NCBI GenBank assembly: GCA_000091205.1
Contig: AP006495.2
Length of the DNA: 64,000 nucleotides
Reading direction: 5' to 3' (one strand)
From: Cyanidioschyzon merolae
Taxonomy: Eukaryota
Both the position numbers and the translations under genes were made by a program. A model generated the notes under the pieces. That model saw nothing but the letters and a program-made list of their open reading frames with translations. It was not told where the DNA came from and did no database searches. Of this stretch, positions 1-64,000 are shown in pieces. Each line of letters starts with the position of its first letter. Positions within the stretch are counted from its first letter, which is position 1.

Positions 1-1000
1 GAGTTGCCTGTAGGATAGATTCTTTACTGAAGTGTGCATCGAGGACTGCTTTCATTAATCAGGTCAGACATACCACAGTAATCAGACTTCTACCGAAATG
101 GCAACTCCGGAATTCCGCGAACGTCGCTATCCAGATAAAGCACATGAACGTCGGTTTGTTTTCCCAGTCGATGAGACTTGCTTCGGACGAAGCGCTCGGA
201 GCGTATATGGGTATGTCGGAAAGGATGCCCGTTGCACGTCCGAATGAACTCGAAGAGAACGATAGCATGATATATTCTGGGTGCAGGGGATTCATTTTGC
301 GGCCTCAGGTTCGCTGGTAGTGGAGGCCCATGCAACAGCACCAATCACTTTGTCAAATCATTGCAGACTGGTGCCTGACGTCTGGCGACGTCCCCCTATT
401 GGACGATGTGGTATTTGACAATTCCGTTTGCGTTCGAGCTTTTGTGAATTTTATAGATGTCGAGCTGCTTCTCATTCCACAGTAGGTTCCGTGGTTCATC
501 CCCATCGAAGGAGCGTTTCCTAATCGCCAAACGTAATGATCGCAAAACTGGGCGAATCGCTGAAGCGTCCCCCACACGTTTTTACTCCGAGGGCGCATTT
601 CGTGTTTCTTCCACAAGTCCTCCTCGCTCCGGGATGGTGTGTACCTAAGAGTAGCAAGAAACGTGTTCATTTTTGAAGAAATACAATACCGAAGGAATGA
701 TCTGGGCTGTCCACTGTAGAAGGTCGAGATGGACCGAGGGCAGCGCATGGCTTCGGCGACAGAAAAATACGGAGCGATGACAGAGCACAAACTGGCATCA
801 AGGTCTCGAGTTCGAGGACTCGTTGCATTGGTGAGTCCCACCAGACGCAATAAACGCATGAAATTCATGACCCAACGCTTCAACGCTGCCATCAATACGA
901 CGAGATGTGTGGTACCGAAAAAGAGACCCACGGAGCTGAGGTGATCCAACTGAGTGGGAGCAGCTCTTCACCGATAGAATCGGCGAAGAGCTTCAACGCA
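1..1000 (+). mobile_element. Fragment D: degenerate 3' portion of the TnpB/Fanzor-like element at the window edge
   Basis: RRFVFPVDETCFGRS (~nt 150-200) is cognate to RRFITIPVDEFRTSY. The ORF 729-944 ends ...GLVALVSPTRRNKRMKFMTQRFNAAINTTRCVVPKKRP, a RuvC-III motif that has lost its Asp. There are multiple frameshifts. Confidence 0.45.
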
Positions 1001-1712
1001 ACAGTAAGCGTAAATTACCATGCAATCCAATGGAAGGACGTTGCCAGAAGCCGGAAAAAGTCTTCGATCATTCGACGAAATAGATCCTGTTGTATGAGCC
1101 TTATCTACGGGCCAGTACTGAGGCCGCCAAATGAATCCACTGCAGCTAGATCAGAGGACGAAGAATACCTCGTTCCGATCGAGATCGATCGTCGATACAA
1201 CGGGCGCCCTGCTCCTCGAATACCCATCTACAGTCCAACTATTTCGTCCGAGGCAAGCCGCACCAACTGAAGAAGAAAACCAACGTCCCTACACTGTGCA
1301 CGGATCGCAACTTTCCAGTAAAGATGTCGTTGCTGTTTCGATGGAAATGGCCGTGATAGAACTAGAGTATTTTTCCGGACCGTATCCCAGTGTTCCCAGG
1401 ATCACACGAACAAGCAGTAGAGCAGCAGAGACGCCCCCAGCTGCTACCAGGATCGCTTCTGCTTTCCCGAAACTATTCAACCGTGAACTTTTCTACCATT
1501 GATTTGAACCACGCTCTGACAAAACCAGCTTTTGAAGCGGTAAGCATCCAGCTCCTTCTTTCAGTATTCCTCATCCATCTGAGTACTACGGTACACCTGA
1601 CGACCCCACGAAGGAATGCAGTCCTCCTGGCACGATTCCGGAGAGCATCCATCCTACCGGCGATTTGTCTATAATCCAGAATCCGCATGACATAAGTGAT
1701 GTCAATCGCCTG

Positions 1713-1714
<2 letters not shown>

Positions 1715-1744
<30 letters not shown>
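1715..1744. repeat. (GCT)n microsatellite, ~10 units
   Basis: gctgctgctg... is visible upstream of the synthase gene. Confidence 0.9.
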
Positions 1745-1745
<1 letters not shown>

Positions 1746-1832
1746 GGTGGAACGCAATTGACATGACAAGCGCCGACGCAGACGCGACGGACGGCAGAGA
1801 ACGTCTGATGCACCACTCGTTTCGGTGCCCCG

Positions 1833-4800
1833 GTGGACTGCTCATCGGTGCAACGCTCTTCAAGTTCGTGTTCGTGCGTATCACGAGCACTGGTACACAC
1901 TCGGGAGGACTGCGTTTTGTGGAGAGGGCTATCGAAGAGTGTGCGCTCTCGGACACGGGCAATAAGAGCGCTCGGTTGCTGTTCTTCTATTCTGTTGTTG
2001 TTGTTGTTGTTGCTATTGTTGTTGCACCTTGCTTCTGGTGACACACACCGAGTTTTCGCAAAAGGCAACGTAATGCCAGGCAGCACACAGCGTGGTGGTT
2101 GGCGGGAACAACGACCAGCGCTTTCTCGAGGTACGCCGGTGAACCAGCGACGCTGGTCAGCGTGGCTTCCGCGACTCTCCTCATTGGTCGATGAGCAGCC
2201 CGTCCAGGACGTGCTGGATGAGGTCCAGCAGCTGCTACTCGAACGCAGCACCTGGGTCACCTATGAGGACGGGGCGCGAGGCGGTGCATCCGGGCGCGGT
2301 GCAAACAAGCCGCCGGCGCCTTTTTCGTCTGCTGGCTGGGAACGGCTCCAGACACTCCTCGAAGTTGAAAAGGCCCTGGTTTCGGCACTGGGCCATCACT
2401 GCGAAGACGTGCGAGATCGCGCCGTCGTCTTGCTCAGTGTGCTGTACGATGGGCACCCGCTGCAACTCGCCGGTGATGCGCTTCCTGTAGCCGTGACTTG
2501 TGTCGGAGAACCGGTCACAGTTTGCATTCCATTTGCGAGCGAAGCAGATCGCGAGGCCTTCCAACCACAACGTGCCGTGTTGCGTCTGTTTCGGCCCTGG
2601 CCAAACAAAAACAAGAATGGATATACTCGTGAAGTGCTGAGCAAACAGGCAACGAATAGTCTGCAGCTCGGAGGTAGTCGACCTCCGCGTTCGCCCAGCT
2701 CAGATGGCCCGCAACAACGAAAACCGTCGTTGGCTACAGAGACAGGCCCGAATGCGACAAGCACGTCGCCTTCACGAGAGCAGACCGCTCAAGACTGGAC
2801 AAACGCGGAAGAGGAAGCGGAACAGGAGCTTCCCGTAGGCACACACGCACTCTGGGCCGCTTGTCATGGACACTGGCAAAGCTACCCCATCAGCGTGCAG
2901 GGCGAGAGCATCCTCGTTCATCTGGGCAGTTTCGAGCAGCCGGGCTTTTACGACTGGTACATCGCTCGAGCTTCGGATGGTGTCGCCTCTCCGCTGGTAA
3001 TCGCTCATCCGGTTGTCTATGCCGATGTACCGGGTATGGACTTTAGACGCCTGCGCGGCCGCTTCATCGTCCAGCCGAGGGGAGCGCGAGCCCATCGCCT
3101 CTATGAGATACCTGTTGACCAGGTTGGCGCTCGCTGGGATGCCACCACAGGGGCGCTACTCTCCAGGGGCTCCTTCGATGCGGTGCAGGAGCTTCTGCCC
3201 CGTCTGGCAGCGAGCGGTATCACCGGGATATACGTGAGCGGCTGCCTGGAACGTCGCCTCGATGAGCACGAGCCGACACCGCACACCGTTGTCGATCGAG
3301 CGATGCCTGCCACGATCCTCGGCGGGGTGCACAAGTTCCGTCGAATGTGTGCAGAGGCCCGTCGACATCAACTGGCAACCATCGTGGACTGCTTGGATCG
3401 AGTGTCGCTGGCTCGAGCACACCGCCGCTACCGACGCATCGGCTATGTGCGTATTGTGGATGCGAAACGTCAGGTGCCTGCACTACCTCATCCTGGAACA
3501 GACTGTCACGAGGTCCAATGGGAGGATACCGCTCTCCTGAACTACCGTCGCCTTGAGAGCTGGTATTCGCTCATTGAGGATATTTCGCAGATGGCGACTG
3601 AGCACGGTGCTGGCGGCGTTCGCCTCGACAATGCGCAGTGCGTTCCCTGTGTACTCGCTCCGGACGTTACCGAACTCGCACGTATCGACAACGACGGGAT
3701 TGCGCACTATGACGACGAAGAGAAGGCATTTGGCGACGTGGTGCTGGCGAACGTCGAGGGTGGCTACTGGCGCACAGACGCCGCCATCGACGGCTATCCG
3801 AATCCTCTGCTGCTGAAACTCACCCGCGAAATGTGGCACTGGAACCCCTCGTTCCTGGTTCTTGGTGAATCTCACTTTCATCGCGAGCGCAACCTCATTG
3901 TGAGCGGCCTGATTCCCCATACGCTGCGGGTGGCAACCATACTGGCCGGTATTTCGGGCAAGTCTCTCCGCCGCGATGGTTCCGTGCGCGCTCTCGGGGA
4001 GAACAAGCATCCCACTGTGGACTTTATCGCGCGTCTCTATCGCAATGATGCACATGCGATTCCCTCGGGGGCAATCATGGTCGGGGGCACCTGCTCCGAC
4101 ACCTCGCCCTACCCGAGTGTGCTCTATGGACGCCGAGCCTGGACCGCAGTCGATATGCTTTGTTTCCTGCCCGATATCCCGCTCTTACTTCTGGGCGAGG
4201 AGGATGGACGCGCCTACCGCATCAACATGGCATCCGTCTCCCGAGAAGTAGATCCCGACACCAATCTGGAGCTGGAGGTGCCCAAGTCTCCGCGCCTGGG
4301 AGGTCACGGCCTGCCGCGCGGCTCCAGCGTCGCCTCGGGCATGAGCATGCTGCACCTGCAACAAACCAGTATGGGTGACGTACGGCGCCTGAAGCGCTCC
4401 GGCTCCCGCGAGACCGGTCTAGCGCGTCTGTCGAGTACCAACCTGCTGGGACGCAACACAACGAACCGTCGCGCGGACTCGGGAAGCATGTCGGGTGCGG
4501 CTGCTGCCATGGTGCGTTCGCGCTCCACCGAGGATATGCTGAAACTTTCGATTCGCTCGGTGTCAGCGGAGGATATTCGCCAACTCGATCTGGCCGAAGA
4601 GGATATTCGACGCGAGATTGGTCCACAAGAGGGCTACGACATTCGCCAGATTCGCGGTCACTATGAGCATCGTCTACGTCTGCGGGCATCCTACGAGGCA
4701 CTTCGCGAAGGACACATGGTAGCACTCGTGGTGCGCGAGCAGGCCAAGTACCAGGTACTGGCCTTTGCTCGCTTCACGAGACAGCAAATCGTGCTACTCT

Positions 4801-7283
4801 TTATCAATGTTCGCGGTGGACACGACGGGGCACCGTTTGCCGTTCCCGTTGACACCATCGTAGATCTGCGACCGCTAGCAGAGGCACTTGTTGCGGCCGC
4901 TTTTCGAAATGGATGCACGTATTTCGGTCCTTGGGATCGCATCATTGAACTGCGGGATTGTTTCACGGGGGCTCGAGAGCCGTCACGCTATGCGTTCGAA
5001 GAGTTTCTCTTTCGCCGCTTGCAGATCACGTTGAAGCCGCTAGAAACGCGGATCCTGGAACTGTGTCCTAGCTCGGAAGCGGCCGAGTCCAGCACCGATC
5101 TGCATCAGCAAACCGTCCAGCGTCTCGACGAAGACGATGAAATGTTGTTGGACGCCCGTGCCAACTGGCTCGCTGGCTACCTCGCTCGACACTGTTACGA
5201 CTTGAAGGCTTTTGCCCGAGCGCTCGGCTTTCTCCAAGGCCTGCTTGCGCCCGGTAAGCAGCAACTGACCGAGGCTCGAGCTCGCCATCTGATGTGTGTC
5301 TGCCTGCAGCGAACAGCGCTGCTCGCCGGTGAGCAAGAGTATCCGCCACACGGTTTCCGTGCTGTCTCCGGCGAGCGTCTGCTTGCTTATCTTATGGTGC
5401 TGTCGAGTTGTGGAATTGATGCACTTCGCACCGTTGCACGACGCATCCTCTCCGGGAATCGAATGGGTCCGATCGTGCTCTTCAGTCCGGAGCTCGGTCG
5501 TTTCTCGAGCATCGGAGGTCTCGGTACCATGGTCGATGAACTCTCCAAAGGTCTCGCTGATCTCGGCCTCGACGTGTACGTCATCTCGCCAGCCTATACC
5601 TTCAATCGTCGTGGAGAGACGCGCTATCTCGAACGGGACGGTATTCGCTGGACCCGCAATATCGATGTGCGTATCGGGAACGTTGGTGTCGCCACGCTGG
5701 GCATCTTCGAAGGCATTGAAAACAGTGTTCGTCTGATTTTCTTTGAAAATCACTCGTACTTCCCGCGAGTCTACCAGGATCTGGGCTCTCAGGCGCGCAT
5801 GATGGAGATGCTGGTCCTTGCGAATCGGGGAGTGCTTGAAATATGCTGCCACAAGCAGTTGCGACCCAGCCTCTTGGTGACCAACGATTGGATGGGGGGT
5901 CTGGTTCCCGCCTACGGGCGACTGGGCTATTTTGGTGGCTATTTCGACGACACCTGTTTCTTCCATATTGTGCACAACCTTGGCGATGCAGCCTACGAGG
6001 GTCGTCTCTACCCGAGTCCAGCTGAGGCCGGATTCGAGGCCATTCATCAGCTACCTCGCGACATTGTCATTGATCCTACCTGGAATCGCGTCGTTGTGAA
6101 CCCCAGTCGTGCCGCCTTCAAGTGTGCGCACAGCTGGGGCACCGTCTCGCCGAGCTACCTGGAGGAGTTGCTCACGAATCACCCACTGCGTCCCGTGATG
6201 CGTCTCTGTCGAGCGCCATTCGGGACGTCCAACGGTATTCGTGTGCAGGATCGTTTGGCGTTACTGCGTCGGGTAGCGTCGAGCCACGAGGAGGCCAAGA
6301 GCGTTCTCCAGAGCAAATACTTTGGAGTGACGGATCCGGGGATTCCGGTGTTTGCATTTGTCGGGCGTCTGACGAGTCAGAAAGGGGTGCACCTGATTCT
6401 CTCGGCAACAGATGCACTGATGAATCTGGCTGGCCCCAGCAAGTGCCAGATCCTCATAGGCGGCATGGCGAACCGGGCGGATCCGTACGGTGCGGACTGT
6501 GCTCGACGCTGCAACGAGCTCAAGCAACGCTACCGGGGGTATTTTTCTGCTGACCCGGATAACTTTTTCCATGATGGACCGTTGGTCAACTTGGGCGCCG
6601 ACTTTTGCCTCATGCCCTCGTTGTTCGAGCCCGGCGGCATTGTACAGCAGGAGTTCTTCGTGGTAGGCACCCCGGTGATCGCGTACCGCACCGGTGGCCT
6701 GAAAGACACGGTGATCGAATGGGATCCGGTGGAGCTCACCGGATCCGGGTTCGTATTCCACGAGTATACGATGGATGATTTTCTGGCTGCTTGCAAACGA
6801 GCGCTCCGCGTCTACGCCAAGCCGGACGAGTACCAGCTTCTGCGGGAGTCGACCCGCGAGTTTGTCATTGATGTTGCCCAGGTTGCCGAGGCGTGGTCGC
6901 GGGAATTCCATCGGGTCAAGAACATCATCCCGTGTCGGGATGATGTGTTGGCTCTGGATCTGGAAGCGGTGGCGAGCGAGCTCTCCAGTGCCGTCAAGGA
7001 TGGTGTTTGTGTACCAGCGGTGCCCGTGGATATCGATTGGCCCGATGCATCCGCTTCCAGTGTCTCTGTGAAGGGTTCCTTTGATGGCTGGAGTCGTGAA
7101 TGGCCCCTGCGTCGTGACTCAGGCAAAGCAAACGCATGGGAGCGCACGTTCTGGCTACCACCGGGTACCTACGAGATCAAGTACCGCGTGGACGGCGAGT
7201 GGCTTGTTCACCCGCACAAACCAGTAACGAATACGAGCGGGCTCTTGAATAACCTGCTGGAGGTGCCTCGACAGACCCCATAA
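1833..7283 (+). CDS. Multidomain starch/glycogen synthase-like protein (N-terminal GH13 alpha-amylase-like domain, GT5 glycogen/starch synthase domain, C-terminal CBM48/AMPK-beta-like glucan-binding domain)
   Basis: Uninterrupted 1816-aa ORF. The GT5 N-terminal signature SIGGLGTMVDEL..ISPAY resembles the KTGGLGDV motif. The C-terminal GT-B motif FEPGGIVQQE...GTPVIAYRTGGLKDTV resembles GlgA FEPCGL...RTGGL.DTV. A GH13-like segment GSFDAVQELLPRLAASGITGIYVSG is present upstream. The C-terminal GSFDGWSREW...YEIKYRVDGEWLVHP matches a CBM48/AMPK-beta-type glucan-binding domain. The true start is probably an internal Met (e.g. MPGSTQ near 2074); the ORF 5' end runs through a (GTT)n poly-Leu tract. 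Confidence 0.72.
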   Translation: MDCSSVQRSSSSCSCVSRALVHTREDCVLWRGLSKSVRSRTRAIRALGCCSSILLLLLLLLLLLHLASGDTHRVFAKGNVMPGSTQRGGWREQRPALSRGTPVNQRRWSAWLPRLSSLVDEQPVQDVLDEVQQLLLERSTWVTYEDGARGGASGRGANKPPAPFSSAGWERLQTLLEVEKALVSALGHHCEDVRDRAVVLLSVLYDGHPLQLAGDALPVAVTCVGEPVTVCIPFASEADREAFQPQRAVLRLFRPWPNKNKNGYTREVLSKQATNSLQLGGSRPPRSPSSDGPQQRKPSLATETGPNATSTSPSREQTAQDWTNAEEEAEQELPVGTHALWAACHGHWQSYPISVQGESILVHLGSFEQPGFYDWYIARASDGVASPLVIAHPVVYADVPGMDFRRLRGRFIVQPRGARAHRLYEIPVDQVGARWDATTGALLSRGSFDAVQELLPRLAASGITGIYVSGCLERRLDEHEPTPHTVVDRAMPATILGGVHKFRRMCAEARRHQLATIVDCLDRVSLARAHRRYRRIGYVRIVDAKRQVPALPHPGTDCHEVQWEDTALLNYRRLESWYSLIEDISQMATEHGAGGVRLDNAQCVPCVLAPDVTELARIDNDGIAHYDDEEKAFGDVVLANVEGGYWRTDAAIDGYPNPLLLKLTREMWHWNPSFLVLGESHFHRERNLIVSGLIPHTLRVATILAGISGKSLRRDGSVRALGENKHPTVDFIARLYRNDAHAIPSGAIMVGGTCSDTSPYPSVLYGRRAWTAVDMLCFLPDIPLLLLGEEDGRAYRINMASVSREVDPDTNLELEVPKSPRLGGHGLPRGSSVASGMSMLHLQQTSMGDVRRLKRSGSRETGLARLSSTNLLGRNTTNRRADSGSMSGAAAAMVRSRSTEDMLKLSIRSVSAEDIRQLDLAEEDIRREIGPQEGYDIRQIRGHYEHRLRLRASYEALREGHMVALVVREQAKYQVLAFARFTRQQIVLLFINVRGGHDGAPFAVPVDTIVDLRPLAEALVAAAFRNGCTYFGPWDRIIELRDCFTGAREPSRYAFEEFLFRRLQITLKPLETRILELCPSSEAAESSTDLHQQTVQRLDEDDEMLLDARANWLAGYLARHCYDLKAFARALGFLQGLLAPGKQQLTEARARHLMCVCLQRTALLAGEQEYPPHGFRAVSGERLLAYLMVLSSCGIDALRTVARRILSGNRMGPIVLFSPELGRFSSIGGLGTMVDELSKGLADLGLDVYVISPAYTFNRRGETRYLERDGIRWTRNIDVRIGNVGVATLGIFEGIENSVRLIFFENHSYFPRVYQDLGSQARMMEMLVLANRGVLEICCHKQLRPSLLVTNDWMGGLVPAYGRLGYFGGYFDDTCFFHIVHNLGDAAYEGRLYPSPAEAGFEAIHQLPRDIVIDPTWNRVVVNPSRAAFKCAHSWGTVSPSYLEELLTNHPLRPVMRLCRAPFGTSNGIRVQDRLALLRRVASSHEEAKSVLQSKYFGVTDPGIPVFAFVGRLTSQKGVHLILSATDALMNLAGPSKCQILIGGMANRADPYGADCARRCNELKQRYRGYFSADPDNFFHDGPLVNLGADFCLMPSLFEPGGIVQQEFFVVGTPVIAYRTGGLKDTVIEWDPVELTGSGFVFHEYTMDDFLAACKRALRVYAKPDEYQLLRESTREFVIDVAQVAEAWSREFHRVKNIIPCRDDVLALDLEAVASELSSAVKDGVCVPAVPVDIDWPDASASSVSVKGSFDGWSREWPLRRDSGKANAWERTFWLPPGTYEIKYRVDGEWLVHPHKPVTNTSGLLNNLLEVPRQTP
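1994..2025. repeat. (GTT)n microsatellite encoding a poly-Leu run in the 5' part of the long ORF
   Basis: tgttgttgttgttgttgttgctattgttgttg translates to LLLLLLLLLLL in the ORF. Confidence 0.9.
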
Positions 7284-9260
7284 GGTGTCACGCTTAACGC
7301 TAGCGGAAACGCGGCAAGTTGGAGGTTTCGTTCGGGAGGCTTTTTGCCTGCGGGATACGTGCATTGCGCATGCTAGAAACAGGGTCTTGAGGGCGCGAGA
7401 GCGCGCTGCACTGTAGACGCGTTTGCGCTCCCAGGTCGTGGCTTCGAAGGCGTGCATGGCCCCCTGCGGGCGACTTTACGCATGGACCAGTGCTGGTGAC
7501 GGTGGTGATGGTTGCGTGCAGGCAGCCGCTCTGGAGAGTGTCCCCAATGCGTAGCTAGGGCAGCGGTTTTCGTCGATATCTTGAACTGCATCCCGCTGGT
7601 GTCGCTGCTGCTGGTAATGCGCTCGGGGACGACACGCGAGGTCATGTCGCGTGCCTCCTCGGCAGCGGTTGGTGCAGTCTCTACGCGCGCTGTTCCCGCT
7701 CCCGAATGACCTCGTCTAACGACAATGGCTCTGGTGCCTGAGCCCTGCCTCGACGCCGCAGCATCAATGACGCAACGCAGCGGGGCGTTGTTGGTATTGC
7801 GCTGCACGCGGTTGCAGCTTGACGGCAGCGATCGCTTTTCGACTCAGCGTATCATGTTGTAAACGCATGCAGGAGTGGAGGTAGAGCGCAAGCGACAAAC
7901 GCAGCGCATCGAGAGATGTATGGCATCGGTACTTGGCAGGTCGGGTACACCATAGAACGAGCAGCGTGGAACGGGGCTGTTGAACTCGGGCGTGTCCAGG
8001 AAATTTTGGATGTCTTTTACACTGTCGTGAACAGCATCCGAGGTGTGCTGGTGCTCTCCGACTGCTTCGTTTTCCTTTTTGTTACGAACGGCTTCGTATT
8101 CGCCCATCTGTTCATTCCCCTGCGAACTCCGTTACCAAAAGTCGAAGGGTAATGATGGACGCGCAAGTGCCGAAGTCGCTGCTTCCGCGTCATGTTCATG
8201 ATGATGCATTTTAGGCATAGGCGGTCGTTGCGATGGACAACGTTGTTTGTGTACAGCCTGGGTTCGCGGTTCAAAGCGTTGATCCTTGGCTTGCGTCACA
8301 TGTGCCGATAAGTGCTCATCGAATCTCATTCGTACGCTGTCAAGTGACCTACGAACGCCTGGTTCATCGCTCAGTACGTCCTGTTGACGCATCCAGAAGG
8401 CTGCCGTCGATGCACGTCTCCGATTCCGCGTCTAGTGCGGCATCCCAGGATCACAGGCCTGCTCTAGGAGATGCTGTCTGCTGTACGCGCAAGTATACGC
8501 TTCCCATTCGATAGAGGATTTGTGGAATGCGAACTTGTCCACCACCGCGAAACATGTACTGGGAGTAGAATCCAGTCTGCAGATCAGGTCGTGAAATATC
8601 GGTCGTTTTCCGCTCCCTCGTTACCAAACGTAGATGCACGCGCAGCGGGCATTCACGACTTTGATGACTCAAGTCCGATTCCAGGACTTTTTTTGCTTGC
8701 AAACGGAAGAGAAGGGACCCTCTGGGCTCGTATCCCATGAGACGGTTCTTGCTTCCGTGGAATGCCGTTTTGTCAATGTCAACAAAGAGGGGCGATTCCG
8801 TCTTTCGTACGCAATCGATGATTCACCATGACATGTCCGGGAAACGCTTGCGATGGACCTGTGCAATAGGCGACAAGTGATGATGTCGATTATTTTTTCG
8901 CGTCTGTCCTTGAAGCTACGTACCCATCCGTCAGCGCTTATTACTCCGCTTCGATCCTTGATACAGAAACTCGATGAAAAAAATCGATACGCAAAGAAAA
9001 ACAGTGATCCATTCAGTGTCCCATATTTTATTCGACCGCACCTGAACGTACCGATTCACATCGATGAAGACGCTAGTACTAGCTGCCGTAGCAGCCTCCC
9101 ATCGCTCGAAGAGCACCGACGCTGCGCAACTGGAACTCGACCCAGCGACCTGTTGCGTTCGGTACACGAGTTCGACGCGCCACCAGACACGGCAAGCGTC
9201 ATCTATCACAGGACGGCGTTCGCACGTTGTCGCATATGCAACGCTGCCCCGATAACCGTC

Positions 9261-11219
9261 TCAGGTGGCGTTTGCGAGACTTGCCGCTCCCGCGACCCGT
9301 TCGTAGAGCCGTCCGAGACGCAGAACACCGACGTCATCACCGAAACGGCCAATGAGCTGCATGCCGGTTGGCAGACGAGCGCTGGGATTCGCTGGTAGCG
9401 TCAACGCTGGCAGACCAGCGAGGCTGGCGGGTACCGTCAGGACGTCTTCAGCGTAGAGGTCGATGCCGGCTTTCGCGCCCAGCGCAAACGCCCCGGTAGG
9501 CGATACCGGGCTCAGCAAAAAGTCGCAGTGCTGAAAAGCGCGCCAAAAGTCATCGGTAACAAGCCGTCGAACCTGCATGGCTCGTCGATAATAGGCATCC
9601 ACATAGCCGGCGGAGAGCGCAAAGGTGCCCAGCATGATGCGTCGCTTCACTTCGGGGCCAAAGCCCCGAGTCCGTACACGACGTGTCATCTCTGCCGCTG
9701 TACGAGCGCCATCTTGCCGGACGCCGTATCGAACACCATCGTAGCGAGCGAGGTTTGCACTGGCCTCGCTTGAAGCCAGGATGTAGTATGCCGCACATGC
9801 TGCCTGGAAGCTGGGCATCGACACCGGCACCACGGAAGCACCAAGCGACGAAAATGTTGCGATGGCCTCCTGGAGAGCCAGGCGCGCCTCCGATGCTAGT
9901 TGCGGCATCTCGAGCGCTTCCGTCCAGACGCCAAGGCGAATGTTTGCAAGCGGCTTGCGCTCTTCGACGAGTGCCTCTTCGATATCCGGGAGCGCGTCCA
10001 GGGATATTCCGGTATCCGCGAGTGTAGTGAGGTCATGCGGATCGGGGCCAGCGATCACCGCCAGGCAGCGCGTGATGTCCTCCACCGAGCGTCCTATAGG
10101 TCCCACCGTGTCCAGCGACGACGCGTAGGCAATGAGTCCATAGCGGGAGACCCGGCCGTAGCTCGGCTTAAGGCCGACCACACCGCAGAATGCTGCTGGC
10201 TGGCGAATAGAGCCGCCAGTATCCGAACCGAGTGACAGCAGCGCCGAGCTCGCTGCCACAGAAGCTGCACTGCCACCAGACGAGCCACCTGGGACCCGGG
10301 TGAGGTCTCGAGGATTGCGCACCACCCCAAACGCACAGTTTTCCGAGCTACTCCCCATGCCGAACTCGTCTAATGCCGTCTTCCCAAGAATAATCGCACC
10401 TTGTTCTCGTAAGCGTCGGACGCACGTCGCGTCTTCCGCAGGTTGGTAGTTCTCCAGCAGAAGCGATCCAGCGGTCGTCGGTAGCGCCCTGGTCAACAGG
10501 TTATCCTTGATGGAGATAGGAACACCAGCGACGAGTCCGAGTGCTTCGCCGCGTTCACGCTTTTGATCAATCAGGGCAGCCTGCTCTCGTGCGAACTGTT
10601 CATCTACATTGATGTAAGCGTGGATATGAGGTTCGGTCTCTTGCAGTCGTTGGAGATAGCGCTCGACTACTTGCATTGCCGTCCAGGTGCCGGTCTGGAC
10701 CTTTTCAACGATCTCGCTGGCGCTCGCCTGCAGGATAGGATCCGGGCCCAGTGCCGGTACACTTGCTGCTCGCGTCGCCCGCAACTTTGAGGACGAAGAC
10801 TCACCAAGGCAGACGATCCTTGATGCAAAGTGGGCCGCTGCAGGTTTCGGACCTATCCACCACCGGTTTCGACTCACGGGTAGCTGCCGCGTCCTCGTAC
10901 GCTGACGATACTGCGCAGTACCGCAAGAATCAGTCCAGCTTGAAAACTTCGGAGCGAAATCGCTTGGTGCAAGTTGCTTCTCGACTCGATGCACCCGCCG
11001 CCGCTGCCACTGCCTCACACCGATGCAGAGAGCGGAAACTTTTCGCATCCCCGTGAGTGCCTCGGTCACTCGTGGGTAGCGGCAGCTCCAGCACTGTGCT
11101 TGCGGTCGCTGCAACAGAACTGAGTGCACCTCCGAGGCGACATAGCCCTGGACTGGACTAGTCCTGCTGAAGAAAAGTCGACTGTTGACAGTCGTTGGCC
11201 GTGAAGTGAGACACGACAT
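9261..11219 (-). CDS. gatA: Glutamyl-tRNA(Gln) amidotransferase subunit A (amidase signature family), probably organelle-targeted
   Basis: The amidase signature GGSSGGSAASVAA is present. GatA-like blocks include GVPISIKDN, GKTALDEFGMGSS.EN and NPRDLTRVPGGSSGG. The ~160-aa basic/Ser-rich N-terminal extension is consistent with a transit peptide or an over-extended ORF; the true start is uncertain. Confidence 0.78.
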   Translation of the reverse strand: MSCLTSRPTTVNSRLFFSRTSPVQGYVASEVHSVLLQRPQAQCWSCRYPRVTEALTGMRKVSALCIGVRQWQRRRVHRVEKQLAPSDFAPKFSSWTDSCGTAQYRQRTRTRQLPVSRNRWWIGPKPAAAHFASRIVCLGESSSSKLRATRAASVPALGPDPILQASASEIVEKVQTGTWTAMQVVERYLQRLQETEPHIHAYINVDEQFAREQAALIDQKRERGEALGLVAGVPISIKDNLLTRALPTTAGSLLLENYQPAEDATCVRRLREQGAIILGKTALDEFGMGSSSENCAFGVVRNPRDLTRVPGGSSGGSAASVAASSALLSLGSDTGGSIRQPAAFCGVVGLKPSYGRVSRYGLIAYASSLDTVGPIGRSVEDITRCLAVIAGPDPHDLTTLADTGISLDALPDIEEALVEERKPLANIRLGVWTEALEMPQLASEARLALQEAIATFSSLGASVVPVSMPSFQAACAAYYILASSEASANLARYDGVRYGVRQDGARTAAEMTRRVRTRGFGPEVKRRIMLGTFALSAGYVDAYYRRAMQVRRLVTDDFWRAFQHCDFLLSPVSPTGAFALGAKAGIDLYAEDVLTVPASLAGLPALTLPANPSARLPTGMQLIGRFGDDVGVLRLGRLYERVAGAASLANAT

Positions 11220-14200
11220 TCCCGAAACTCGTTACAGGCTCTGCGACAAAACACTGCAGCGACACCAAAGTGCAAAAGAGCGCGGTTCCGACCGCGGGCT
11301 TCGGCGACCGTTGACCAGCCAGCTACCAGCAACAAGCACCTGTGCTAGCACAGCTGTAACCCTCAACCAGGTCGTCGACGCACCTATACGATAAGGGGCT
11401 TTGTTCTGCGCACGAAGCCAGAATCCACGGCTCGCTCTCGTCGACGTCGTTCGTTCGACGCAGATGAGATCGAAGCGAAGTTGTCGGTAAAGTCATTGCT
11501 GCAGGGCTTGCTTGCCTTCGATCATGCCGATCCGTCGAGAAACGGTACAGAGAGCCATAATGGATATCAGGGGATGTGTGATTCCACGACAGCGCTCCAC
11601 AGATATCTTCCTGTCATGCGATATCCCTGGATTCGGGTAGATCATCGGGGGCTCTTATGCTTCTTGGATTCGCTGGAAATTCGAGTCGTGCGAATCTGTG
11701 ATCGTCTGTGAACGACACGCGAACATCACGCCAGGTGTCTATGGACGACGCACCGGCATTTCTGGAATGCTGAAAGACGGTGCATCCGTGGCAAGCTCCA
11801 GGCGTGAATCCAAGCGCTAGCTCCGGGTCACCGATGCTTTTTCTTGTCATCGCGGGTGGTCAGCGTTTCAGCGCAATGCGTAGTGCACTGAGTATTGGAT
11901 GAATTCCTCGACGGTATGCTCGACAAGAAGCCGATGGTCGCTGTGGAAGCACGACATATTTCCGGGTGTTGATCGAGGCATTCAGGTACAGGTGCCGAAA
12001 CGATAACAGGCTTGCGATGCCACCAGCATCGCAAGCCTATCACCGCCAATTGGTTACTCGATTTGACTGTCGCTCAGCTTACCGTATACCACGTGGTGCA
12101 TCCAGCACTGTTTCACTGTATGCTTCTCTAACGCTTTCAGTGGGTGCCAGCACTCCTAATTCGTGAATGTTGTCGAGCAGTCATCAACGGGTATCGTGCA
12201 GTGTCGATGCCTATGCTCGGTGAACACGCGCGCTGCGAAGAAGCTGTGGTGCCGTCCCTGCGCGCTACCGAACGCCCAGTGCCATTGGCTGGCAACAAAC
12301 CTCGTGACTTGTCTGTGCTTTGCTTTTTCAACGCGTTGCATATGACGGTGATTGCGCGCGTCTTGCCTTCGTACTACCGAAACCAGTGGAGATCCGAGCT
12401 CTGTCTCGTGTGCGCTTGATATTGATCGTTCGCAGCAGCCGTTTGGGTGCGTATTTGCGTTACGAATGAGTCGTCCAATGCATCCTCCTCTGTACGAGAC
12501 GGTGCTCAGCGCGCTCGATTAGGGTCATGTTGCGGTCTGTGCAGTCGTTCGAATGTCTCCTGATGTCTGCAATGCTCCACTCGCGATGAAACCGAGCTCC
12601 GAAAAACTCAGCAGCCCTTTCTGATTTTCGTTTGAGGTCTTTGGCTCCAGCTCTGACGCCAATCATCCGGGGATGCACGGTCATCACAACGCCCTTGAAT
12701 TCATCTTCCATGAACGTCTGAACATGGGTGCCGTTGCTCGACTCAAATCTAGGCTTCACAAAGTGTGTGCAGATGGGTATGCCGCCGACCTCCATTGATG
12801 CTGCGAATGGCTTTCCATTCCCTCGCTGGAAACGACGAACATGAACCAAGCACCTCCAATGCCCGTGGCAAACCTATTCAAATGCTTCATACTTGCTCGT
12901 TGACGTCAGCCGTAGCTCGCGGAGAAGCGCCACACCGAACAGATGCGTTTGTCGTGACATGCGCGGCATGTATTCGATACATGGGCAGTGCAGGGAATAC
13001 CCGCTGGAGGAGGCTAGGGCGCTCGTTTACAGCGAGGAAATTCGCCATATGCATCGGACGGCTCTGTTCCGGGAAACGTAGTAGTTGCGCATGATGCGAG
13101 GAAGGCAGGCTTCCTGTCCCAAGCATCCCGGCTAGATGACCGCTGTCGGGCCGATGCTGAGAGCAGCACGTTGCCCTTGAAGGATGGCAGGGAGCTCTGG
13201 CTCGCGTTGCGACATATCCGCAGAACTCGCAACCAACTCGAGCTCTTCTGCCTCCATCCGGCTCATCAGTTGCTTCCACTAGCACCAGGAGGATCCGTTC
13301 CATCCGTCATTATCGATCTGGGCCAGTAAGGTGACTATACAACGCCCACAAGCTGTGCTTCTTGAAGTGCTCGACACGAACCCGCATGTGAATTTGGCTG
13401 TTGCGATTAGTTCGACGCTTTCTGAGACCAGCGCTGTAGATGCTCTGGTCGCCCCAGTCCAGCTGCGACGTGTCCAGGTACTCTCCGAAGCGCGTTGTGA
13501 ACTCACTGATCCTACAACCAGACCCTATGTCATATTCTCTATCCGGTGTATCGGAGTTGTTGTCGCACGAAGGTTTGATCCATCAATTCCTGATGAATGT
13601 TGATAGCTGGCAGCCCTGCGTCCCGGACTCGTATGAACAGCTGCTCGTCGAGGTACGGCAAGTCGGGTAATACTAGGTGAGCATTCCCAAAGCCAGAAGA
13701 TAAGCGAAGTTGAATGGCGTCACGGATAGTTTTTGGATATGAAGCATATGCGCATCTGTCGAATGAATGCTTGTACATAAAAATTCCATTGGACATTGCA
13801 GAAGACGTCATGGACGGGATGGGTCCAAATCCCGGGGCCTCACACGAAAAGCAGCACAACGCCGATACCCGCTACGTGCTCTTTGGCAGCATATTTGTGA
13901 CGAGGAGCGACATTGTCTCGGAGGCAGACCAGGGAATGCAGGAAGCCGAAGCCGCTAGTTGCGTTGACGATGCATGAGGTGTTTCATGATCCTTTCCGTA
14001 TGGAGCATTGTTACCGACTGCATGATTGCGTCTCCACTAGGGGTGAAGTTGTTGTGAGGATCGCTTCTCGCTTCGCTACGAGCAGTAGGCTGCCGCTCTG
14101 TAAGCACCCATGGACAGGTCGATCACTCCTCCCGAGTAGCGGTTCATAGCGCGAGACGAGCACCTGTTCCTCATGGGATGCGCAATCCTCTTTCAGGGCG

Positions 14201-15059
14201 AACCCGATAAAGTCTTGTCTAAAAAAGAATGGGACGGTCTCCCGTAGACAGGCGCGATTTTTTCGTTGCCCATCCGTGCCGCTTCATCCCCGTTCATATG
14301 CACCGTGCGAAAAACGTCACATACTGTGGTATCTCATGGAGTATCGCCCAGAGAGCATTCGGATTGCAACGGAATAACAAGAAAACAGCCTAGTAGATGG
14401 TGTCGGATTGGTTCTTTTCGGGTGCACGACGCTCGGAATGAAGGATACGAGAACGATCGGTCATCCAAGTGCTGAATTTTGAACGAGCGACCTGGACAAG
14501 CGAGGTGTTCTCTTCGCAGGCGAGCGGCGACAGCATTACGTATTTGCACAGCGCCTTCGTCAATGAAGAGAGGACATACCTTCTGCCAGATACCTGAGAA
14601 AAAAATCAAACATAAGCAAAAGAGCTTCCCATTAAAGATAGGCGGGAATGCGCTTCGATCTCTGCGGTTCGACCGGTCGATGCTTCATCTTCAAAATTAC
14701 GAGATAAAAGAGCACAGCTAAGGTAGGCATAGGCCTGCAGCACCTAAGGGAGCGAAATGTTTCGCCTCTATAGAGTCTATATAGATATCTACCGACGCAC
14801 AGGCGCATCCTAGTCGTTTTTGACCGGCACCTGTTATCGGTGTCAGTTGCTCTCCCAGCACACTTCGAGACCGAGAGGCTGCCGCATAGAGTTGTATCGC
14901 GTCAGCCCCTCGGGTCTCGTCTTCAACAACGCACATCGTCTGATCTGGATAGCAGCACTGAAGTCTCGGCTCACGGAAACCATGCGTTTAGTTGCCTCTG
15001 TTTGAACTCACAAGTGCCAGGCGTCCTCGAACGAGCGCCCTCTGTGTCACCACAGTCTC

Positions 15060-16050
15060 GTAATCATCCCGTCAGGCAAACACGTTTTCTCGTCTATCTC
15101 CAATCGACATCTTCTTCTTCTTCGTTGCTTGCTCTTCTGCGCCTGATTGTCGCCGAGAAGGAGATCTTCCACGTTCTTTCCTGGCAGCCGGCGAAACGGG
15201 GCCTCCAGGATCCGCCACGCTCACTTCCATCACTTTATTTTGTTTTGAATATGAACCCGATGTCGAACGCGTCTGCCTTGAACCGCGAAGCATGACTTGA
15301 ATACACGAGTGTGAAGGCTGAAGCACAGCCGACTTGCCGGACGATACGTTGCAATGACTTTAACGCAAATACAGCTCGGACGTCAGAGGAACCCGCTCAT
15401 CATCATCGTGATCGCGTTTCTCCTCAACGGCGAGATACGCATCGCATCCCATGCCTGCCAGATTTGGAGGTGCGCGTATCGACCCCGCTATATAGAAAAA
15501 AGAACACAAACGAACATCTAACTAGCAACGAGATAACGATTTCTTTCCACCGCTACGATCAAAGTCAAACAGAGGAAACGTTTTCCGTATTGTCGAAAGT
15601 TTACCTTCCAGACGAAAGGTCCCGCAAGCCGGACGAGTCGATCGGGCTCTCGCGCCATATTCCTCCGTAGGGGCGGGTGCTGTAATGAGACCTGAGCAAC
15701 TCGTCGGCAACGCAGTTTATTCTGGGACTCGGAGCGGGTAGCCTGCGTCTGCGCGTCGCCCTGGTCGCAGTGGACTCCTAGCAGCTCGCTTCCCGCTGTC
15801 GCAGGCAGTGGATCTGTCAGCACATCTTCCATGCTTCCAGAATGCTGATGAATCTCGATTCCGTATTCACTGAATCATGCCGCAAGCGGACGCCCTCAGT
15901 AGTATCCCAAAGCGGCGCTGTCTCTGTGCTCCATCCGCACCATCTGTAGCGGTGCTATTGCGGGTGCTTACCGCGGGTACTAGATGCTCGACAGAACGTA
16001 CGAAACTACAAGTACGTACAGCAGAATGCATACGTAATGGGACTTGAAGA
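15060..16050 (-). mobile_element. Fragment E: solo ~1 kb 5' region of the element, lacking the nuclease ORF
   Basis: It is collinear with A 35990-36960 and with the B 5' region (e.g. ggtaaactttcgacaatacggaaaacg, ctgcgaccagggcgacgc, cgccggctgccag). There is no homology to ORF segment 1 beyond ~15060. It ends ~200 bp from the start of the 16261 gene. Confidence 0.5.
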
Positions 16051-16260
16051 AAGGATCCAGCATCATGGACGTTTTGTCGATTACCAATACCCATCCCACA
16101 GTCGGGGATCCGCGGTCCATCGAGACGTACTGCCGAATCGCACCAATCAGCGCAATGATCTCCTTGACGCCCGGTATTCGAGCTCCTTCTCTACGATCAG
16201 GAAACGTACGCTTGCAGCGCTGCGTTGCGGTAGGCAGTAGAAGCACGGAGCTCGTTACAA

Positions 16261-18243
16261 GTGGCTTTGTCTGGTGCACCAATGGTACCTGGTGTTGCGT
16301 TTTTGGCGTGCCCGGTGCCGCTCCGATGGCAGGTGACGCATCCAGCGTCCGACGGTACCGCGGCACCTCGTCGGCTGCAGCAGTCACGTCGTTGGGCGGC
16401 GCTGTGGCAGCCTCGCGGAACGCGCACTTGGCTTCAGTGCTCGTCTGCCTCTCTCGACAACTCGAACTTGGGACGGACTGAGCGGTTACGGGGCTCAGTG
16501 ACGCTGTCCAGTCTGGGTGATGACTGGGTTGAGGCGTTCACGCGGGCGGTGAACGCACTGCTCGAAAACCCGGAGAGCGACGTACCGAAACAGTTGCTCG
16601 AGTCGTTACTGGCTCCAGATGCCAGATGGAGTGGAGACCTGATTGAACGCGCTACAACGCGGGCGTCCATTATCGACAAACTGGAACGGGCTGTTCACTT
16701 CTGGGAGTGCGCTGGCTGGTACATCCCGCCGAACGGTGTACGGTATCGGACAACGGCGGCGGAGCGCACCACTGCTTCCACCTCCGCGACTATCCACGTG
16801 GATATAGAGTTTATGGTGTCAGGACTGTGGCCTTTACCGTGGCGGCCACGCGTCGCCAGTGCTGGCACCTTATCCGTGGAACTCGAGCTCACAGGTGATG
16901 TATCCAGGAGCAGGTTGCGGGCACGGAATATCAAAGACAGACTCGAACAGGCAACACTGCCGGTTCTCACGCAACTTGTACCGAGTTTGTCAGACTTTGC
17001 CGCTGTGTACGTTGCACCAATGCCGGAGAACGATGCGGTTTTCCGTCGACGTGCCAGTCAGAGCACTCTGCTGGACGCTTCTGCACAGCGGCCGTCAGCG
17101 CTTAAGCGCAGTCCTGAGTACATCGACGGCAGCCACGAGCAACAACCAAGTGAAACCGCTGCCGCATCGCCACCTGCGACACAAGCAGAGCGTCAGCGCG
17201 CGAATACCCTGCCCACTGGACCTGAGAGCGTAAGCCGCGGTGGTTTTCGTTTACCGCCACGATGCTATCGCGAGCCTCCGTATCGACCGTATGTTGAGTG
17301 CTTCCTTCTGCCGGGAATGACGCGCCCCGCCTCGATAAAGTCAGCGTCGGGGTCGATGTTTCCTGTATTGCCCGCATTCGTTTTTAACTTTAGTCGATTT
17401 CGGAACCGTCTGGTGCTGGATCCTCAACAGTTCGCCTTTGTAACACCTGTTCAGGTGCGACGCTGGCTCCTCGACGAACTCGACCAGAACGTTGGCGCTC
17501 TTCTGGATAGAGCCGACTCGGTGCCTGCGCCCCGAGAGGAGCTATATCTTCCCGAAGCGTTCGATGTCTTCGATACTGAGGATCTTTTCGACGAGATTCA
17601 AAGTCAGATCGCGAGTTGGTCGTCTCCTGTTGACGATCATGACGCATCGGTGCTGCAATGGCGCATCCCTGTTCCGATTCGTTTTGGACGAGGAAGGCGG
17701 GTTGTTGTTGCACCGCACCCGTATGCGGATGCGCTGGGACGGGGTGAAACCCCGTCGGACGAAAACCTGAATGGTGCCCCAACGGGTGCTCAACAGTTTT
17801 CCTCTGCAGCGCTTCCACGCTCCGTTTTTCGGATTCCGAGCGCAGTCTCTCCGGTTACGGTGGAGCGCTTAGAGCGCACGGGCGCTCCGCCGCTGCCTTC
17901 GATATCCGCCAACGGCCGCGTGCTTGTGCGTTATGCGCTCAGCGAAGGCACGGGGTGTGTATTCTTCGCTCGTCGGTTTCGGGGTATGCTCACACCGGGA
18001 CGTCTCGCTCGGCTCCGCTACGACCTGCTGATGGATTTGCGTCTTGCTGGTCGCGTGCCGGCTGGTTGGCTACCCCACGAGTCCCGATGGCGACTTTCTT
18101 GTTATGATTGCTCGGTTGGATTCGATGAAAACGCGGAGATCTCCGTTGCTGTTTACCGCTCGAGTCGCCCGCTGTTTTGTATCTTTGAACTAGCACTTGA
18201 GGTGCCGCGGGCTTTCTCACAGGCAGATACGGCAGCATCGTAA
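16261..18243 (+). CDS. Hypothetical protein (660-aa ORF, no recognisable domain)
   Basis: Long ORF in an otherwise ORF-poor region, with codon-like composition. I recognise no motifs. Confidence 0.35.
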   Translation: MALSGAPMVPGVAFLACPVPLRWQVTHPASDGTAAPRRLQQSRRWAALWQPRGTRTWLQCSSASLDNSNLGRTERLRGSVTLSSLGDDWVEAFTRAVNALLENPESDVPKQLLESLLAPDARWSGDLIERATTRASIIDKLERAVHFWECAGWYIPPNGVRYRTTAAERTTASTSATIHVDIEFMVSGLWPLPWRPRVASAGTLSVELELTGDVSRSRLRARNIKDRLEQATLPVLTQLVPSLSDFAAVYVAPMPENDAVFRRRASQSTLLDASAQRPSALKRSPEYIDGSHEQQPSETAAASPPATQAERQRANTLPTGPESVSRGGFRLPPRCYREPPYRPYVECFLLPGMTRPASIKSASGSMFPVLPAFVFNFSRFRNRLVLDPQQFAFVTPVQVRRWLLDELDQNVGALLDRADSVPAPREELYLPEAFDVFDTEDLFDEIQSQIASWSSPVDDHDASVLQWRIPVPIRFGRGRRVVVAPHPYADALGRGETPSDENLNGAPTGAQQFSSAALPRSVFRIPSAVSPVTVERLERTGAPPLPSISANGRVLVRYALSEGTGCVFFARRFRGMLTPGRLARLRYDLLMDLRLAGRVPAGWLPHESRWRLSCYDCSVGFDENAEISVAVYRSSRPLFCIFELALEVPRAFSQADTAAS

Positions 18244-18974
18244 GTTCGTGAAGGCTTTCGATGCGAGCGATTTCGCTTGTTCCACGTATCGACAGTTGTG
18301 TTTCAGTTCCCGAGCGTAGATACCGGATACCATGCGAGGACGTGTCGCGACATGGAGTCCAGCCTCGCTCGCGGGTAACTTGTGCGTTGCACCTGGATGA
18401 GCAGACATCGGACTCGAGCCGAGCTCGAGTTGCCAGCAGTGCCAGAGATGCCCCATCCAGTACGTACGTGTGGTCTGTGTGCTGCAGCTGTCGACGTCAA
18501 GTCGCTTCGGTCAGTCGACTTTGCATGTCCATTACGTGACCATGAGGTAAGTTCTTGTAGCGGCCTCGCGGGGGCGGTGCAGCTTCTCGTTCTCATTGTT
18601 GTTTCGTGCGCAATGGCTAGCATTTTGAGTCTGTTGGCGCCATGCGCTGACCCCAGAAGCGACGATGCTCTGGATATCGCAACCGCTGCTCTAGGTGTCC
18701 GAAAACATGGCCAAATCAAAACGAACCGAGCGTGGTGGCATAGTCGCTGCAGCATCCTGCTTTTTCACACATGTCTGGAGTACTGCGGTGCGTTGACGCT
18801 TTGCTCTGCTACCTTGTTGACAACTGCCTATGCTTATTCACATGAATATGCGTAAGAGAGTCCGCACTGCGGTTGTCTTGCCGCGAAAGAGGCGTCTTCG
18901 TGCCCGCAGTTGTGCGGCGTGCATCCTGTCAGTGCACTCTGCTCGTTCCCGGGGTCCATCGAAGAGCAAGAGCC

Positions 18975-19358
18975 TCATTCGCGCCACTGGGCACCACACT
19001 CCAAACACCGATAAAACGTGGTCATAGGCTCGTCTGCACTGCGTGTTTGCAACTGGTAAAAGCTGGCCTTTCGTGCGCTACAGCGCTCGCAACGAACCTG
19101 GCTTGTTTCTTGACCAGCTGACTCTGCACCGAGCACCACAAGCTCCTCTGGTTGCTGTAGGGTCTGCGACACTCCCGCTCGGACTTGGTTTCTGTCTCGG
19201 GCGGTCCAGGGATGGAGCGGCTCTGTCCAAGTGGTGTTCGGCGGTGGCGTGTAGCAGTACCCGCAGCGTCGACAGAGCAGACAGGTCAGCACCTGATCAA
19301 CGCGCCGCTGATGCTGCACTGTACGCACTCTTTCATAGCAAACTGGACAGTAGAGCAT
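18975..19358 (-). CDS. DNA-directed RNA polymerase III subunit C11/RPC10-like (TFIIS-type zinc ribbon)
   Basis: The C-terminus RCERCSARKASFYQLQTRSADEPMTTFYRCLECGAQWRE matches the TFIIS/C11 C2C2 zinc ribbon with the SADEP acidic loop. An N-terminal CPVC...CLLCRRCGY second zinc ribbon is present. The ORF track gives 18975..19841 (288 aa), but the conserved ~127-aa protein starts at the internal Met (MLYCPVCY) near 19358. Confidence 0.6.
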   Translation of the reverse strand: MLYCPVCYERVRTVQHQRRVDQVLTCLLCRRCGYCYTPPPNTTWTEPLHPWTARDRNQVRAGVSQTLQQPEELVVLGAESAGQETSQVRCERCSARKASFYQLQTRSADEPMTTFYRCLECGAQWRE

Positions 19359-22300
19359 CAGGTCTTCGCATACGGTGGGAGCGGTCGGCGTGTTCCCGCC
19401 CTCAGCGACGCTGAACTCCAGTCTGAACGAGAACGAGTTGCGGGCAATGTGCTTGCCGCGTTCGCTGCTGGGCATGCCACCGACTAGTGTGTCAGGTGGA
19501 TATGGAGCATTGGAGTGCTCGCTCGTTCTCTCTATCTGTCTGTCTATCTCTGTGCTCTTGCTTTGCTGTTTTATACGAACTGGTTTGGGTGGACAACTTC
19601 GACATTCAAAGCACGGCAATGAGGCGTTACGGATGCATACGAGTTTAGAAGATGCTCGGTTGCCTTTTCGAGGCCAAGTCGACGCTTTACCGCTGGCGTC
19701 TGAGACGGCATCGCGATCAAGCGGATACGCAACACACTCGGGCAGGTTCGGTGGTAACGGAAGCGATGGCGTTATCCAATGCATACGTAGGAGCCTGTCA
19801 TGCTCTCCTTTACTTCCGAGTCGCGTGGTCAATGCATGCATTGTTCCATTCCTCGCTTTTTCTGTTTCGAGTTCTCACCCGTGGGCGCAGCGATTCGTAA
19901 TGCTAGATGAAAGAGCGGAAAACGCAATGATTTCTCGTGATGAGCTCTTCGGAAGCTCATGCCGAATCTTGCCTGACCTTCGCATGTCCAGGAGTCGATG
20001 CCGTTCGAAAGACAGATTCTGCGTTGTTTGTGATCATCGAGAAGTCTGCATTTTACTGAAGCAATGTATCGTTCACGAAATGTAGTCCCAGCGGCTCGCA
20101 TCTCTTCGGTTTCCACGGGGATCGGTTTTGGACTCGCACCAGCGCTATGGTAGTAACCACTTCGCGTGGAGCGTGTTTCATCGCTTCGCACGAAGGCAGC
20201 GCAGCTGTATCAAAGCTTCCCTGTTTGTTCTCTAGCTTGGAATGGCTTGACGGTTCTTGTATCGCGATGACGAAAGTAGCGTTGCAAAAATCCTCTGTCG
20301 AGTAGAACAGCGTGCGCTTCCGCGTATGACAGACAGCGTACTCGTCGAGTGGTCTACCCCAATGAGCCTGTGGATGTAGGATGAGGGACAGGGCGCAGAA
20401 ATGGAGGACGCTTACGAAGGGCGTCCTTTTTACCCGTTGAGGGTATTTTTCGAGCGCTGGAGGAAGCGCTCATACGTCGCAGGTCAAGGCTTGGTGAATC
20501 TGAGGTAGACATATGGGAACACCCGTCCACAATCAAGTGCCAGCGCTGGTAAGTGCACACCTCGGTTGTATACATAGAGGATGGAAATGGCAGGGGAAGC
20601 GTGGATCGAAAGCACGAACTGTGCGACAAATGCGTCGACAGCAGCCAGAAGCGGTGCAACCTAGAGATTCCATGCTGCCACCAGCATCGCTCGGCTGCTG
20701 GCGACGGAGCAAGAGGGAAACCAGGGACCCGCGCACTTCATGCGGGGCGACAAGCGGCAGCGAGAGGAAGCACTCGGAGGAATCGTGCGAAAACGCTAGT
20801 GTTCATAACGCTATGAAGAGACTCAAACTTTAGTGTACACGAATGCGCTAGGGTACCTGTCCCATTTGGTGCTGATATGGGTCTCTAGGCACAGGAGACT
20901 TCCCGAGCTCCATGTCCTGAGCGCGCACCTGTCTGTCCGGGAGACAAACGGAAGTGCATTGACATCTCCTGTCGGTTGCAAGGACAAGTGTATATGGAGA
21001 CAATGACTAGTTGGCAGGGGATTTGCAAGTCGCAGCTATCGCCGCGTTCACGCGGAACGCGCTAGCTTCATCCAAGCACTTGGCCCTGCGCGGTGTCCAA
21101 GACACCTGCTTGTTTCCGCCTTCGACGACGCCTGATCTCCGACGCATCATAATGACGATGAGTATGCTTTGTGGTTGCTATACATCCTTTAGAGTTGTGC
21201 TGCGGAAAACGGAATATCTATCATGAGTTTGTCTGTGAACCGTGTTTGTTGGCAGTTCATTGTGCTGGCGCGATCACCATGGCCCTCTAGTGTTTACGCC
21301 ATCATCCACGACACTGGACCTACTGCATTTCTCCGCTCTGTCAGCGGTGACACTGGGACGCGCTGCGTATGACGAACGCGGCGTACTTCTGTTCATGATT
21401 CCGGGGTGGAAGCGGCCGTTGCCGTCCTGAGTGCTGCGAATGGATTGAAAGTTCCGCTTTCGGAATCGAGGAGTCGTCTGCTTGACACGCTGGGGAGAAA
21501 ATGCAAAGACTTTTACTTTTGCTGAAACAGCCTTGATTTCTGGCACGATTGGGATCTGCAGCAACGACAACTGCACGATTATTGGTGATCCTGGTCCAAC
21601 ATGAGTGTCCGGTACTTGGTCGAAGGTAGCGCGAATTCACCATCCCGACTTGCTGTGATAGACGTGACTTTTCTAGGTTTTCTGGAATACACCAGGACGC
21701 TGGCTTCCATGCCTGGATAAAGCGAGTTTCGAAGGCGCTCATAGCAAGATGCCCCGTCCATGTCTACATACACCAACGTTCGTACTTCAGGAGCCAACGA
21801 TGCTCATCCGATTTTACCCAGTCCATATCTTACGCTCATCGTGCAGCAATGGATGACGGATATTCACGGCTACCGGTGAAATGTGCAACGATCCGCTCCG
21901 GGACACTCAATGCAGCGCGAGCGTACCGTGTTTCTGACCCGGTAAGCAGCGCATCACAAGTGCGCTCGGTAATTGATGGTTCAGCTTCAAATACAAGCGC
22001 GCGTGCATCTTTCGCAGTGCACGAAAGTTGTCGCTCTCTGCGTTGCATCTTCCGGCAATGATGGCTCTGTCTGGGCAGCACGAGTATATCTGTGCGCTAT
22101 TTTTGAGCTTGGATGGCATTTAGCACCCCTTTTGAGCATACCCTTGCGTCCTATCCACTTGATGTAGACCAAGTATGCATGAGCAAGATCGCGAGTGCCG
22201 CCTAACATCCACTTCACGTCGTGTTCGTAGCTTCTTCTGTTGCTTATCTCCGCGTGGCTATTCTAGGTCTATGGGAAAGAACAAATTTGCGCGTAGCACT

Positions 22301-22970
22301 TGGAGCCTCCAGCGCACGCATTCGATCTTTCCCAATGCCGCAGACGTCGGCTTCGACGTACGGCAAGGTATTTTTTTGGCGGGCACTGAACGAGGTAGTT
22401 GCATATGGTTCATATCTATAAATAACTGTACATATGCATCCCCTGGCGCGAAAATCTCTTTCTCGCCTTCTTCCCCCAGGAATACATGCCCGTCACCAGC
22501 CGCTGGTTACCAAGATCAGCGCCGTTCGATCACCCCCAAGTACCGAGAACCATAGAGTTTAGCCCAGGATCCATGACAAGTTCAAACACAGTCTCTGACT
22601 CTTTCATACCTACCAGGCATCTTTCTTGAGTCCCTCTACCATGATATCATTTCCAAATATCTAAAGGACCAAATACGTCCATAAGCACCATCCCATCATT
22701 TCTATGCATCTCAGAAATCAAGCACCAGTACGTGAACGTACGATCCGATGAGCATTTTCGCGCCTTCTTTCAAACGTGTTGGCGCCTCCCGCGCATCCAT
22801 CCTGCAGAGCGCTGCGGCGCCTCGCGCGAAAGCCAACTGCCCTGGCGCCAATCGACGGACGCAGACCGCCGCTGGCGCTGTGCAAGAGCTCTCGAGCAAC
22901 AACAAGGTACGCGCTTGAACATTGTCGAAGTGGACTTCCCAGCAGAGAGAGCCGAAGATTTGAACCAGCA

Positions 22971-25406
22971 ATGGAGCGGTGTGTAGTGAAACGTGATGGT
23001 CGTCGACAGCCGGTAAAGTTTGACAAAATCACTGCGCGAATCAAAAAGCTGGCCTACGGTTTGGACCCGCTCGTGGACGTCACCGAGGTTGCGCAGAAGG
23101 TGTGCGCTGGTGTATACGACGGGGTGCATACCTCGGAGCTTGATGAGTTAGCTGCTGAAACTGCAGCGTACATGAGCACACGGCATCATGACTATTCGAT
23201 TTTAGCTGCGCGGATCGCGGTAAGCAACTTGCACAAGAACACCGAAAAGTCATTCAGTGCGGTGATGGAACGCCTATATGCCTACAGGTCTCCGAAAACG
23301 AACGATCCAGCGCCGCTGATTGCGAGCGACGTCATTGAAATAGTGCGCCGCCACGCCGAAACGATAGATGGCGCTATCATCTACGACCGCGATTTCTCTT
23401 ACGACTACTTTGGGTTCAAAACTTTGGAGCGCTCGTATCTGTTACGAATCGACGGCAAGGTGGTCGAGCGTCCCCAGCAAATGCTGATGCGCGTGGCGAT
23501 TGGCATCCACAAGGAGGACCTAGATGCCGCACTAGAAACCTATGACTATATGAGTCAAAAGTACTTTACGCATGCGAGTCCGACGCTCTTCAATGCCGGC
23601 ACACCGCGCCCACAGCTCAGTTCGTGTTTCCTCCTGAGCATGACGGAGGACTCCATCGAGGGAATCTATGACACACTGAAGCGCTGCGCAGTGATTAGCA
23701 AGAGCGCGGGCGGTATCGGTCTGGCGATCCACAACATTCGAGCAACGAAATCTTACATTCGCGGAACGAACGGATCGAGCAACGGTATCGTGCCGATGCT
23801 TCGTGTCTTCAATGACACAGCCCGCTATGTGGATCAGGGGGGTGGGAAACGCAAGGGCGCCTTTGCTGTATACCTGGAGCCATGGCATGCTGATATCTTT
23901 GAGTGGCTTGATCTGAAGAAGAACCACGGCAAAGAGGAAGCACGTGCACGAGATCTCTTCTATGCACTTTGGACGCCGGATCTATTCATGCGGCGAGTGG
24001 AGGCCAACGAACAGTGGTCCCTTTTCTGTCCGAATGAGGCGCCTGGTCTTGCGGATGTCTGGGGCGATGCGTTCGACGAACTCTATCAGCGCTACGAGGC
24101 TGAAGGCAGGGCACGAGAGGTGATCCCTGCGCGAAAGCTCTGGTTCTCGATTCTCGAGTCGCAGATTGAGACAGGCACGCCCTACATGCTCTACAAGGAT
24201 CATTGCAACCGGAAAAGTAATCAGCAGAATCTAGGCACGATCCGCTGCTCCAATCTCTGCACCGAGATCGTAGAGTACACTGCACCAGACGAGGTTGCGG
24301 TGTGCAACCTCGCGAGTATCGCTCTGAACAAGTTTGTGGTGCCAGGAGACCGTGAGCGCGGAACTTGTCCCGTATTTAACTTCGACGAGCTCGCCTTTGT
24401 GACTCGCATGGTTACCAAAAACCTGAACAAGATTATCGATGTGAACTTTTACCCCATTCCCGAGGCACAGAACTCGAATCTGCGTCACCGCCCGATTGGC
24501 ATTGGTGTCCAAGGACTCGCTGATGCCTTCATCCTCATGCGGATGCCATTTGAAAGCGATGAGGCTCGTGCGCTGAACCAGGAAATCTTCGAGTGTATCT
24601 ACTACAACGCATTGCAAGCGTCGATCGAGCTTGCGGAGCGCGACGGACCGTATGCCTCTTTCGAGGGCTCACCAGCGGCACGAGGACAGCTTCAGTTTGA
24701 TCTTTGGAACGTGAAACCGACTTCATCTCGTTGGGATTGGGATGCGCTTAAAGAGCGTATCACTCTTCACGGACTGCGTAATTCGCTACTGGTTGCCCCG
24801 ATGCCGACTGCGTCCACCTCGCAGATCCTGGGCAACAACGAATGTTTCGAGCCGTATACCTCGAATCTGTACACCAGGCGCGTGCTCGCTGGAGAGTTCA
24901 CCGTCGTGAATCAACATCTTGTCCGTGACCTGCAGGAGCTCGGCCTCTGGAACCCGCTCGTGAAGAACAAGATCATCGCCCACGGTGGCTCGATCCAGCA
25001 AATCCCTGAGATCCCCCAAGACATACGAGACCTCTATAAGACCGTCTGGGAGGTCAGCCAACGGCGCCTACTCGACCTGGCTGCTGATCGCGGTGCCTTC
25101 ATCGACCAGAGCCAGTCCCTGAACGTTTACATCGCGCAACCAACGATCGGCAAGTTGAGCTCGATGCATTTCCACGGTTGGCGTCTTGGCCTCAAAACCG
25201 GTATGTATTACCTCCGGACGCGACCAGCAGCTGATGCTATCAAGTTCACGCTCGATCAGCGTATTCTCAAGGAAGAGAACCACACCGCTGTCAATGGATC
25301 GCAACTGCCGTGCAATCTCACGCCGCGTACCAGCGCAGCTGAGCAGTTCGCTGCACTCGCCTGCTCCCTAGATAAGAAGGATGACTGCATCGCGTGCGGA
25401 AGCTGA
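22971..25406 (+). CDS. RNR1: Ribonucleoside-diphosphate reductase large subunit (class I R1)
   Basis: [31 protein letters not shown] matches the R1 N-terminal ATP-cone. The active-site block CSNLCTEI is present, followed by the C-terminal redox tail CIACGS. The ORF track starts at 22776, but the conserved R1 N-terminus begins at the internal Met ~22971. Confidence 0.9.
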
Positions 25407-25654
25407 GCTGTTACCGATGATCGACTCTAAACCGTCTCAAATTATCCCATGATCGACTAGGTATGTACCAGAGCGTCTTGACGAATACCTCTTGTCGTGT
25501 TGAGGCACTGATCAACGAGCTTTCTCGTGCCTGCTGAGCTGCAGGTGCAGCGGCACTGGATTATCCACTGGGCGTGTCGTGCGTACCGTGTGTGTCGAGT
25601 CTGGTGGCGGCAACACGTGCGCTGCGTACGTCTTGCCGCGGAAGTGACGAAATG

Positions 25655-26192
25655 CCAAGGTAGTGAGAAACGTAATCCCTGATAGCAAAATGTATATCTT
25701 CGTATTCAATACATGAACGCCTCTGATTCCCTTTGGAGAGAAGGACTATGCGAAGGCACTGAGAAACCTAATCCCTGATAGCATCATGTATATCTTCGTA
25801 TTCAATACATGAACGCCTCTGATTCCCTTTGGAGAGAAGGACTATGCGAAGGCACTGAGAAACCTAATCCCTGATAGCATCATGTATATCTTCGTATTCA
25901 ATACATGAACGCCTCTGATTCCCTTTGGAGAGAAGGACTATGCAGGCACTGAGAAACGTAATCCCTGATAGCATCATGTATATCTTCGTATTCAATACGT
26001 GAACGCCTCTGATTCCCTTTGGAGAGAAGGACTATGCGAAGGCACTGAGAAACCTAATCCCTGATAGCATCATGTATATCTTCGTATTCAATACATGAAC
26101 GCCTCTGATTCCCTTTGGAGAGAAGGACTATGCAGGCACTGAGAAACGTAATCCCTGATAGCATCATGTATATCTTCGTATTCAATACATGA
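25655..26192. repeat. Minisatellite: ~5.5 tandem copies of a 94-97 bp unit
   Basis: The unit is ggcactgagaaac(c/g)taatccctgatagcatcatgtatatcttcgtattcaatacatgaacgcctctgattccctttggagagaaggactatgc(gaa). Unit starts are at ~25754, 25851, 25945, 26041 and 26135. The units are contiguous with no unique spacers. The array is intergenic between RNR1 and the 26265 gene. Confidence 0.85.
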
Positions 26193-26264
26193 AACAATGC
26201 CGTCTCACACCCGAAATCAATTCCGACCGCCTGGCTGCAGCTTGGCCTCGGACCGGGTCAGGAG

Positions 26265-27095
26265 GTGCTGGTGCCTCACGCCCTGAGCATGTCAGGCGCT
26301 GCTCAGAAAACCAAGTCAAAGCACGCAACGTTTACAGAGTGCCTGCAACGGGAAGCGGAACGCGTGCAGCGACGAGAGCCGGCAGCGCTCGCGACCTGGC
26401 TTGCGGAACTTGCCGCTGCGAGCGACGACGCACAACAATCCGAAGAACTAGTTACGGAATGGCACAAGTTTTTCCAAGACTTTGTTGCACGCCAGCAGTT
26501 TCGTGTCTTTGTGACCGGTGATCAGGTGCCAGACCAGGGCGGTCGAGCAATCGCGCTCGCAGTTCGGCACAGCATCCGTCGTTCGGTGGAAACGGAGACA
26601 AAGCCAGAGGTTGCACGGATGACTACCGGAGCTTGCGTTACCGGGGCAGATGCTGCCCAGAAACTGCTCCCGGGGCTGTTACGACCAGACGTGCTTGTCT
26701 TGGCACCGGCAGCGGAGCGGGTGTGTCGGGCAGCGGCTGCAGTGGGAGCGCTTTCGCGCTTCCGCCGCTCCCGTTGGACTTGTTTGAAAGTGATCGCTCG
26801 TCACGAGCGACTAGAAGTTAGCATAGAACGCTGTAAGGCCTTGGCAAGAACACAAGAACGCCATAGGAACGGTGTCATCGTGCTGGGAACGCCTCATCGT
26901 ATCAGCGAGTTGATGCAGCGTCAAGTACTTGGCGCACCGCGGAAAGCACTAGTACTCGATATGAGCCTTGACGTGAAATGCCGCCGTTTGTTGCGTATGC
27001 CTGGTGTACAGCAAGCTGCCCTGCATTGTCTGCGGATGATTGCAAAAGATCTTGCAGGTGATCATAGCCTTCCGGAGCTCGTCTTCTACGCCTAG
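26265..27095 (+). CDS. Hypothetical protein with degenerate DEAD-box-helicase-like motifs (possibly CMS1-like)
   Basis: 276-aa ORF. VLVLAPAAERV, VIVLGTPHRISELM and ALVLDMSLD loosely resemble helicase motifs Ia, Ib and II. The assignment is weak. Confidence 0.3.
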   Translation: MLVPHALSMSGAAQKTKSKHATFTECLQREAERVQRREPAALATWLAELAAASDDAQQSEELVTEWHKFFQDFVARQQFRVFVTGDQVPDQGGRAIALAVRHSIRRSVETETKPEVARMTTGACVTGADAAQKLLPGLLRPDVLVLAPAAERVCRAAAAVGALSRFRRSRWTCLKVIARHERLEVSIERCKALARTQERHRNGVIVLGTPHRISELMQRQVLGAPRKALVLDMSLDVKCRRLLRMPGVQQAALHCLRMIAKDLAGDHSLPELVFYA

Positions 27096-27526
27096 ACGGT
27101 AACGATGGCCGGTTGCTGGCACCCAGCTCGCGTGCGGACTTGCGTGTACGCCTCAGTCCGACGAGATATCCCCTACGAGAAATGAGAATCCGAAAAAACT
27201 ACGGCGGATTTCTGTTGACTGATCCTCGGTACACATCGTGAGCGATTTCCGGTTCCAAGCGGTTGAGAGCATCACCGCTGGCCTCGATGCAGCGCTGCAG
27301 GTGACTGCGTTTTCACAGCGCCCTGCTGCGGTTGTAAATACTGGCCATTCACATAACAGAGCCGAGCGACTGGCAATGTTTGGTGCCTGGGAAACGACCA
27401 TTGGCGGGCGTAGGGCATCCCGGCCGGTTTGCTATCCAGAGATGACGTTGCCGAAGAGAAACGTACGCTTTATGGCCAATGGAGACGTCCAGCGCATCGC
27501 TCGAGATCGTTGGCACCCAAGAAGGT

Positions 27527-27556
27527 AGCCAGCCAGCCAGCCAGCCAGCCAGCCAA
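27527..27556. repeat. (CCAG)n microsatellite, ~7-8 units, intergenic
   Basis: agccagccagccagccagccagccagccagcc. Confidence 0.9.
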
Positions 27557-27619
27557 TCATTACTTGAGGCGTTGCAGAGCGCACACCGATGATGAAGCTC
27601 TGGTGCCGCTGTCACCTGC

Positions 27620-29677
27620 TCATTGTCTCGTGCGACGTCGCTTGCGCTCCTTTGATGATGGATCCGGCGCTAAAGCCCCTGCATTAGGCTCCTTGTCGGG
27701 TGCATCAGTAGCACCATTCGGTGCCTGATCGGGAGCATGTCCTCGACCAGCGTCCGATCGACGGCGTAGCGAACGTGTATGCTGCTTCGGGATGTCGTAC
27801 TCCGTCGAGTCGCTCGCACCAGCCGAGGATGTATCCTGAACAGCGCAGGACCCGGATTCCAAGTCCTTGCGTGCGCGTCGTCTATCGTCACGAGGTGCAC
27901 GCTCCTTGTCGACACTGCGTTCAGGCTTCACGTGCCCGCGTGATGCATTCTTCTCTTCAGGATCGCGTGAACGTTGCTGCGCCCTCCGTTGAACAGACTT
28001 CACGGGCGCTTGTGGCGCGGGCGCAGCTACATCGCTGTTTTCGCAGACCCTTGACAGCCAGTCGAATCGTTGCCTCAGTTCCGTATCCTGATCGTAGGGT
28101 CCAAACTGCCGCAAGCGCTGCAAGATGGCAAACTCCAGCTCGTGCTCTGTCGTCTGTGCCAGAATCCGACGAAAATGATATAAAAGATCATGAAAATAAA
28201 GCAAAGGTACTTGCTCCTCGCATACAAGCAGCGCACCAATTCGTTGCGCGGGTTTTGGATCGCCCAGTAGAAGATGGGCCAGCGCTAGTCGAGCTCGAAG
28301 TCGTAATGGTAAAACATCCGCTGGGTCCGTGATTCCATTGGAACAGGTCATTCGTGATTGCTCCTTCTCGTCTGCAGTGGCAGGAGCGTTTCCATCCTTG
28401 CCTGCTGGCAGCGACTTGGTCCCAGAGACAGTCAACGTCGATTCACGAGATCGCCTTCGAGCAATGCGGACGGCGGTGAGCATTAGCGTTAGATAGTTCA
28501 TGGTAGCAGCGACCTCGGCGGCCTTTCCCTGGAGCAACTGGGCATCCGCCAAGGCCTCTTGAGCTCGCACATGTGCGAGCAGAGGTCTCTGTGATCTACG
28601 TTCTGGTTCCACGAGTCCGTACCGAGTTCGAGCTGAGTCTCTGAGTCCAGTCGCACTTCGAGGTCCGCTGTAGAGTGGTGGCAACCCCGTAAGCGCCTGC
28701 TCGAAACCAGTTCCGACGGCCAATGCAGAGGTGTTCGAGGATCCCGCCCGAACGCGCTCTCGACGACGCATATCATCCAACCATTTGGTCAAGAGTGTCT
28801 CCGCAGTCGCTGCCTCGCCGCGTTCCAGATACAGACGTGCCAGGTTGACGACGGCATCCTCGTCAGCGGGTTCCATGCGCAGCAACTGCTCGAAGCCAGC
28901 TGCTGCCCGCTTCTCATCGCCTATCTGCAGGAATAGGTAGGTACGTTCACGCAGCGCTTCCTCATCATGGCCGCGTGTGGCGCTCAGCGCTTTCGTCAAG
29001 CAGTGAATCGCTTGTCGAGGCTTGCCCATGCGAACGCTTTCAGAGGCAATGTACTTCCACCAGTCCACATCGTGCGGGTTCAAATGCGCGGCAATGAGCG
29101 CCAAGTCGAGTGCTTTGCTCCACTCACCGCGAGCGCTATGGATCAAACTCAGCGTCTTGTATGCCGGGACTGCTTTGGGATCCTTCACAATGACTTCATG
29201 GCAAGCAACCACAGCGTCATGGAGCTGGTTCTCCAGGTAGCAGAGGTGTGCCCTGGCCAACAGCGGCTCCAACTCTGGTGCAAGCCGGGCTGCAGGCCGA
29301 CGACCTCTTTGTCGTCCGCGTCGTCCGCGTCCAAAGCTCAGTGCTGCAGCGTCTTCTGTCTCGTCAGCGATTCCGAAAACCTGTCTTTCGAGACGCGCAC
29401 CAAAAACGTCCTCCTCGTCGGGTGCAGCGCTAGGTCCTCGCTCCAGATAATAGTTCGTGGCTGCAGCCAACGCCGTACTCGAGACCGTCGCTGGATGAAA
29501 CTCCGTTTTGGACCAAGGTCGCCGGGTCTCGACTCCGTCCAGCGTTTGAAACTCGGCACTACCAGGAACGATTGCACGCTCGTCAGCAACATCGCTTTCC
29601 GAACCGTCCGGGCTTGTCTCCCGGAAGCACGTCGACATAGCGGACGCCTGGGGTTCATCAAAGCGTACCTCTCCCAC
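27620..29677 (-). CDS. TPR-repeat protein resembling TFIIIC subunit TFC4/GTF3C3
   Basis: The TPR array (AYKTLSLIHSARGEWSKALDLALIAAHLNPHDVDWWKYIA...AIHCLTKAL...) follows the characteristic AAHL.P.D..W pattern of TFIIIC TPR subunits. An acidic N-terminus and a basic C-terminal NLS-like tail are also present. Confidence 0.5.
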   Translation of the reverse strand: MGEVRFDEPQASAMSTCFRETSPDGSESDVADERAIVPGSAEFQTLDGVETRRPWSKTEFHPATVSSTALAAATNYYLERGPSAAPDEEDVFGARLERQVFGIADETEDAAALSFGRGRRGRQRGRRPAARLAPELEPLLARAHLCYLENQLHDAVVACHEVIVKDPKAVPAYKTLSLIHSARGEWSKALDLALIAAHLNPHDVDWWKYIASESVRMGKPRQAIHCLTKALSATRGHDEEALRERTYLFLQIGDEKRAAAGFEQLLRMEPADEDAVVNLARLYLERGEAATAETLLTKWLDDMRRRERVRAGSSNTSALAVGTGFEQALTGLPPLYSGPRSATGLRDSARTRYGLVEPERRSQRPLLAHVRAQEALADAQLLQGKAAEVAATMNYLTLMLTAVRIARRRSRESTLTVSGTKSLPAGKDGNAPATADEKEQSRMTCSNGITDPADVLPLRLRARLALAHLLLGDPKPAQRIGALLVCEEQVPLLYFHDLLYHFRRILAQTTEHELEFAILQRLRQFGPYDQDTELRQRFDWLSRVCENSDVAAPAPQAPVKSVQRRAQQRSRDPEEKNASRGHVKPERSVDKERAPRDDRRRARKDLESGSCAVQDTSSAGASDSTEYDIPKQHTRSLRRRSDAGRGHAPDQAPNGATDAPDKEPNAGALAPDPSSKERKRRRTRQ

Positions 29678-31726
29678 GCCTAGTTCGGGCTCTATTCCGA
29701 GAGTCCAGCGTACACCTGCTCGTTAGAGTTGTTGCCGGGAAGCTGCTGGCCGCGAGGCTCAGGTCTTTGTGCCCCTCGCCCGCCGAGTGACCCAGCTAGT
29801 CGTAGCAGGTCGACAGAGCGCTCCCTGCCGAACTTTCTCGGTATACGAAACAAGTGGTTTTCGATCCAGCGCTCACGACGACAAGCGTTGCTCTCCAACG
29901 ATGCCGAAACGAACGCTTTACAGTTGGATGCCGCTCGTTCCCGTGACCGAGGGACGCACTTGGTATACAAGTTCTTTTTTTTTGTTTTGGCGCTCGCGTG
30001 ACTTGCGGTACGAACAGCTGGTAACGCATAGCGCCTGGGTACAATCATTCGAGTTTACCCGCGATACTACAGGACAACCTTCGGGGGCGCTGGAGGTTTT
30101 CGCTCCCCAGGAGCATTGCAAGGACTCGGACTCCGGGAAGGCATTTCCCGGGCGTCACTGGATATGAGACACGAGCTGTTGTAGGTGCCGAAACTGGTGC
30201 TTGCGCTTGCTAGCAGATAGCTTGGGTCGGATGGAGTAACTTGGGTTGAGCTGGCTCGAATCATTCGAGGCGACGCTGCTCACCCGAATGGCGTAGGGAA
30301 GCGGATATCATAGCTCCTGGTCCAGGAGGGCACTCAAATAATGAGATTTGTGTAGGAAGGTGTTCAATTGAAGAGTGGCAACGTTCTCTGAATGCGGCAG
30401 GTACCTCAGCAGGAAACGCCTCAGGATATCTTTGTTGTTGTTGTTGTGGTTACACCGGTGTTTCCCTGGTGTACCTGAAGCGTATGGGCGGTATGCGTCC
30501 GTGTATACACAATTTCTGTATACTTATGCTTCATTCCTCGTTCATCTCTTTTCTTGATGCCTCTTCAGACGTTTGTAATTCGTAAACTTGAGGTTTTCTC
30601 CCAGAACAAGTCACGGTGAGCCCGGCAGCAGCAGTCGCAGCGCGCAAAGTATCCAGCAGCAGATCGAGTCGAGTACAATCGGAGATATCGGAACATGCAT
30701 TGGCTTCCATGAACATGTCCTTTACAGAGGCGAAACAGATCTTAATTGTGTTGGTCCATGAAAGGAAAGCTGGAATGAATGAAATGAACCCTCTTATGTT
30801 TTCTTCTGTTTTCCGAAGAGAAGAGGATTTGTTGAACGCGCTGCTGTCCGTGTTGCAACAGGTACCGAGAGGAAAATCCAGGCCAGAGAGCAAGTCAAGA
30901 TATTCAGGCCGCCTACGCTCCATGTGGTCTAAGCAGAAACCCATTCTCAAATGGAAGCGAATGCGGCGATGACAAATCCATGAAGCATACCGTTTTCCAT
31001 GGAAAACAGAAGATATTGGAGCCACTTGAAGCGTATCCTGCAGCAGGTTTCATGTTGCTATGGAACGCCATTCCTTCCACATCATTAAAGAGAAGAGGAT
31101 TTGCCGTCTGAGAGGAGCTCATTATTTGACGAGAGAATTTCAGTGAACTGCTGAAAAACGCATCAAAGAACGACGTGGACTGGTTGTTTTCGCCTCGATC
31201 GAGCCGCAAGAATCGCTGCCTCTACGAGTTACCGTCGAACGGAAAGATGCTACCCTTGACGAGTTTGTGATAGGAGCATTGGGTACACAGGGAACGGAGA
31301 ACAACGGAGGCTTCTCCATGCGCATTCGAGAACGATATCGGTTATTTTACGAAGCCGTATTCGCGTATGCTGCGAACCATCATCATGACACCAGTGACGT
31401 AAACTATTCCAACGGTAGTGCGTCAAAGGAGCAACTCCGAAATAACCACCGAGTATCCTTAAACGACGTATGGATCCGGAAGCTTCAACGCCGCATGTCG
31501 AATATCGGAGCTGTACATCTGAAAAAACAAGTCGCAAAAATGCTCCAATCAGAAACACAGCCAGCAGTTCAGCGTACCGTCCTCGCCTGACACGGGTTTC
31601 GCGCTCATACGTCCGCTGCTCGCACCAGGTTGCCGCAGTTTTTCAGCCATGAACATCTGTCTCCAAGACTATCAAGCACTGACTCGCCGTCGCTCCAGTT
31701 GGCTCGCCGCCTCACCGCCGGGTTTC

Positions 31727-34700
31727 TCACGAGGCTAGCGATTGCCAGGAAGCCGACGAAACAGGAGCCAGCAACGATGGTAGACGCATCAGCGCCTGGT
31801 CGACTTCAGCACCGTGATCCCGTTCGGGTTTGTTCACGACGGTGCTCGCGAGGAAGAATTCGCAGCTGCGTCGGCGCAATGGATGTGGACCGCTCAACTG
31901 CAAAAGCGACGCATCGAGTTCTTCGGAAAGCCCCGGATTCTCGCTGATCTCCTGGCGAACGCGGTCGAATAACGCTCGACTGTAGACTCGGCGACCGGGC
32001 ATCGGCCTGGATGACGGTAACGTGGTCTGTGTCGACGGCACTCGTTCGTCAGCAACAACAGACGCTGTTGTATGCACATCCGCTTCTGCACTCGACGACG
32101 ACGACGACGACGACGACGAGCTATCGGGCATGGCGCTGGTGGACGATTCCCCGGGCCCGGTGGACGTGTTCGTCGTGAGCGAAAAGATACTCTCGTCGTG
32201 TTCATAGTACTGGATGAGTTCGCGTGACGGATATCGCTGAAAGTGCTCGGAGAGCGCCAGCCCAGTTCGAATCGCAAACGCATACACGTGCATGAACAGA
32301 TTCGGAAAGCGACTTGCAAAATATGTGTACAGATTGGAGTTGGTCGATGCTTTGGCACGAGTTGTCTCGAGCGTGGAGGTGTTCACGGCGTTGTCGCGGG
32401 AGCGCACTTCCATGGGGTCATCCTCCACCGGAATGGGGCCCAGGAGCGCCTTCACCGCATCCGGCTGTTGATGGTAGTGGGTGCGCTTGTTGCGAGCGAG
32501 ACGCAGCAGATCAACAATGCTCGAACCGTTATAACTCCTCCCGCGCAGGCTCAGCAGCACACTGGTATCCATACGAAGGCTCCAGTTGCCCAGCGGGCCC
32601 AGCACTGTCGACTCGCAGCCCCGTTCGATCTCTTGTCGAAGGTATCGGCTGTCTGGGTGCTCGAACAGCGCATCACTCACGTCAATGAGAAACTGGAGTT
32701 TCCGAGCGTCACTCCAGAAAAACGGATGACCAAGGAGCGCCTTTGCCGACGGACGCCGCTCTGGTTCATGCTGAATCGCAAGGCGAACGAGGTCAAAGGC
32801 CTCGGGCCAAGCACGAAGCGCGCTGAGGTCCGCTGCACCCGCCAGGATGTTCGCATCACGTTGAAAGACAAGCTCTCCGAACGGGTGACTCCCCATTGTT
32901 AGTACATAGTAGGTAATACAGCCGACACTGAAGATGTCAACTGCTCGAGTTAGCCGCGCAGGTCGTGCCGCATCCGCTCCACCGTTCTCCGAATGCGTCA
33001 TTGACTCGCAGGCGGTTGCGTCGCCAGCTCGCTCCCGGGCATCATCGACAGCGCTTGTTTCGCTGTGCACACTATTGAGTCCCTCGAAAAGCGAGGCGCC
33101 CCGGAGAACCTCCGGGGGTCGCCACCCCACCGAGCCCACAGCAGTCGCACCAGCTGTGAAGGAGCCCCGACCCGCATCCAACCGTTTTGCAAGACCAACG
33201 TCTGCGATTTTCACGATATCATCAGACCCTATGGCCAGCAGCACATTCGCCGGCTTCAGGTCGCGATGTACAATGCCGTGATCATGTAATTCCGCAATAC
33301 CTAGCAGGAGACCACGAAGCGCCCGGACGGTGGCAGGCGGCGGACCGAGCTGCAGCGGACCCGCCGCGCGTCTATCGACCTCTGTGGACAGCTCGTCCAG
33401 CAGTGGACAACGAGTCGCAGGAAGCTCGCCTCGTTCTACACGATCCTGCAAGGAACCTGCACAAAGCTCCAGCGCTACGTAGATAAAGTCGCCGCTCTCC
33501 TCCATGGCGTAGTATCGCAAGATGTGTTGACAGGATTCGTCGAGTTCAATCAGAACCTCAATTTCTCGCCGCGCAATTTGGTAGAAACTTTTCAAAAGTC
33601 GTTTGACTGCAACCCTGCGGTATCCAGGTAGAAGGAGTCCCTCGTAGACACTAGTTCCATGGCTCCCGTATCCGATGACGTTCGGCGAAATGAGAAGCCG
33701 TCCCACTTTCTGGTAGCCGGTCGGCAACGGTGCCTCACTGCCTGTTGCAGAGTCCGTTACAGAGCGCGGGCGTTCGACTCGCTGAATTGGAACCGGCTTC
33801 GGTACCAGCGAAGAGCGCTCAAAGCCTCGTGACCTGTCGTTCTCCTGGGCGCGGGCAGCTCGCGGCTGCGTTGCGCCAGTCATCATCATCACCCGCTTCG
33901 TCTCCCGACGCCGCAACACTGGTGGCGGACTCGGTGTCCTTTGACGCTCGCTCGAGTGACGCTGCTCACGCTCGGTCCGTCGCATGCGCCATATGGTCCA
34001 GAGTGCGAGCGCTAGAGCTAGCGGCCCAATGCCTGCAAAAAATATCGCGACCACAAGAAGCACGCCTCCGTGGACGGGCGCGTGGTCATACACCGATGTG
34101 CCAAACGAGCTGTAAGCGTTCTGTGGCATCCCGCGCGGCTTTCGATACAACTCAGCAGACGGCGGCAGGCACATTTGCTGCCATTCATCCCGGTATCGCA
34201 AAGTCGTAGGCGGGTCCGGTGATTGCAGCGGCACGGGGCGAGACCATTGCCAAAAGTGCCGGGTAGCGCGAACGGCGTCGCTGGTGCCTCCATCAGGCAG
34301 TGCTACCGGTGAGCTTGCCGCAGTGTCTGTGATAAGAACGATATCGCCGATAGCGCGGAGCGATAAGATCGGGTATGGAAACTCTGCAGACCACATCGTG
34401 GTGCCTCTGTCGGCGTCGCGTACGACGACAAAGCGTCCATTATCTGCCAGTATCGCAACATAGCGAGCCTTATTCTGGACAGGTCGCGCAGCTCGGGGCA
34501 CTTGCGGGTCTTCGGGATCGAGCGGAGACTCTTCGAGGGTATCACTGCTCACCATGTGGCGCGCGGGACAGCGTGATTCCCCCGCCAAAACTCTTCGTCC
34601 GAAAAGAAAGGGTGCTAAAAACTCGCCCGCATAATGCGCGGGTTCGTCCAATAGATACATTTCATAGTCAGCGTAGGTCACGTTCCAGCTTGCTTCTCCT

Positions 34701-35521
34701 GTTAGTGGATCCACAAACCGCATGCCCGAGTCCGTCCGCGTAATCACGAGCACTGGTTCCGCATTCTCTTTTTCAAGGGGCTGCTCCGAGTGCCTCTGAT
34801 CCGGGCGCGAGCCGATCCCAGTTGCACCGCCTCCAGCTGAGGTCGCATCATCCCATTTACAGCGCCTGCTTGCCTCGTCATCCTCGAAGGATATGCGACG
34901 GAGAAGCTCGCCATCCCGGAGCCGCACTGTAAACGCCCGAGTCTCGCGCCGTTGTATTGGAATGCCGTACGGCACCGCAGGTGCAGGCGCTGGCTGCGAT
35001 GGAAGCGGTTTGCTTACCTCCGCAACACGAGCGTCGCCATGATACGGCTCTGGGGACGGCACCGACTGGTCTCGATTAAGAGTGTTAGCCGGCGGTCCGT
35101 CTGTGCCCTTCCCGGAACGCTGGCGTTGCTGCGTCGACGCCGCTGCCTCCCTCCGCGCAAGACCCGACGTCGGGCTATGCCCTAGCTGGTCGTCGCTCTT
35201 GGCGCGTGTATTATACCCGCCATCCAAAGCCACAGGGTCCGTGTTAATATGCCACAAGGTTTGTCCCGACGGGACGTCCAGCGCGCGCACGGTACCGTCT
35301 AACAGGGCGGCGATGAGCATCGTTGGCCGACCAGCCCGCGAGCCAGTTGCACCTTGGGGAAAGAGCTGGTCGCCTGAGCTCAACTCAGAGTTCTTTCGTG
35401 TGGAGCGGTGCTGGCGAAAGGCGTCCGCTCCCAGCGTGAACAGAACACACTGCAGTACGATGGGTGTCAAGAGCAGCAGGGCGAGAAACGGGCGAAACCG
35501 CCCTCTCCGCGCACTGCCCAT
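31727..35521 (-). CDS. IRE1: IRE1-like serine/threonine kinase/endoribonuclease (ER stress sensor)
   Basis: A signal-peptide-like start MGSARRGRFRPFLALLLLTPIVL precedes a luminal domain and a TM helix (VLLVVAIFFAGIGPLALALALW). The kinase domain carries HRDLKPANVLL and a DFG-like ADVGLAK. The C-terminal KEN/RNase L-like domain carries HPFFWSDARKLQFLIDVSDA...LLRLARNKRTHYHQ...YFASRFPNLFMHVY. The ORF track extends to 35728; the signal-peptide Met is at ~35521. Confidence 0.8.
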   Translation of the reverse strand: MGSARRGRFRPFLALLLLTPIVLQCVLFTLGADAFRQHRSTRKNSELSSGDQLFPQGATGSRAGRPTMLIAALLDGTVRALDVPSGQTLWHINTDPVALDGGYNTRAKSDDQLGHSPTSGLARREAAASTQQRQRSGKGTDGPPANTLNRDQSVPSPEPYHGDARVAEVSKPLPSQPAPAPAVPYGIPIQRRETRAFTVRLRDGELLRRISFEDDEASRRCKWDDATSAGGGATGIGSRPDQRHSEQPLEKENAEPVLVITRTDSGMRFVDPLTGEASWNVTYADYEMYLLDEPAHYAGEFLAPFLFGRRVLAGESRCPARHMVSSDTLEESPLDPEDPQVPRAARPVQNKARYVAILADNGRFVVVRDADRGTTMWSAEFPYPILSLRAIGDIVLITDTAASSPVALPDGGTSDAVRATRHFWQWSRPVPLQSPDPPTTLRYRDEWQQMCLPPSAELYRKPRGMPQNAYSSFGTSVYDHAPVHGGVLLVVAIFFAGIGPLALALALWTIWRMRRTEREQRHSSERQRTPSPPPVLRRRETKRVMMMTGATQPRAARAQENDRSRGFERSSLVPKPVPIQRVERPRSVTDSATGSEAPLPTGYQKVGRLLISPNVIGYGSHGTSVYEGLLLPGYRRVAVKRLLKSFYQIARREIEVLIELDESCQHILRYYAMEESGDFIYVALELCAGSLQDRVERGELPATRCPLLDELSTEVDRRAAGPLQLGPPPATVRALRGLLLGIAELHDHGIVHRDLKPANVLLAIGSDDIVKIADVGLAKRLDAGRGSFTAGATAVGSVGWRPPEVLRGASLFEGLNSVHSETSAVDDARERAGDATACESMTHSENGGADAARPARLTRAVDIFSVGCITYYVLTMGSHPFGELVFQRDANILAGAADLSALRAWPEAFDLVRLAIQHEPERRPSAKALLGHPFFWSDARKLQFLIDVSDALFEHPDSRYLRQEIERGCESTVLGPLGNWSLRMDTSVLLSLRGRSYNGSSIVDLLRLARNKRTHYHQQPDAVKALLGPIPVEDDPMEVRSRDNAVNTSTLETTRAKASTNSNLYTYFASRFPNLFMHVYAFAIRTGLALSEHFQRYPSRELIQYYEHDESIFSLTTNTSTGPGESSTSAMPDSSSSSSSSSSSAEADVHTTASVVADERVPSTQTTLPSSRPMPGRRVYSRALFDRVRQEISENPGLSEELDASLLQLSGPHPLRRRSCEFFLASTVVNKPERDHGAEVDQALMRLPSLLAPVSSASWQSLAS
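32094..32119. repeat. (GAC)n microsatellite, antisense of IRE1, encoding a poly-Ser run
   Basis: gacgacgacgacgacgacgacgac; the IRE1 protein has SSSSSSSSSSSS at this position. Confidence 0.9.
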
Positions 35522-37088
35522 AGCAGTCTCACTGTTCGGTTCGTTACAGACAATCCTTCTGTTAGGGATTAAGAAACGCTCCCCAAAATCACCCACGTTG
35601 AGAAAGAAAAAAGAAAACTTGCCTCCAGAGGCTATGCAACGATAGCTTCTAGAGACGTTTCGAATGGTGGCATGGCCTCCGAACCGTTGTACCCCGTGGC
35701 AAGATCGAGTCTGTACATAATTATCCAAAAGTTGAAGGCGCTCGATACGCCGGACAGCGCTGCGCGGCGCTGCTACCGGGACACGTTGCGGCTATCGCGC
35801 GATCGCGTATCGCGTGACTGTCGATTGAATCCTTTTTGTCCAGATATATTCCTTATTTGGACAGAGCGATATGGACGCAGGTTGTTTTTTGATGGCAAAA
35901 CGCTGATATGGACCATGGATGCCAGTCTGGGGGATAGATATTGCAACAAATGAAAGCGCTCAGCAATGTTCACTCTCGTTCCGAGTTCCACGACGCACAT
36001 TTTCGCACGGCTATACTGGTCGCTTTGCACGTTCCCTGGTGCGCCGCATACTGGCAGTGAGCACCCGCAATAGAGCCTATGCTGCTCGTGCGGATACTGA
36101 ACGGAGACAGAGCGGCTTTGCTATATCAGTGGGGGTGTCGGCTCGATGCGTGGTGCATTCGACACGGAACCAGGGTACATTATCATTCTGGGGCCTGCCA
36201 GCTGCGAATGCAGACCCACTGCCTGTGGCAGCGCGAATTGATTCGCAGGGAGTCCTCTGCGACCAGCACGACGCCCAGAAGGAGCTTATCCGCTCCGAGT
36301 CCCAGAGTAACCCGCGTTTCGGACGAGTTGCGTAGACCTCACTACAGCACTAGGGACTGGGGGAAGCGTGAAGCACGAGCCCGGGAGACTCTTGCGGCTC
36401 GCGGGACCCTCTGCTTCTACGGTAAACTTTCGACCATACGGAAAGCTTTTTGCCCCTTTTGACGTTTATCGTAGAGAGGCAAAGACATCTTTATATCGTT
36501 GCTAGGTAGTAGTGAGTTTCAGTTCTACGTTCGATATAGTGCGGTCGGTTAGCGCTCCTCCGTATTCAGCATGCATGGGACACGACTCGCATGTCGTCGT
36601 TGAAGGGAAACACGATCCTAACTATTCGTTGACTTGCTATTCTACAGTACAAGATCTATTTGCGTGAAAGTCGTAGCAAAGTATAGCTTTCAATTCAATC
36701 GCGTGTCAAGCCTCAACTAAGTGTATTCAAGTGATTTTTTGCGGTTTATAGCAGAAGCGTTCAACGTGCGTTGTTTATCCAAAATTAAAAAATGGGAATA
36801 GTATAGAGAAGGAGGTGGAGGATCCTGCAGGCCGAGTGTCGCCGGCTGCCAGAAAAAAACGGAAAATAATGCCGAGTCCAGAAGAAAAGGAGGAGAATAA
36901 GAAGCAAGGGAGGGAGCCCCCGTAGTCAATGGCTGCACGAAAGACGACACTGCGACGACATGGTAGTCGAAGCCTGTCTTCCCAAACATATCAAGGATCC
37001 CTACAAGCAAAAGATGCGAGAGGCCATCAGAAGCCGTATCCATTCGTACTCCAGGTAGGTTCATAAGGTTTCTGGAGGACTGAATCAT

Positions 37089-38931
37089 ATGTTGAGGGAG
37101 ATATACGATGACGTTACGGACACCAAACCGGTCGAGGTTCCGGAAGAATTTTTCGACAAGACCTTTATTCGTCACCTGATGGTTAGAACAGGAGAAACGT
37201 CGGGGGGAAATGATGGAGTGCATGCACTCCACGAAAACTACGCAGAATACCACTCCAATGGTACTCGATACAGCGTTCACCCGTGTATTTACGAATACGG
37301 GGCGAAGAAGTACCTCACGAACCTGAAGAACCATATGACGATGAACCTCGAACGTTTCATGATACGCACCGTGTTTGCACTTTATCCGGGCCTGTCTTGC
37401 AATAGGATATGGGGCATCATCGAAATCATCTCGAACGATCGTCAACATGAAGATGAGATCGAATTCGTCGACAAGAAGACATCACGCAGGAGAAAGAATG
37501 AGGATTCTGTAATCCGTACGGTTATGCAAGAGCACCGTGCGGTACTGGGCTGGCGAATCCAACAGACAAGATATCAGAGTTGAAAAAAGATAAGGAAAGA
37601 TACTATCGCCTCGTCCCGCGCCATGTTGTGTTTCTGGACCGAGAACTCGAACGCAAGGCAGAGGTGAAGCTGGGTGAGGAAAACAATGAAGAGTGGGAGA
37701 AACGGAATGCAGTCCTAATGGCGAAGCGCTTCAACGTGGTTCCAATGTGCAAGATCAAGTCACATTTTATGACTATCGACTTCGGCGTCCTTTACGGCAT
37801 AATGAAGGAGATCAGTCCGGAGTTCAATGTTAGTAGGGAGGAACTCTCCGGTGAAAACCGGGATACGTACAGTAAGAAGAATATCTTCTATTTCAAACGT
37901 CTCAAAGTGAGCAAACAAAAGGTATTTGCTGGGTTGATCGAAATCGATGGAGTAGTCATGTGTGTACACTATCGGCGGTTGACGAAAGATCGTCCAGTCC
38001 CGCCCTCTGCTGCGCCCTCGACGAAGCATGAAGAAAACGAACAAGCGGATCCTGCGACCGAGAAAGTGCGAGGTACCGACTTTGACGTTGGCACGGACCC
38101 CGGCAACGCAAATATCATAAGCATCGCAGAACCCAAGCGTGCCGTGCGGAAGATGGTATTGACGGTAAATTACGTCGGAAAGGCATGCGTCTTTTGACAT
38201 CCTCGAGAGCAAGATACTATCGAGAATCGGGAATCATGAATGCGAAGAACAAATTCGACAAATAGAATTCAGGAATGAAAGAACACCTGGAAGCTTTGAG
38301 CGAGGTGACAAGCCGAGGAGCGGACTTTGAAGCTTTTCTGAAATTCGTGGAAGTTCGCGTTGCTCATTGGGATGCGCTATGGAAAGAGTACACCAAGCCC
38401 AGTTGGGCTCGTCTGCGTATGAATCTATACGGTGGGAGGCAGCGGGCGATCGCGAACTTTTTCAATCAGTTGAGCGCCTTGAAGGAGAATGAAAGTCAGA
38501 AGCTTGTTGTAGCATACGGAGCAGGGCGCTGGAAGACCCAAAAGGGGTGTATGCCAGCTCCGACGACGAGGGTGAACAAGGAGTGCGCAAGGCGTTTCAT
38601 TACGATACCCGTAGATGAGTTCCGAACATCGTATACACACCATGAACTGGGGTGTACATTTCAAAGAGTGGAGCTGGAAAAGTGTCAATGGAGCCCTGAG
38701 GAAATCGCAAAGTACGGACTGCTGACGGAGGAGCAAAGGGAAAGGAGGGCAAAAGTTCAAGGGCTACTCGCACTGGTGAGTACAACCAGTGACGGCAAGA
38801 AACGTATGGAGTTTGTGAACCGAGATTTTAACGCCGCTCTCCATATACGGAGATGTGCGGTGCTGGAGGAAAACCCCCAGAGTAGACAAGAGGGAATTTT
38901 GATGGAGAACCTCTCAAGTCGAACTATATGA
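37089..38931 (+). pseudogene. TnpB/Fanzor-like RuvC nuclease ORF (copy A), split into three frames (37089-37583, 37580-38197, 38275-38931)
   Basis: RuvC-I-like [19 protein letters not shown] is present. The zinc-finger region IPVDEFRTSYTHHELGC...C follows. The RuvC-III motif KKRMEFVNRDFNAALHIRRC is present. A frameshift relative to copy B lies at AEPKRAV/EDGID. Confidence 0.6.
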
Positions 38932-39090
38932 GAAAAAATTGGAAGCAGTAGTAGGTGGCCGGTCCAAAAAAACTGGGAGGCGTCTGCACGTCAGTTGGAG
39001 ACGTTTTGTCTAGGGCGCGTTCACCGCCACTACTGTACACCGTTGGCGTCGTTCGAGTGCGAAAGGCGTTTGCAGTTGGCTTCGTCACGC
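38932..39090 (+). ncRNA. Candidate guide-RNA (omega-RNA-like) scaffold / right-end block of the TnpB-like element
   Basis: The ~150 nt immediately 3' of the ORF stop is the best-conserved part of the element across A, B and C (gcagtagtaggtggccggtcc ... ggcgtctgcacgtcagttggag ... gtctagggcgcg ... gccactactgtacacc ... ggcgtcgttcgag). The internal complementary arms cagtag..gtggc / gccactactg can form a ~10 bp stem. Confidence 0.35.
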
Positions 39091-39652
39091 ATCCATACAT
39101 ATTTGCATGTACAGTATACGTACGCGAGCAAGGAGACAGAAATGAGCGCTGCTGTGTACTTGTATACATCCGATAACGCTTTAACGCATGCATGTATTTG
39201 CATGTAGAAGTATATGCAGGCAGGCAATGATGTAGATATGCATCCATGCTTTCAAGCATGGGCTTACATGCGATTCTTGTATATACCGCAGATCCCAGGC
39301 GAAGCGATGCCTTTCCGTGAGGTTCTCTAAGACGTCAAGCCGCGCGATCCCCGTGCATCACAGCTGTTCCTACGTGGCATGAGAATACCGTCGAATAGGG
39401 GTCTATTTTCGTTCTTCTTTCGTATCATGTGCGAATGAATAATACCTCGTCTTTCTGTGATGCTTTTGAGAAAAGAACGTGCAGCAATACTGAAACAGAA
39501 GGCACGCGCATGCCGCACGCCAAACCGTCAACTTTTCTCAGTACCCTGGTTTCCCGATATGACTTTATGATTCGATTCACAGAGATGGAGCTCTGTGTCG
39601 AGCGTCAGCGCCAACGTTGGGCAACCGGATCACACTCGAGAATTATCACTGC

Positions 39653-41425
39653 TCACGTGATCTCGTATGCTCCCACAGGAGATAGCGTTGCCGGCGTCGC
39701 TTCTGAGGACGAACGTGTTCGGCTGGATTCCCAGCCCAGAGGTTCCACAGTTACCGGGTTGTAGAGACTCTCCGGTTTCTGCCGCGTACCTAGACGCCAT
39801 CCAAGCCAAAAAATTGCCACGCATCCGAGAAAAACTAGCACGCCGCTGAGTACACCTAGGATGAACACTACACCCCATTTGCGCCGAGCGGTATCCCTGG
39901 CTATATAGTCGGGTGTGTTCGTCACCGTAAGCCAGTCGTTCTTAGACGGCCGACAAGCTTCCGCACGGATCTCGCTCGAACGTGCAGACGAGGATCGTTT
40001 TGAGACAAGCTCCATGAATCGTCTTAGTGTACATATCGGTTCACAGCCCGGGAGCTCGAATACCTCCCAATTATACCGCACGACGACGTACCACTTGTCC
40101 AGCGCCTCCCGAGGCATGAAATCATCGGAGCGTTGCTGCATTTGGGGCAGTTGTTGCTCTCGTTGTCGTTGTGCATTTGGTGCGGTACGTATATCGGATG
40201 TGCTTATGGCTGCGCTTCCCGCTTTAAGAATGCCATTCGGAGGCTGCTTGTGAAGCTCACGAAGCTCCACGATAATCGTGGAACCGAACGGCGGTGCTCG
40301 TTCAGGATGCATACCGAGCACTGCCAGCAGGGCTGCCAATGTCGTGTCGTGCCCAGAGAAGAGCACGAACTTCTCCGTTCGAAGGCCAGCGATTTTCGTC
40401 CGCAGCAAGTTCAGTATATGGAGTGCCAAGGGACCACCCGTCAGATTCGCGGCTTCCGCGCTCCGGTAAAGGTCCGCAAAGCAGAATCCATAGAGGGTTC
40501 GAACTCGTTCGCGGACCGAGTGATTCACCTCGGGAGGCAGCTCGATACCCTGCGCTGCATCGCATTCCCATACATCATAGGCAGTCGCAACATCGTCCAG
40601 CGTGGCTGGTCGACCTAGCCCCATAATATTTCTGCCGAGGTATTCCAGCCACAGCTGATTCGCGGCCTCAAGCTCCCTCCAGGCCCCTGATAGACGCGTT
40701 TGCATCTTGAGTTCCTGCCAGCGAGCGCACCCTACACCAGGCAGCATCATAATATCTTGAGACGTCTCTATGGTGTGCACAGGTACTGGCTGGTACTGCA
40801 CCCTTGTATCTGATGTGTTGGTATAAAAGAGCCCCAGGAGTTGATTCGTAGCCGAAACCAGGGCCCGATCGATATCACTACTGCGCACATGCACGTCCAC
40901 CACGTTGTAGCGCACCGGCAAGAAACCGTCATAAACATAGCGGAGTATCCTACCTAGTTCAAACTGCTGATGGATACCGATCGGGGTGAGCTGGCCGATC
41001 CCCTCGGGCCACTTGTGGTATGGCAACGGGTCACGTGGGTATGTCCCGAGCGGAACGCGGGCGCCGTGTCGACAAACCTCAATAATCATGATCAAAGAGG
41101 TGTTCTGGTTAGCCGCCAGCACCTCCTCGCGTACCCTGTGTGCCCAGAGCGGGGGCCAGGACTCCACACGCCGCGATGCGAGTCGTTCCAGGGGGTCGGC
41201 TCCGACAAGTCGTCCACTCGATCGACTGCGTGTACTGTTGGCGGTGAGCACTGCTTCCAAGCTGCTCCGAACGTCCAAGTCACTCAGGGCTCGCTGTCTG
41301 CCTTTCGGGTTACTGCTATTTGGAGACTCGTCTCCAGTGGGTAACCTCACGAGGGGCCCCGTCCTTCCGAACTCGCCAACGAGCAGCACCAACAGTACAC
41401 CGAGAGCCAGTAGTCTGAGCGTCAT
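39653..41425 (-). CDS. Membrane-anchored histidine acid phosphatase
   Basis: N-terminal signal peptide is present. The RHGARVP histidine acid phosphatase signature (CRHGARVPLGTYP) is present. A C-terminal TM helix (VVFILGVLSGVLVFLGCVAIFWLGW) is present. Confidence 0.8.
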   Translation of the reverse strand: MTLRLLALGVLLVLLVGEFGRTGPLVRLPTGDESPNSSNPKGRQRALSDLDVRSSLEAVLTANSTRSRSSGRLVGADPLERLASRRVESWPPLWAHRVREEVLAANQNTSLIMIIEVCRHGARVPLGTYPRDPLPYHKWPEGIGQLTPIGIHQQFELGRILRYVYDGFLPVRYNVVDVHVRSSDIDRALVSATNQLLGLFYTNTSDTRVQYQPVPVHTIETSQDIMMLPGVGCARWQELKMQTRLSGAWRELEAANQLWLEYLGRNIMGLGRPATLDDVATAYDVWECDAAQGIELPPEVNHSVRERVRTLYGFCFADLYRSAEAANLTGGPLALHILNLLRTKIAGLRTEKFVLFSGHDTTLAALLAVLGMHPERAPPFGSTIIVELRELHKQPPNGILKAGSAAISTSDIRTAPNAQRQREQQLPQMQQRSDDFMPREALDKWYVVVRYNWEVFELPGCEPICTLRRFMELVSKRSSSARSSEIRAEACRPSKNDWLTVTNTPDYIARDTARRKWGVVFILGVLSGVLVFLGCVAIFWLGWRLGTRQKPESLYNPVTVEPLGWESSRTRSSSEATPATLSPVGAYEIT

Positions 41426-41576
41426 CGGACCGTGCTAGCGAAAGCAGAGCGTCCTAGAGACGACTCCACAGCGCTTCACCGTGTACTGAGTGTCGAGCCT
41501 ACAGGCCACTTGAACTGTAGTGTTCACGTGGCTTCTCCGTTTTGCCGCATCGTCCGGCACCGCCCCGGAATAGGCA

Positions 41577-44500
41577 TTGCTGCAAACGGTACGTCGTTTC
41601 ACGAGCACTTGGGCGTTCGTTGGATATCGTCGGAGCTTGCCAGCGTGTTCAGGCGCATCTAGTTCCAGCCAAGCGCTGGGTGAGCGTAAGGTACGCCCTG
41701 CGCTTTACCCGCTCGCCGTACGCTGTTCCATGGTGCTTCTACACATTATCGACGGAGACGCAGCCCCAGAGGTCGGGCCTGCAACAGAGCGACGACGAAA
41801 AGCGAACACCGCAAAGCGAGCAAAGCGACGACAGTCGAAGGATCACCCCGCACCACTAGAGGCTGTTGGTGATCCAGAGAAGCGTGCAACGTCCGGAAGT
41901 GCACTGGAGGCACGGAGCAATGCACGAACTCCGAGAGCAACCGCGGTTGTCGCCTCGTGCACAGAAGTTTCTCGCCAGAGCGCCATAGCAACTGTTGAAC
42001 AGCAGCCTTCTGCCCTGCACTCGGGTGCGCTCGGTTTAGACTCTGATTCTCATGCACGAACGCCGACTGGACTTACTGCACCAGGTACAGGTGTCGAGCC
42101 TCACTCTGATCAAGAGCGTTTGCACGCTACGATATCATCGAAGGGCGCTCCAAGCGCAACTGGACCGCTAGGTGTTGCCTCATTGGCAGCATTCGTCGGG
42201 GCAACTTGTCGAGGCAAAGGAACTCGAGCGGGCACAGCGGTTTGCATCGGGACCGAGCGAAAATCCGCACGAAGGCATCGGAATACCGCCGGAACCTCGG
42301 GCGATGGTACCGTATTGACCACCAATGCTCATACCACTGCACGAAAGCCGAAGCAATCTACCAGTTTGAACCGATCCCCGCCACAGAAGGTTGATGGAAA
42401 CGAGTCGAAATGCGCTGCTGTTTTGGCATCAGGTACCGAAGGTCTTGCGGTTCAGGAGCACGCGCGGCACAACCATTCACAGGGTGTCTCGCTTGCACAA
42501 GTAGAGTTCCGAGCGCTTCCGCTCGATCCTTCGCTGTGCTATCACGTCCAGCATCGACTTGGCTGGCAACAGCCAACCAGGATTCAACAACGGGCAATTG
42601 ATGCGCTGCAAAGTTCAGTGCAGAGGTCCAGTGATCGGCCTACGTTGCCTTTATGGAGTATTCGCGCGCACACCGGTACCGGTAAGACCGCAGCATACCT
42701 GTTACCAATAATTCACTGGATGCTACAAAAGCACCCACGAATGGAACGCTCTTATGGAACGGTTGCCGTTGTTCTGGCTCCGACGCGGGAGCTCTGCGTC
42801 CAAATCGAGGACATGGCTCGTGCGTTCCTGCGCCCATATCACTGGCTTGTCGCTTCAGCGTTTGTCGGCGGTGAGAAACGCAAATCTGAAAAAGCACGTC
42901 TGCGTCACGGTACGAATCTGGTTATCGGCACACCGGGTCGATTGTGGGACCATCTCCAGCAGACCTCCAGTTGGCATTTGGAGCATTGCGAGTGGTTCAT
43001 ACTCGATGAGGCGGATCGGATGCTCGATCTAGGCATGGCAGATACCGTTCGATCTGTGTGGACTGAAGTCTTGCAGCGACATCGCAGCGGTAATGCGACG
43101 CGATCCGCAACTGCTCTCAATGGGACGAGCGTCCCGGTGGGTCCGTTACGAACCGTGTTTGTATCTGCTACGATGCGTTCAGAGCATGTGGAAAAGCTCT
43201 GCGAGATATGCGCTCTCGATAAGCTCGCTGACGGAGGTAACGCTCCAGCAGCGACAATGCAGTGCATCGACGACGACGATGCTGCTGCTGCTGCTGCTTC
43301 TACTACAGCGGATACGCGTCATCGTGCTGCAGTCGCAGTCGATGCTCATGCGGTTCATGAACGCACGGGTCATGGCGATTGCGAGCAAGCAATAGAGCGC
43401 GGGGATGAGACGCGCCTGCTCGTGCATGCGGCCTCGAACTTGTACTCTAGAGCACGGCGGAGCACGCAGCTCGACGCCTTACCCGGAGACCTGTCCAGCA
43501 GTCCTATCCTGCATTGCTTCCGCCTGGTGCCGACACGCTACCGCCTTGCTGAACTGGCCTGCGTCCTGCACGCTTTCGGCAACGGCGTCCTTCAGCGGGC
43601 CCTGGGTCCTTTGCTACCTTGCACGGACGAGTTCATTCGACCCGAATCAAGGAAAGCGCTGGTATTCGCATCGACGTGCGCGTCAGTGGACTTTCTTTAC
43701 GAACTCTTCCGACAACTGGGGAAGAGGCAAGAGCCGCTGTTACCAGAGGAGCAGGCTGAAGTATCCCCACCAGAGCCAGTTCTCAATTCGAACGGTTCCG
43801 CCTATTCAACAGGTCTTCAATGTCAGCTCTTTCGCATTCATGGAAGTATGACGCAGACGGAGCGTATCCGAACTTTTCGTGCTTTCCGAAAAATGCTTTC
43901 AACGCCTTGTCTTCTGTTTTGCACCGATGTTGCAGCGCGTGGTCTGGACATTGCGGATCTCTCGCTCTCCGTACACTACGATCCACCGACTAGCGACGGC
44001 GACCAGGAATACTGGCACCGCGTCGGTCGCACGAGCCGTATGGGTTCGGTGGGCGCTTCTGTGGTCATCCTCCAAGAACACGAGTCCGGTTACCTTTCAT
44101 GGATGGCATCCAGGTACGGCTTCGAGTGGCGATCGCTTCCCTGCCTCGCACAACAGGTGCAAGCACGTGACGGCATTCGTTCGATGTCGGGCTCCAGGGA
44201 GGCTGGTGGTGCATTTGGCGAGGCTCACCACAGCGTCCGAGCTGAGACCTATGCCGCCCATCAGTCGTTCCTACAGGAAATTCGGTACCTGGTGGAGACT
44301 GTGCCCTCTCTGGAGCCACTCGCTAGAAAAGCTTTTTCAAGTTACGTGAGGAGCTATCGAACCCATTCCCGGGATATGCGGCACATCTTCGATGCTCGCT
44401 GCCTTCATTTGGGCCTTTTGGCGGATAGTTTTGGTTTACGTGTCGTGCCTCGGTTTGCAGGTGCAGACCACGAGCCTCCATTGACCAGGATGCCGTCGCG

Positions 44501-44639
44501 GAGCACACGTGCGCTGCCCAGGAAACGCGCTCCGGTTTCGAACGCACTTGTAGAACGCTCCGCAGCTAGGCAGAGGCGACGTCCGAGCGACCAGCTGCTT
44601 TCGACGACCATCGATCGACGGAGCGAGTTTTTGGCTTAG
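41577..44639 (+). CDS. DEAD-box ATP-dependent RNA helicase with low-complexity N-terminal extension
   Basis: A Q-motif region is followed by AHTGTGKT, PTRELC, GTPGRL, ILDEADRMLD, FVSATM and HRVGRTSRMG. The true start is possibly the internal Met (~41730). Confidence 0.8.
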   Translation: MLQTVRRFTSTWAFVGYRRSLPACSGASSSSQALGERKVRPALYPLAVRCSMVLLHIIDGDAAPEVGPATERRRKANTAKRAKRRQSKDHPAPLEAVGDPEKRATSGSALEARSNARTPRATAVVASCTEVSRQSAIATVEQQPSALHSGALGLDSDSHARTPTGLTAPGTGVEPHSDQERLHATISSKGAPSATGPLGVASLAAFVGATCRGKGTRAGTAVCIGTERKSARRHRNTAGTSGDGTVLTTNAHTTARKPKQSTSLNRSPPQKVDGNESKCAAVLASGTEGLAVQEHARHNHSQGVSLAQVEFRALPLDPSLCYHVQHRLGWQQPTRIQQRAIDALQSSVQRSSDRPTLPLWSIRAHTGTGKTAAYLLPIIHWMLQKHPRMERSYGTVAVVLAPTRELCVQIEDMARAFLRPYHWLVASAFVGGEKRKSEKARLRHGTNLVIGTPGRLWDHLQQTSSWHLEHCEWFILDEADRMLDLGMADTVRSVWTEVLQRHRSGNATRSATALNGTSVPVGPLRTVFVSATMRSEHVEKLCEICALDKLADGGNAPAATMQCIDDDDAAAAAASTTADTRHRAAVAVDAHAVHERTGHGDCEQAIERGDETRLLVHAASNLYSRARRSTQLDALPGDLSSSPILHCFRLVPTRYRLAELACVLHAFGNGVLQRALGPLLPCTDEFIRPESRKALVFASTCASVDFLYELFRQLGKRQEPLLPEEQAEVSPPEPVLNSNGSAYSTGLQCQLFRIHGSMTQTERIRTFRAFRKMLSTPCLLFCTDVAARGLDIADLSLSVHYDPPTSDGDQEYWHRVGRTSRMGSVGASVVILQEHESGYLSWMASRYGFEWRSLPCLAQQVQARDGIRSMSGSREAGGAFGEAHHSVRAETYAAHQSFLQEIRYLVETVPSLEPLARKAFSSYVRSYRTHSRDMRHIFDARCLHLGLLADSFGLRVVPRFAGADHEPPLTRMPSRSTRALPRKRAPVSNALVERSAARQRRRPSDQLLSTTIDRRSEFLA

Positions 44640-46525
44640 ACGCGGCTGTTACGTTTGGATGAGGGATCTTTCGGTGCGCTCGGTCCTGAACATCCCACTT
44701 GATATACTGTGCCGTGCACTGCGTTTCGGGCTCGGGGACATCTCGCCGTTTGTGGATCGATGAGAATGGCGGCTTTTTGTGCGACGAATTGACGCAGTTT
44801 CTTTTTGTTTTCCGAGCCTCGGACGAAAGGTTTTCAGTGCCTTTGTGACCGATTCGAGTAGTGTATGGAGAGCGTTTTGCTTCTCAAATCGTGCACTGTT
44901 CAGAACTTGTACAGCAACTTGGTATGGGCTACCTTGGTCAGATTTGTTTGCAGGGAACATAGAGCGTGCGGGCGTTTCATCGTTGTAGCAAGCAGGAATC
45001 TCAGGAGATTTCCCGAGACGCGTGAATACTTTGTATGATTGCCGAAGGTACCCGAGTCCGTCTATATTTGTGTGTGCACACTGGAATGCATCCATGTTCA
45101 TGGTTTTTAACGACTAATCTGCTGAAATGCTCGTAGACGCGCATCTGCGTATTCGCATTTGCATATTCTGGACCGCATGTGTGCAGGCGTGTGTGCATCA
45201 CAGGTGCCTCGCAAAGACAACGTCTAAAAAATGAGAGAGCACCGCGCTTCGTGGCTTGTTGGTGTCGGTACACGCTGCTCTACGCTGCTGATTCACGTGA
45301 AAGGATGGTGTGGAGTTGCAAGGCAGTCTGCAGACTGCAGCCGCTGGTTCCGTGGAAAAGGCCTCTCTAGGTTCAAGCTGGATATCTGTTCTCTATTTCA
45401 ACAGTATGACACGCACAGCAATGCTGCTACCTGCCTGCATTGTGTGCTCCTATTATGGGGTATTCTTTGGCGCTGCGCTGATCGATTTATGATGGATCTC
45501 ATTCCATGGGTATGGCGCAGATATCTTTCATGAATAGATATGCAGAACGCTCTGGCGGATGTGGAAGACCACTGGAATGCAAACACCGTTGCCTCTTACC
45601 ACAAGCGTATATCCACTTTCAGCGATCACAGGTTCAGGAATCAGGAATGGGCTGCGGAGAAGCGGCTTTGGATTCTTGACCCGTCCCCCGTAGTGTCCCG
45701 CCTAGGGCGACCTCGCCAGAGCCGCCCGAGTACGCGTCCACAGCGCACAACTGCGGCAGCGGTACAGGCTTGTTCGCGAGCGTCAGACAACCGCCTATCC
45801 AGGGAGCAAGTCTGGTACGGCACGATTTGCGAACTTGAACAGCTCAGTGAACCGGTGGAAGAGAGCGTGCCAGTGCTCATGGGCCAAGGTGCTGCGGATG
45901 CCTTTGCTTTCTCCAGCCTGTCTTGCGTGCTCGCTAGTATTTCTCGAGTCACCGTAGCCGGTTGTAGAAAAATGACTAGGAACGGGTTATAGGTTAGGTA
46001 AAGCATGTTGCCCTTATCTTGGAAGATTCTAATCTTGTAGAATGTCTTCCTCAGTGTGCAAGGATGTGTGAGAGTTCAGAACCGATGTCGATGGTGCCGA
46101 AATGTACACGAAACGAGACTTGTGGCTTTATTTTGTAGTACATGCACGTCGACGTGAAGTAGAAGGAATTCACTGAGCTCATTCGGGCGTACGCGCTCAA
46201 GTCTGGGCCTCGTCCATCTCTCACTGGCTCCACCACCCTTTGCAGGCTTTCTCTGTGCGGCTGCCTCTTGATCCTCTCTGATGGCTCCGGGCTGTCGATA
46301 CGTCGGTCTCTCCTGCAGATCCAACTCCGTGACTAGCAGTCAAAGCGAACTGGTGGCAGTGTTGATGGAGATTTTTTCACCGCATTCGGCAGTTTCCTAC
46401 GTCACTCTTGAACAGATGATCTTGGTGAGCTCTACGTCGCTCGCCGTATTCCTCCTCATTACGAGCAGCCTAGGTGCACCATTCGCAGCGGTAACCCATG
46501 GATGAGGTCAGGAGTTCCTATACAC

Positions 46526-47224
46526 TCACCACACTCGCTCTTTTCGTATCCCGATCTTTGGCACGTACACGCTTGCTTCACTGCTCACTGCGTGTCCTTG
46601 ATGGATACAAGAGGCTGTTTCTGGAAGCCATTCCCGGTTTCTGCGCTCAACGACGTATCCTGGGATCGTGGGCACCTTCTGAAACATCCCATCGGCGAGT
46701 ACGCTTTCTCTAGAACCATCAAGTGCATGCTGTTCCATTTGACAGAGCGTATGTGGAACGCGATGTTGTCCATGAAAAAAACAGCAACTGCAGGGAAAAT
46801 CCAGACTGGAGATCATGTCGATCATTTTCGATCCGTCGACGCATATTTCCTGCAATGCGCTGATGCACTCGAAACTGTAAACGATCGCACCGAAGGCTTC
46901 CGTCAGAGTCCAACATTTTTTTCCATGCCAACCTGGTAGACTGTTACACATATTCGCATATCCCATTGCAATAGCCATGCTGGTGTTGAATGCCGTTCCG
47001 TCGATCGCCATATAGAGTAAACTGGATTTGCTCTTCAAACAAACTAGGATAGTTGACGTTTCGATCCCAGTGACGCTTTGGCAATACCTGGTGAACAAGT
47101 CGCCAAATGACTCTACCAGGTAGTTTCCGTAAACAATCCAGCGCTGCAACTGGGTTCGCGCACAAGTTGCCAAGAACCAGAGAGATCGAATCCTTGAACA
47201 ACGTTTGAACTGATCAATAGTCAC
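46526..47224 (-). CDS. Hypothetical ORF (232 aa)
   Basis: It is the only sizeable ORF in a 3 kb ORF-poor interval. No motif is recognised and it may be spurious. Confidence 0.2.
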   Translation of the reverse strand: MTIDQFKRCSRIRSLWFLATCARTQLQRWIVYGNYLVESFGDLFTRYCQSVTGIETSTILVCLKSKSSLLYMAIDGTAFNTSMAIAMGYANMCNSLPGWHGKKCWTLTEAFGAIVYSFECISALQEICVDGSKMIDMISSLDFPCSCCFFHGQHRVPHTLCQMEQHALDGSRESVLADGMFQKVPTIPGYVVERRNREWLPETASCIHQGHAVSSEASVYVPKIGIRKERVW

Positions 47225-47786
47225 ACCAAGAATGGAGAAGATCAGATATTCGTCCTTATGAACTGAATGGTGATATCGCGTATTCTGCGAACCCTTGTTT
47301 GCGGCTGTCGCGAAGCACCTTCACGCAGGTGTCGTAACGAGCTCCGACGGCAAAGCGCTACCGGACCCACTCCAGAAAGACGTACAATCATCCTAAAACG
47401 ACATAGGAATCAGTAAGCCCTCATCGCTGCACCTCGAATACCCAGGTCCTGCATAAAAACACAGTTCGGAGAGAAGCGTGCGCGACTAGTCCAGTGTTCC
47501 GTGGATATCGGACACGACTGCGCTGCGACTGTTGGCGCTTGTGCGAACTTTAGACAAGTTTTCTGGTGACGTTCTCTTGGGGACGCTCTGAACACTATAG
47601 ACGTCGCCGCTACCATAGCGTACATAAGCTACACCCCGCATCGGGACGCTGTCTTGCTTTCGTGTGCGTGTGAACGGCACTGCAGAAACCTGAGCAGCAC
47701 CCGGTGCCACAGGTCGGTGCGAAGCTTCCGGGCGAGTCGGGTTCCAAGGCCCGCACCCGAAACTCCGAGTTACCAGCGGGGTTCAC

Positions 47787-50276
47787 TTGATCGGTTGTGA
47801 CCCTTCGCGTCCGCGCCCTGGCGGACGGGCATGCACGAGTACAGGTTTAGACTCGCAAATGGACTCACTTGTCACTGGAGCACACGCCGAGTCTGAACAA
47901 ACCAAAAGCTTTCCAGACTCGACTTTGAAGAGCGTCCCGGACCGGTACAACCTCCCAGGGGATAGTGGCGATGCGAAGAAGCAGCGTCGTTTGCTTCAGT
48001 TTTCGTTCTTTCGTCCAGACAGACTCCAGCCGGAGGTGGACACGCTCACCGAGGCACTCGTGCCTCTGGACGTCGTCGATGAGCCAGACCCACCGGTTGT
48101 CTGTGCCATCGGCTGGCTCTGCACTCGAGAGGAAGACGAGATCGCTAGCGCAGTCGAGCGTCTAGCCGTTGAAGGCCGCCTCGCAGAGTACTATGGTACA
48201 ACGGACTTGGCCGAGGCTGTCGATAGGGCGCTCTCCCGCGCTCAGCAAGGTGCTGTAGCGGCAAGTTCGACGCGGAACCGGATGCCTGTCCTCAAGGGAA
48301 CTCCGATTGGACCGATACGCTCCTGGTGTATCCAGTTTGGCATCGAACCACGCATCTACGTGGAGACGGATGACGCCTGGTACCACGTGGTGTATTACGG
48401 AGCATCCCCAGAGTACGCTCCGTTGTTTGAGTCAGCGCGCTCAAAGTTCGAGATCGCTGTGCGAGCAGATCTACTTTGTGCGAAAAACCCCGGCGTGCGG
48501 CTACGACCTGCTGTGGATCTTACGTATGGATACGTGACGTTTGCCTTGACCTTGCCTTTTGCAGGGATGCGTTCATATACCGAGGAGCATGTCCATGAAG
48601 TGGCTCCTTTCCTGCTCGAGCAAGCAGCGGAGCTCGATAGTTATTTACCTGAATCACATTTCCTCTCCGTGCTTGCCCGCCGGGCACCAATCGGTGGAGC
48701 ACCCTCGCAGTCGCTTTCAGCAGACGCGCTACCGAACGAGAAGCGCCGACATTTCATGTATCACCTCCGACATCTGTTGGCAGAGATATGCCGACGGAGC
48801 GATGCCCGGGAGCTTCGTGAACTCACCAATCCTCAAAAGTATCCAGGATATGAGCAGGCAGTGCCTGTGCCTTTGGATCTGAACCTGATCATGCATCGTT
48901 TGCATACTGCGGAAGGATATACCGCAGACGATCCGGCGGCTGTTGTGCGGGATGTTCGCCAGGTTTTCCACAACTGTCGGCTTTTTCTGCAGGTCTCCGA
49001 TAAGGAGTCGCAAAAGATACTGGTGCGGGCGACTCGGGTTGAACACTTTTTCGACGAACGACTGCTGCAGCTTGAGCTTGCGCTGCGAGATGGCTCGCTT
49101 CCACCGGCAGTCGGCCAGCTCGGCGCGTCTCTGGATGCATCAACAGTAGCGTATGATCACGCGCTCACGTACGAGGGCGACGGAAACGGGCAACAACACG
49201 CAGCAGCTGGGTCGGAAGGGGCACGAACGCCTGATGCAGCCGATATTTCGGGCCCCGAGTGGTCGCACCAACTTGCAGATACCGGTTCGGTGGAGGCATT
49301 GCGGGGCAAACGCACGGCGAAGCGTCGACGGCCGTCGGAGCAGTCGGCCGGCAAGGGCATCGGCAACGGCCGCGACCCCTTGTCCGCTGTTGTAGATCCC
49401 GTCACTGAAGGCACCGCTTCCAAGCCGAACGAAGATGCTCGTAGCGGTATACGTGGGAACAGTGGAGTTGCTGCTGCTGCTGCTGGTGCTGCTGTTGCTA
49501 CACTTCCCAAACCGGTCTGCGCATATCCGATCTGCACACACGAACCGCGCCGTGGTTCAAAGTACTGTTCGGACGAATGTGGGTGCGCTGTGGCTGTACT
49601 CCGTCTGGCGGAATCTGTAGAGACATTGCCGCGAGCTGCTCGTAAAGCCCTCCTGGCTGCAGAGGTGGTGGTTCGGGGCTTTGCGGCCGCCGGAAAAGAG
49701 GCGCAACGAGCTGCAGAATTGCTGCTCCGAGAGCAAGAGAAGCGAGAACAGGAGGCACAAACAGCGCATGCGTCGCAGGACGCTCCGCAAAACGATCGAG
49801 GTATGCCTCCAGAGTTCCGACCACCACCTCCACTTGCAGCGACTGCATCGGCTGCGGAAAAAGCAGCCTATGCGAGTTTGAATGGCGTTATCGAAGAAGC
49901 GACCAAGCTGCACTGCCAGCTGAAGCGCGTGGACGCGCAGATTGCGGAAACCAGCGTCCTTGTGGCTGCGGCTCCCGAGGGTTACTGCGGGTTTGGTGGA
50001 TACTGTCAGTGGTCGTGGCGTGGAGGTCAGCGACCTAGCCCAATTGCTGCAGGGCTGCGTACTGCAGATGCACCCGAGACTGGATCGGAAAACGTGCAGT
50101 CTCGACCGTGTCCAATTCATGGAAATTGGCGAGTGAACAAGCCGCTTGAGTATCACCGGGAGCGCCAGCATGTTATATCGCGCCTTCAGGACCTCAGTGT
50201 CATGTATCGCCGACTCTGGGAGCACCTGAAGCTAGGAATCCCGCATCAGAGCGAATCCATGGAAACGAATGGCTAG
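47787..50276 (+). CDS. Bromodomain-containing protein with Cys-rich motif
   Basis: NPQKYPGYEQAVPVPLDLNLIMHRL...GYTADDPAAVVRDVRQVFHNCRLF fits the bromodomain ZA/BC-loop pattern (P.DL..I..L...Y......DV..F.NC..F). A Cys cluster VCAYPICTHE...KYCSDECGC is also present. The start is possibly the internal MDSL. Confidence 0.5.
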   Translation: MIGCDPSRPRPGGRACTSTGLDSQMDSLVTGAHAESEQTKSFPDSTLKSVPDRYNLPGDSGDAKKQRRLLQFSFFRPDRLQPEVDTLTEALVPLDVVDEPDPPVVCAIGWLCTREEDEIASAVERLAVEGRLAEYYGTTDLAEAVDRALSRAQQGAVAASSTRNRMPVLKGTPIGPIRSWCIQFGIEPRIYVETDDAWYHVVYYGASPEYAPLFESARSKFEIAVRADLLCAKNPGVRLRPAVDLTYGYVTFALTLPFAGMRSYTEEHVHEVAPFLLEQAAELDSYLPESHFLSVLARRAPIGGAPSQSLSADALPNEKRRHFMYHLRHLLAEICRRSDARELRELTNPQKYPGYEQAVPVPLDLNLIMHRLHTAEGYTADDPAAVVRDVRQVFHNCRLFLQVSDKESQKILVRATRVEHFFDERLLQLELALRDGSLPPAVGQLGASLDASTVAYDHALTYEGDGNGQQHAAAGSEGARTPDAADISGPEWSHQLADTGSVEALRGKRTAKRRRPSEQSAGKGIGNGRDPLSAVVDPVTEGTASKPNEDARSGIRGNSGVAAAAAGAAVATLPKPVCAYPICTHEPRRGSKYCSDECGCAVAVLRLAESVETLPRAARKALLAAEVVVRGFAAAGKEAQRAAELLLREQEKREQEAQTAHASQDAPQNDRGMPPEFRPPPPLAATASAAEKAAYASLNGVIEEATKLHCQLKRVDAQIAETSVLVAAAPEGYCGFGGYCQWSWRGGQRPSPIAAGLRTADAPETGSENVQSRPCPIHGNWRVNKPLEYHRERQHVISRLQDLSVMYRRLWEHLKLGIPHQSESMETNG

Positions 50277-53149
50277 TGGAAGCGAACGCTGAACACCGGC
50301 TGTCTGTGCAACTGCTAGCTGTTTGCAGACGCGTATAGCACAAGATCGCGAGGCATGTGAACGTCTCGACGTCGACCGGAGTTGATTCCCTAGCAAACCG
50401 AAAGCGGAGCTCGAAATGCTTGATACGATGTACGCTCTCAGTGTCGATCTCGTATGCATCTCGAGCACCCACACGTACCGCTCGTGTACGCGTAAGCTGG
50501 GCAATCGCTCCACGAGTAGCCATGCACGAGGCTCTGTACCTTCTATTCTTGATGTTACCGCGGTTCGCGGCAATCCGGAACGTCTGGCTTTCGAAGTTTT
50601 TTCAAATGCGCGTCCTCATCCTAGACTTTGAGGTCATCGTCCGCTGAGTAGAAGCGTCTCTAAACAGCACATCTCTAGAACAACAGCACGCAGGATTTTA
50701 GCATGGACGACACTATGTAATATACAGAGCACCTGCTAGACGAGCAGAACATGTTTGGTTTGACGCATTCGGAGTTGTGTGATGTTTGGAGCGCTGTCGC
50801 GTGACCCAAGTCGAGTTTGTCGGGCGCAGCGTGCGTCAGACTTGCGCGACGAGCTGACTACTCTGTGGACTCGCTTGCACCAGGTATTTCGCCGAATTCG
50901 CTGGGCAGCGCTCGTCACCAGATCCAGTGCCGATACGCTACGAACACGAACGAGTCCTTGGACACATCTAGGTTACGGGGTAGGTGCCGAAGTTGGCGAT
51001 CACACTGCCAACGGTATTAGCGCTCCCGTAACTTACATATGCGCGGTTCAGGCAGCCGACTCGGTGCGAGTCTGACTATTGGAACCCGAAGCCTGCACTG
51101 GAGGGCAGACCAAACGAATTCCGTTGAGCAGCAGCCTCTCTTGACTTGGGCGTGTGCTGGTGGCAGCCCTGTTTTAATGTTATATGGCGTTACTTGCGCT
51201 GCAGCGATACATTCGCGCCTCATTCCAACGGAATCGTACCGTGCTCGAACGCAGGTACAATGTACGTTTGTCCTAGTCAGATGGAACGGATGATCGAAGG
51301 TAAATCGAGCGATTACGCTGAATTTTGGGTCTATTCTCATGAGCATCAACACCAGCCTTTGTAGGCTTTTCTTTACGCGACTGCTTCCATTTCCATCACC
51401 ATACGTAGAGCCTTGAATGCACTGGTATATCGATTCCCTCTAGTTTCATTATCAGCTGTCGAAGCATGTTGATACCAGCCTCCAAATTCCAAATATGCTT
51501 CTTTCTGATGTTTTCTACCTATTTCATGCACAGAAAGACGTTGCGATGAACGACGCGCTTACCATCCTCATTATCTTGGTTCGCAGTTTCGGTGCGTCCT
51601 TCGCACTAGTCAGATTTGGACGACGGTGAGATGTACCCATGTGTCTACCACAGCATTTCTTCTGAAGGATGTCCCTTGGTACATGGGCGCTTGATTCATC
51701 GATCAGTGCATGCGCTTCGTGGACACAGAAGGGTTTAGTTGAGAATATCCTCAGTTCTCCGCTAAAGGCGCCGCACCTAATGATCACTGATCTTTCCTGG
51801 GCAAACGTCTCGGATGCTGCTCTGTGCGCCACGTACGGAAGCGCAAGCTGTTTCATTCGACGGAGCTTTTGTAAAATCCGGTAATATACCTTAGGAAACA
51901 AGTCCCGGAAGGACATTATAGGCAGGAGAACAAGCCTCGAAATTCCGATTCGTCTGCACCCGCTTCGTGCGAAGCTCCGTCGCGCTCTCAAAAGGATGCA
52001 ATTGCTGCGATGGCGACAGCTCGAGACCCAGACCCTTTTGCCTGCACACTGAGGAGACGGGAGCCTTAGGATGATACCCCCAAAAAGGTACTATGTAATT
52101 TTTAAATGACTATTTCTCGATCGCGACCGATAGAGAAGGATGCATGTTTGAAGGGATCTCGATTATGTGACGTGGCAAGTTCATCGAACTTTCGGCACCT
52201 GCTTTTGAACAAGTCTTCAAATCTCGAGGTACAGCTCCTTTTTGGGGTCAATCCTGCATCGCTAACTGCTCCACCCGCCTGCTCCCGTGGAACAGCAAGA
52301 TCGGACGCTCGCAGAACGCATGATTTGAGCATGCTGCACGGAAGAAAAGTAGACGAATCGTGGCGCATACCTACGTATTAGAGAAAGGTATCGGATCGTC
52401 TTTTGCACCCTTCCTTGAATGCCTCGCGAATCATCTAGACGACACTGACGTAGCGAATTCCAACTCGAGAGCTTCGAATGAGCCACTCTGAATTGAAGGA
52501 AGAGCATTCTATAAATGCCAAGGAATCCGAAAGTCCTTATCGATGCGCTTCGAATGCCGAGGCTGTACACCCAGAAATAGTTTGGTCAAATATCGAAATA
52601 CGGTAGCGGAGCTTGCTCGACGGAACACCACCTGGTCTGCGACGGGTGTAGAAATCAGCGCGAATGCCGTTGACGCATTTCCCAGGCGCGCAAAGCATCC
52701 CGCACGATCGATCATGGAGCGTATTGACGCTGCTCCGATGCCTAGAGTTATCGAACGAAACAACGAGTTGTCTGCGTCAAAAAGGCATCCGAAGGAAACG
52801 CAACCGAGATATTTTCAAGGCGTAAAACCGACGGAAAGCCTTCGGGGTTCACAGTGCAACGCTAGGCGCTTTCGGAAAAGCGATGGCACTCGTTTGATGC
52901 ATCTCTCCGTCTCGACTCCAGTTCACGTTGGCTTCGGCGCTTGTTTGTTTCGCGGAGGCAGCTGGAGCGCCCGATGTTGCCCCCCGAACGCAGAGCACAG
53001 ACGCTGGGCGTAACGTACATGCAACCAAGTCTTTTACCTAGAGAAATAGGGTCTGCATCTATAAGGTACATACACAGAGACGAATGCAAACAAATATCCT
53101 CCATTGGTGCATAGGAACAAATCTTTCAGAGGAATCTGGTTTCGCGTCC

Positions 53150-54040
53150 CTAGTTCCCAAAGGCGCCCAGCAGTTGCTCAACAGCAGGCTTGACACGTTT
53201 TTCATACCAGGACGGATCCGGACAGAGCTCCTGGATTTTGCGCGCCATTGCTTGCCAGCCGTCTTTAACACGGCTCAAATCCAGCCCAAGTTCATGGTAG
53301 AGCTCCAGTAGTAATGCAACGTTGCGTCGGTGCAAAAAGTCAACTGGCGGTGCATTCTCCTCCTGAGCCAGCACCGCATAACTCACAATGCGAAGCTGAT
53401 CGCGCATGTCGTTGGCGAGCTGTTCCTCGATGGCTTCGGTGCGGCTCAGCGTTGCCAGATTTTTTCCCTCGTAGCATTCTTTCTTCACCCTTGCAGCCGC
53501 AATGCCAGCTTCGATGATCGCCTCCGCATTGGTCGTAATGACTGCCGCCACGTCAGCGCCCTGAAAACTCCTCCTACCACGATATGACTCAATCTCTTCG
53601 ATAGGGACGAACATCAGCGCTGTATCATTTTTCCGGCAGGTGTTCGCGGCTTCTGTATGGAAGCCGTCACCACACCGAAGAAGCGACTTGTGACTGCGCA
53701 AAAACGCCCGCAGGGCCTGCGCACGCCTCGACATGTGATCCGTCTTTGGGACCGAAGTTGGAGCGGGCGCACCATTGTTCTGGGAAGCAGCACCAGCGCC
53801 GTCACGCGGGCCGGCACCCACCGGGAACGGTGGAGTTAATGTCGAGGTGATCTGCAGCGCCCGACAAGCACGCTTTGCGTTCGCCAACGAGCATGGGGAA
53901 ACCCGCCGGAGCGACCTCCCGTGCGAGGAAAGCCAACGGCTACTCCAAACGAAGCCAGTCGACGCCTTCCTAACCAACGCTACACTTGAAGCCTTTCGAT
54001 GTTTCGGTGAATAATGCAAAAAAATGTTTGTAAAAGCCAT
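53150..54040 (-). CDS. Hypothetical conserved protein with Arg/Ser-rich N-terminal presequence
   Basis: The ORF track gives 53150..54067, apparently with a non-ATG start. The first ATG gives MAFTNIFLHY... The N-terminus looks like a mitochondrial presequence. The internal block RCGDGFHTEAANTC...VITTNAEAIIEAG is unassigned. Confidence 0.35.
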   Translation of the reverse strand: MAFTNIFLHYSPKHRKASSVALVRKASTGFVWSSRWLSSHGRSLRRVSPCSLANAKRACRALQITSTLTPPFPVGAGPRDGAGAASQNNGAPAPTSVPKTDHMSRRAQALRAFLRSHKSLLRCGDGFHTEAANTCRKNDTALMFVPIEEIESYRGRRSFQGADVAAVITTNAEAIIEAGIAAARVKKECYEGKNLATLSRTEAIEEQLANDMRDQLRIVSYAVLAQEENAPPVDFLHRRNVALLLELYHELGLDLSRVKDGWQAMARKIQELCPDPSWYEKRVKPAVEQLLGAFGN

Positions 54041-54049
54041 GTTCGAGCG

Positions 54050-54195
54050 CACGACACGCACCAACAAACGCCCCTCTAAAGTCGAACGACGCCAGCGGTA
54101 TGCAGTAGTGGCGTGTGACGCGCCCTAAACAAGACGACTCCAACTGACGTAGAGACGCCCACCAGGCGTTCTCGGCGGTCCATGTACTAATGCTT
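54050..54195 (-). ncRNA. Candidate omega-RNA-like 3' block of copy B
   Basis: It is homologous to 38932-39090 (ggcgtctctacgtcagttggagtcgtcttgtttagggcgcgtcacacgccactactgcataccgctggcgtcgttcgac). Confidence 0.3.
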
Positions 54196-56082
54196 TCAAT
54201 CATGTCTCATATAGTTCAACATTGGGAGGTTGTCCAATAAAGTTCGCTCTTGTCCATTATGAGGTCTTCTTTCCATCACCGCACATTTGTTTATATTAAT
54301 TGCGCCATAAACATCTCGGTTCACAAACTCCATACGTTTCTTGCCATTAGAAGTTGTACTTTCTAATGCGAGCAATCCTCGAACAATCGCCCACCTTTCC
54401 ATTTGCTCTTCCGTCAGCGCTCCGTACGTTTTTATATCCTCAGGGCTCCGCTGGCACTTTTCTCTTTCGGCTCTCTGAAGTGTACATCCCAACTCGTGGA
54501 TTGTATACGATGTTCGGAACTTATGTACAGGTATCCTAGCGAAACGCCTTGCGCAATCCTTATATATTCTTGTCGTGGGAGCTGGTGTAGTCCCTTTTTT
54601 GGGCGCCCAGCGCCCTGCTCTGCACGCTACTACGAGCTTTTGACTTTGATCCTCTTTGAGGGCACTGAACTGATTGAAAAAGTTGACGAATCCACGCTGC
54701 TTCCCACAGCACAGATACATTCGCGATAGAGCCCACATGGGCTTTAGATATTCTTTCCAAAGCGCCTCCCAATGAGCAACGCGAACTTCCATGAATTTCA
54801 GAAAAGCTTGAAAGTCTGCTCATCGGATCGTCAGCTCGCTCGAAGCTCTCAGGTGCTCCTTGATTTATGCATTCCATGTCTCAGTTTTCTTCCTCGCATT
54901 CTTTATACCGGATTCTCGATAATATCTAGTTCTTGAGAACCTCAATAGACGCATGTCGCTCTCACGTAAGCTGCCGTCAATGCCATCTTCCGCACGCTTG
55001 GGAGCAACGATGGTTATGCTATTCGTATTCGCAGGGTCCGCCCCAACGACAAAGTCGTTATCCTGCACCTCCTGCGTCGCTGGATCTGCCTCTTTGATTT
55101 CTTCATGCTTCGCAGAGGGCGAAGCGAAAGGCACGATAGGACGATCCATCTTCAACCGCCAATAGTGCACACACATGGCTACACCATCGGTTTCGACCAT
55201 CCCAGCGAATACCTTTTGTTTGCTCACTTTGAGACGTTTGAAATAGAAGATACTCTTCTTACCGTATGTCTCACGGGCTTCACCGGAGAACTCCTCCATT
55301 GTAGCATCGAACTCGGGACTGATCTCTCTCATGATGCCATGAAGGGTTCTGGAGTCGATACTCACAAAATGTGACTTGATGTTGCACATTGGAACCACGT
55401 TGACGCGCCTCCCCATTAGAATAGCCTTCCGTCTCTCCCACTCTTCATTTGTCTCTACACTCAGCTTCATTTCCGCCTTGCGTTCGAGCTCTCGGTCCAG
55501 AAACACGAAATCGCGCAGAATGAGGCGATAGTATCTTTACTTGTCTTTTTTCAACTCTGATATCTTGTCTATTGGATTCGCCAACCCCAGTACCGCACGG
55601 TGCTCTTGTATAACCGCACGGATCACAGAAGCTTCATTCGTGCTCCTGAGTGACGCCTTCTTGTCGACGAATTCGACCTCATCTTCATACTATCGATCGT
55701 TCATGGTGCCATTGATCATCGCCCATATTCCTTTGCGAGAGACGCCCGTGTGGAGTGCAAACACGGCGCATATCATGAAACGTTCGAGGCTCTCTGTTAA
55801 ATGGTTTTTCAGGTTCGTAACGTACTTCATCGTTCCGTATATGTAAATATTCGAGTCACCCTTGCATCGAGTACCCTCGAAGCAGAATTCCGCGAAGATT
55901 TCGTGAAGAGTGCGAACCAGCTCATTTTCCCTCTGCGCTTTCCCTGTACCAAGCATCAAGTGACGAATATGTGTCTGGTCGAAGAGCTTGTCCGGAAGCT
56001 CGACCGTTTCCATGTGCGTCACGTCGCGATACGTCTGCATCACCAAATGCATCAGTCCTGTCGACGCCTTGACAATACTCAT
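54196..56082 (-). pseudogene. TnpB/Fanzor-like RuvC nuclease ORF (copy B), single frame interrupted by stops plus one frameshift
   Basis: The segments 55690-56082, 54865-55506 and 54196-54792 share a frame. The motifs [37 protein letters not shown] and EFVNRDVYGAININKC are present. A 1-nt deletion near FVF/LDRELERK was seen by manual translation. Confidence 0.6.
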
Positions 56083-57413
56083 GGAGTACGAGTTGACATG
56101 TTTTTTGATAGTGTCTCGAAACTTTTTCTTATATGGATATTCTTTATACGTTTACGAAGACCGGCGTTCACCACCATGTTGTCATAAAGTAGTCTTTCTT
56201 GCATGCATCGACGTAGGGCCTCCCCCTTTTGCTTCTTCATCTCCCCCTGTCCTCTGGACTCCACACTGTTTTCGGTATTTTTTTTCCGGCAGCCGGCGAT
56301 AATGGGCCTACAGAATCGTCGACTAGCTTTTTCATAACTTTCTTTTTTTAGCTTTTCTTCTCAAAACAGAACTCTCTTTGAACGCGTCTATTATGTGTTG
56401 CGAGAAAACTCTTGAATACACTTGTCTTAGGTTCGAAACACATATGAACTGAAAAACTGTACTTTGCTAGGGCTCGAACGGAAATCCAACTATTACAGCT
56501 AAACAACACGCTCCTGATCACGATAGCGTTTTCCTTCAACATCGGCGGCATTCGCGTCGTGTCTCATGCCTGCCTGATTTCCCACGGGTGCTAACCGATA
56601 GCTCTATTTAGAACAAAGAAAAAAGAACAGAGACTCGCAGTCCGCGAGCAACGATATAGCGATTTCGTACCCGCTCTACAATAAACGTTGAAAGAGGAAA
56701 ATCATACAGAATTTTAGAAAGCTTACTTTCCAGGCGCAAGGTCCAGCGAGCCGGACGAGTATGCAAGGCTCGTGCTCCATGCTCCCCCAGTGGCAAGCGC
56801 TTTAGTGCGACCTGACCAACTCATGCACCAAGCAGTTTATTCTTGCGCGAGGAGCGGGTATGGTGCAAGTGGTCATCGCATTGCTCGAAGATGATTCCTA
56901 GTATATTGCTTCGCGCTGCCGCAGGCTGCACGTCTGTCTCCGCAGTTTGCAGGCTCCCTGAATGATAACGAGTCCGGATTCCGTCTCAGTGGAGCCACAC
57001 CTCGAGACGACGCCCTCAGTAGTCTCGCAAAGCCATTCTTTCGCTGTGATGAGGCTGCACCTTCGGTGTAAGCAATAGGGAAGGCTCGGCACGCTAGAGA
57101 ACTACAAAACGGCCAGCACATCTCGAACGAATTATAGGTAATGGAGTTTGAAAGTAGGCTGAAGAATATCGAGCGCTTTCATTTCTTTCAATATTCATTC
57201 CGCTGTCAGCGATCCATAAAGCAAGTCAACATTTTATCATCAAATGAAACGCCAGAATCAGGTGCTCACCATTTAGGAACACGCGCCGACGCAAATATCG
57301 CCGCCGTTGGTCGGCAGGTACGGCCCGACCTCGCGGGGCAGGCTTCAACTTTGCTGAACGTTCGCTGAACCTCACGTTTCAATTTCTTTAAAGCGTCTGC
57401 TGAGGCTTGTCCA

Positions 57414-58460
57414 ATGGTTGACGAGAAAGGCGATCTCTGTTTATGGGAGCATCTGGTGGCTGGCGGCGGGGCGACACTCTCCGCCGTCAGCGTTATGCAC
57501 CCGTTGGACACGATCAAAATCTACATGCAACGCGCTCAGGTGGCAACCGCAGGCGGCAGCGCTAACGTCCGGCCGACAATGCTCGGCGCTGCGCAAGAAA
57601 TCTTGGCTCAAAGAGGGCCCGGAGGATTTTACGCCGGCCTAGGTGCCAATCTCAGCGGGCAAGTGCCAGCAGGCGCGATCAAGTTTGCAACTTACGAGCT
57701 GCTGAAGCAACACGCCGTGCAGAAGCGGCTCCCGGCTGCAGCACAGGGTTGGGGCGAAGTCGCCTCTGCAGCGCTGGCGTTTCTGGCCTGCTCTGTAGTT
57801 CTGGTCCCCGGTGAGGTCGTAAAGAGCCGCCTCCAGGCCGGTTTGTATCCGAGCTTCCGCGAAGCGCTTCTGCGTATCATTGAGCAGGATGGCGTTTCTG
57901 GACTCTACAGGGGCTACTGGGCCACAGTTACGCGTGACGTCCCGTATACGATGCTCGAGTTTGGGCTATACGAGCAGTTTAAACGAGCGTGCATGTGGTC
58001 TGTTAAGCGCGATCGACTACATTCCTCAGAGGAATGGACCATGGGTGGCCTCGCTGGCGGCGTAACCGGTTGGTGTACCACCCCGCTCGATGTCATTAAG
58101 ACGAAACTCATGACGTGTGCACGCTCGCAATACCGCGGCTACTGGGACGCCGCTCGTGACGTTTGGCATCGAGAAGGGCTGAGCGGCTTCTTCACCGGGG
58201 GACTCGCCCGCGTGCTGTGGTTGGTCCCGTTCACAGCGGTGTTCTTCGGCAGCCATGAGATCATCAAGCGATTTTTACGAAGTCGTAAGCGGCAATATTC
58301 TACGTTGCGAAGCACCAGAATCCCTCGGATGGATCCGGAGGCGTCTGCGTCCTCTAACTGCACCTGTCGATACAAGTCCATCAAGTGGTTCGGATCGAGT
58401 ACTCTTATCTGTGACGTCCGGATCAAGCCTGCGTATCGCTCGCCTCGACATCCGTTCTAG
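57414..58460 (+). CDS. Mitochondrial carrier family protein (possibly S-adenosylmethionine carrier-like)
   Basis: Three MCF repeats are present, with PLDTIKIYMQ and PLDVIKTKLM signatures. GFYAGLGANLSGQVPAGAIKFATYE resembles SAM-carrier/PET8-type carriers. The ORF tail beyond ~aa 300 is probably read-through into the 3' flank. Confidence 0.75.
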   Translation: MVDEKGDLCLWEHLVAGGGATLSAVSVMHPLDTIKIYMQRAQVATAGGSANVRPTMLGAAQEILAQRGPGGFYAGLGANLSGQVPAGAIKFATYELLKQHAVQKRLPAAAQGWGEVASAALAFLACSVVLVPGEVVKSRLQAGLYPSFREALLRIIEQDGVSGLYRGYWATVTRDVPYTMLEFGLYEQFKRACMWSVKRDRLHSSEEWTMGGLAGGVTGWCTTPLDVIKTKLMTCARSQYRGYWDAARDVWHREGLSGFFTGGLARVLWLVPFTAVFFGSHEIIKRFLRSRKRQYSTLRSTRIPRMDPEASASSNCTCRYKSIKWFGSSTLICDVRIKPAYRSPRHPF

Positions 58461-58684
58461 AAATCTGCTTCACGGGAATGATGCCGTTGTACGCAAACAG
58501 CGCAAGCCTGTTTTCGACACTTTGATTGTGCCGCGTTGCAAAGCGTACCTCATGGCGACCGCCTTCCCTCTCGGCAAGCACTCGAACACCATTGACATAG
58601 GATCACGCCCGTGTTTACCGAATGCGTCGCGACTCCATCGTACTAAGGATCCAAGCGATATCCTCTCCCGAAGCAAGCTAATAT

Positions 58685-60667
58685 TCAGCTATCCGCTAAG
58701 TTCGTATTCGCGTCTAGGGGCCGCCAGCCAAGGTCTTGCAAGGCCGTCAAAGAAGCCGATACGCTAGAGCTCCGCCAGCGCGGCGACTTCCAGATCGAGC
58801 CGCCCCGAGTCTCCTCCGTCCAGAGCGGAGCACCGGTATCCCCAACGTGATAGCTGTTCTCGATTCGTACGTTCGTTACACCGATCTGGGCAAACGCTTT
58901 CGTCAGCTGCGCGAAGGGATCCTCGGTGACGCTCCAGTGCGGATCCGCAATGGATACCGAGCGCCCTGACGACACCGAATGTGAGATCGGTGAGTTATCG
59001 GGCAAGCATGGGTTCCCCGTCGCTGGTTTCCTTCGTTCGCCAACAGCACCGAGAGAGACAGAACAAGAGCGCCTAATCGCGCCGCTTGCCATTTGAATTG
59101 CCGGGTCCCAGGAGATGAACGCCTGCTGTGTCAACGGTTCGACCTCTGGGTGTAGCGCTGTACGATTACCTGTAGCGTCACGTTCTGACAAAGAAATACG
59201 CTCGTATTCGTCAAAAGAACGCCATGCGTTGACCATAGCCCCTGATGCTTGAGGCGGTGCCCCTTCGGCTGCATCACCCACAAGCCTTGTTGAGCGTTCT
59301 GAGGCCGCGCGCGTCCCCAGGCCGGGCTCCGCATGCCACGACAAGGGCGAACTGCTTCCCCAGATGCATCCAAGCTTAAACAGATCGTTCTCTCTTGCTG
59401 CACTAATCTTGGGAGAGGCGAACTCGTCAAAGACGAAGTCGTCCTCATTTGGACCCGCCTCGGCACCCGAGATACTCCCTGCGTCCTGCCTCGCATCGAT
59501 ATCAGAGAGCGGCTGCAGCGTCGCGTTGGAGCAGGGCTTCTTCGTCTGCGTACAGGTCGCGGATCGAAACGCATGCAACGGTGGTGGAGGCCCGTACCTA
59601 CTCTGGAGAAAAGCCTCCCGGGATATGGCATCTGTGTTGGAGGCAAACTCATGTCGGTATAAACACGCGGGATCCACGCAGCGTTTCTGGGTCGGTGGCT
59701 GCGGCGGTTTTGCGCCGTTGGATGCCCGCTTTCGAGATATGACCTTTGCGCCGGCGAATGCAACCGCTACCGTATCGCTTGCATCGAGTGGCCTTATTGA
59801 CGGGTTCCGTCCAGATGTCCATTGTGCAGACTCAATCTGGCTCTGTTTCCATTCAACGAATGTTTTCAGGTATTGCTCACAGGCCTGGACAAATGCCTCA
59901 CAATAGCGCACCGTGCCATAGGAGACGTGCACTTCATGGCCTTGCCAGCGCGCCCCGTCGTAAAGCTGTATTGCGCGGGTGGCTGCCGCCTCATCTGCAT
60001 ACTCCACATAGACGCCAGTTCCCTGGACAAAGAGAACTCGTTGGATTCTCCCCGTCTTTCCGAACATGTCCGAGCGCCGAATTGTGTGCTCGGACCAGAG
60101 AGATTGGTGCAATCCACGAATGCAGATCAAGTTCCGCTGCACGATAAAGGTCTGACGCATTGTTCGTATCCGCTTGGCGAGCTCGTACTCCCGCTGCTCC
60201 TGACGTTCCCTCTCTAGCTGTTCTTGGCGAAGCTGTCGCTCCTTTTTGCGCCTGTTTATTTCACGTAGTCGTTCCTTCTCTGCAAGACGTTCATCACTAA
60301 GCTCCTCGCGGAGTTGAAAGCGGCTCTCGTCGTACGGCGTCCGGCACGCGGGGCACCGGGGGACCTGGCCCTCCTCGCACGCTGTGCGAAGGCGACTCAG
60401 GCACCACAGGCACACTTGATACCCGCACGCGCAAGGAAAGAATGCTTTCTCTGCGGCATCCAGTTCCTCAAGGCAGAGCGGACACTCGCTGCTCTCTTCC
60501 GAAGGTTCGCAAGGTGCCTCATCGGCTGACTTTCCAGAAGCGTGACGGTGCGTAGCCTGGCGCCGCGTCCGTCCGTTTCTTGCCCGCCCGCCTGTCGGCT
60601 GCCTAACGCGTTTCAAAGAAAAAGAACTGTCAGAGGTATCCACAAGTTTGGCACCGCTGAACGCCAT
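58685..60667 (-). CDS. CCR4-NOT complex subunit 4 (NOT4/MOT2)-like RING E3 ligase with RRM
   Basis: The N-terminal C4C4 RING CPLCLEEL...FPCACGYQVCLWC...CPACRTPY is followed by a coiled-coil and an RRM-like block (TFIVQRNLICIRGL...GKTGRIQRVLFVQ), which is the NOT4 architecture. Its start codon abuts the 3' end of repeat copy C. Confidence 0.65.
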   Translation of the reverse strand: MAFSGAKLVDTSDSSFSLKRVRQPTGGRARNGRTRRQATHRHASGKSADEAPCEPSEESSECPLCLEELDAAEKAFFPCACGYQVCLWCLSRLRTACEEGQVPRCPACRTPYDESRFQLREELSDERLAEKERLREINRRKKERQLRQEQLERERQEQREYELAKRIRTMRQTFIVQRNLICIRGLHQSLWSEHTIRRSDMFGKTGRIQRVLFVQGTGVYVEYADEAAATRAIQLYDGARWQGHEVHVSYGTVRYCEAFVQACEQYLKTFVEWKQSQIESAQWTSGRNPSIRPLDASDTVAVAFAGAKVISRKRASNGAKPPQPPTQKRCVDPACLYRHEFASNTDAISREAFLQSRYGPPPPLHAFRSATCTQTKKPCSNATLQPLSDIDARQDAGSISGAEAGPNEDDFVFDEFASPKISAARENDLFKLGCIWGSSSPLSWHAEPGLGTRAASERSTRLVGDAAEGAPPQASGAMVNAWRSFDEYERISLSERDATGNRTALHPEVEPLTQQAFISWDPAIQMASGAIRRSCSVSLGAVGERRKPATGNPCLPDNSPISHSVSSGRSVSIADPHWSVTEDPFAQLTKAFAQIGVTNVRIENSYHVGDTGAPLWTEETRGGSIWKSPRWRSSSVSASLTALQDLGWRPLDANTNLADS

Positions 60668-60823
60668 TCAAAAGTCGAACGATGCCGAAGGTGTACAGTA
60701 GTGGCGGCAAACGCGCCCTAGACAAGACGTCCTCAGGCGACGTGCAGACGCATCTGTCTTTTTCGACCGGCCACCTACTACTGGTTCCAACTTTGTCTCA
60801 TACAGTTCCACTTTGAGTGATTG
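60668..60823 (-). ncRNA. Candidate omega-RNA-like 3' block of copy C
   Basis: ccagtagtaggtggccggtcg...gtctgcacgtcgcctgaggacgtcttgtctagggcgcgtttgccgccactactgtacacc...ggcatcgttcgac is nearly identical to copy A. It ends at the NOT4 ATG. Confidence 0.3.
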
Positions 60824-62852
60824 TCAAGCAAAGTCCACTCTTGGCCACTCTGGAGGTCTTTTCTCCAGCACCGCACATTTCCTTGTATTGATTGCGGCAT
60901 TAAAGTCACGATTCACGAAATCAATCCCTTTCTTGCCACTATTAGTTGTACTTAATAATGCAAGTAGCCCACGAACTTTTGCCCTCCTTTCCATTTGCTC
61001 ATCCGTCAGCGGTCCGTATTTTGCTATTTCCTCAGGACTCCGCTGACACTTTTCCATCTCCACTGTCTGAAGTGTACAATCAGTCCATGGTGCGTATAGG
61101 ACGTTCGGAACTCATCCACAGGTACTGTAACGAAACGCCATGCGTATTCCTTGTACGTCCATGTCGTCGGAGCTGGCGAAGTCCTTTTTGGGTCTTCCAG
61201 CGCCTTGCTCCGTACGCTACTACCAGCCTATGGCTTTCATCCTCCTTCATGGCACGGAACTCACTAAAAAAGTTCGCGACTGCACGCTGCTTCCCACAAT
61301 ACAAATTCATACGCAAACGAGCCCACCGGGGCTTTGTATTCTCCTCCCACAGCGCATCCCAACGAGCAACGCGAACATCCATGAATTTCAGAAAGAGGTT
61401 ATGTCCGCGCCGCGGCTCGTCACCTCGCTCAAAGCTTCCAGGTTCTCTTCCATTCATGCATTTCAGCTTCCAAATTTCTTCCTCGCATTCTGTATAACGG
61501 ATTCTCGATAGTATCTTGCTCTCGAGAGCCTCAACAGACGCATGTCTTTCTGACGTAAGTTACCGTTAGTACCATCTTCCGCACGCTTGGATATTGCGAT
61601 TGTTATGATATTCGTGATCCCAGGGGTTAAGGCCGACGACAAAGTCGTTTTCGTGGGGATTATACGTTCCATGGCTGGTCTTTTTGTGTTTGTCCTTCGG
61701 CAGGGGCGAAATGAAGACGGGATAGGGCGGCCTGCCTTCAATCGCCGGTTACGTAGACATATGGAAACCCCATCGTTATCGATGGCTCCCGTGAGCACCT
61801 TTTTTTTTTTGGTCGGCCACGGACGCTTGAAATCGAAATTATTCTTCCAGTAGGTTTCCGGTCTTCGCTGGTGACCTCTTTGTTTCTTAAATCGAGCTCT
61901 AGAGAGATCTCATTGCTGAAGGCTCAAAGGGCTCTAGAGTCGATATTCACAAAATGTGACCTGAACTCGCATAACCGGAAGGCAATGAAGCGCATCCGGA
62001 GAAGCTCATCAATGCCGGTCCTCCAATCCGTCATTCTTTCCACACTCAGATCCATGTCGGCCTTGCGTTCGAGATCTCGGTCCAAAAACATATAGTAGGG
62101 CAGGAAGCGGGGGTAACATCCCTCTTCGTTTTTTCAGATATCTGACAATTTTTCTCTTGGGTTGAAATGCCCCAAGACCGAACGATGCTTTAGAAGAGTC
62201 GCGCGGAAAACAGAAGCCCTATTTTTGGAACTGCATGATGTCCGCTTGTCGACGAATTCGATCTCTTGTTCATGCTCGCGATCGTTCTTGATACCATCGA
62301 AGATTGCCCCTATCCCTTCGCGGAACATGCCCGAGAACAGCGCCAAGAAGATGCGTAGCAAAAAATAGTCGATGTTTACGATCTTATACTTCCTCACATA
62401 CGTGAGGTAGCTCATTGCCCTGTAATCGTTAATGTCTGCGTTACTCTTCGTCCAGCACCGTTGAAGCGGTATTTGGAATAATTTTTGAGGAAAGCATGAA
62501 CTCGCTCATTTCTCCAAGATATATCTCCACAGCAGCATCAGGGCGGATGATGAAAATCTTTTTGAAAAATTTTTCCGGAAACGTTACTTGTTCGACGTGG
62601 GTTTCGACGCGATGCATCTCCCCATTCCAAACGCATCAGTCGAAAAAGAAGCGATACAAACATACCTTGAGCAAGATGCTCCATGATTTCTGACGGCCTC
62701 TCGCAACTTTCCTTTGTACGGATTTGTAATATGCCCAAGACGACGGGATTTAAACACCACTTCTTCGCTCTGTCGTCTTTCATGCAGTCTTTGAGGTTGG
62801 GCTCTAGTTTCTTGCGCGTCTTCGTCTTACACGGTTCTTCTACACTCGGCAA
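60824..62852 (-). pseudogene. TnpB/Fanzor-like RuvC nuclease ORF (copy C), heavily frameshifted
   Basis: The RuvC-III motif GIDFVNRDFNAAINTRKCAVLEKRP is present. ITNIITIAISKRAEDG is a frameshifted RuvC-I. An N-terminal segment EIEFVDKRTS is shared with copies A and B. Confidence 0.55.
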
Positions 62853-64000
62853 AGCTCTTTGTTCGCCCCCGACAGCCGGAAATACCGGCCATCCGAAACA
62901 TCACTACCTCGAGTACCATAAGTACGGATTATTTATAAAAAACACTTTGCACGCTTCTGCATTAAACGGCGGAATATCAGGTATATACTTTTACTTGAAT
63001 ATTGAAACAGTATTGAAGAGAAACATATATTTTGCCACGATTTCAACACAAACACTACATGCCCCTATACAGCTGGTGATCAAAAAGTAGTCATTCTCGC
63101 GATTATGTTCACCGGCGAGACATATTGAGTATTCTGACACCCAAAAAAAGTGGAGCGCGTACGGGCAAAAAAACGCAGAGAAGAAAGAGAAACATAAAGA
63201 TTAAAGACACCGAGTTAGCAGTTTCACTTCATAACTATGGTAAACCTTAAAAAGAGAAACGTTTTGGGTATGGTCTAACAATTACCTTAGAGATGGAGAG
63301 ACCTACAAACCGGAAGACGCAACCTGCCCTTGCACTAAATGAGCCAGACTGGCAAGAAAGTTGACGCACCTGAAAATCTCGTACGAATCGCGTTTGGTTC
63401 TAGGACTAAGAGCGGGTGTGCTGCGTATCGCTGTCACCTTGGTGGCGGTGGAATCTTAGCACATGGTTTCGCGCCACCGCAGGCAGAAGCACTAAATTTC
63501 ATGCTTGAGGGCTCCCAGAAATATAAAATAGCCCTGATTTCTGGTCGCGAGAGCGAAGCCTCCCCCGAAGCACTCAGTGGAATGCCGAAACTGTCCAGTT
63601 TCAGTAGCGCATCCGCATCAGCTATACAGATGGTACGGCGCATGTTCAGGCAGGGATTTGGCGTAAAAAGGAAGCGTGAAACGGACAGTAGAGCCAAGAC
63701 TAAATAAAGGCGATGGTACGAACAGTGATTCTTTGGCATAATAAACGCATTCCCGACACCAATATCGATCCGGGGATCACATCTATCTGGTCATTGAACG
63801 ATTTATCAAAGATACAAACCGTTACACGGGAAGGAATTCCTTAATGGATATTCTGTTCTAGGCATCACGATGAGCGATACATACAAACACAGTTCATGAT
63901 ACCGAGAAACTTCCCTAGTGACTCTAGTACATTAAACATCGCAATGACAAATGCTCCCGCGCTATAACCAAATACCGGATAGAATCGGGGGAATGGGGGG

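Follow-up and report, generated by a model that had tools for sequence, protein, structure and literature searches.

Five broken copies of a nuclear repeat of Cyanidioschyzon merolae, very probably CMe-1A, whose single gene is predicted to encode a Fanzor1 protein

The repeat copies and the parts of copy A

The window, by which we mean the whole 64-kb stretch of DNA that was analysed, carries a repeat family that was recovered by self-comparison with blastn and tblastn (Table 1). A five-copy related family had been claimed from the letters alone, in what we call here the sequence-only reading, and both searches confirm all five of its places. Between copy pairs, blastn gives a DNA identity of 70–74% across 2.1–3.0 kb. 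The coordinates first proposed for copies A, B, and C stand in the refined form given in Table 1, while copy E is larger than the interval of 15060–16050 assigned to it, and copy D, which had been placed at 1–1000, proves to be repeat sequence over a much shorter interval only.

Exact matches to C. merolae 10D entries were obtained for five flanking proteins (BAM81139, BAM81142, BAM81147, BAM81150, and BAM81151), on an 866,983-bp chromosome, and these matches confirm the eukaryotic host that had been claimed. For an acid-phosphatase sequence, no exact entry was found. In a comparison of orthologous sites for insertion polymorphism, the environmental contigs with exact SLC25 and CNOT4 genes end at the repeat edges. 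At the Rfam gathering thresholds and with ARAGORN, no RNA genes were detected in the window. The copies are embedded among bona fide C. merolae genes. Long ORFs free of introns might suggest a trypanosomatid, but the starch synthase and IRE1 genes that are present speak against such a host.

Table 1. Positions of the repeat copies in the window and of the parts of copy A. The assignment to CMe-1A is almost certain; Fanzor1 is the class predicted from sequence profiles and fold.
Feature	Position	Strand	Basis or remark
Copy A, full-length CMe-1A element, 3191 bp	35880-39070	+	self-blast
5′ module, copy A	35880-36547	+	32 aligned copies
Non-coding leader of the Fanzor core	36548-36868	+	opens with short palindrome CGGTCGGTTAGCG (consensus CGCTCGGTGAGCG)
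Predicted Fanzor1 pseudogene, copy A	36869-38931	+	ATG at 36869
RuvC-I motif (FDVGTDPGN)	38081-38128	+	catalytic Asp in DPG
Canonical RuvC-II position, LVVAYGAGRW	38503-38532	+	Gly replacing the catalytic Glu of TnpB
IPVDEFRTSYTHHELGC	38605-38655	+	alternative (rearranged) RuvC-II Glu, then degenerate zinc-ribbon region
RuvC-III motif FVNRDFNAALHI	38812-38847	+	
3′ terminal block	38905-39070	+	consensus ORF tail and ~50 nt non-coding
Imperfect palindrome closing the 3′ terminal block	39045-39070	+	
Copy B, full-length, 3186 bp	54067-57252	-	self-blast; 74% identity to A
Copy C, full-length, 3161 bp	60660-63820	-	self-blast; 72% identity to A
Copy E, internally deleted derivative	14791-16148	-	blast; retains 5′ module and leader (16148-15172) and last ~60 codons with 3′ end (15059-14791)
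Copy D, old C-terminal fragment only	642-967	+	consensus aa 579-660, 46% identity

The left end of copy A was placed by aligning it with B, C, E, and eight environmental copies, and its right end, ...GAAAGGCGTT, was set from 41 aligned copies. When 32 copies are aligned, similarity shared by all of them starts only at about position 36548, and the sequences upstream of this point fall into at least four to five unrelated classes. What had been described as a conserved 5′ non-coding block is for the most part a module of its own, missing from many relatives. Downstream, the full reading frame comes to about 690–750 codons and not to the ~590 amino acids that had been claimed, with the consensus stop lying ~50 nt short of the right end.

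Relationship of the encoded protein to Fanzor1

The family comprises 3296 representative clusters at E ≤ 1e-3. When a 64-member profile (A2) was compared with all PDB sequences, the only matches were PpFz1 (1.7e-21), SpuFz1 (1.3e-14), and GtFz1 (7.6e-12), and for a five-sequence family profile, the sole match in the PDB was SpuFz1. The window itself reaches this profile with its ORFs uncorrected, since those of copy A at 38275–38931 and 37580–38197 match A2 with probabilities of 100% (E 6e-51) and 99.7% (E 6.7e-27), respectively. The sequence-only reading had proposed an HMM search as a check on the kinship of the repaired protein with TnpB or Fanzor. The 64-member profile shows this kinship, in finding the three Fanzor1 proteins, but the direct Pfam search does not: with the window fragments and the repaired consensus, it gave nothing significant, the sub-threshold match being to Cas12f1-like_TNB (E 0.77) at RDFNAAINI. 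The same Pfam family is matched by 13 of the 64 family members, at best with 2.1e-8. A phmmer search of the PDB with the consensus returned no relevant match. As a side observation, PF26935 (DUF8286) is precomputed for many relatives, weakly where it is graded, and is absent from every Pfam scan run.

A fold was predicted with AF2 for the closest intact relative, P0001, an environmental protein (82% identical) and not a window copy; the model has a pLDDT of 81.1 and a pTM of 0.77. In a Foldseek comparison of this model with the PDB, the best seven matches are all Fanzor1 cryo-EM structures (E 4.8e-16 to 4.1e-13; target-normalised TM score up to 0.69), and Cas12 and TnpB rank after them. The predicted fold has the WED-REC-RuvC organization of Fanzor and TnpB, so that the RuvC-type fold expected in the sequence-only reading is seen in the relative's model, with Fanzor1 as its closest neighbours.

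It could be argued that the likeness to TnpB and Fanzor motifs is coincidental and that the ORF derives from an unrelated repeat protein, given that the window sequences themselves are without a significant Pfam match and that phmmer found nothing relevant in the PDB. We give this next to no chance: profile searches, profile–profile comparison, and the fold search lead only to Fanzor1, and together they refute it. By sequence profile and predicted fold, the encoded protein is a Fanzor1, and the reading of the family as one of TnpB/Fanzor-like RuvC nucleases is upheld.

The characterised Fanzor1 proteins, SpuFz1 (8GKH, 9CEU-9CEZ), PpFz1 (9CF0-3), and GtFz1 (9CER-T), have the same overall fold as that predicted for the family, with Foldseek E values of 1e-13 to 5e-16 and target-normalised TM scores of 0.5–0.69 against the model. 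They further share with it a profile match that is collinear from the REC/WED region to RuvC-III, the rearranged RuvC-II glutamate, and the DPG, DE(F/Y)(R/K)TS, and NRD motifs. The sequence identity, in contrast, is only 13–16%, and the CxxC pairs of the zinc ribbon are missing from the C. merolae family, where the arrangement is HH..C..C.

The three hallmark motifs do occur in copy A in the order that the sequence-only reading gave them (Table 1), and this order agrees with a RuvC split domain, since they align to RuvC-I, the alternative RuvC-II, and RuvC-III of PpFz and SpuFz. The RuvC-I Asp, D414, is invariant across the 64 relatives and, in the HMM alignment, its motif is aligned with DPGR of PpFz and DPNK of SpuFz. 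In Fanzors, Gly or Pro takes the place of the canonical RuvC-II Glu, and an alternative conserved Glu lies downstream (Jiang et al. 2023, PMC10530073). In copy A, the Glu of VDEFRTS is ~33 residues downstream of the canonical-site Gly (LVVAYGAG). This alternative Glu, E579, is likewise invariant across the 64 relatives, and its segment is aligned with LIDEFRTSSFCPKC of PpFz and LLDEYKTSSVCPRC of SpuFz in the HMM alignment. For RuvC-III, residues D621, N623, and N627 are invariant in the relatives and are aligned with NRD of both PpFz and SpuFz. Read from these alignments, the ancestral protein is one with a complete rearranged RuvC triad: the Asp of DPG, the Glu of DEFRTS compensating for the Gly, and the Asp of RDxNAAxNI.

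The claim of a zinc-finger motif fared less evenly. IPVDEFRTSYTHHELGC is found at the place given for it and carries the RuvC-II Glu, but the CxxC pairs are missing. A canonical CxxC...CxxC zinc ribbon was not found, copies A to C carrying HHxxxC...C only. The zinc-ribbon cysteines are also lacking from the clade consensus and from P0051, a relative that has no Cys at all. We regard the zinc ribbon as degenerate, not absent, and its state as outweighed by the profile and fold evidence.

Bacterial TnpB of IS200/IS605 (e.g. ISDra2, 8H1J) and Cas12f have the RuvC split domain and the motif order in common with the family, and subterminal palindromes in place of TIRs (terminal inverted repeats) are a further likeness. 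On the other hand, the TnpB of IS200/IS605 has the canonical RuvC-II Glu, about 400 aa as against about 700 aa here, and a Y1 TnpA partner. The repeat might then be viewed as a Fanzor2/IS607-type element or as a prokaryotic TnpB insertion, brought in by recent horizontal transfer or by contamination, and TnpB (8h1j) is indeed among the weaker fold matches, although its E value is 0.09 and no significant sequence match accompanies it. Every significant PDB match, however, is a Fanzor1, neither a serine recombinase nor a TnpA was found, and the copies are old (70–74% identity) and sited between bona fide C. merolae genes. In addition, Bao and Jurka classed the C. merolae protein as Fanzor1 (PMC3627910). 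An origin of this kind is accordingly very improbable.

Decay of the copies and past selection

All five copies in the window are disabled, and each must be called a pseudogene. Copy A has three frameshifts (just past the ATG, near 37545, and at 38143) and two in-frame stops. Copy B has one frameshift and four in-frame stops, and its alternative Glu is changed to Lys (VHKFRTS, 54484–54534). Copy C is the most decayed, with at least five frameshifts, at least eight stops, and the RuvC-I Asp changed to Asn (FVVGLNPW, 61620–61643), while copy D has three stops and QR in place of the RD of RuvC-III. The decay by frameshifts and stops asserted in the sequence-only reading is thus seen in A, B, and C, with D and E being fragments. 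Among the copies, dN/dS is 0.43–0.52, which points to purifying selection, in the past, on the protein of master copies and to decay afterwards.

All three catalytic residues are kept in copy A, and this, with a dN/dS below 1 between copies, might suggest that at least one window copy is still a functional RNA-guided nuclease. We consider this highly unlikely, since copy A would need three frameshift corrections in addition to the loss of its two stops, copy B combines its four stops with the Glu-to-Lys change and copy C its many frameshifts with the Asp-to-Asn change, D and E are mere fragments, and no ORF in the 64-kb window spans RuvC-I to RuvC-III. At the level of sequence, a functional window copy is refuted; its revival would require sequencing errors, in a genome that is finished, or programmed frameshifting at three sites. 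It follows that the description of the family as a candidate programmable nuclease is inapplicable to the window copies, all of them dead. The suggestion that intact members may exist elsewhere was well founded: one (L001, with an ORF of 752 aa) is present among 72 related environmental loci, and intact members in C. merolae itself were reported by Bao and Jurka (PMC3627910).

CMe-1A, its mobile unit, and a candidate guide RNA

In 2013, Bao and Jurka described CMe-1A, a C. merolae repeat of about 150 copies and about 3 kb without terminal inverted repeats (TIRs), whose 5′ ~635 bp are common to another repeat, TE-N2_CMe (Mob DNA 4:12, PMC3627910). The family in the window is almost certainly this one. 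The equation is based on host, copy structure, length, divergence, the lack of TIRs, and a modular 5′ end; both are old, diverged, multi-copy families of ~3 kb in the same host, with a single Fanzor1 ORF. We therefore propose, with a probability of about 0.93, that the five broken copies in the window belong to CMe-1A, a nuclear repeat of C. merolae whose single gene encodes a Fanzor1. The left end and the boundary of the 5′ module are 668 bp apart, and the module of copy A is probably the TE-N2_CMe-like part, that is, the 5′ 635 bp of Bao and Jurka. In related loci, the module is found separate from the core or inverted to it, and in environmental Cyanidioschyzon relatives, the core is joined to at least four to five unrelated 5′ modules. 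These variable modules, together with the terminal hairpin and the dN/dS values, are added here to the published account of CMe-1A.

How does such an element move? A transposase ORF was not seen inside or adjoining any copy, and the termini of copy A share no inverted repeat, in which CMe-1A differs from Spu-1 elements, which have inverted repeats. Because the element is without a transposase, TIRs, and a detectable target-site duplication, transposition would have to rely on a factor in trans. On the 3′ side of the right end, the flank logo displays only a weak G/T-rich tendency, and a clear target motif is absent from it.

The carrier might be a non-autonomous single-stranded DNA element of the HUH type, Helitron-like or IS200/IS605-like, with the 2.5-kb core at 36548–39070, lying between hairpins of the same orientation, as the unit that moves and with variable 5′ modules that would arise from end bypass or adjacent insertion. 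Several features point this way: TIRs are absent (by our own search and in PMC3627910), an 11-bp imperfect hairpin closes a right end that is both sharp and conserved, the short palindrome CGCTCGGTGAGCG marks the left boundary of the core, and at least four to five unrelated 5′ modules, one of them inverted, meet the core at a single shared boundary. Moreover, an association of Fanzors with HUH transposases, Helitrons among them, is on record (PMC10432273). However, the surroundings of the copies showed no Rep/Hel or Y1 gene, the TC...CTRR signature of Helitrons is missing at the ends, and the flanks have no fixed A|T target. The palindromes, furthermore, are short and without compensatory changes, and a divergence of 20–30% blurs the boundaries. 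On balance, an HUH-type carrier appears rather unlikely. In the same vein, we hold it quite unlikely that the true mobile unit is a 2.5-kb transposase-less Fanzor core that spreads by an HUH-like single-strand route or in a Fanzor-dependent manner. Were it true, it would bear on the way in which Fanzor1 elements that have no transposase rise to ~150 copies with an ORF under selection.

By analogy, the 3′ block of the element (38905–39070) is a candidate scaffold of a guide RNA (fRNA/omegaRNA), as would also be expected at the 3′ end of IS200/IS605 TnpB elements. Its consensus fold has −63.9 kcal/mol (z −2.5) and closes with the 11-bp imperfect terminal hairpin, and the right end is sharp across the 41 aligned copies. 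In a covariation analysis with RNAalifold, only an 8-pair stem of −3.25 kcal/mol was obtained; pairs of the consensus fold are no better than in shuffles (83.4% vs. 83.1% paired), and the covariation score on that fold is matched or passed by 38 of 500 shuffles. Nor is conservation raised at the 3′ end, where identity among copies is 0.69–0.83, as compared with 0.75–0.85 for the ORF.

From characterised Fanzor1 and TnpB systems, we infer that the 3′ end of an intact element would be transcribed into a guide RNA whose scaffold is internal and whose guide is drawn from the flanking DNA. The Fanzor–RNA complex would then cleave matching DNA beside a short target-adjacent motif, and such cleavage would probably aid the persistence of the element or its self-copying via homologous repair.

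As the RNA-guided nucleases of eukaryotes, Fanzors are relatives of TnpB and Cas12, and new editors could in principle be drawn from a genome-specific family. The hot-spring red alga C. merolae lives at about 45 °C and at low pH, and a Fanzor from a hot, acid-dwelling alga could tolerate heat and acid. The value as an editor rests with the family, on record since 2013, and not with the five broken copies. [quoted passage not shown]

A dispersed Fanzor1 repeat and the CMe-1A family

Self-comparison reveals one dispersed repeat family in the 64-kb window, with five copies (A–E, table); pairwise DNA identities are 70–74%. The sequence-only reading had located copies A, B, and C to within ~100 nt of the refined ends; it was also right that the family is present at D and E, but E is longer and D shorter than it proposed.

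Bao and Jurka (2013) described one Fanzor1 family in C. merolae, carried by an element, CMe-1A, present in ~150 copies, each ~80% identical to a consensus of ~3 kb (PMC3627910). CMe-1A is without TIRs, its TSDs were not determinable, its 5′ 635 bp share 95% identity with a separate repeat, TE-N2_CMe, and its transposon class is unknown according to these authors (PMC3627910). The repeat of the window fits this description throughout; the family was already known. Rhodophytes are among the Fanzor hosts listed by Jiang et al. (2023) (PMC10530073), and a literature search found no paper on the biochemical characterization of a C. merolae Fanzor1 protein.

Copies of the repeat in the window, with frameshifts and stops counted from translation in three frames and from tblastn using an intact relative
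Copy	Position	Strand	Extent	Frameshifts	In-frame stops	Catalytic residues
A	35880–39070	+	full length	3	2	all three kept
B	54067–57252	−	full length	1	4	DEFRTS Glu to Lys
C	60660–63820	−	full length, decay greatest	at least 5	at least 8	RuvC-I Asp to Asn
D	642–967	+	C-terminal fragment, 46% identical		3 per 111 codons	RD to QR
E	14791–16148	−	internal deletion; keeps 5′ part, last ~60 codons, 3′ end

Every copy in the window is dead, in agreement with the earlier view that all are decayed. The start codon of copy A is the ATG at 36869, and the consensus frame ends at a TAG ~50 nt short of the right end; therefore, the ancestral protein had ~700 aa, and not the ~590 aa first estimated. The dN/dS between copies, 0.43–0.52, is consistent with purifying selection on master copies followed by neutral decay. 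The suspicion that intact members exist elsewhere was well founded: an uninterrupted full-length ORF with the three catalytic motifs is found in one of 72 related environmental loci (L001), and some CMe-1A copies still encode an intact Fanzor1 (PMC3627910).

Profile, motif, and fold similarity to Fanzor1

A Pfam scan of the ORF fragments and of the repaired 678-aa consensus returned only Cas12f1-like_TNB, at E 0.77, on RDFNAAINI, and phmmer against PDB sequences gave no relevant match. Such direct searches are uninformative, and it is at the level of sequence profiles that the TnpB/Fanzor homology of the predicted protein is settled. In JGI and ENA metagenome data, a search with the consensus found 50 close relatives, and it further returned an intact relative, P0051 (662 aa, 30% identity), and one Haematococcus protein. 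A 5-sequence profile matched 3296 representative clusters among 1.84 billion proteins, the best matches being typically ~600–650 aa long; against the PDB, its sole match up to E 10 was SpuFz1 (E 0.027). With a 64-member profile, exactly three PDB matches were obtained, all of them Fanzor1: Parasitella PpFz1 (1.7e-21), Spizellomyces SpuFz1 (1.3e-14), and Guillardia GtFz1 (7.6e-12). Left uncorrected, the ORFs of copy A matched the 64-member profile with probabilities of 100% (E 6e-51) and 99.7% (E 6.7e-27), and 13 of the 64 members match Pfam Cas12f1-like_TNB (best E-value 2.1e-8).

The three motifs named in the sequence-only reading fall at the expected RuvC positions in HMM alignments: DPG lines up with RuvC-I, DEFRTS with LIDEFRTSSFCPKC of PpFz and LLDEYKTSSVCPRC of SpuFz, and NRD with RuvC-III. 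Their Asp, Glu, and Asp are invariant in 64/64 relatives. At the canonical RuvC-II position, LVVAYGAG, the residue is Gly, with the conserved Glu ~33 residues further downstream; this is the catalytic rearrangement that has been reported in Fanzors (PMC10530073).

The closest intact relative, P0001, 82% identical to the window consensus, was modeled with AlphaFold2 from a 46-sequence alignment (mean pLDDT 81.1, pTM 0.77; pLDDT below 50 in residues 192–205 and in a repeat insertion, 378–470). In a Foldseek search of the PDB, the seven matches of this model at E ≤ 0.001, which are also its top seven, are all Fanzor1 cryo-EM structures, the best being SpuFz (4.8e-16, target-normalised TM score 0.69), followed by PpFz and GtFz; Cas12 variants and ISDra2 TnpB rank after them with weaker scores. 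The original observation is confirmed, and the profile, motif, and fold results support the TnpB/Fanzor interpretation; none of the outcomes that the sequence-only reading had named as refuting it was obtained.

Among environmental relatives, P0001 (~378-470), P0007, and P0010, from L001, L015, and L018, have 2-5 tandem copies of a ~23-aa unit immediately before RuvC-I. This unit duplicates the RuvC-I strand lead-in and is single in copy A. P0051, in locus L002 (412-3541), directly follows the gene of a DDE_3 (Tc1/mariner-type) transposase, with a 47-nt overlap, so other branches of this Fanzor1 clade travel with a DDE transposase. In the gene model of the Haematococcus lacustris protein P0052 (QJQ45_000102), a reverse-transcriptase (RVT_1) segment at the N-terminus precedes a C-terminal region that resembles Fanzor and has the DPG, DEFRTS, and RD motifs; either a nested insertion produced this arrangement or the model is wrongly joined.

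Element ends and the candidate guide RNA

What can be added to the published anatomy is modest and partly uncertain. An alignment of 41 copies places the right end at …GTCGTTCGACTTTCGAA(A/C)GGCGTT, that is, at 39070 in copy A. Similarity common to all 32 copies starts only at ~36548, at a short palindrome, CGCTCGGTGAGCG, upstream of which there are at least 4-5 unrelated sequence classes. One class is the 5′ module that A (35880–36547) shares with B, C, and E; in loci L053 and L056 (~2400-2600), this module lies against the core boundary in inverted orientation. Thus, the conserved unit is a 2.5-kb Fanzor core, and the 5′ modules are interchangeable. No inverted repeat pairing the two termini was found. 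A TE-N2-like left end lies ~45 nt downstream of a CMe-1A right end in L020 (~3600-3800) and L033 (~1760-1960), and the association between the two repeats seems to be a recurrent one.

TnpB and the characterized Fanzors suggest, by analogy, that a guide-RNA scaffold should be sought at the 3′ end of the element, with the guide in flanking DNA. For the 3′ 169 nt of the consensus, the predicted fold has an energy of −63.9 kcal/mol (z −2.5) and includes a terminal hairpin of 11 bp. On this 3′ end, RNAalifold yields almost nothing, pair counts are not above those of shuffles, and conservation is not higher than in the ORF, whose tail makes up most of the block; the guide RNA of CMe-1A is therefore still an inference.

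G/T-rich DNA (GNTGGTG, (GGT)n, (GGCGGT)n) stands just 3′ of GGCGTT in roughly 40% of copies, as judged by eye on ~25 aligned flanks (39071-39085, 54052-54066, and 60645-60659 in the window, and L001-L073). It may be either a degenerate element tail or a target preference; if a guide RNA exists, this flank would be the guide region.

Host genes next to the repeats

Among the ORFs flanking the repeats are those for starch synthase, IRE1, ribonucleotide reductase, GatA, DDX31, SLC25, and CNOT4. Five of the proteins are exact matches to C. merolae 10D entries (BAM81139, BAM81142, BAM81147, BAM81150, and BAM81151) from a chromosome of 866,983 bp, and thus the genome is eukaryotic, as first stated.

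A host gene on the same strand directly follows the right end of both copy B (54067) and copy C (60660-60667). CNOT4 has its annotated start codon (60667) within the final 8 nt of copy C; in ORF 53150-54067, the first ATG is ~27 nt past copy B. The SLC25 and CNOT4 genes of 57414-60667 also occur, with exactly the same sequence, on eight JGI contigs (L074-L081); all 8 shown are only 3.4-3.8 kb long and end ~50-450 nt from both genes, at the points where copies B and C start. The CMe-1A repeat is a site at which assemblies of related populations break.

The gene for the ribonucleotide reductase alpha subunit (22776-25406) is followed, after ~250 nt, by a 96-bp tandem unit (5.7 copies, 96% matches; 25652-26193) without relation to the Fanzor repeat.

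Follow-up and report, generated by a model that had tools for sequence, protein, structure and literature searches.

The repeats of this locus raise a simple question: what is the long stretch of DNA that precedes their TnpB-like nuclease ORF? The window, that is, the whole stretch of 64,000 nucleotides of Cyanidioschyzon merolae DNA that was analysed, contains several copies of an element in which about 1.3 kb upstream of the ORF (35750-37088 in the copy considered here) was described in the initial annotation as conserved only at the nucleotide level and as harbouring no intact second ORF. Two explanations were put forward for it: the remains of a second gene, for instance one for a transposase that partnered the nuclease, or a long structured or regulatory left end. 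We find it probable that the interval represents the left part (~1.2 kb) of a dead copy of the Fanzor1 element CMe-1A, composed of an inverted LINE 3' end, a leader and the decayed start of the nuclease ORF. The question is mostly closed in this form, with the 5' region read as the published left arm of CMe-1A plus an ORF start that had been missed, and not as a hidden transposase or guide RNA.

Family identity and anatomy of the interval

The element family and its separate 635-bp 5' module are already known, having been published in 2013. CMe-1A is a Fanzor1 family of C. merolae with a consensus of 3,169 bp and ~150 copies that are ~80% identical to it; it bears a single Fanzor1 ORF of 734 aa and no TIRs, its TSDs are given as undetermined, and its 5' 635 bp are 95% identical to TE-N2_CMe, a Repbase repeat with ~70 copies in C. 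merolae that was published as unclassified (Bao & Jurka 2013, Mob DNA 4:12, PMC3627910). An earlier study of the C. merolae genome (Nozaki et al. 2007, PMC1955436) described a transcribed interspersed repeat of 3.2 kbp that has a WSV486-like ORF, is present in 253 copies and accounts for ~5% of that genome; these repeats are probably CMe-1A elements. The consensus used throughout is that of Additional file 2 of PMC3627910, and membership of the family was set at a nucleotide identity of at least 80% to this consensus over most of its length.

The window has a eukaryotic look, with long intron-free ORFs and a GC content of ~55%, and its S-adenosylmethionine carrier is 82% identical to a protein of Cyanidiococcus yangmingshanensis, the next named relatives being from Galdieria and other red algae. 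Besides three full repeat copies of ~3.2 kb (A, B and C; Table 1), self-comparison of the window reveals a shorter one (E) and, at 697-939, a small 3' fragment. All four copies are pseudogenes. The usual 80% family threshold is reached by copy A, in which the interval lies, and by copy B (80.3% identity to the consensus over 57241-54090, consensus 2-3145), but not by copy E (78% over 16128-15172, consensus 11-964) or copy C (73.2% over 63771-60662, consensus 43-3169). Copy E had been taken for a solo 5' fragment; a 3' piece is present, resuming 140 bp past the end of the 5' piece, and E is thus an internally deleted copy. Upstream of the ORF, A, B and E align pairwise at 68-70% over 0.8-1.1 kb and C more weakly, which bears out the alignment reported in the initial annotation, and all of the motifs quoted there are present in the copies. 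However, the shared sequence starts at 35890 rather than at 35750.

Table 1. Features of copy A and position of the repeat copies in the window; consensus positions are those of CMe-1A.
Feature	Position	Strand	Remarks
Unique flank	35750-35889		ends in a T run; outside the CMe-1A consensus
T run	35885-35889	-	reads as an A-rich tail on the minus strand; immediately outside the left end of copy A
TE-N2_CMe-like module	35890-36527	-	consensus 1-635
Module part: LINE-like ORF end	~36124-36431	-	last ~100-145 codons
Module part: LINE-like 3' UTR	~35890-36123	-	
Module part: LINE-like terminus		-	
Leader of the Fanzor unit	36528-36802	+	consensus 636-905; ~270 bp
First 95 codons of the Fanzor1 ORF, decayed	36803-37088	+	from consensus 906
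Remainder of the decayed Fanzor1 (TnpB-like) ORF	37089-39013	+	to consensus 3110
Right end with terminal hairpin region	39014-39068	+	decayed in copy A; candidate guide-RNA or right-end element
Copy A	35890-39068	+	83.3% identity to the consensus, aligned 35891-39048, consensus 2-3145
Copy B	54069-57242	-	full-length; 5' part 56336-57242
Copy C	60662-63811	-	full-length, most diverged; 5' part 62920-63811
Copy E	14890-16140	-	internally deleted; consensus 1-964 (16140-15172) and ~2850-2990 (15032-14890)

Homology to the published protein relocates the start of the nuclease ORF. The N-terminus of CMe-1 aligns to copy A at 36803-36916 and 36921-37184 (tblastn E=2e-41), and because the protein aligns from 36803, the last ~290 bp of the interval are decayed coding sequence; the start given in the initial annotation, 37089, lies 286 nt too far downstream. 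In copy A, this ORF carries an ATG to ATA change at 36803, a +1 frameshift near 36917-36920 and an in-frame stop near 37056. Its decayed N-terminus is basic and NLS-like (IEKEVEDPAGRVSPAARKKRK...) and includes cgccggctgccagaaaaaaa, which had been quoted among the motifs shared upstream of the ORF and in fact encodes SPAARKKRK. Basic, NLS-like stretches have been reported at the N-termini of Fanzor proteins (10.1101/2023.06.13.544871). Of 47 copies, 34 retain the ATG at consensus 906. Alternatively, translation could start at an internal Met (consensus 1062, A 36959), because the first 52 codons of the published ORF are devoid of a codon-position signal.

One long ORF, with the motifs GxDPG, DEFRTS and NRDFNAAxNIR, reappears when copies A, B and C are combined into a majority consensus, and the published ORF corresponds to consensus 906-3110. 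The residues D411 (GxDPG), E583 (DEFRTS) and D652 (NRDFNAA) are invariant in an alignment with homologues down to 25% identity, and the predicted nuclease displays the split D...E...D pattern of RuvC. The homologues number in the hundreds and lie on metagenome contigs. The link to TnpB is transitive, since the nuclease consensus matches a distant homologue (P0066, E=1e-27), which in turn contains the TnpB TNB domain, PF07282 (E=2.8e-9), as well as guided_TnpB (E=2.8e-7). Pfam searches with the ORF pieces of A and B and with full homologues gave no direct TnpB match, and sequence searches of NCBIfam and PDB with the nuclease gave no significant one, the best PDB match being the Fanzor1 of Guillardia theta at E=2.3. 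Between RuvC-II and RuvC-III, where a C4 zinc finger was looked for, the segment TSYTHHELGCTLQRVEMEKCQ lacks CxxC pairs; the homologue P0066 retains cysteines.

Retrotransposon origin of the left module and diversity of the left arms

On its minus strand, the module reads as the 3' end, truncated on its 5' side, of a non-LTR retrotransposon that encodes a reverse transcriptase; this origin is new here and is established by protein homology, DNA identity and the terminus. An HMM of LINE ORF C-termini matches the minus-strand frame of consensus 232-541 (A 36124-36431) at E=2.7e-8. By tblastn, residues 208-353 of the LINE ORF match many related copies, down to E=1e-13, and the LINE ORF matches copy A at 36204-36067 (E=1.3e-6). 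At the DNA level, the module is 79% identical over 204 bp to the 3' end of an independent LINE copy, L083 (blastn, consensus 84-282, E=9e-45), and a second match is collinear with this one. This LINE copy ends in ...GGAAACGTCTTCTCCATAGGAAAAAGAA, followed by unrelated host DNA, and bears the same kind of A-rich tail; the module and LINE termini have AAACGTTTTGTC(C)AT in common. In every one of about 30 independent copies with the module as their left arm (type X), a T-rich run of variable length and composition lies directly before consensus 1 and is followed by unique flank. Additionally, solo TE-N2-like modules occur in related loci (L078 11165-11745 and L044 10581-11052).

Another type of copy (Z) displays, ahead of the Fanzor unit and in its orientation, a long open frame (475-1533 of locus L074). 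Relatives of this frame extend N-terminally into the reverse-transcriptase motifs GLRQGDxxSPLLFNIF and LLFADDVVLLA and into PF00078 (P0210), and by this homology the frame is the C-terminal portion of the ORF of a non-LTR retrotransposon. The LINE nature of the Z arm is seen only via homologues carrying PF00078, a Pfam search with the left-arm ORFs of types Y, Z and W being empty. A gene fragment is indeed present in the 5' region, as the initial annotation had suspected, but it lies on the opposite strand, belongs to the C-terminus of a LINE ORF, and is not a transposase partner of the nuclease.

The wider family was sampled as 80 related loci collected via the Fanzor protein, a selection that biases the counts of truncated copies and solo modules; removal of near-duplicates left 69 sequences, 26 of them full-length with an X-type left arm. 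The 74 anchored copies have sequence in common only from consensus ~648 (A ~36540), where a CGCG..GCGC palindrome stands, and from there on the leader recurs in every family member, irrespective of its left arm. The X type has GCGCGGTCGATACGCGC as its palindrome, where most types have CGCGCTCAGTGAGCGC, and the module boundary was recovered independently at consensus ~636-648, where the subfamilies diverge. The junction that precedes CGCGCTC reads ..AAT or ..CAT in 4 of 5 arm types. Upstream of the core, there are at least four unrelated classes of left arm. The TE-N2 module forms the left arm in 42 copies (X); in 15 copies (Z) it is the 3' part of a LINE in sense orientation, variously truncated and with its tail abutting the core; the remaining arms, of ~600 bp in 10 copies (Y) and ~1.3 kb in 4 copies (W), lie outside recognised sequence. 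The Y-type copies have several different flanks, and several loci have two diverging Fanzor units with a single TE-N2 module in the middle. That a constant Fanzor unit can carry any of several exchangeable left arms is a small addition to what is known of the family.

Within the X type, module distances correlate with ORF distances (Mantel r=0.53-0.55, p=0.001) about as strongly as the two halves of the ORF correlate with each other (r=0.60), and therefore the composite was copied as a unit. No TSD of the composite was detected, the longest common substring of left and right flanks being 5.3 against 5.4 in shuffled pairings (18 copies), in copies that are ~20% diverged, so that short TSDs would be eroded. 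An exact look-up of the flanking host proteins found no empty insertion site on record.

Conservation, coding signal and structure of the 5' region

In the 26 non-redundant copies, identity to the consensus is 0.783 in the TE-N2 module and 0.84 in the 3' tail, with 0.785-0.80 in the leader (0.785 in these 26 copies), and it reaches 0.858, 0.882 and 0.808 at the first, second and third codon positions of the ORF. Because codon positions 1 and 2 are better kept than position 3, past purifying selection on the Fanzor1 ORF is clearly visible. The 5' part has diverged at or beyond the synonymous level and decays neutrally, and the leader is conserved no better than neutral sites. A 3-base periodicity is absent from the 5' part (phase spread 0.025 versus 0.078 in ORF windows of equal length), and deletions amount to 4.9 per kb in the 5' part versus 1.7 in the ORF, with 11 of 116 in multiples of three. 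The conservation at the nucleotide level that was originally pointed out is a similarity far beyond chance, yet it stems from the common descent of whole elements, the 5' identity of 0.78 being lower than that of third codon positions at 0.81. Essentially, the outcome is the one that the initial annotation had set against its own proposal, neutrally decaying sequence without coding potential for a second gene and without conserved structure, except that the amplification is old and not recent.

The right end provides a positive control for structure. Across 42 copies, its terminal hairpin persists as either CGTTCGActtTCGAACG or CGTTTTTCttttGAAAGGCG, two different sequence versions, with a mean fold z of -1.78 and z<-2 in 45% of copies. 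RNAalifold found almost nothing there, because the two versions align out of register, and the structure was instead measured by per-copy fold z-scores. According to 10.1101/2023.06.13.544871, the guide RNAs of TnpB and Fanzor are located at the 3' end of the ORF and the right end, and the position of the hairpin agrees with this usual place, which would fit a candidate guide RNA. In the left arms, windows of 30 nt have a mean fold z of 0.01, with 4% below -2, and for 27 aligned left arms RNAalifold predicts 8 pairs at -0.98 kcal/mol. A 40-nt fold scan of the ends found one mildly stable window, at consensus 301-340, with a mean z of -1.3 to -1.6. Rfam, searched at gathering and E-value thresholds, and an ARAGORN tRNA scan returned nothing. 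A single weak mir-4520-like hairpin at 35816-35879 (E=0.1) lies in the flank and was taken as chance.

Origin and spread of the composite

The interval is best explained by the 3' end of a LINE, inverted and 5'-truncated, that was joined to a Fanzor unit at its left end, both having been copied together since. Whole 3.2-kb composites descend from common master copies and decayed neutrally thereafter, giving rise to the similarity seen among A, B, C and E. The TE-N2 module would be a passenger, its presence needing no sequence-specific function, and the left terminus of the Fanzor unit proper, together with the promoter and 5' UTR of the nuclease, would be provided by the leader, which probably carries them. 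A regulatory role, as promoter or 5' UTR, is plausible for this leader of ~270 bp only. The LINE terminus and its tail mark exactly the outer edge of the composite; this is not predicted by a pure passenger model, and the module may supply a working end.

Other explanations have to be weighed against this one. It is extremely improbable that the 5' region is the decayed gene of a DNA transposase, partner of the TnpB-like ORF (an IS607-type serine recombinase, a tyrosine recombinase, an HUH or a DDE enzyme). The element does lack a transposase, and the published consensus contains a frame of 118 codons at positions 2-355 (the frame of GACQLRMQTHCLWQREL), the longest in the 5' region; yet this frame is open in 1 of 26 non-redundant copies, in agreement with the early observation that short ORFs are not kept between copies, and the deletions and substitutions described above follow no codon pattern. 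The consensus 5' ORFs of at least 65 aa have no Pfam match at E<=1, and thus contain no recognisable serine or tyrosine recombinase, HUH or DDE remnant, the sole protein homology being to the LINE ORF on the other strand. Other subfamilies have been amplified with unrelated sequence in place of the module, and the CMe-1A entry of Bao & Jurka gives no transposase (PMC3627910). The view of the 5' region as a long structured RNA, either a guide or scaffold RNA of the nuclease or a structured left end, is very unlikely. In IscB-type OMEGA systems, the RNA is encoded 5' of the ORF, a placement that would suit this view, as would the mildly stable window in the consensus. Nevertheless, the left arms fold no better than expected next to the hairpin of the right end, their RNAalifold energy is negligible, Rfam is empty, and the module is replaceable by unrelated arms. 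The guide RNAs of TnpB and Fanzor, moreover, belong to the opposite, 3' side of the element.

The remaining alternatives concern mobility. The TE-N2 module might be a working cis element, through which the LINE machinery would copy the composite, by target-primed reverse transcription, from an antisense transcript with the LINE 3' end at its end, so that the module confers mobility on the whole. The X-type left boundary, made up of LINE terminus, variable A-rich tail and unique flanks, speaks for this, as do the missing TIRs (PMC3627910), the lack of a detectable TSD and of a transposase, and the co-divergence of module and ORF; so does the presence of 26 non-LTR retrotransposons in C. merolae, three of which have transcripts carrying an intact reverse transcriptase ORF (PMC1955436). 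Against it, the Y and W subfamilies have been amplified without a recognisable LINE tail, and in the Z and inverted-X types the tail points the other way and lies directly against the core. Copies almost always extend to the right end, and right-retaining fragments outnumber left-retaining ones (in a biased sample), the reverse of what 5' truncation of an antisense RNA would give; purifying selection on an ORF carried in antisense would need a separate explanation. On balance, we regard such retro-copying as distinctly unlikely. A broader and more speculative reading, which we hold to be rather unlikely, takes the left arms as the footprint of an interaction between Fanzor1 and LINE, either by retro-copying of the X type via its antisense LINE tail or by a recurrent break at CGCGCTCAGTGAGCGC..., perhaps made by the nuclease, that captured LINE cDNA or other DNA in either orientation, followed by co-amplification. 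If true, retro-copying or break-capture would tie an element with an RNA-guided nuclease to the machinery of retrotransposons and would explain the missing TIRs, TSDs and transposase, which have been unexplained since 2013. Copying that requires the right end only was considered as a third model of mobility; the right part is constant across the family while the left arms vary. Two further routes were rejected, a sense-strand 3' transduction of the Fanzor unit by a LINE, as there is no A-rich tail after the right end, and independent site-specific insertion of Fanzor into pre-existing TE-N2 copies, as module and ORF co-diverge.

With the fused and co-amplified LINE 3' end as the preferred explanation, the analysis makes two additions to the published family: the unclassified TE-N2_CMe module is seen as an inverted LINE 3' end with its tail, and the left arms are interchangeable on a constant Fanzor unit. 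Both narrow the possible routes by which transposase-less Fanzor1 elements spread in cyanidialean genomes, where they reach ~5% in C. merolae (PMC1955436).

Compared with known systems, the copies of the window are closest to CMe-1A itself. They agree with it in an end-to-end alignment at 73-83%, a length of ~3.17 kb, a single long Fanzor1 ORF, a left 635 bp in common with TE-N2_CMe, no TIRs (per the paper), no detectable TSD, and an old age, at ~80% identity to the consensus; they differ in that all four are pseudogenes and copy C is below 80% identity. The IS607-type Fanzor2/TnpB elements resemble CMe-1A in having a TnpB-family nuclease in a mobile element without TIRs. However, they possess a serine recombinase partner, whereas the CMe-1A copies have neither this nor any other second gene, and the CMe-1A nuclease is classed as Fanzor1 (PMC3627910), not as the Fanzor2 of IS607-type elements. 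TE-N2_CMe is unclassified as published, and here its minus strand is read as a 5'-truncated non-LTR 3' end with an A-rich tail; its correspondence to A 35890-36527 is drawn from the paper's statement and the matching 635/648 boundary. The module is alike to non-LTR 3' ends and their truncated or SINE-like derivatives in its ORF C-terminal homology, terminus, A-rich tail and 5' truncation, with the last ~80 nt differing from those of the sampled LINE. Unlike ordinary LINE 3' ends, it is inverted, fused to a Fanzor gene, and co-amplified with it.

LINE sequence and the left arms

The related loci, which were collected via the Fanzor protein, include head-to-head arrangements, in which two diverging Fanzor units are separated by one TE-N2 module (L019 2449-8092, L034, L040, L075, L030 and L074). 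In these loci, the module, whose minus strand is the 3' end of a 5'-truncated LINE, has its A-rich tail no more than about 25 bp from the second unit's core start, the core start being the point from which all family members align. At the other end of the element, a Fanzor copy's right end is directly followed by a fragment of the LINE 3' terminus of about 90 nt (L065 8196-8280, L067 2712-2796), and LINE fragments therefore adjoin both element ends, in different loci. The Y and W left arms meet the Fanzor unit at the same core start as the other arms; neither gave a Pfam match, and the fetched loci contain no solo copy of either. About 750 bp upstream of the core, several Y-type copies carry what is left of a further Fanzor right end.

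As a post hoc likeness, GGAGACGTTTTGTCTAG, which lies at the stop codon of the Fanzor ORF (window 38995-39013, consensus ~3092-3110), resembles the LINE 3' terminus GGAAACGTTTTGTCCAT, as found in an independent LINE copy. When inverted, GGAGACGTTTTGTCTAG is similar to the element's left terminus as well (window 35892-35913), a likeness equally noted post hoc.

Coordinates of features within and around the element
Feature	Window	Consensus	Related loci or alignment
Short 3'-part fragments	697-939; 14890-15032	~2737-2990	
78-bp unit (26 aa, KHEE..) in Fanzor1 ORF	38019-38096	2117-2196	L003, L005, L007, L010, L072, L074, L076, L080, L082
Right-end terminal hairpin region	39014-39068 (A); 54069-54124 (B); 60662-60717 (C)		Alignment A4
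LINE 3' terminus compared			L083 ~2270-2290
Y arm			L017 ~4960-5575
W arm			L008 4393-5678
Inverted repeat left of copy A	35816-35879		

Host surroundings of the window copies

Copies B and C each sit immediately 5' of a host gene in the same orientation (window 54040-54069 and 60662-60667). Copy B ends about 25 nt ahead of the likely ATG of its downstream gene (MAFTN...), and the predicted ATG of a RING-finger ORF (58685-60667) falls inside the final few bases of copy C (GAATGGCG). Immediately to the left of copy A, the unique flank holds an inverted repeat that is absent from the other element copies. In Rfam this repeat weakly resembles mir-4520 (E=0.1, a long way short of the gathering score), probably by chance.

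The Fanzor1 ORF and the right end

The window copies have a single 78-bp unit; many of the related copies, and of the predicted proteins (P0001, P0011), have two to four in tandem. The two short window fragments come from the element's 3' part and lack everything else; in the related loci, similar pieces of the right part, whose starts vary (consensus 2507-3086), occur commonly. In the terminal hairpin of the right end, the structure is kept, with the sequence in two different versions, and the 12-14 nt past the published consensus end are also semi-conserved (GGCG|TTGATGGTG). The hairpin and these extra nucleotides are a candidate for the 3' part of a guide RNA or for a right-end signal.

Follow-up and report, generated by a model that had tools for sequence, protein, structure and literature searches.

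The window, a 64,000-nt stretch of the Cyanidioschyzon merolae contig AP006495.2, carries three copies of an approximately 3-kb element (copies A, B, and C), which are 72-75% mutually identical in a self-comparison, as well as a 5' fragment of the same element (Table 1). Three long host ORFs of the window match exactly the annotated C. merolae 10D proteins BAM81139, BAM81146, and BAM81151. The preliminary description had noted a conserved 3' block common to copies A, B, and C. This block is real and recurs in all of the 80 related loci that were fetched (80/80, from hot-spring metagenomes; 384 related loci were detected in total), where the homology always ends at the same point, ...GGTG, at about 39079 in copy A. 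Beyond ...GGTG, the column variability rises to ~0.65, which is the level of non-homologous sequence. The end coordinates given earlier for the block were too wide, because 39080-39090, 54050-54058, and 60804-60823 (on the element 5' side) are flank or ordinary ORF sequence.

The window repeats belong to CMe-1A, a Fanzor1 (TnpB-like) transposon family already published for C. merolae, an identity that was established by matching the published description of the family. According to a previous study, CMe-1A comprises ~150 copies of ~3 kb with ~80% identity to their consensus, lacks terminal inverted repeats (TIRs) and TSDs, and carries at its 5' end 635 bp that represent a separate repeat, TE-N2_CMe (Bao & Jurka 2013, PMC3627910). 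The window element comes from the same organism, is likewise ~3 kb long with copies 72-80% alike and without TIRs or TSDs, shares its 5' ~635 bp with TE-N2_CMe, and has a TnpB/Fanzor1-like ORF that is mostly truncated, and no element-level difference from the published family was seen. A 253-copy, 3.2-kb "novel interspersed repetitive element" with a truncated WSSV wsv486-like ORF, which makes up 5% of the C. merolae genome and whose copies were reported to be transcribed, was also described (Nozaki et al. 2007, PMC1955436); CMe-1A and this repeat are the same family as the window element. The presence of Fanzors in rhodophytes has been noted in the literature as well. The element, its protein family, and the occurrence of ωRNA at Fanzor right ends are already known, while the searchable literature yielded no account of a CMe-1A ωRNA, of where the ORF truly ends, or of the 16-nt box and the terminal hairpin reported below.

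A TE-N2_CMe-like module is fused to the 5' side of copy A, with shared homology beginning at 35884-35892 and stopping at ~36511, and at other loci it is found in either orientation or at a different place within the locus. In many loci, the sequence from CGCGCTCGGTGAGCGCAC onward is the only shared part, and the modules upstream of it differ. The left end of the Fanzor unit is a palindrome, of which the stem is preserved and the loop is variable across loci. In an attempt to read a TAM, A-[T/G]-[C/T] was observed before the left end, and the 5' junction A|TC is suggestive, with only ~5-6 independent contexts, mostly other repeats, behind these readings. A search for TIRs between the element ends found none. 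A Helitron2-type asymmetric TIR, formed by the left-end palindrome and GGCGCG..CACCG, was also considered and rejected, as the match is weak and the loop sequence occurs in few copies only.

Table 1. Coordinates of the CMe-1A copies and of the features of their right ends in the window.
Feature	Coordinates	Strand	Remark
Copy A	36054/36106-~39079	+	Self-comparison
Copy B	57042-~54059	-	Self-comparison
Copy C	~62794-~60652	-	Self-comparison
Element 5' fragment	15172-15974	-	Self-comparison
TE-N2_CMe-like module fused 5' of copy A	35884-36539	+	Separately repeated, ~630-650 bp
Left end of copy A Fanzor unit	36540-36555	+	Decayed form of family palindrome GCGCTC-GGT-GAGCGC
Decayed Fanzor1 ORF, copy A	36930-38931	+	Pieces 37089-37583, 37580-38197, 38275-38931; frameshifts and stops
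1-nt deletion site, copy A	38915-38918	+	A-run, tc-aag versus family TCAAAG
3' block, copy A	38932-~39079	+	
3' block, copy B	~54222-54059	-	
3' block, copy C	~60803-60652	-	
C-terminal tail of ancestral ORF	38932-39013	+	Last 27 codons and TAG (39011-39013); frameshifted in copy A
5' arm of the pair described earlier, cagtagt.a.ggtgg	38946-38958	+	Within coding tail
Predicted inner hairpin, GAGGCGTCT...AGACGTTTT	38977-39007	+	Includes box acgtcagttggag
Box acgtcagttggag	38989-39001	+	
Box gtctagggcgcg	39007-39018	+	Contains family TAG
3' arm of the pair described earlier, ccgcc.actactg	39024-39035	+	
16-nt non-coding box CGCCACTACTGTACAC	39025-39040	+	3' arm of the earlier pair and start of terminal hairpin
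Terminal right-end hairpin, copy A (decayed)	39038-39079	+	42 nt; covariance-model match 39025-39077
Flank outside copy A	39080-39090	+	Would be the start of a putative ωRNA guide
Non-coding right end and stop, copy B	54059-54127	-	TAG 54127-54125, box 54113-54098, hairpin 54100-54059
Non-coding right end and stop, copy C	60652-60720	-	TAG 60720-60718, box 60706-60691, hairpin 60693-60652

The Fanzor1 ORF and its protein family

Frameshifts and stop codons interrupt the ORF in every one of copies A, B, and C, and the three copies are pseudogenes of the Fanzor1 family. A majority consensus of the three copies yields a single ORF of ~740 aa without introns, which contains the motifs GTDPGNTN, VDEFRTS, and NRDFNAAINI. 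The split RuvC motifs D...E...D (GxDxG, DEF/YxTS, and NRDxNAAxNI) were found in the consensus and its homologues as VGTDPGNTN, VDEFRTS, and FVNRDFNAAINIR. The consensus protein has 66 homologues, nearly all of which come from hot-spring metagenomes, and PF07282 (the TnpB/Cas12f, Cas12f1-like TNB domain) was recognized in one of the 66, the distant member P0066. A profile built from 17 family members matches the Fanzor1 of Parasitella parasitica (PDB 9cf0-9cf3) with an E value of 1.1e-12 over RuvC-I and RuvC-II/III, while neither individual ORF fragments nor the consensus by itself returned anything useful from Pfam and PDB, and only the family profile reached Fanzor1. The assignment of the nuclease ORF to the TnpB/Fanzor type, which had been proposed from the letters of the window, is thereby confirmed, both by the match of the family profile to a solved Fanzor1 structure (E 1e-12) and by the agreement with CMe-1A (PMC3627910). 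In the C4 zinc finger region (OrfB_Zn_ribbon/TNB, RuvC-II to RuvC-III), the consensus shows only HH..C...(10)..C (THHELGCTLQRVEMEKC); a later Cys of the relatives (LLWC) is replaced in the CMe-1A consensus (LLAL), and Pfam gave no match on the consensus.

An open frame of at least 600 aa extending through RuvC-III is present in only 3 of the 80 related loci, indicating that most copies are dead. As well, neither an HUH/Y1 nor a RepHel gene is present in the reconstructed unit, and the Fanzor ORF alone can be reconstructed from the three-copy consensus. Relatives at 32-44% identity have DDE_3 (Tc1/mariner-type) transposase genes as neighbors, and their ends read ...GAGTATA. In contrast to these DDE_3-linked relatives, CMe-1A has hairpin ends and no transposase. 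Across 71 copies, two portions of the ORF body show codon-position variabilities of 0.078/0.046/0.159 and 0.070/0.056/0.184, and this third-position excess indicates that the family diversified under protein-level selection.

Position of the stop codon and conservation of the 3' block

The ORF of the family does not end where that of copy A appears to end. In the 71-copy consensus and in ~20 intact copies, it runs 27 codons past the TGA of copy A, as ...VELYEKKLEAVVGGRSKKTGRRLHVSWRRFV*, to a TAG that corresponds to 39011-39013 of the window; the consensus and the ~20 intact copies end in ...GGRSKKTGRRLHVSWRRFV, the intact-frame C-terminus reads ...GQPLKVELYEKKLEAVVGGRSKKTGRRLHVSWRRFV, and the TAG is located inside the gtctagggcgcg box. 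Copy A is the sole row gapped at the deletion column in a 68-copy alignment (A3), and when translated from 38918 it continues into the C-terminus of the family. The TGA of copy A (38929-38931) is in frame because a 1-nt deletion at ~38915-38918 shifts the reading frame, and this apparent stop codon is a frameshift artefact. The first 82 nt of the block are the last 27 codons of the ancestral ORF, which encode a basic tail, and the truly non-coding right end is only ~66 nt long (39014-39079). The block had been described as non-coding and as beginning at the ORF stop, which does not hold, since over half of it is ancestral coding sequence and the stop is the TAG at 39011-39013. In the coding tail, the variability of the three codon positions is 0.134/0.115/0.157, and periodicity is weak (permutation p = 0.12).

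The block had also been regarded as the best-conserved stretch of the whole element, and this claim was not borne out. The pairwise identities among the three copies are 0.74/0.79/0.71 for 38932-39079, with a three-way invariance of 0.638, compared with 0.77/0.80/0.77 and 0.681, respectively, for the adjacent ORF (38140-38931). Identity between copies A and B reaches 0.92 in 37506-37604, and the block ranks 588 among 3224 sliding windows. The stronger conservation that had been ascribed to the block relative to the coding region is likewise contradicted, as there is no excess (0.64 versus 0.68).

Four-fold degenerate codon sites were used as a near-neutral yardstick. The non-coding part has a mean variability of 0.245 in 71 copies, against 0.193 at four-fold sites, and four-fold sites in the coding tail (0.165) do not differ significantly from 0.193. 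The 16-nt box CGCCACTACTGTACAC, in which the variability is 0.065 versus 0.193 at four-fold sites (p = 0.001, 71 copies), is under purifying selection. Conservation no stronger than neutral decay, which had been named as the observation that would speak against a constraint, was therefore found for the block overall (0.245 versus 0.193), but not for the CGCCACTACTGTACAC box (0.065, p = 0.001). In the window, exact or near-exact occurrences of this box are confined to the three copies, and an inverse-complement match within the ORF (37962-37977) is at chance level. Positions of the non-coding part that are predicted to pair vary less than those predicted to be unpaired (0.179 versus 0.278, p = 0.03), and ORF controls trend in the opposite direction.

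Predicted folding of the block and the terminal hairpin

Single-sequence folding repeatedly predicts three helices in the block, including a long-range stem, an inner hairpin (38977-39007), and a terminal hairpin. The complementary arms and conserved boxes described earlier do exist, with the arms at 38946-38958 and 39024-39035, while compensatory change between the arms is lacking (81.8% versus 81.4%). The long-range arms pair in the minimum free energy structure of the consensus and of many copies, with a mean pair probability of ~0.44; 81.8% of their cells are paired, compared with 81.4% in shuffles, and their arm-swap difference is +0.35 kcal/mol, showing that swapped arms are no weaker. 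One arbitrary pair of ORF segments, taken as a control, reaches the same duplex strength as the long-range arms. The inner hairpin is also predicted in the consensus and in many copies, where changes are mainly one-sided G-U/G-C, column-wise pair counts are at the level of shuffles, and the arm-swap test gave a null result. RNAalifold returned no consensus pairs on the block, in the 68-copy alignment and in five sub-ranges.

The stability of the whole block was compared with that of ORF controls. The fold z score is -3.6 for the consensus, -1.7, -1.1, and -1.05 for copies A, B, and C, respectively, and on average -1.7 to -2.0 in the sense and -0.95 in the antisense orientation for the family. 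Four control windows from the ORF gave -1.06, -0.34, -0.01, and -1.38, two of which (-1.06 and -1.38) fold almost as well as the block. Since the family values of -1.7 to -2.0 stand against 0 to -1.4 in the controls, thermodynamic support for a structured block is modest. A 139-nt region is more stable in the sense (-53.5 kcal/mol) than in the antisense orientation (-40.7 kcal/mol), and the sense strand is the more stable one in 52 of 54 copies. Copies with intact ORFs fold no better than broken ones (p = 0.68). The 3' regions of the relatives at 32-44% identity have no significant structure (z +0.9 to -1.3) and are not alignable with CMe-1A, and an Rfam 15 scan of 38700-39300 with E up to 10 gave chance-level matches only.

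The terminal hairpin has the family form CACCGTTGGCGYCGTTCGA-CTT-TCGAACGGCGTTGATGGTG, which is a 19-bp stem in well-preserved copies, and the element ends with the 3' base of this hairpin. In the best copies, its dG is -24 to -31 kcal/mol (z -4 to -6). A second sequence variant, AACGTTTTTC-TTTT-GAAAGACGTT, keeps the hairpin in a different register. About 21% of the pairs are G·U, with 5 of the 19 pairs being predominantly G·U(T), and the z score is -2.23 in the sense versus -0.88 in the antisense orientation. Covariance-model matches were obtained in copy B at 54059-54113 (55.2 bits) and in copy C at 60652-60706 (51.1 bits). The annotated start codon of a neighboring CNOT4-like gene falls within the terminal hairpin of copy C.

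The two arms of the terminal hairpin co-vary. Arms taken from the same copy beat chimeric arms by 3.0 kcal/mol in a fold test and by 2.0 kcal/mol in a duplex test, while the arm-swap controls, comprising ten windows and six pairs, all stay within about ±0.7. In a covariance-model alignment of the box and the hairpin, two-sided changes occur in 10 of the 19 pairs versus ~4 in shuffles (0/500) and still hold after removal of antisense matches (0/1000 shuffles), where the shuffle counts are not exact probabilities, given that the structure itself was used to build the alignment and that the copies share a common descent. The pair and pair-type counts are the robust measures, and the arm-swap test, which is free of any alignment, agrees with them. 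The compensatory examples include C-G/U-A with a U-G intermediate and G-C/U-A. This signal emerged only with the full 19-bp extent and a structure-aware alignment; in a short register, the column-wise pair counts of the hairpin are indistinguishable from shuffles. The 42-nt terminal hairpin, with co-varying arms and a base that coincides with the element boundary, is clearly preserved by evolution, and together with the CGCCACTACTGTACAC box it is one of two features of the right end that look selected.

The right end of CMe-1A as a possible relic of a guide-RNA scaffold

According to previous studies, Fanzor1 ωRNAs arise from the stretch that separates the stop codon from the right end of the element, or from one that reaches back across the stop codon, and a stem abuts the guide (PMC10432273, PMC10530073, PMC11423790). 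The block lies on the sense strand, covers the last 27 codons and 66 nt beyond them, and ends at the common boundary ...GGTG. The block is the right end of CMe-1A, and we consider it probable that active ancestors made an ωRNA from this end, which persists in the window as a dead relic. Its anatomy, with a sense-specific hairpin at the boundary, a constrained box, and possible helices within the last codons, most likely reflects an ancestral ωRNA, and it is plausible that the block is the relic of a guide-RNA scaffold. What favored such a scaffold in the preliminary description has been partly retained, namely the location at the 3' end of the ORF and at the right end of the element, to which the covariation of the terminal hairpin is added, while the excess conservation and the long-range arms have fallen away. 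None of the three window copies has a working ORF, and their fold has decayed (z -1.0 to -1.7), indicating that the block is a non-functional relic in copies A, B, and C.

In active members, a read-through transcript of the ORF 3' end and the right end would be processed into the ωRNA, with a putative scaffold at ~38946/38977-39079 and the terminal hairpin as the candidate guide-adjacent stem. The guide would consist of 15-20 nt of flanking DNA beyond ...GGTG, from 39080 onward in copy A. The Fanzor1-ωRNA complex might then cut TAM-adjacent sites that match the flank, and cutting might favor retention or spread of the element via homologous repair. The same terminal hairpin may double as a DNA end signal for transposition. 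We infer the RNA processing, the TAM-dependent cleavage, and the homing by recombination from the characterized Fanzor1 and TnpB systems.

[quoted passage not shown] Their scaffolds are ~75-200 nt long and contain stem-loops, a stem abuts the guide, and the guide is flanking DNA; the likeness of CMe-1A to them is one of anatomy. The RNA of SpuFz1 is 88-90 nt, the ωRNA of GtFz1 overlaps 17 codons (17 aa, PMC10432273), and scaffolds can be as short as 75 nt. Unlike CMe-1A, which has no inverted repeats, the SpuFz1, GtFz1, and PpFz1 elements are bounded by 30-nt inverted repeats or by ends of the Tc1/mariner type, and their RNAs have been mapped experimentally. Moreover, the candidate guide-adjacent stem of CMe-1A is unusually long (19 bp), and the overlap with the ORF would be ~11-22 codons.

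With a left palindrome and a 19-bp right hairpin, CMe-1A carries a hairpin at each end, as in IS200/IS605- or Helitron-like elements. In the TnpB ωRNA/reRNA of IS200/IS605 elements, such as ISDra2, the guide starts directly after the right end (PMC10711439), and the scaffold shares sequence with the 3' end of the nuclease gene and with the right end, as is proposed here for CMe-1A. Both also lack TIRs and TSDs and have hairpins near both ends. However, IS200/IS605 elements are bacterial and mobilized by a Y1 TnpA, whereas the CMe-1A unit yielded no such gene, and its nearest protein relatives adjoin DDE_3 transposase genes instead. The Helitron2-borne Fanzor1 families CRe-1, CRe-2, and CRe-3 resemble CMe-1A in being non-autonomous and in having 5'- and 3'-terminal hairpins, and compensatory changes were reported in their terminal structures (PMC3627910). 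For CMe-1A, the search for the asymmetric terminal inverted repeats by which Helitron2 is defined gave no convincing result, with only a weak, copy-specific match, and no RepHel partner was identified.

Covariation shows that the hairpin forms, not that the hairpin is RNA, and an RNA as well as a top-strand single-stranded DNA could account for the strand-specific fold; the terminal hairpin would suit a Fanzor1 ωRNA, as the stem next to the guide, as well as a signal at the transposon end, or the two combined. It might therefore be argued that the terminal hairpin and the left palindrome served only as DNA recognition or termination signals for the machinery that moved CMe-1A, and that no guide RNA was ever made. 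Subterminal hairpins of IS200/IS605 and 3' hairpins of Helitron/Helitron2, some of which carry Fanzor1, provide parallels, as do the published associations of Fanzor1 with Helitron2 that have 5' and 3' hairpins, and the absence of TIRs and TSDs (PMC3627910; our TIR search was also empty), the hairpins at both ends, and the right hairpin base at the element boundary are all in keeping with such a role. We nevertheless regard a purely DNA-level end as unlikely, because 5 of the 19 pairs are mainly G·U(T) and the antisense z is -0.88 versus -2.23 in the sense orientation, which is unusual for a duplex-DNA or cruciform signal, because the reconstructed unit has no HUH/Y1 or RepHel gene, and because the 3' end is ...GGTG rather than the CTRR of Helitrons (canonical 5'-TC...CTRR-3'). 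G·U pairs and a strand bias are compatible with a top-strand single-stranded DNA signal. Both roles coexist in TnpB systems, so an end signal does not exclude a guide-RNA scaffold.

A sense-specific, G·U-rich structure located 27-68 nt past the true stop codon could also be thought of as a 3'-UTR element for termination, 3'-end formation, or stability of the Fanzor mRNA, without any guide function. A mobile gene must bring its own 3' signal, and such an element would therefore sit at the element end; the reported transcription of copies (PMC1955436) points the same way. The hairpin, however, extends to the last base of the element and leaves no space for a cleavage site, and the protein family is known to use RNA from exactly that position, which makes a mere 3'-UTR element improbable. 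Shared ancestry alone, with a palindromic appearance due to chance or to quasi-palindrome correction during replication, would agree with the neutral-like conservation of the block overall, with the lack of covariation in most of the predicted helices, and with the scarcity of long open frames (3/80 loci, most copies being dead). This absence of any function is already disfavored and highly improbable, given a 16-nt box three times less variable than four-fold sites, arms of the terminal hairpin that co-vary far above controls, and a strong third-position excess in the ORF (0.05-0.08 versus 0.16-0.18), which reflects long selection on the family.

Beyond an ancestral ωRNA at the right end, a more far-reaching history may be speculated, which we think rather doubtful. 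CMe-1A might have left the Tc1/mariner-type (DDE_3) backbone found in its nearest relatives and become a TIR-less, hairpin-ended element, in which the 19-bp G·U-rich hairpin would act both as the guide-adjacent stem of the ωRNA and as the transposon end signal, and the scaffold would overlap a lineage-specific, basic C-terminal extension of 27 codons. This would be an IS200/IS605-like organization in a eukaryote, occupying ~5% of a very small genome while encoding no recognizable transposase.

For the annotation of the C. merolae genome, the three window copies should be treated as dead, the stop of copy A as a frameshift artefact, and the start of the CNOT4-like gene as a position inside the copy C hairpin. 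The alga C. merolae is amenable to genetic manipulation, and its homologous recombination is efficient. Should an ωRNA be encoded by the right end of CMe-1A, the family would represent a Fanzor1 system that occurs naturally in a host adapted to heat and acid, of which ~250 copies and hundreds of hot-spring metagenome variants could be mined for an active nuclease-guide pair. If true, it would also help to explain how a "non-autonomous", transposase-less family has come to occupy ~5% of a genome that ranks among the smallest of free-living eukaryotes.

Right ends of the Fanzor unit and adjoining genes

In a few copies of the family (L024, L059, L002, L010 and L058), the TAG that serves as the family stop codon, equivalent to 39011-39013 in copy A of the CMe-1A (Fanzor1) element, is replaced by CAG or CAA, and the open reading frame of these stop-less copies extends across the non-coding right end, for example as ...RRLGVQGAPVATTVHRRRRSTLERR. 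The extended read-on proteins P0007 and P0011 are gene-caller products.

The annotated start codon of a CNOT4-like gene is located in the 3' arm (GAATGGCGTT) of the terminal hairpin of copy C (60652-60693). The length of 660 aa is common to metagenome members of the BAM81151.1 cluster. Either the real start of this gene lies further downstream, or its 5' end is supplied by the transposon end. The right end of copy B likewise adjoins a mechanical ORF on the same strand (53150-54067).

Within the nuclease ORF, at homologous positions in copies A and B, a stretch matches the right-end box region in inverse complement. This match, over 23 nt at 78% identity or 16 nt with three mismatches, is about as good as chance alone would produce. 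As well, the window contains a tandem array of six overlapping 190-nt copies, with identities alternating between 97-99% and ~61%, which bears no relation to the right-end finding.

Features of the window discussed in this part
Feature	Coordinates	Strand	Remark
TE-N2-like repeat, ~630-650 bp	35884-36539		independent repeat, directly 5' of copy A's Fanzor unit
Left-end palindrome GCGCTC-GGT-GAGCGC	36540-36555		Fanzor unit left end; family: L029, L057, L064, others
Partial copy	15172-15974	-	~70% identical to copy A 36054-36861
Inverse-complement match to right-end box region	37962-37984; copy B 55157-55172		inside ORF (codons CVHYRRL)
ATG of CNOT4-like gene	60665-60667	-	annotated start; BAM81151.1, 660 aa
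Tandem array	25562-26229		period ~96 nt

Distant relatives adjoining DDE_3 genes

Nuclease relatives with 32-44% identity, found at loci L081-L084, L088 and L090 (those of P0053, P0057 and P0063), have DDE_3 (PF13358) transposase genes immediately upstream. The conserved 3' regions of the 32-44% relatives carry an internal CTATATA motif and end in ...GAGTATA, after which the flanks are unrelated. A Tc1/mariner-like backbone is a feature of these relatives, unlike CMe-1A.

The left end and its neighbouring modules

The Fanzor unit's small left-end palindrome possesses a constant stem and a variable loop (GGT, AGT, AGC or ACT), and is usually preceded by A-T/G-C/T, as seen in few independent contexts. 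The palindrome may represent a second end hairpin, and the preceding A-T/G-C/T may be a TAM-like flank.

The repeat that precedes the Fanzor unit of copy A is consistent with the published TE-N2_CMe (PMC3627910). A partial copy elsewhere in the window comprises the TE-N2-like module together with the Fanzor unit's untranslated 5' portion, and lacks both the ORF and the right end. The TE-N2-like module adjoins the Fanzor left end in other loci (L007, L063, L057 and others), in direct or inverted orientation, while other repeated modules stand in its place in some loci. These arrangements hint at nested insertion or target preference at the Fanzor left end.

Follow-up and report, generated by a model that had tools for sequence, protein, structure and literature searches.

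Elements of the IS200/IS605 type carry a TnpA (Y1 HUH) transposase and subterminal hairpins at both ends, and insert 3' of a short target motif. Helitrons have 5' TC and 3' CTRR termini with a hairpin 10–12 nt from the 3' end, show A/T insertion, and encode RepHel if autonomous. Insertions of Ty3, Ty1, Tf1, the P element, MLV and Helraiser cluster at promoters or transcription start sites; their integrases and transposases are tethered to transcription factors or chromatin, most of them make target-site duplications, and in compact genomes such 5'-region targeting is seen as a safe-haven strategy. Host genes driven by LTRs, MITEs or Helitrons, with promoters or 5' UTRs derived from the transposon, are usually sporadic cases. 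CMe-1A of Cyanidioschyzon merolae is a Fanzor1-encoding element of about 3 kb without terminal inverted repeats (TIR) or target-site duplications (TSD), whose copies are about 75–80% alike and about 80% identical to their consensus (Bao and Jurka 2013, PMC3627910). Its 5' ~635 bp also occur in TE-N2_CMe, a separate short element, and the same paper contains nothing on insertion sites relative to genes, 3' RNA structure or host transcripts (PMC3627910).

We analysed a 64,000-nt stretch of C. merolae contig AP006495.2 (the window), in which a diverged repeat family is present as three full copies, A, B and C, that are 72–75% identical to one another. Copy A, a Fanzor1 element (about 35882–39080, plus strand), has kept its RuvC motifs intact and carries two frameshifts. 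Copy B (54057–57250, minus strand; ends from self-BLAST and family BLAST) is a decayed Fanzor1 element of CMe-1A type, and so is the decayed Fanzor1 copy C (60652–63815, minus strand), which overlaps the start of NOT4 at its 3' end. Copy E (15172–16146, minus strand) consists of a 5' block of TE-N2_CMe type without a 3' block, and a search of the window found three 3' blocks only. Family copies are 72–87% alike and 3.15–3.2 kb long. B and C each comprise a ~1 kb 5' block, a TnpB-like ORF of ~670 aa and a ~240-nt 3' block ending in a long hairpin. In copy B, on the minus strand, the three parts are: the 5' non-coding block of about 1 kb (56209–57250; TE-N2_CMe type), which aligns with A, E and family loci, a Fanzor1 pseudogene (54196–56208; three-frame translation), and a structured, omega-RNA-like 3' block (54057–54300).

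The 5' end of the family element is a T-run followed by GATGACAAAACG; copy B has the motif GATGATAAAA at 57241. At the other end of B, a conserved GGCGTT occupies 54072–54067 and the hairpin arm runs on to about 54057, giving a terminal hairpin at 54057–54099. The 3' arm of copy C, CAGCGGTG, can pair with the consensus 5' arm of the family, CACCGCTG. No terminal inverted repeats were found in the ~3.2 kb repeats and no target-site duplications at their flanks: the longest common word was on average 5.1 nt when both flanks came from one copy and 5.2 nt when the flanks were mismatched. GGCGTT also occurs in B's 5' flank (57253–57248), common only to one other family locus (L056), and is probably a coincidence there.

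Profile homology confirmed the family as Fanzor1, a eukaryotic TnpB homologue, and the identity of the B pseudogene is backed by the same homology to solved structures. A profile built from 53 relatives, the C. merolae-type protein P0001 among them, matched PpFz1 (9cf0; E = 7.6e-24), SpuFz1 (8gkh; E = 2.7e-16) and GtFz1 (9cer; E = 5.5e-11). A shallower 10-sequence profile had no significant match in the PDB, Pfam and NCBIfam scans of single element proteins returned nothing significant, and AlphaFold, given a 10-sequence alignment for P0001, produced no usable model (pLDDT 34). The RuvC residues D in DPG, E in DEFRTS and D in NRDxNAAxNI are invariant in the 53 relatives and present in copy A. 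PF07282 (TNB/zinc ribbon), between RuvC-II and RuvC-III, was detected in 15 of the 53 (best E = 9.6e-11); C. merolae-type proteins were below threshold (E = 0.23) and have no clear CxxC pairs. All three ORF copies in the window carry stops or frameshifts. One frame of copy B is interrupted by five in-frame stops, and lysine takes the place of the RuvC-II glutamate (VHKFRTS).

Likeness to CMe-1A lies in the host species, the length, the degree of similarity between copies, the lack of TIR and TSD and the Fanzor1 protein, the match having been made to the published description and not to the consensus sequence. Similarly, copy E carries the 5' part alone, as the separate short element TE-N2_CMe does. 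B and C are thus old, inactivated copies of the C. merolae Fanzor1 family, of CMe-1A type. Two other assignments were rejected. An IS200/IS605-type element does not fit, as there is no second ORF or TnpA, the hairpin is at the 3' end only and the left flanks have no common motif. A Helitron would share the 3' hairpin, but the element terminates in GGCGTT with a hairpin arm, not in CTRR, its flanking bases vary, and it encodes no RepHel.

The initial annotation described copy B as filling the divergent promoter region between two host genes, with the 3' ends of B and C coinciding with host start codons. The first part is borne out: 3,373 nt separate the ATGs at 54040 and 57414, and B takes up about 3.19 kb (95%) of this space. 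The gene downstream of B's 3' end is CMM332C (53150–54040, minus strand), which encodes a phycobilisome-domain protein (PF00502) of 296 aa, in a sequence cluster with a member annotated CYME_CMM332C, also 296 aa; a cDNA contig places its poly(A) site at 53016. The mechanical ORF at 53150–54067 opens, as had been noted, with a non-ATG codon (TTG) inside B, within the terminal hairpin. The first ATG (MAFTNIF, 54040) had also been assigned to element sequence. However, it lies 27 nt past GGCGTT and about 17 nt past the end of the hairpin, and is not element-derived. Orthology with the Cyanidiococcus gene, which is element-free, extends over the CMM332C start and a minimum of 8 nt of leader (CTCGACATGGCG in Cyanidiococcus, CTCGAACATGGCT in the window), and both proteins open with MAF. 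Judged from this conservation, the ATG is host DNA and the genuine start, and the TTG at 54067 is an artefact of ORF calling. Both this ATG and the roughly 17 nt of leader in front of it (54041 to about 54056, minus strand) are original host DNA. The Cyanidiococcus start ATGGCGTTTGTG looks like the element end GGCGTTTGTTGG, a likeness that we attribute to the MAF codons.

At copy C the coincidence with a start codon is real. NOT4 (58685–60667, minus strand) encodes a RING E3 ligase with the RING domain at residue 61 (zf-RING_4). Its ATG (60667–60665) overlaps the conserved GGCGTT (60665–60660), an in-frame TGA stands directly upstream, and the ATG plus about five codons are within C's terminal hairpin. 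The NOT4 N-terminus is unlike that of the 706-aa Cyanidiococcus ortholog, and no remnant of the ancestral N-terminus was found beyond C's 5' end. Insertion of C probably displaced the ancestral N-terminus, with a start codon being recruited in the terminal hairpin (GAAAGGCG to GAATGGCG).

The 5' ends of A, B and E had been placed close to gene starts in a head-to-head arrangement. This holds for B, about 165–172 nt from the ATG of a mitochondrial carrier gene (57414–58460, plus strand, divergent from B's 5' end; S-adenosylmethionine carrier-like, Pfam Mito_carr, in a 90%-identity cluster with C. merolae 10D BAM81150.1), and for E, about 136–144 nt from an ATG at 16282. It does not hold for A, which is about 360 nt from the likely IRE1 ATG at 35521 (a signal-peptide start), the distance being ~154 nt only with the TTG of the ORF track. 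Across the family, the head-to-head 5' arrangement (10/14) is not significant.

In Cyanidiococcus gene order is kept and both the B and C sites are without element sequence, although the intergenic DNA does not align with the window. Three C. merolae-like contigs spanning B and C (L091, L093 and L094; ~98% identical to the window) all carry the elements, so polymorphic empty sites were not found among them and empty sites are known from Cyanidiococcus only. The target-adjacent motif (TAM) named in the initial annotation takes a TnpB-like system for granted; the Fanzor1 identity is confirmed, but no TAM or target motif could be defined from the family flanks, neither of which shows a common motif.

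To place B and C in context, we called an element 3' end gene-adjacent when an ORF of 100 aa or more, in the same orientation, began no further than 113 nt away, using family copies sampled from metagenome contigs of C. merolae-like algae and not a full census of one genome. Of 35 canonical 3' ends, 21 lie within 113 nt (median 33) upstream of such an ORF (p = 2e-12); counting all ends, the figure is 28 of 43 (p = 2e-17). Under the same ORF criteria, 10.7% of random intergenic positions and 18% of any positions have such a neighbour, compared to the 60–65% observed. Neighbours are co-oriented in 26/35 cases (p = 0.003). The 3' adjacency is therefore far above chance and orientation-specific. 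Characteristic of the family is a 3' end 0–110 nt upstream of a co-oriented host start codon. The pattern has exceptions: roughly one in three family copies has no gene start beside it, and copy A points its 3' end at that of a convergently transcribed gene. The 30 adjacent ORFs are mutually unrelated, and all ten tested are housekeeping genes. In one of them, whose ATG is 15 nt from the element end, the KTI12 profile begins at residue 1. Together with the conserved MAF of CMM332C, this shows that ATG starts near the elements are genuine; annotation artefact, which had been offered as one explanation of the pattern, explains nothing beyond the ORF track's TTG start.

We also examined the 3' block as an RNA. 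The block of copy B aligns with those of 33 other copies, the P1–P3 stems are 81.6% paired, and in 28/34 copies the sense strand folds more stably than the antisense strand (p = 5e-5). The terminal hairpin exists in two sequence types, both of which pair. Covariation in P1–P3 was no higher than in shuffle controls, and Rfam and tRNA scans of the region gave no match. The consensus structure that RNAalifold derived from the complete 3' alignment was poor, since subfamilies differ in the register of the terminal hairpin. The 3' block may correspond to an omega-RNA. Conservation of the block is no better in gene-adjacent copies than in other copies.

Contigs that we take as cDNA from their poly(A) tails show that the 3' block is transcribed in the sense direction within host mRNAs. 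The 5' ends of CMM332C contigs are 125–230 nt inside B, at 54248 (L097), 54192 (L099), 54297 (L090) and 54272 (L098, which has a non-templated poly(A) tail), and none of them reaches further; B's 3' block is thus the 5' leader of the CMM332C mRNA. Contigs covering the carrier and NOT4 together extend 15–238 nt into C (maximum 60898); at B they enter the 5' block by as much as ~350 nt and end at 56897–57217. Some carrier transcripts begin inside this block, antisense to the element. Contig 5' ends are lower bounds and not mapped start sites, and read-through from further upstream is possible. Two further contigs (L101 and L102) span the whole of B and are either genomic or transcript-derived.

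As element sequence forms the 5' ends of host mRNAs, these data support donation of 5' leaders to host genes, one of the possibilities raised at the outset. Donation of promoters is probable. The final 230–240 nt of the element would serve as leader, and host transcription would most likely start from a promoter that reads outwards from the 3' part of the element. This could be the promoter that makes the guide RNA in an active copy, with transcription crossing the element end into the gene. Taken as a whole, we lean towards an account in which inactivated Fanzor1 copies upstream of start codons supply host leaders, with the promoter most likely in their 3' part.

For how the copies came to be there, two accounts compete. 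The initial annotation had raised promoter-proximal targeting, and there is a strong bias for positions just 5' of start codons. The transposition machinery might pick sense-oriented sites there, host expression being a by-product; it could be led to them by the single-stranded DNA of open promoter complexes or by base pairing with the terminal hairpin. The precise position (median 33 nt) and the orientation specificity favour this reading, and the lack of TIR and TSD together with a subterminal 3' hairpin recalls single-strand transposons. However, neither flank shows a target motif and the element encodes no transposase, and we regard targeting as possible but doubtful. Alternatively, copies may land widely and, in a compact, deletion-biased genome, persist only where they are indispensable as promoter or leader. 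This would explain why nine of the 12 most decayed copies are at gene starts, why the pseudogene copies B and C are both kept in three independent environmental contigs at ~98% identity, and why host mRNAs carry element leaders. Against such retention, gene-adjacent copies lack the extra 3' block conservation it would predict, and an insertion 10–30 nt from an ATG must act as a promoter from day one. We regard it, too, as possible but doubtful. Copy intactness bears on both: adjacency in 3 of the 8 most intact copies exceeds the 10.7% expected, as targeting would predict, yet it is lower than in decayed copies (18/26), as retention would predict, and this trend is not significant (p = 0.16).

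Coincidental proximity in so compact a genome, compounded by mechanical extension of ORFs, would draw on the short intergenic regions, the TTG artefact at 54067 and the non-significant head-to-head arrangement. It is refuted for 3' adjacency by the null, and the start codons are backed by an ortholog and a Pfam profile start; we consider it very improbable.

A bolder reading joins targeting with promoter sharing: Fanzor1 would home, sense-oriented, to the nucleotides before start codons, its guide-RNA promoter would be the host promoter, and ~100 genes (~2%) would be expressed as omega-RNA scaffold–mRNA fusions with their own leader as guide. We think this unlikely, though if true it would be a previously unseen coupling of an RNA-guided nuclease element with host gene expression. 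If the element drives genes at all, a mobile RNA-guided nuclease module has been built into the promoter architecture of a very compact eukaryotic genome. C. merolae is transformable by homologous recombination, so the promoter hypothesis is directly testable. For annotation, start codons and 5' UTRs beside repeats of this family should not be discarded as artefacts, while non-ATG ORF extensions into the element should be.

What is new here is the family-wide association of 3' ends with start codons and the guide RNA-like 3' end as a host mRNA leader. With the TnpB/omega-RNA systems of IS200/IS605 and the Fanzor1 nucleases SpuFz1, PpFz1 and GtFz1, the window family shares a RuvC-type nuclease and a structured non-coding region that overlaps the ORF end and reaches the element 3' end, so that a transcript crossing it would carry the flank as guide. 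It differs from these systems in lacking TnpA or any other encoded transposase and a definable TAM, in that the would-be guide flank is a host gene's 5' leader, and in that the window copies are pseudogenes. Unlike Ty3, Ty1, Tf1, the P element, MLV and Helraiser, the Fanzor1 family takes orientation-specific positions no more than tens of nucleotides from the ATG; we know of no enzyme for its movement. As in LTR-, MITE- or Helitron-driven genes, the element forms the host mRNA leader and, at NOT4, the start codon too. Unlike those sporadic cases, the arrangement is found in ~60% of a family of roughly 150 copies and would involve on the order of 2% of genes.

Self-comparison of the window identified three full copies of the repeat, A (~35882-39080, plus strand), B (~54057-57250, minus strand) and C (~60652-63815, minus strand), and one copy, E (15172-16146, minus strand), that consists of the 5' block only. 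Pairwise identity among the four is 72-75%, and the window contains only three 3' blocks. A full copy comprises a ~1 kb non-coding 5' block, a ~670-aa ORF and a ~140-nt 3' block past the stop codon. Judged by their ORFs, all window copies are dead: that of B stays in a single frame with five stops and has the RuvC-II glutamate replaced by lysine, and that of A carries two frameshifts. Two other diverged repeat pairs (148-469/959-1286 and 810-951/14890-15032; 67-71% identity) bear no relation to the Fanzor ORF; one lies next to copy E, and 14800-15170 is also matched by family loci.

Both element ends were defined from 80 family loci in metagenomes. The 5' end is a T-run followed by GATGACAAAACGTTTACATTGACCATGGATCCCAG, and the 3' end reads ...CGCCACTACTGTACACCGCTGG-CGTCGTTCGA-CTTTC-GAACGGCGTT and then a short G/T-rich arm (e.g., GATGGTG). 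This arm pairs with CACCGYTGG, mainly through G-U wobble, in a hairpin of up to 19 bp, so the true 3' end lies 7-10 nt beyond GGCGTT. In a second subfamily, the different sequence CAACGTTTTTC-TTTT-GAAAGGCGTT pairs likewise. In 28/34 copies, sense RNA of the terminal 74 nt folds more stably than antisense RNA (p = 5e-5). Three further stems are 81.6% paired, compared to 35-55% in slid controls, with no significant covariation. No target-site duplications were found at the element flanks. GGCGTT also directly precedes the 5' end of B (57248-57253, minus strand) and of one family copy (L056, ~3170), and no other 5' end examined has it. In some family elements, part of the 3' block (~90-100 nt) is repeated ~3.4 kb upstream of the element's 3' terminus (L054:4283-4388, L074:683-772, L078:425-516, L088:1234-1328), with the conserved GGGCTCGATGTACGGGTTAGGCTCTTGAAA after it; such partial copies may represent a distinct 5' module, the remnant of a tandem arrangement or a direct terminal repeat.

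Copy B was initially described as filling the entire divergent promoter region between CMM332C and the mitochondrial carrier gene; it accounts for 3.19 kb, though not all, of the 3,373 nt separating the two ATGs. As noted in the initial annotation, the 53150-54067 ORF starts at a non-ATG codon inside the element, a TTG within the hairpin arm reached by mechanical extension. However, its first ATG is not element-derived. The 10D annotation has 296 aa, the Cyanidiococcus ortholog starts MAFVQSLL, and both algae share the orthologous leader CTCGA(A)CATGGC; therefore ATG 54040, the genuine start, is host DNA, ~17 nt from the element end. Thus, the suspicion that element sequence creates artefactual start annotations holds for the TTG but not for ATG 54040. 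Copy C does end at the NOT4 start, with the ATG lying within its GAATGGCGTT, which corresponds to GAAAGGCGTT or GAACGGCGTT in other copies. This ATG is immediately preceded by an in-frame TGA and followed by codons (GCG TTC AGC GGT G) that form the 3' arm of C's hairpin, and there is no other in-frame ATG before the RING domain (residue 61). In Cyanidiococcus, NOT4 has 706 aa, 46 more than the 660 aa here; ~35 extra residues are N-terminal, and the alignment is poor upstream of the RING domain.

Protein clusters and contig identity place the window in the nuclear genome of C. merolae or of a strain very close to it. At 90% identity, the carrier (57414-58460) clusters with C. merolae 10D BAM81150.1 and the phycobilisome-domain protein (53150-54040) with CYME_CMM332C (296 aa), and the window shares 98-99.5% identity with environmental contigs sampled at Yellowstone and elsewhere. 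The closest other named genome is Cyanidiococcus yangmingshanensis (carrier 82% identical at the protein level). Orthologous loci, proposed as a source of empty sites, provided them for B and C: Cyanidiococcus keeps the order helicase, bromodomain, phycobilisome-domain gene, carrier, NOT4, and has no element sequence there. The elements are present in C. merolae-like contigs spanning the sites (L091 and L093; L094 for C). The Cyanidiococcus intergenic region between phycobilisome-domain gene and carrier is 964 bp (L007:9036-10001), and host DNA without B is ~190 nt in C. merolae (54041-57413); either the region was short beforehand or host sequence was lost with the insertion. Red-algal phycobiliprotein subunits are plastid-encoded as a rule; CMM332C is a nuclear gene, kept in Cyanidiococcus, with its phycobilisome (globin-like) domain at residues 156-281 behind a long, basic, serine-rich N-terminal extension. 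Elsewhere, ORFs 22776-25406 and 26265-27095 flank a tandem repeat of ~7 units of 96 nt (25562-26229), alternate units being 97-99% identical.

Short single-gene-unit contigs recur across many JGI samples and Logan runs. Contig L098 spans 54272 to 53016 and continues into 22 A residues where the genome has CGTTAC, and L097 is alike; such non-genomic tails identify them as polyadenylated cDNA contigs. A Yellowstone study reports poly-A and RiboMinus metatranscriptomes in which a C. merolae 10D-like alga is dominant. CMM332C contigs start at 54297, 54272, 54248, 54192 and 54063, four of them 125-230 nt inside B and none deeper, the last at the element 3' end. In the same sample series, joint carrier and NOT4 contigs end at 60682-60898, 15-238 nt inside C, and at their other end at 56897-57352, up to ~350 nt inside B's 5' block. 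Since these contigs end inside B and C, element sequence forms the 5' leaders of host mRNAs, as had been proposed; donation of a promoter, the other half of that proposal, is inferred. Contigs reach about equally far into B (at most 230 nt) and C (at most 238 nt), which suggests that the leaders begin or are processed at a defined site. Chimeric joins at conserved 3'-block words, or fold-back ends, occur in several cDNA contigs (L096:1-118, L001:3612-3782, L003:1-128, L006 ends); the L096 head is unrelated, lysine-rich and coding-like, joined at GGGCGCG (54125).

We scored 47 unique 3' ends across the family as adjacent if an ATG-initiated ORF of ≥100 aa on the same strand started -12 to +113 nt from GGCGTT. 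Adjacency was found for 28/43 true 3' ends (p = 2e-17) and 21/35 with the canonical terminus (p = 2e-12), compared to 10.7% of random intergenic positions and orientations on the same contigs (18% for any position). The median distance is 33 nt, and the neighbouring gene is co-oriented in 26/35 (p = 0.003). No relationship links the 30 adjacent ORFs, and all ten tested are different housekeeping genes, including ATP synthase beta, glutaredoxin and M18 aminopeptidase; for KTI12, the ATG is 15 nt from GGCGTT and the Pfam profile matches from residue 1. On the 5' side, the suggested head-to-head arrangement was seen in 10/14 cases (divergent neighbour 144-481 nt away) but was not significant, and is therefore attributed to short divergent intergenic regions.

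Our preferred mechanism is a promoter in the element's 3' part that reads outward; in an active copy it would make the guide RNA, and its transcripts would run on into the host gene. The bias of 3' ends towards gene starts may reflect the proposed targeting of promoter-proximal sites at insertion, or selective retention. Gene adjacency is less frequent among the most intact copies than among decayed ones (3/8 vs 18/26; not significant), which hints at retention, yet no extra 3'-block conservation was found in gene-adjacent copies. Insertion preference fits as well, as even 3/8 exceeds the 10.7% null.

On sequence grounds, the protein encoded by the repeat is a Fanzor1. It has the motifs DPG, DEFRTS and NRDxNAAxNI, with 58 close relatives and 2,864 cluster representatives at E up to 1e-3. 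A 53-sequence profile matches the solved Fanzor1s 9cf0 (E = 7.6e-24), 8gkh (2.7e-16) and 9cer (5.5e-11), and PF07282 is present in 15/53 relatives. Upstream of RuvC-I, the ORF carries a variable tandem repeat of ~22-aa acidic and lysine-rich units (55038-55113; also in the relatives P0001, P0007 and P0009), with several more units in P0009 than in P0007 and a one-unit (75-nt) difference between the window and L091 and L093. The element type is already known, as Bao and Jurka (2013, PMC3627910) described it in C. merolae as CMe-1A, with ~150 copies of ~3 kb, each ~80% identical to the consensus, without terminal inverted repeats and with target-site duplications not determinable; a separate element, TE-N2_CMe, corresponds to its 5' 635 bp. 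Neither the family's position at start codons nor the leader sequence it contributes to host genes is mentioned in the papers searched.
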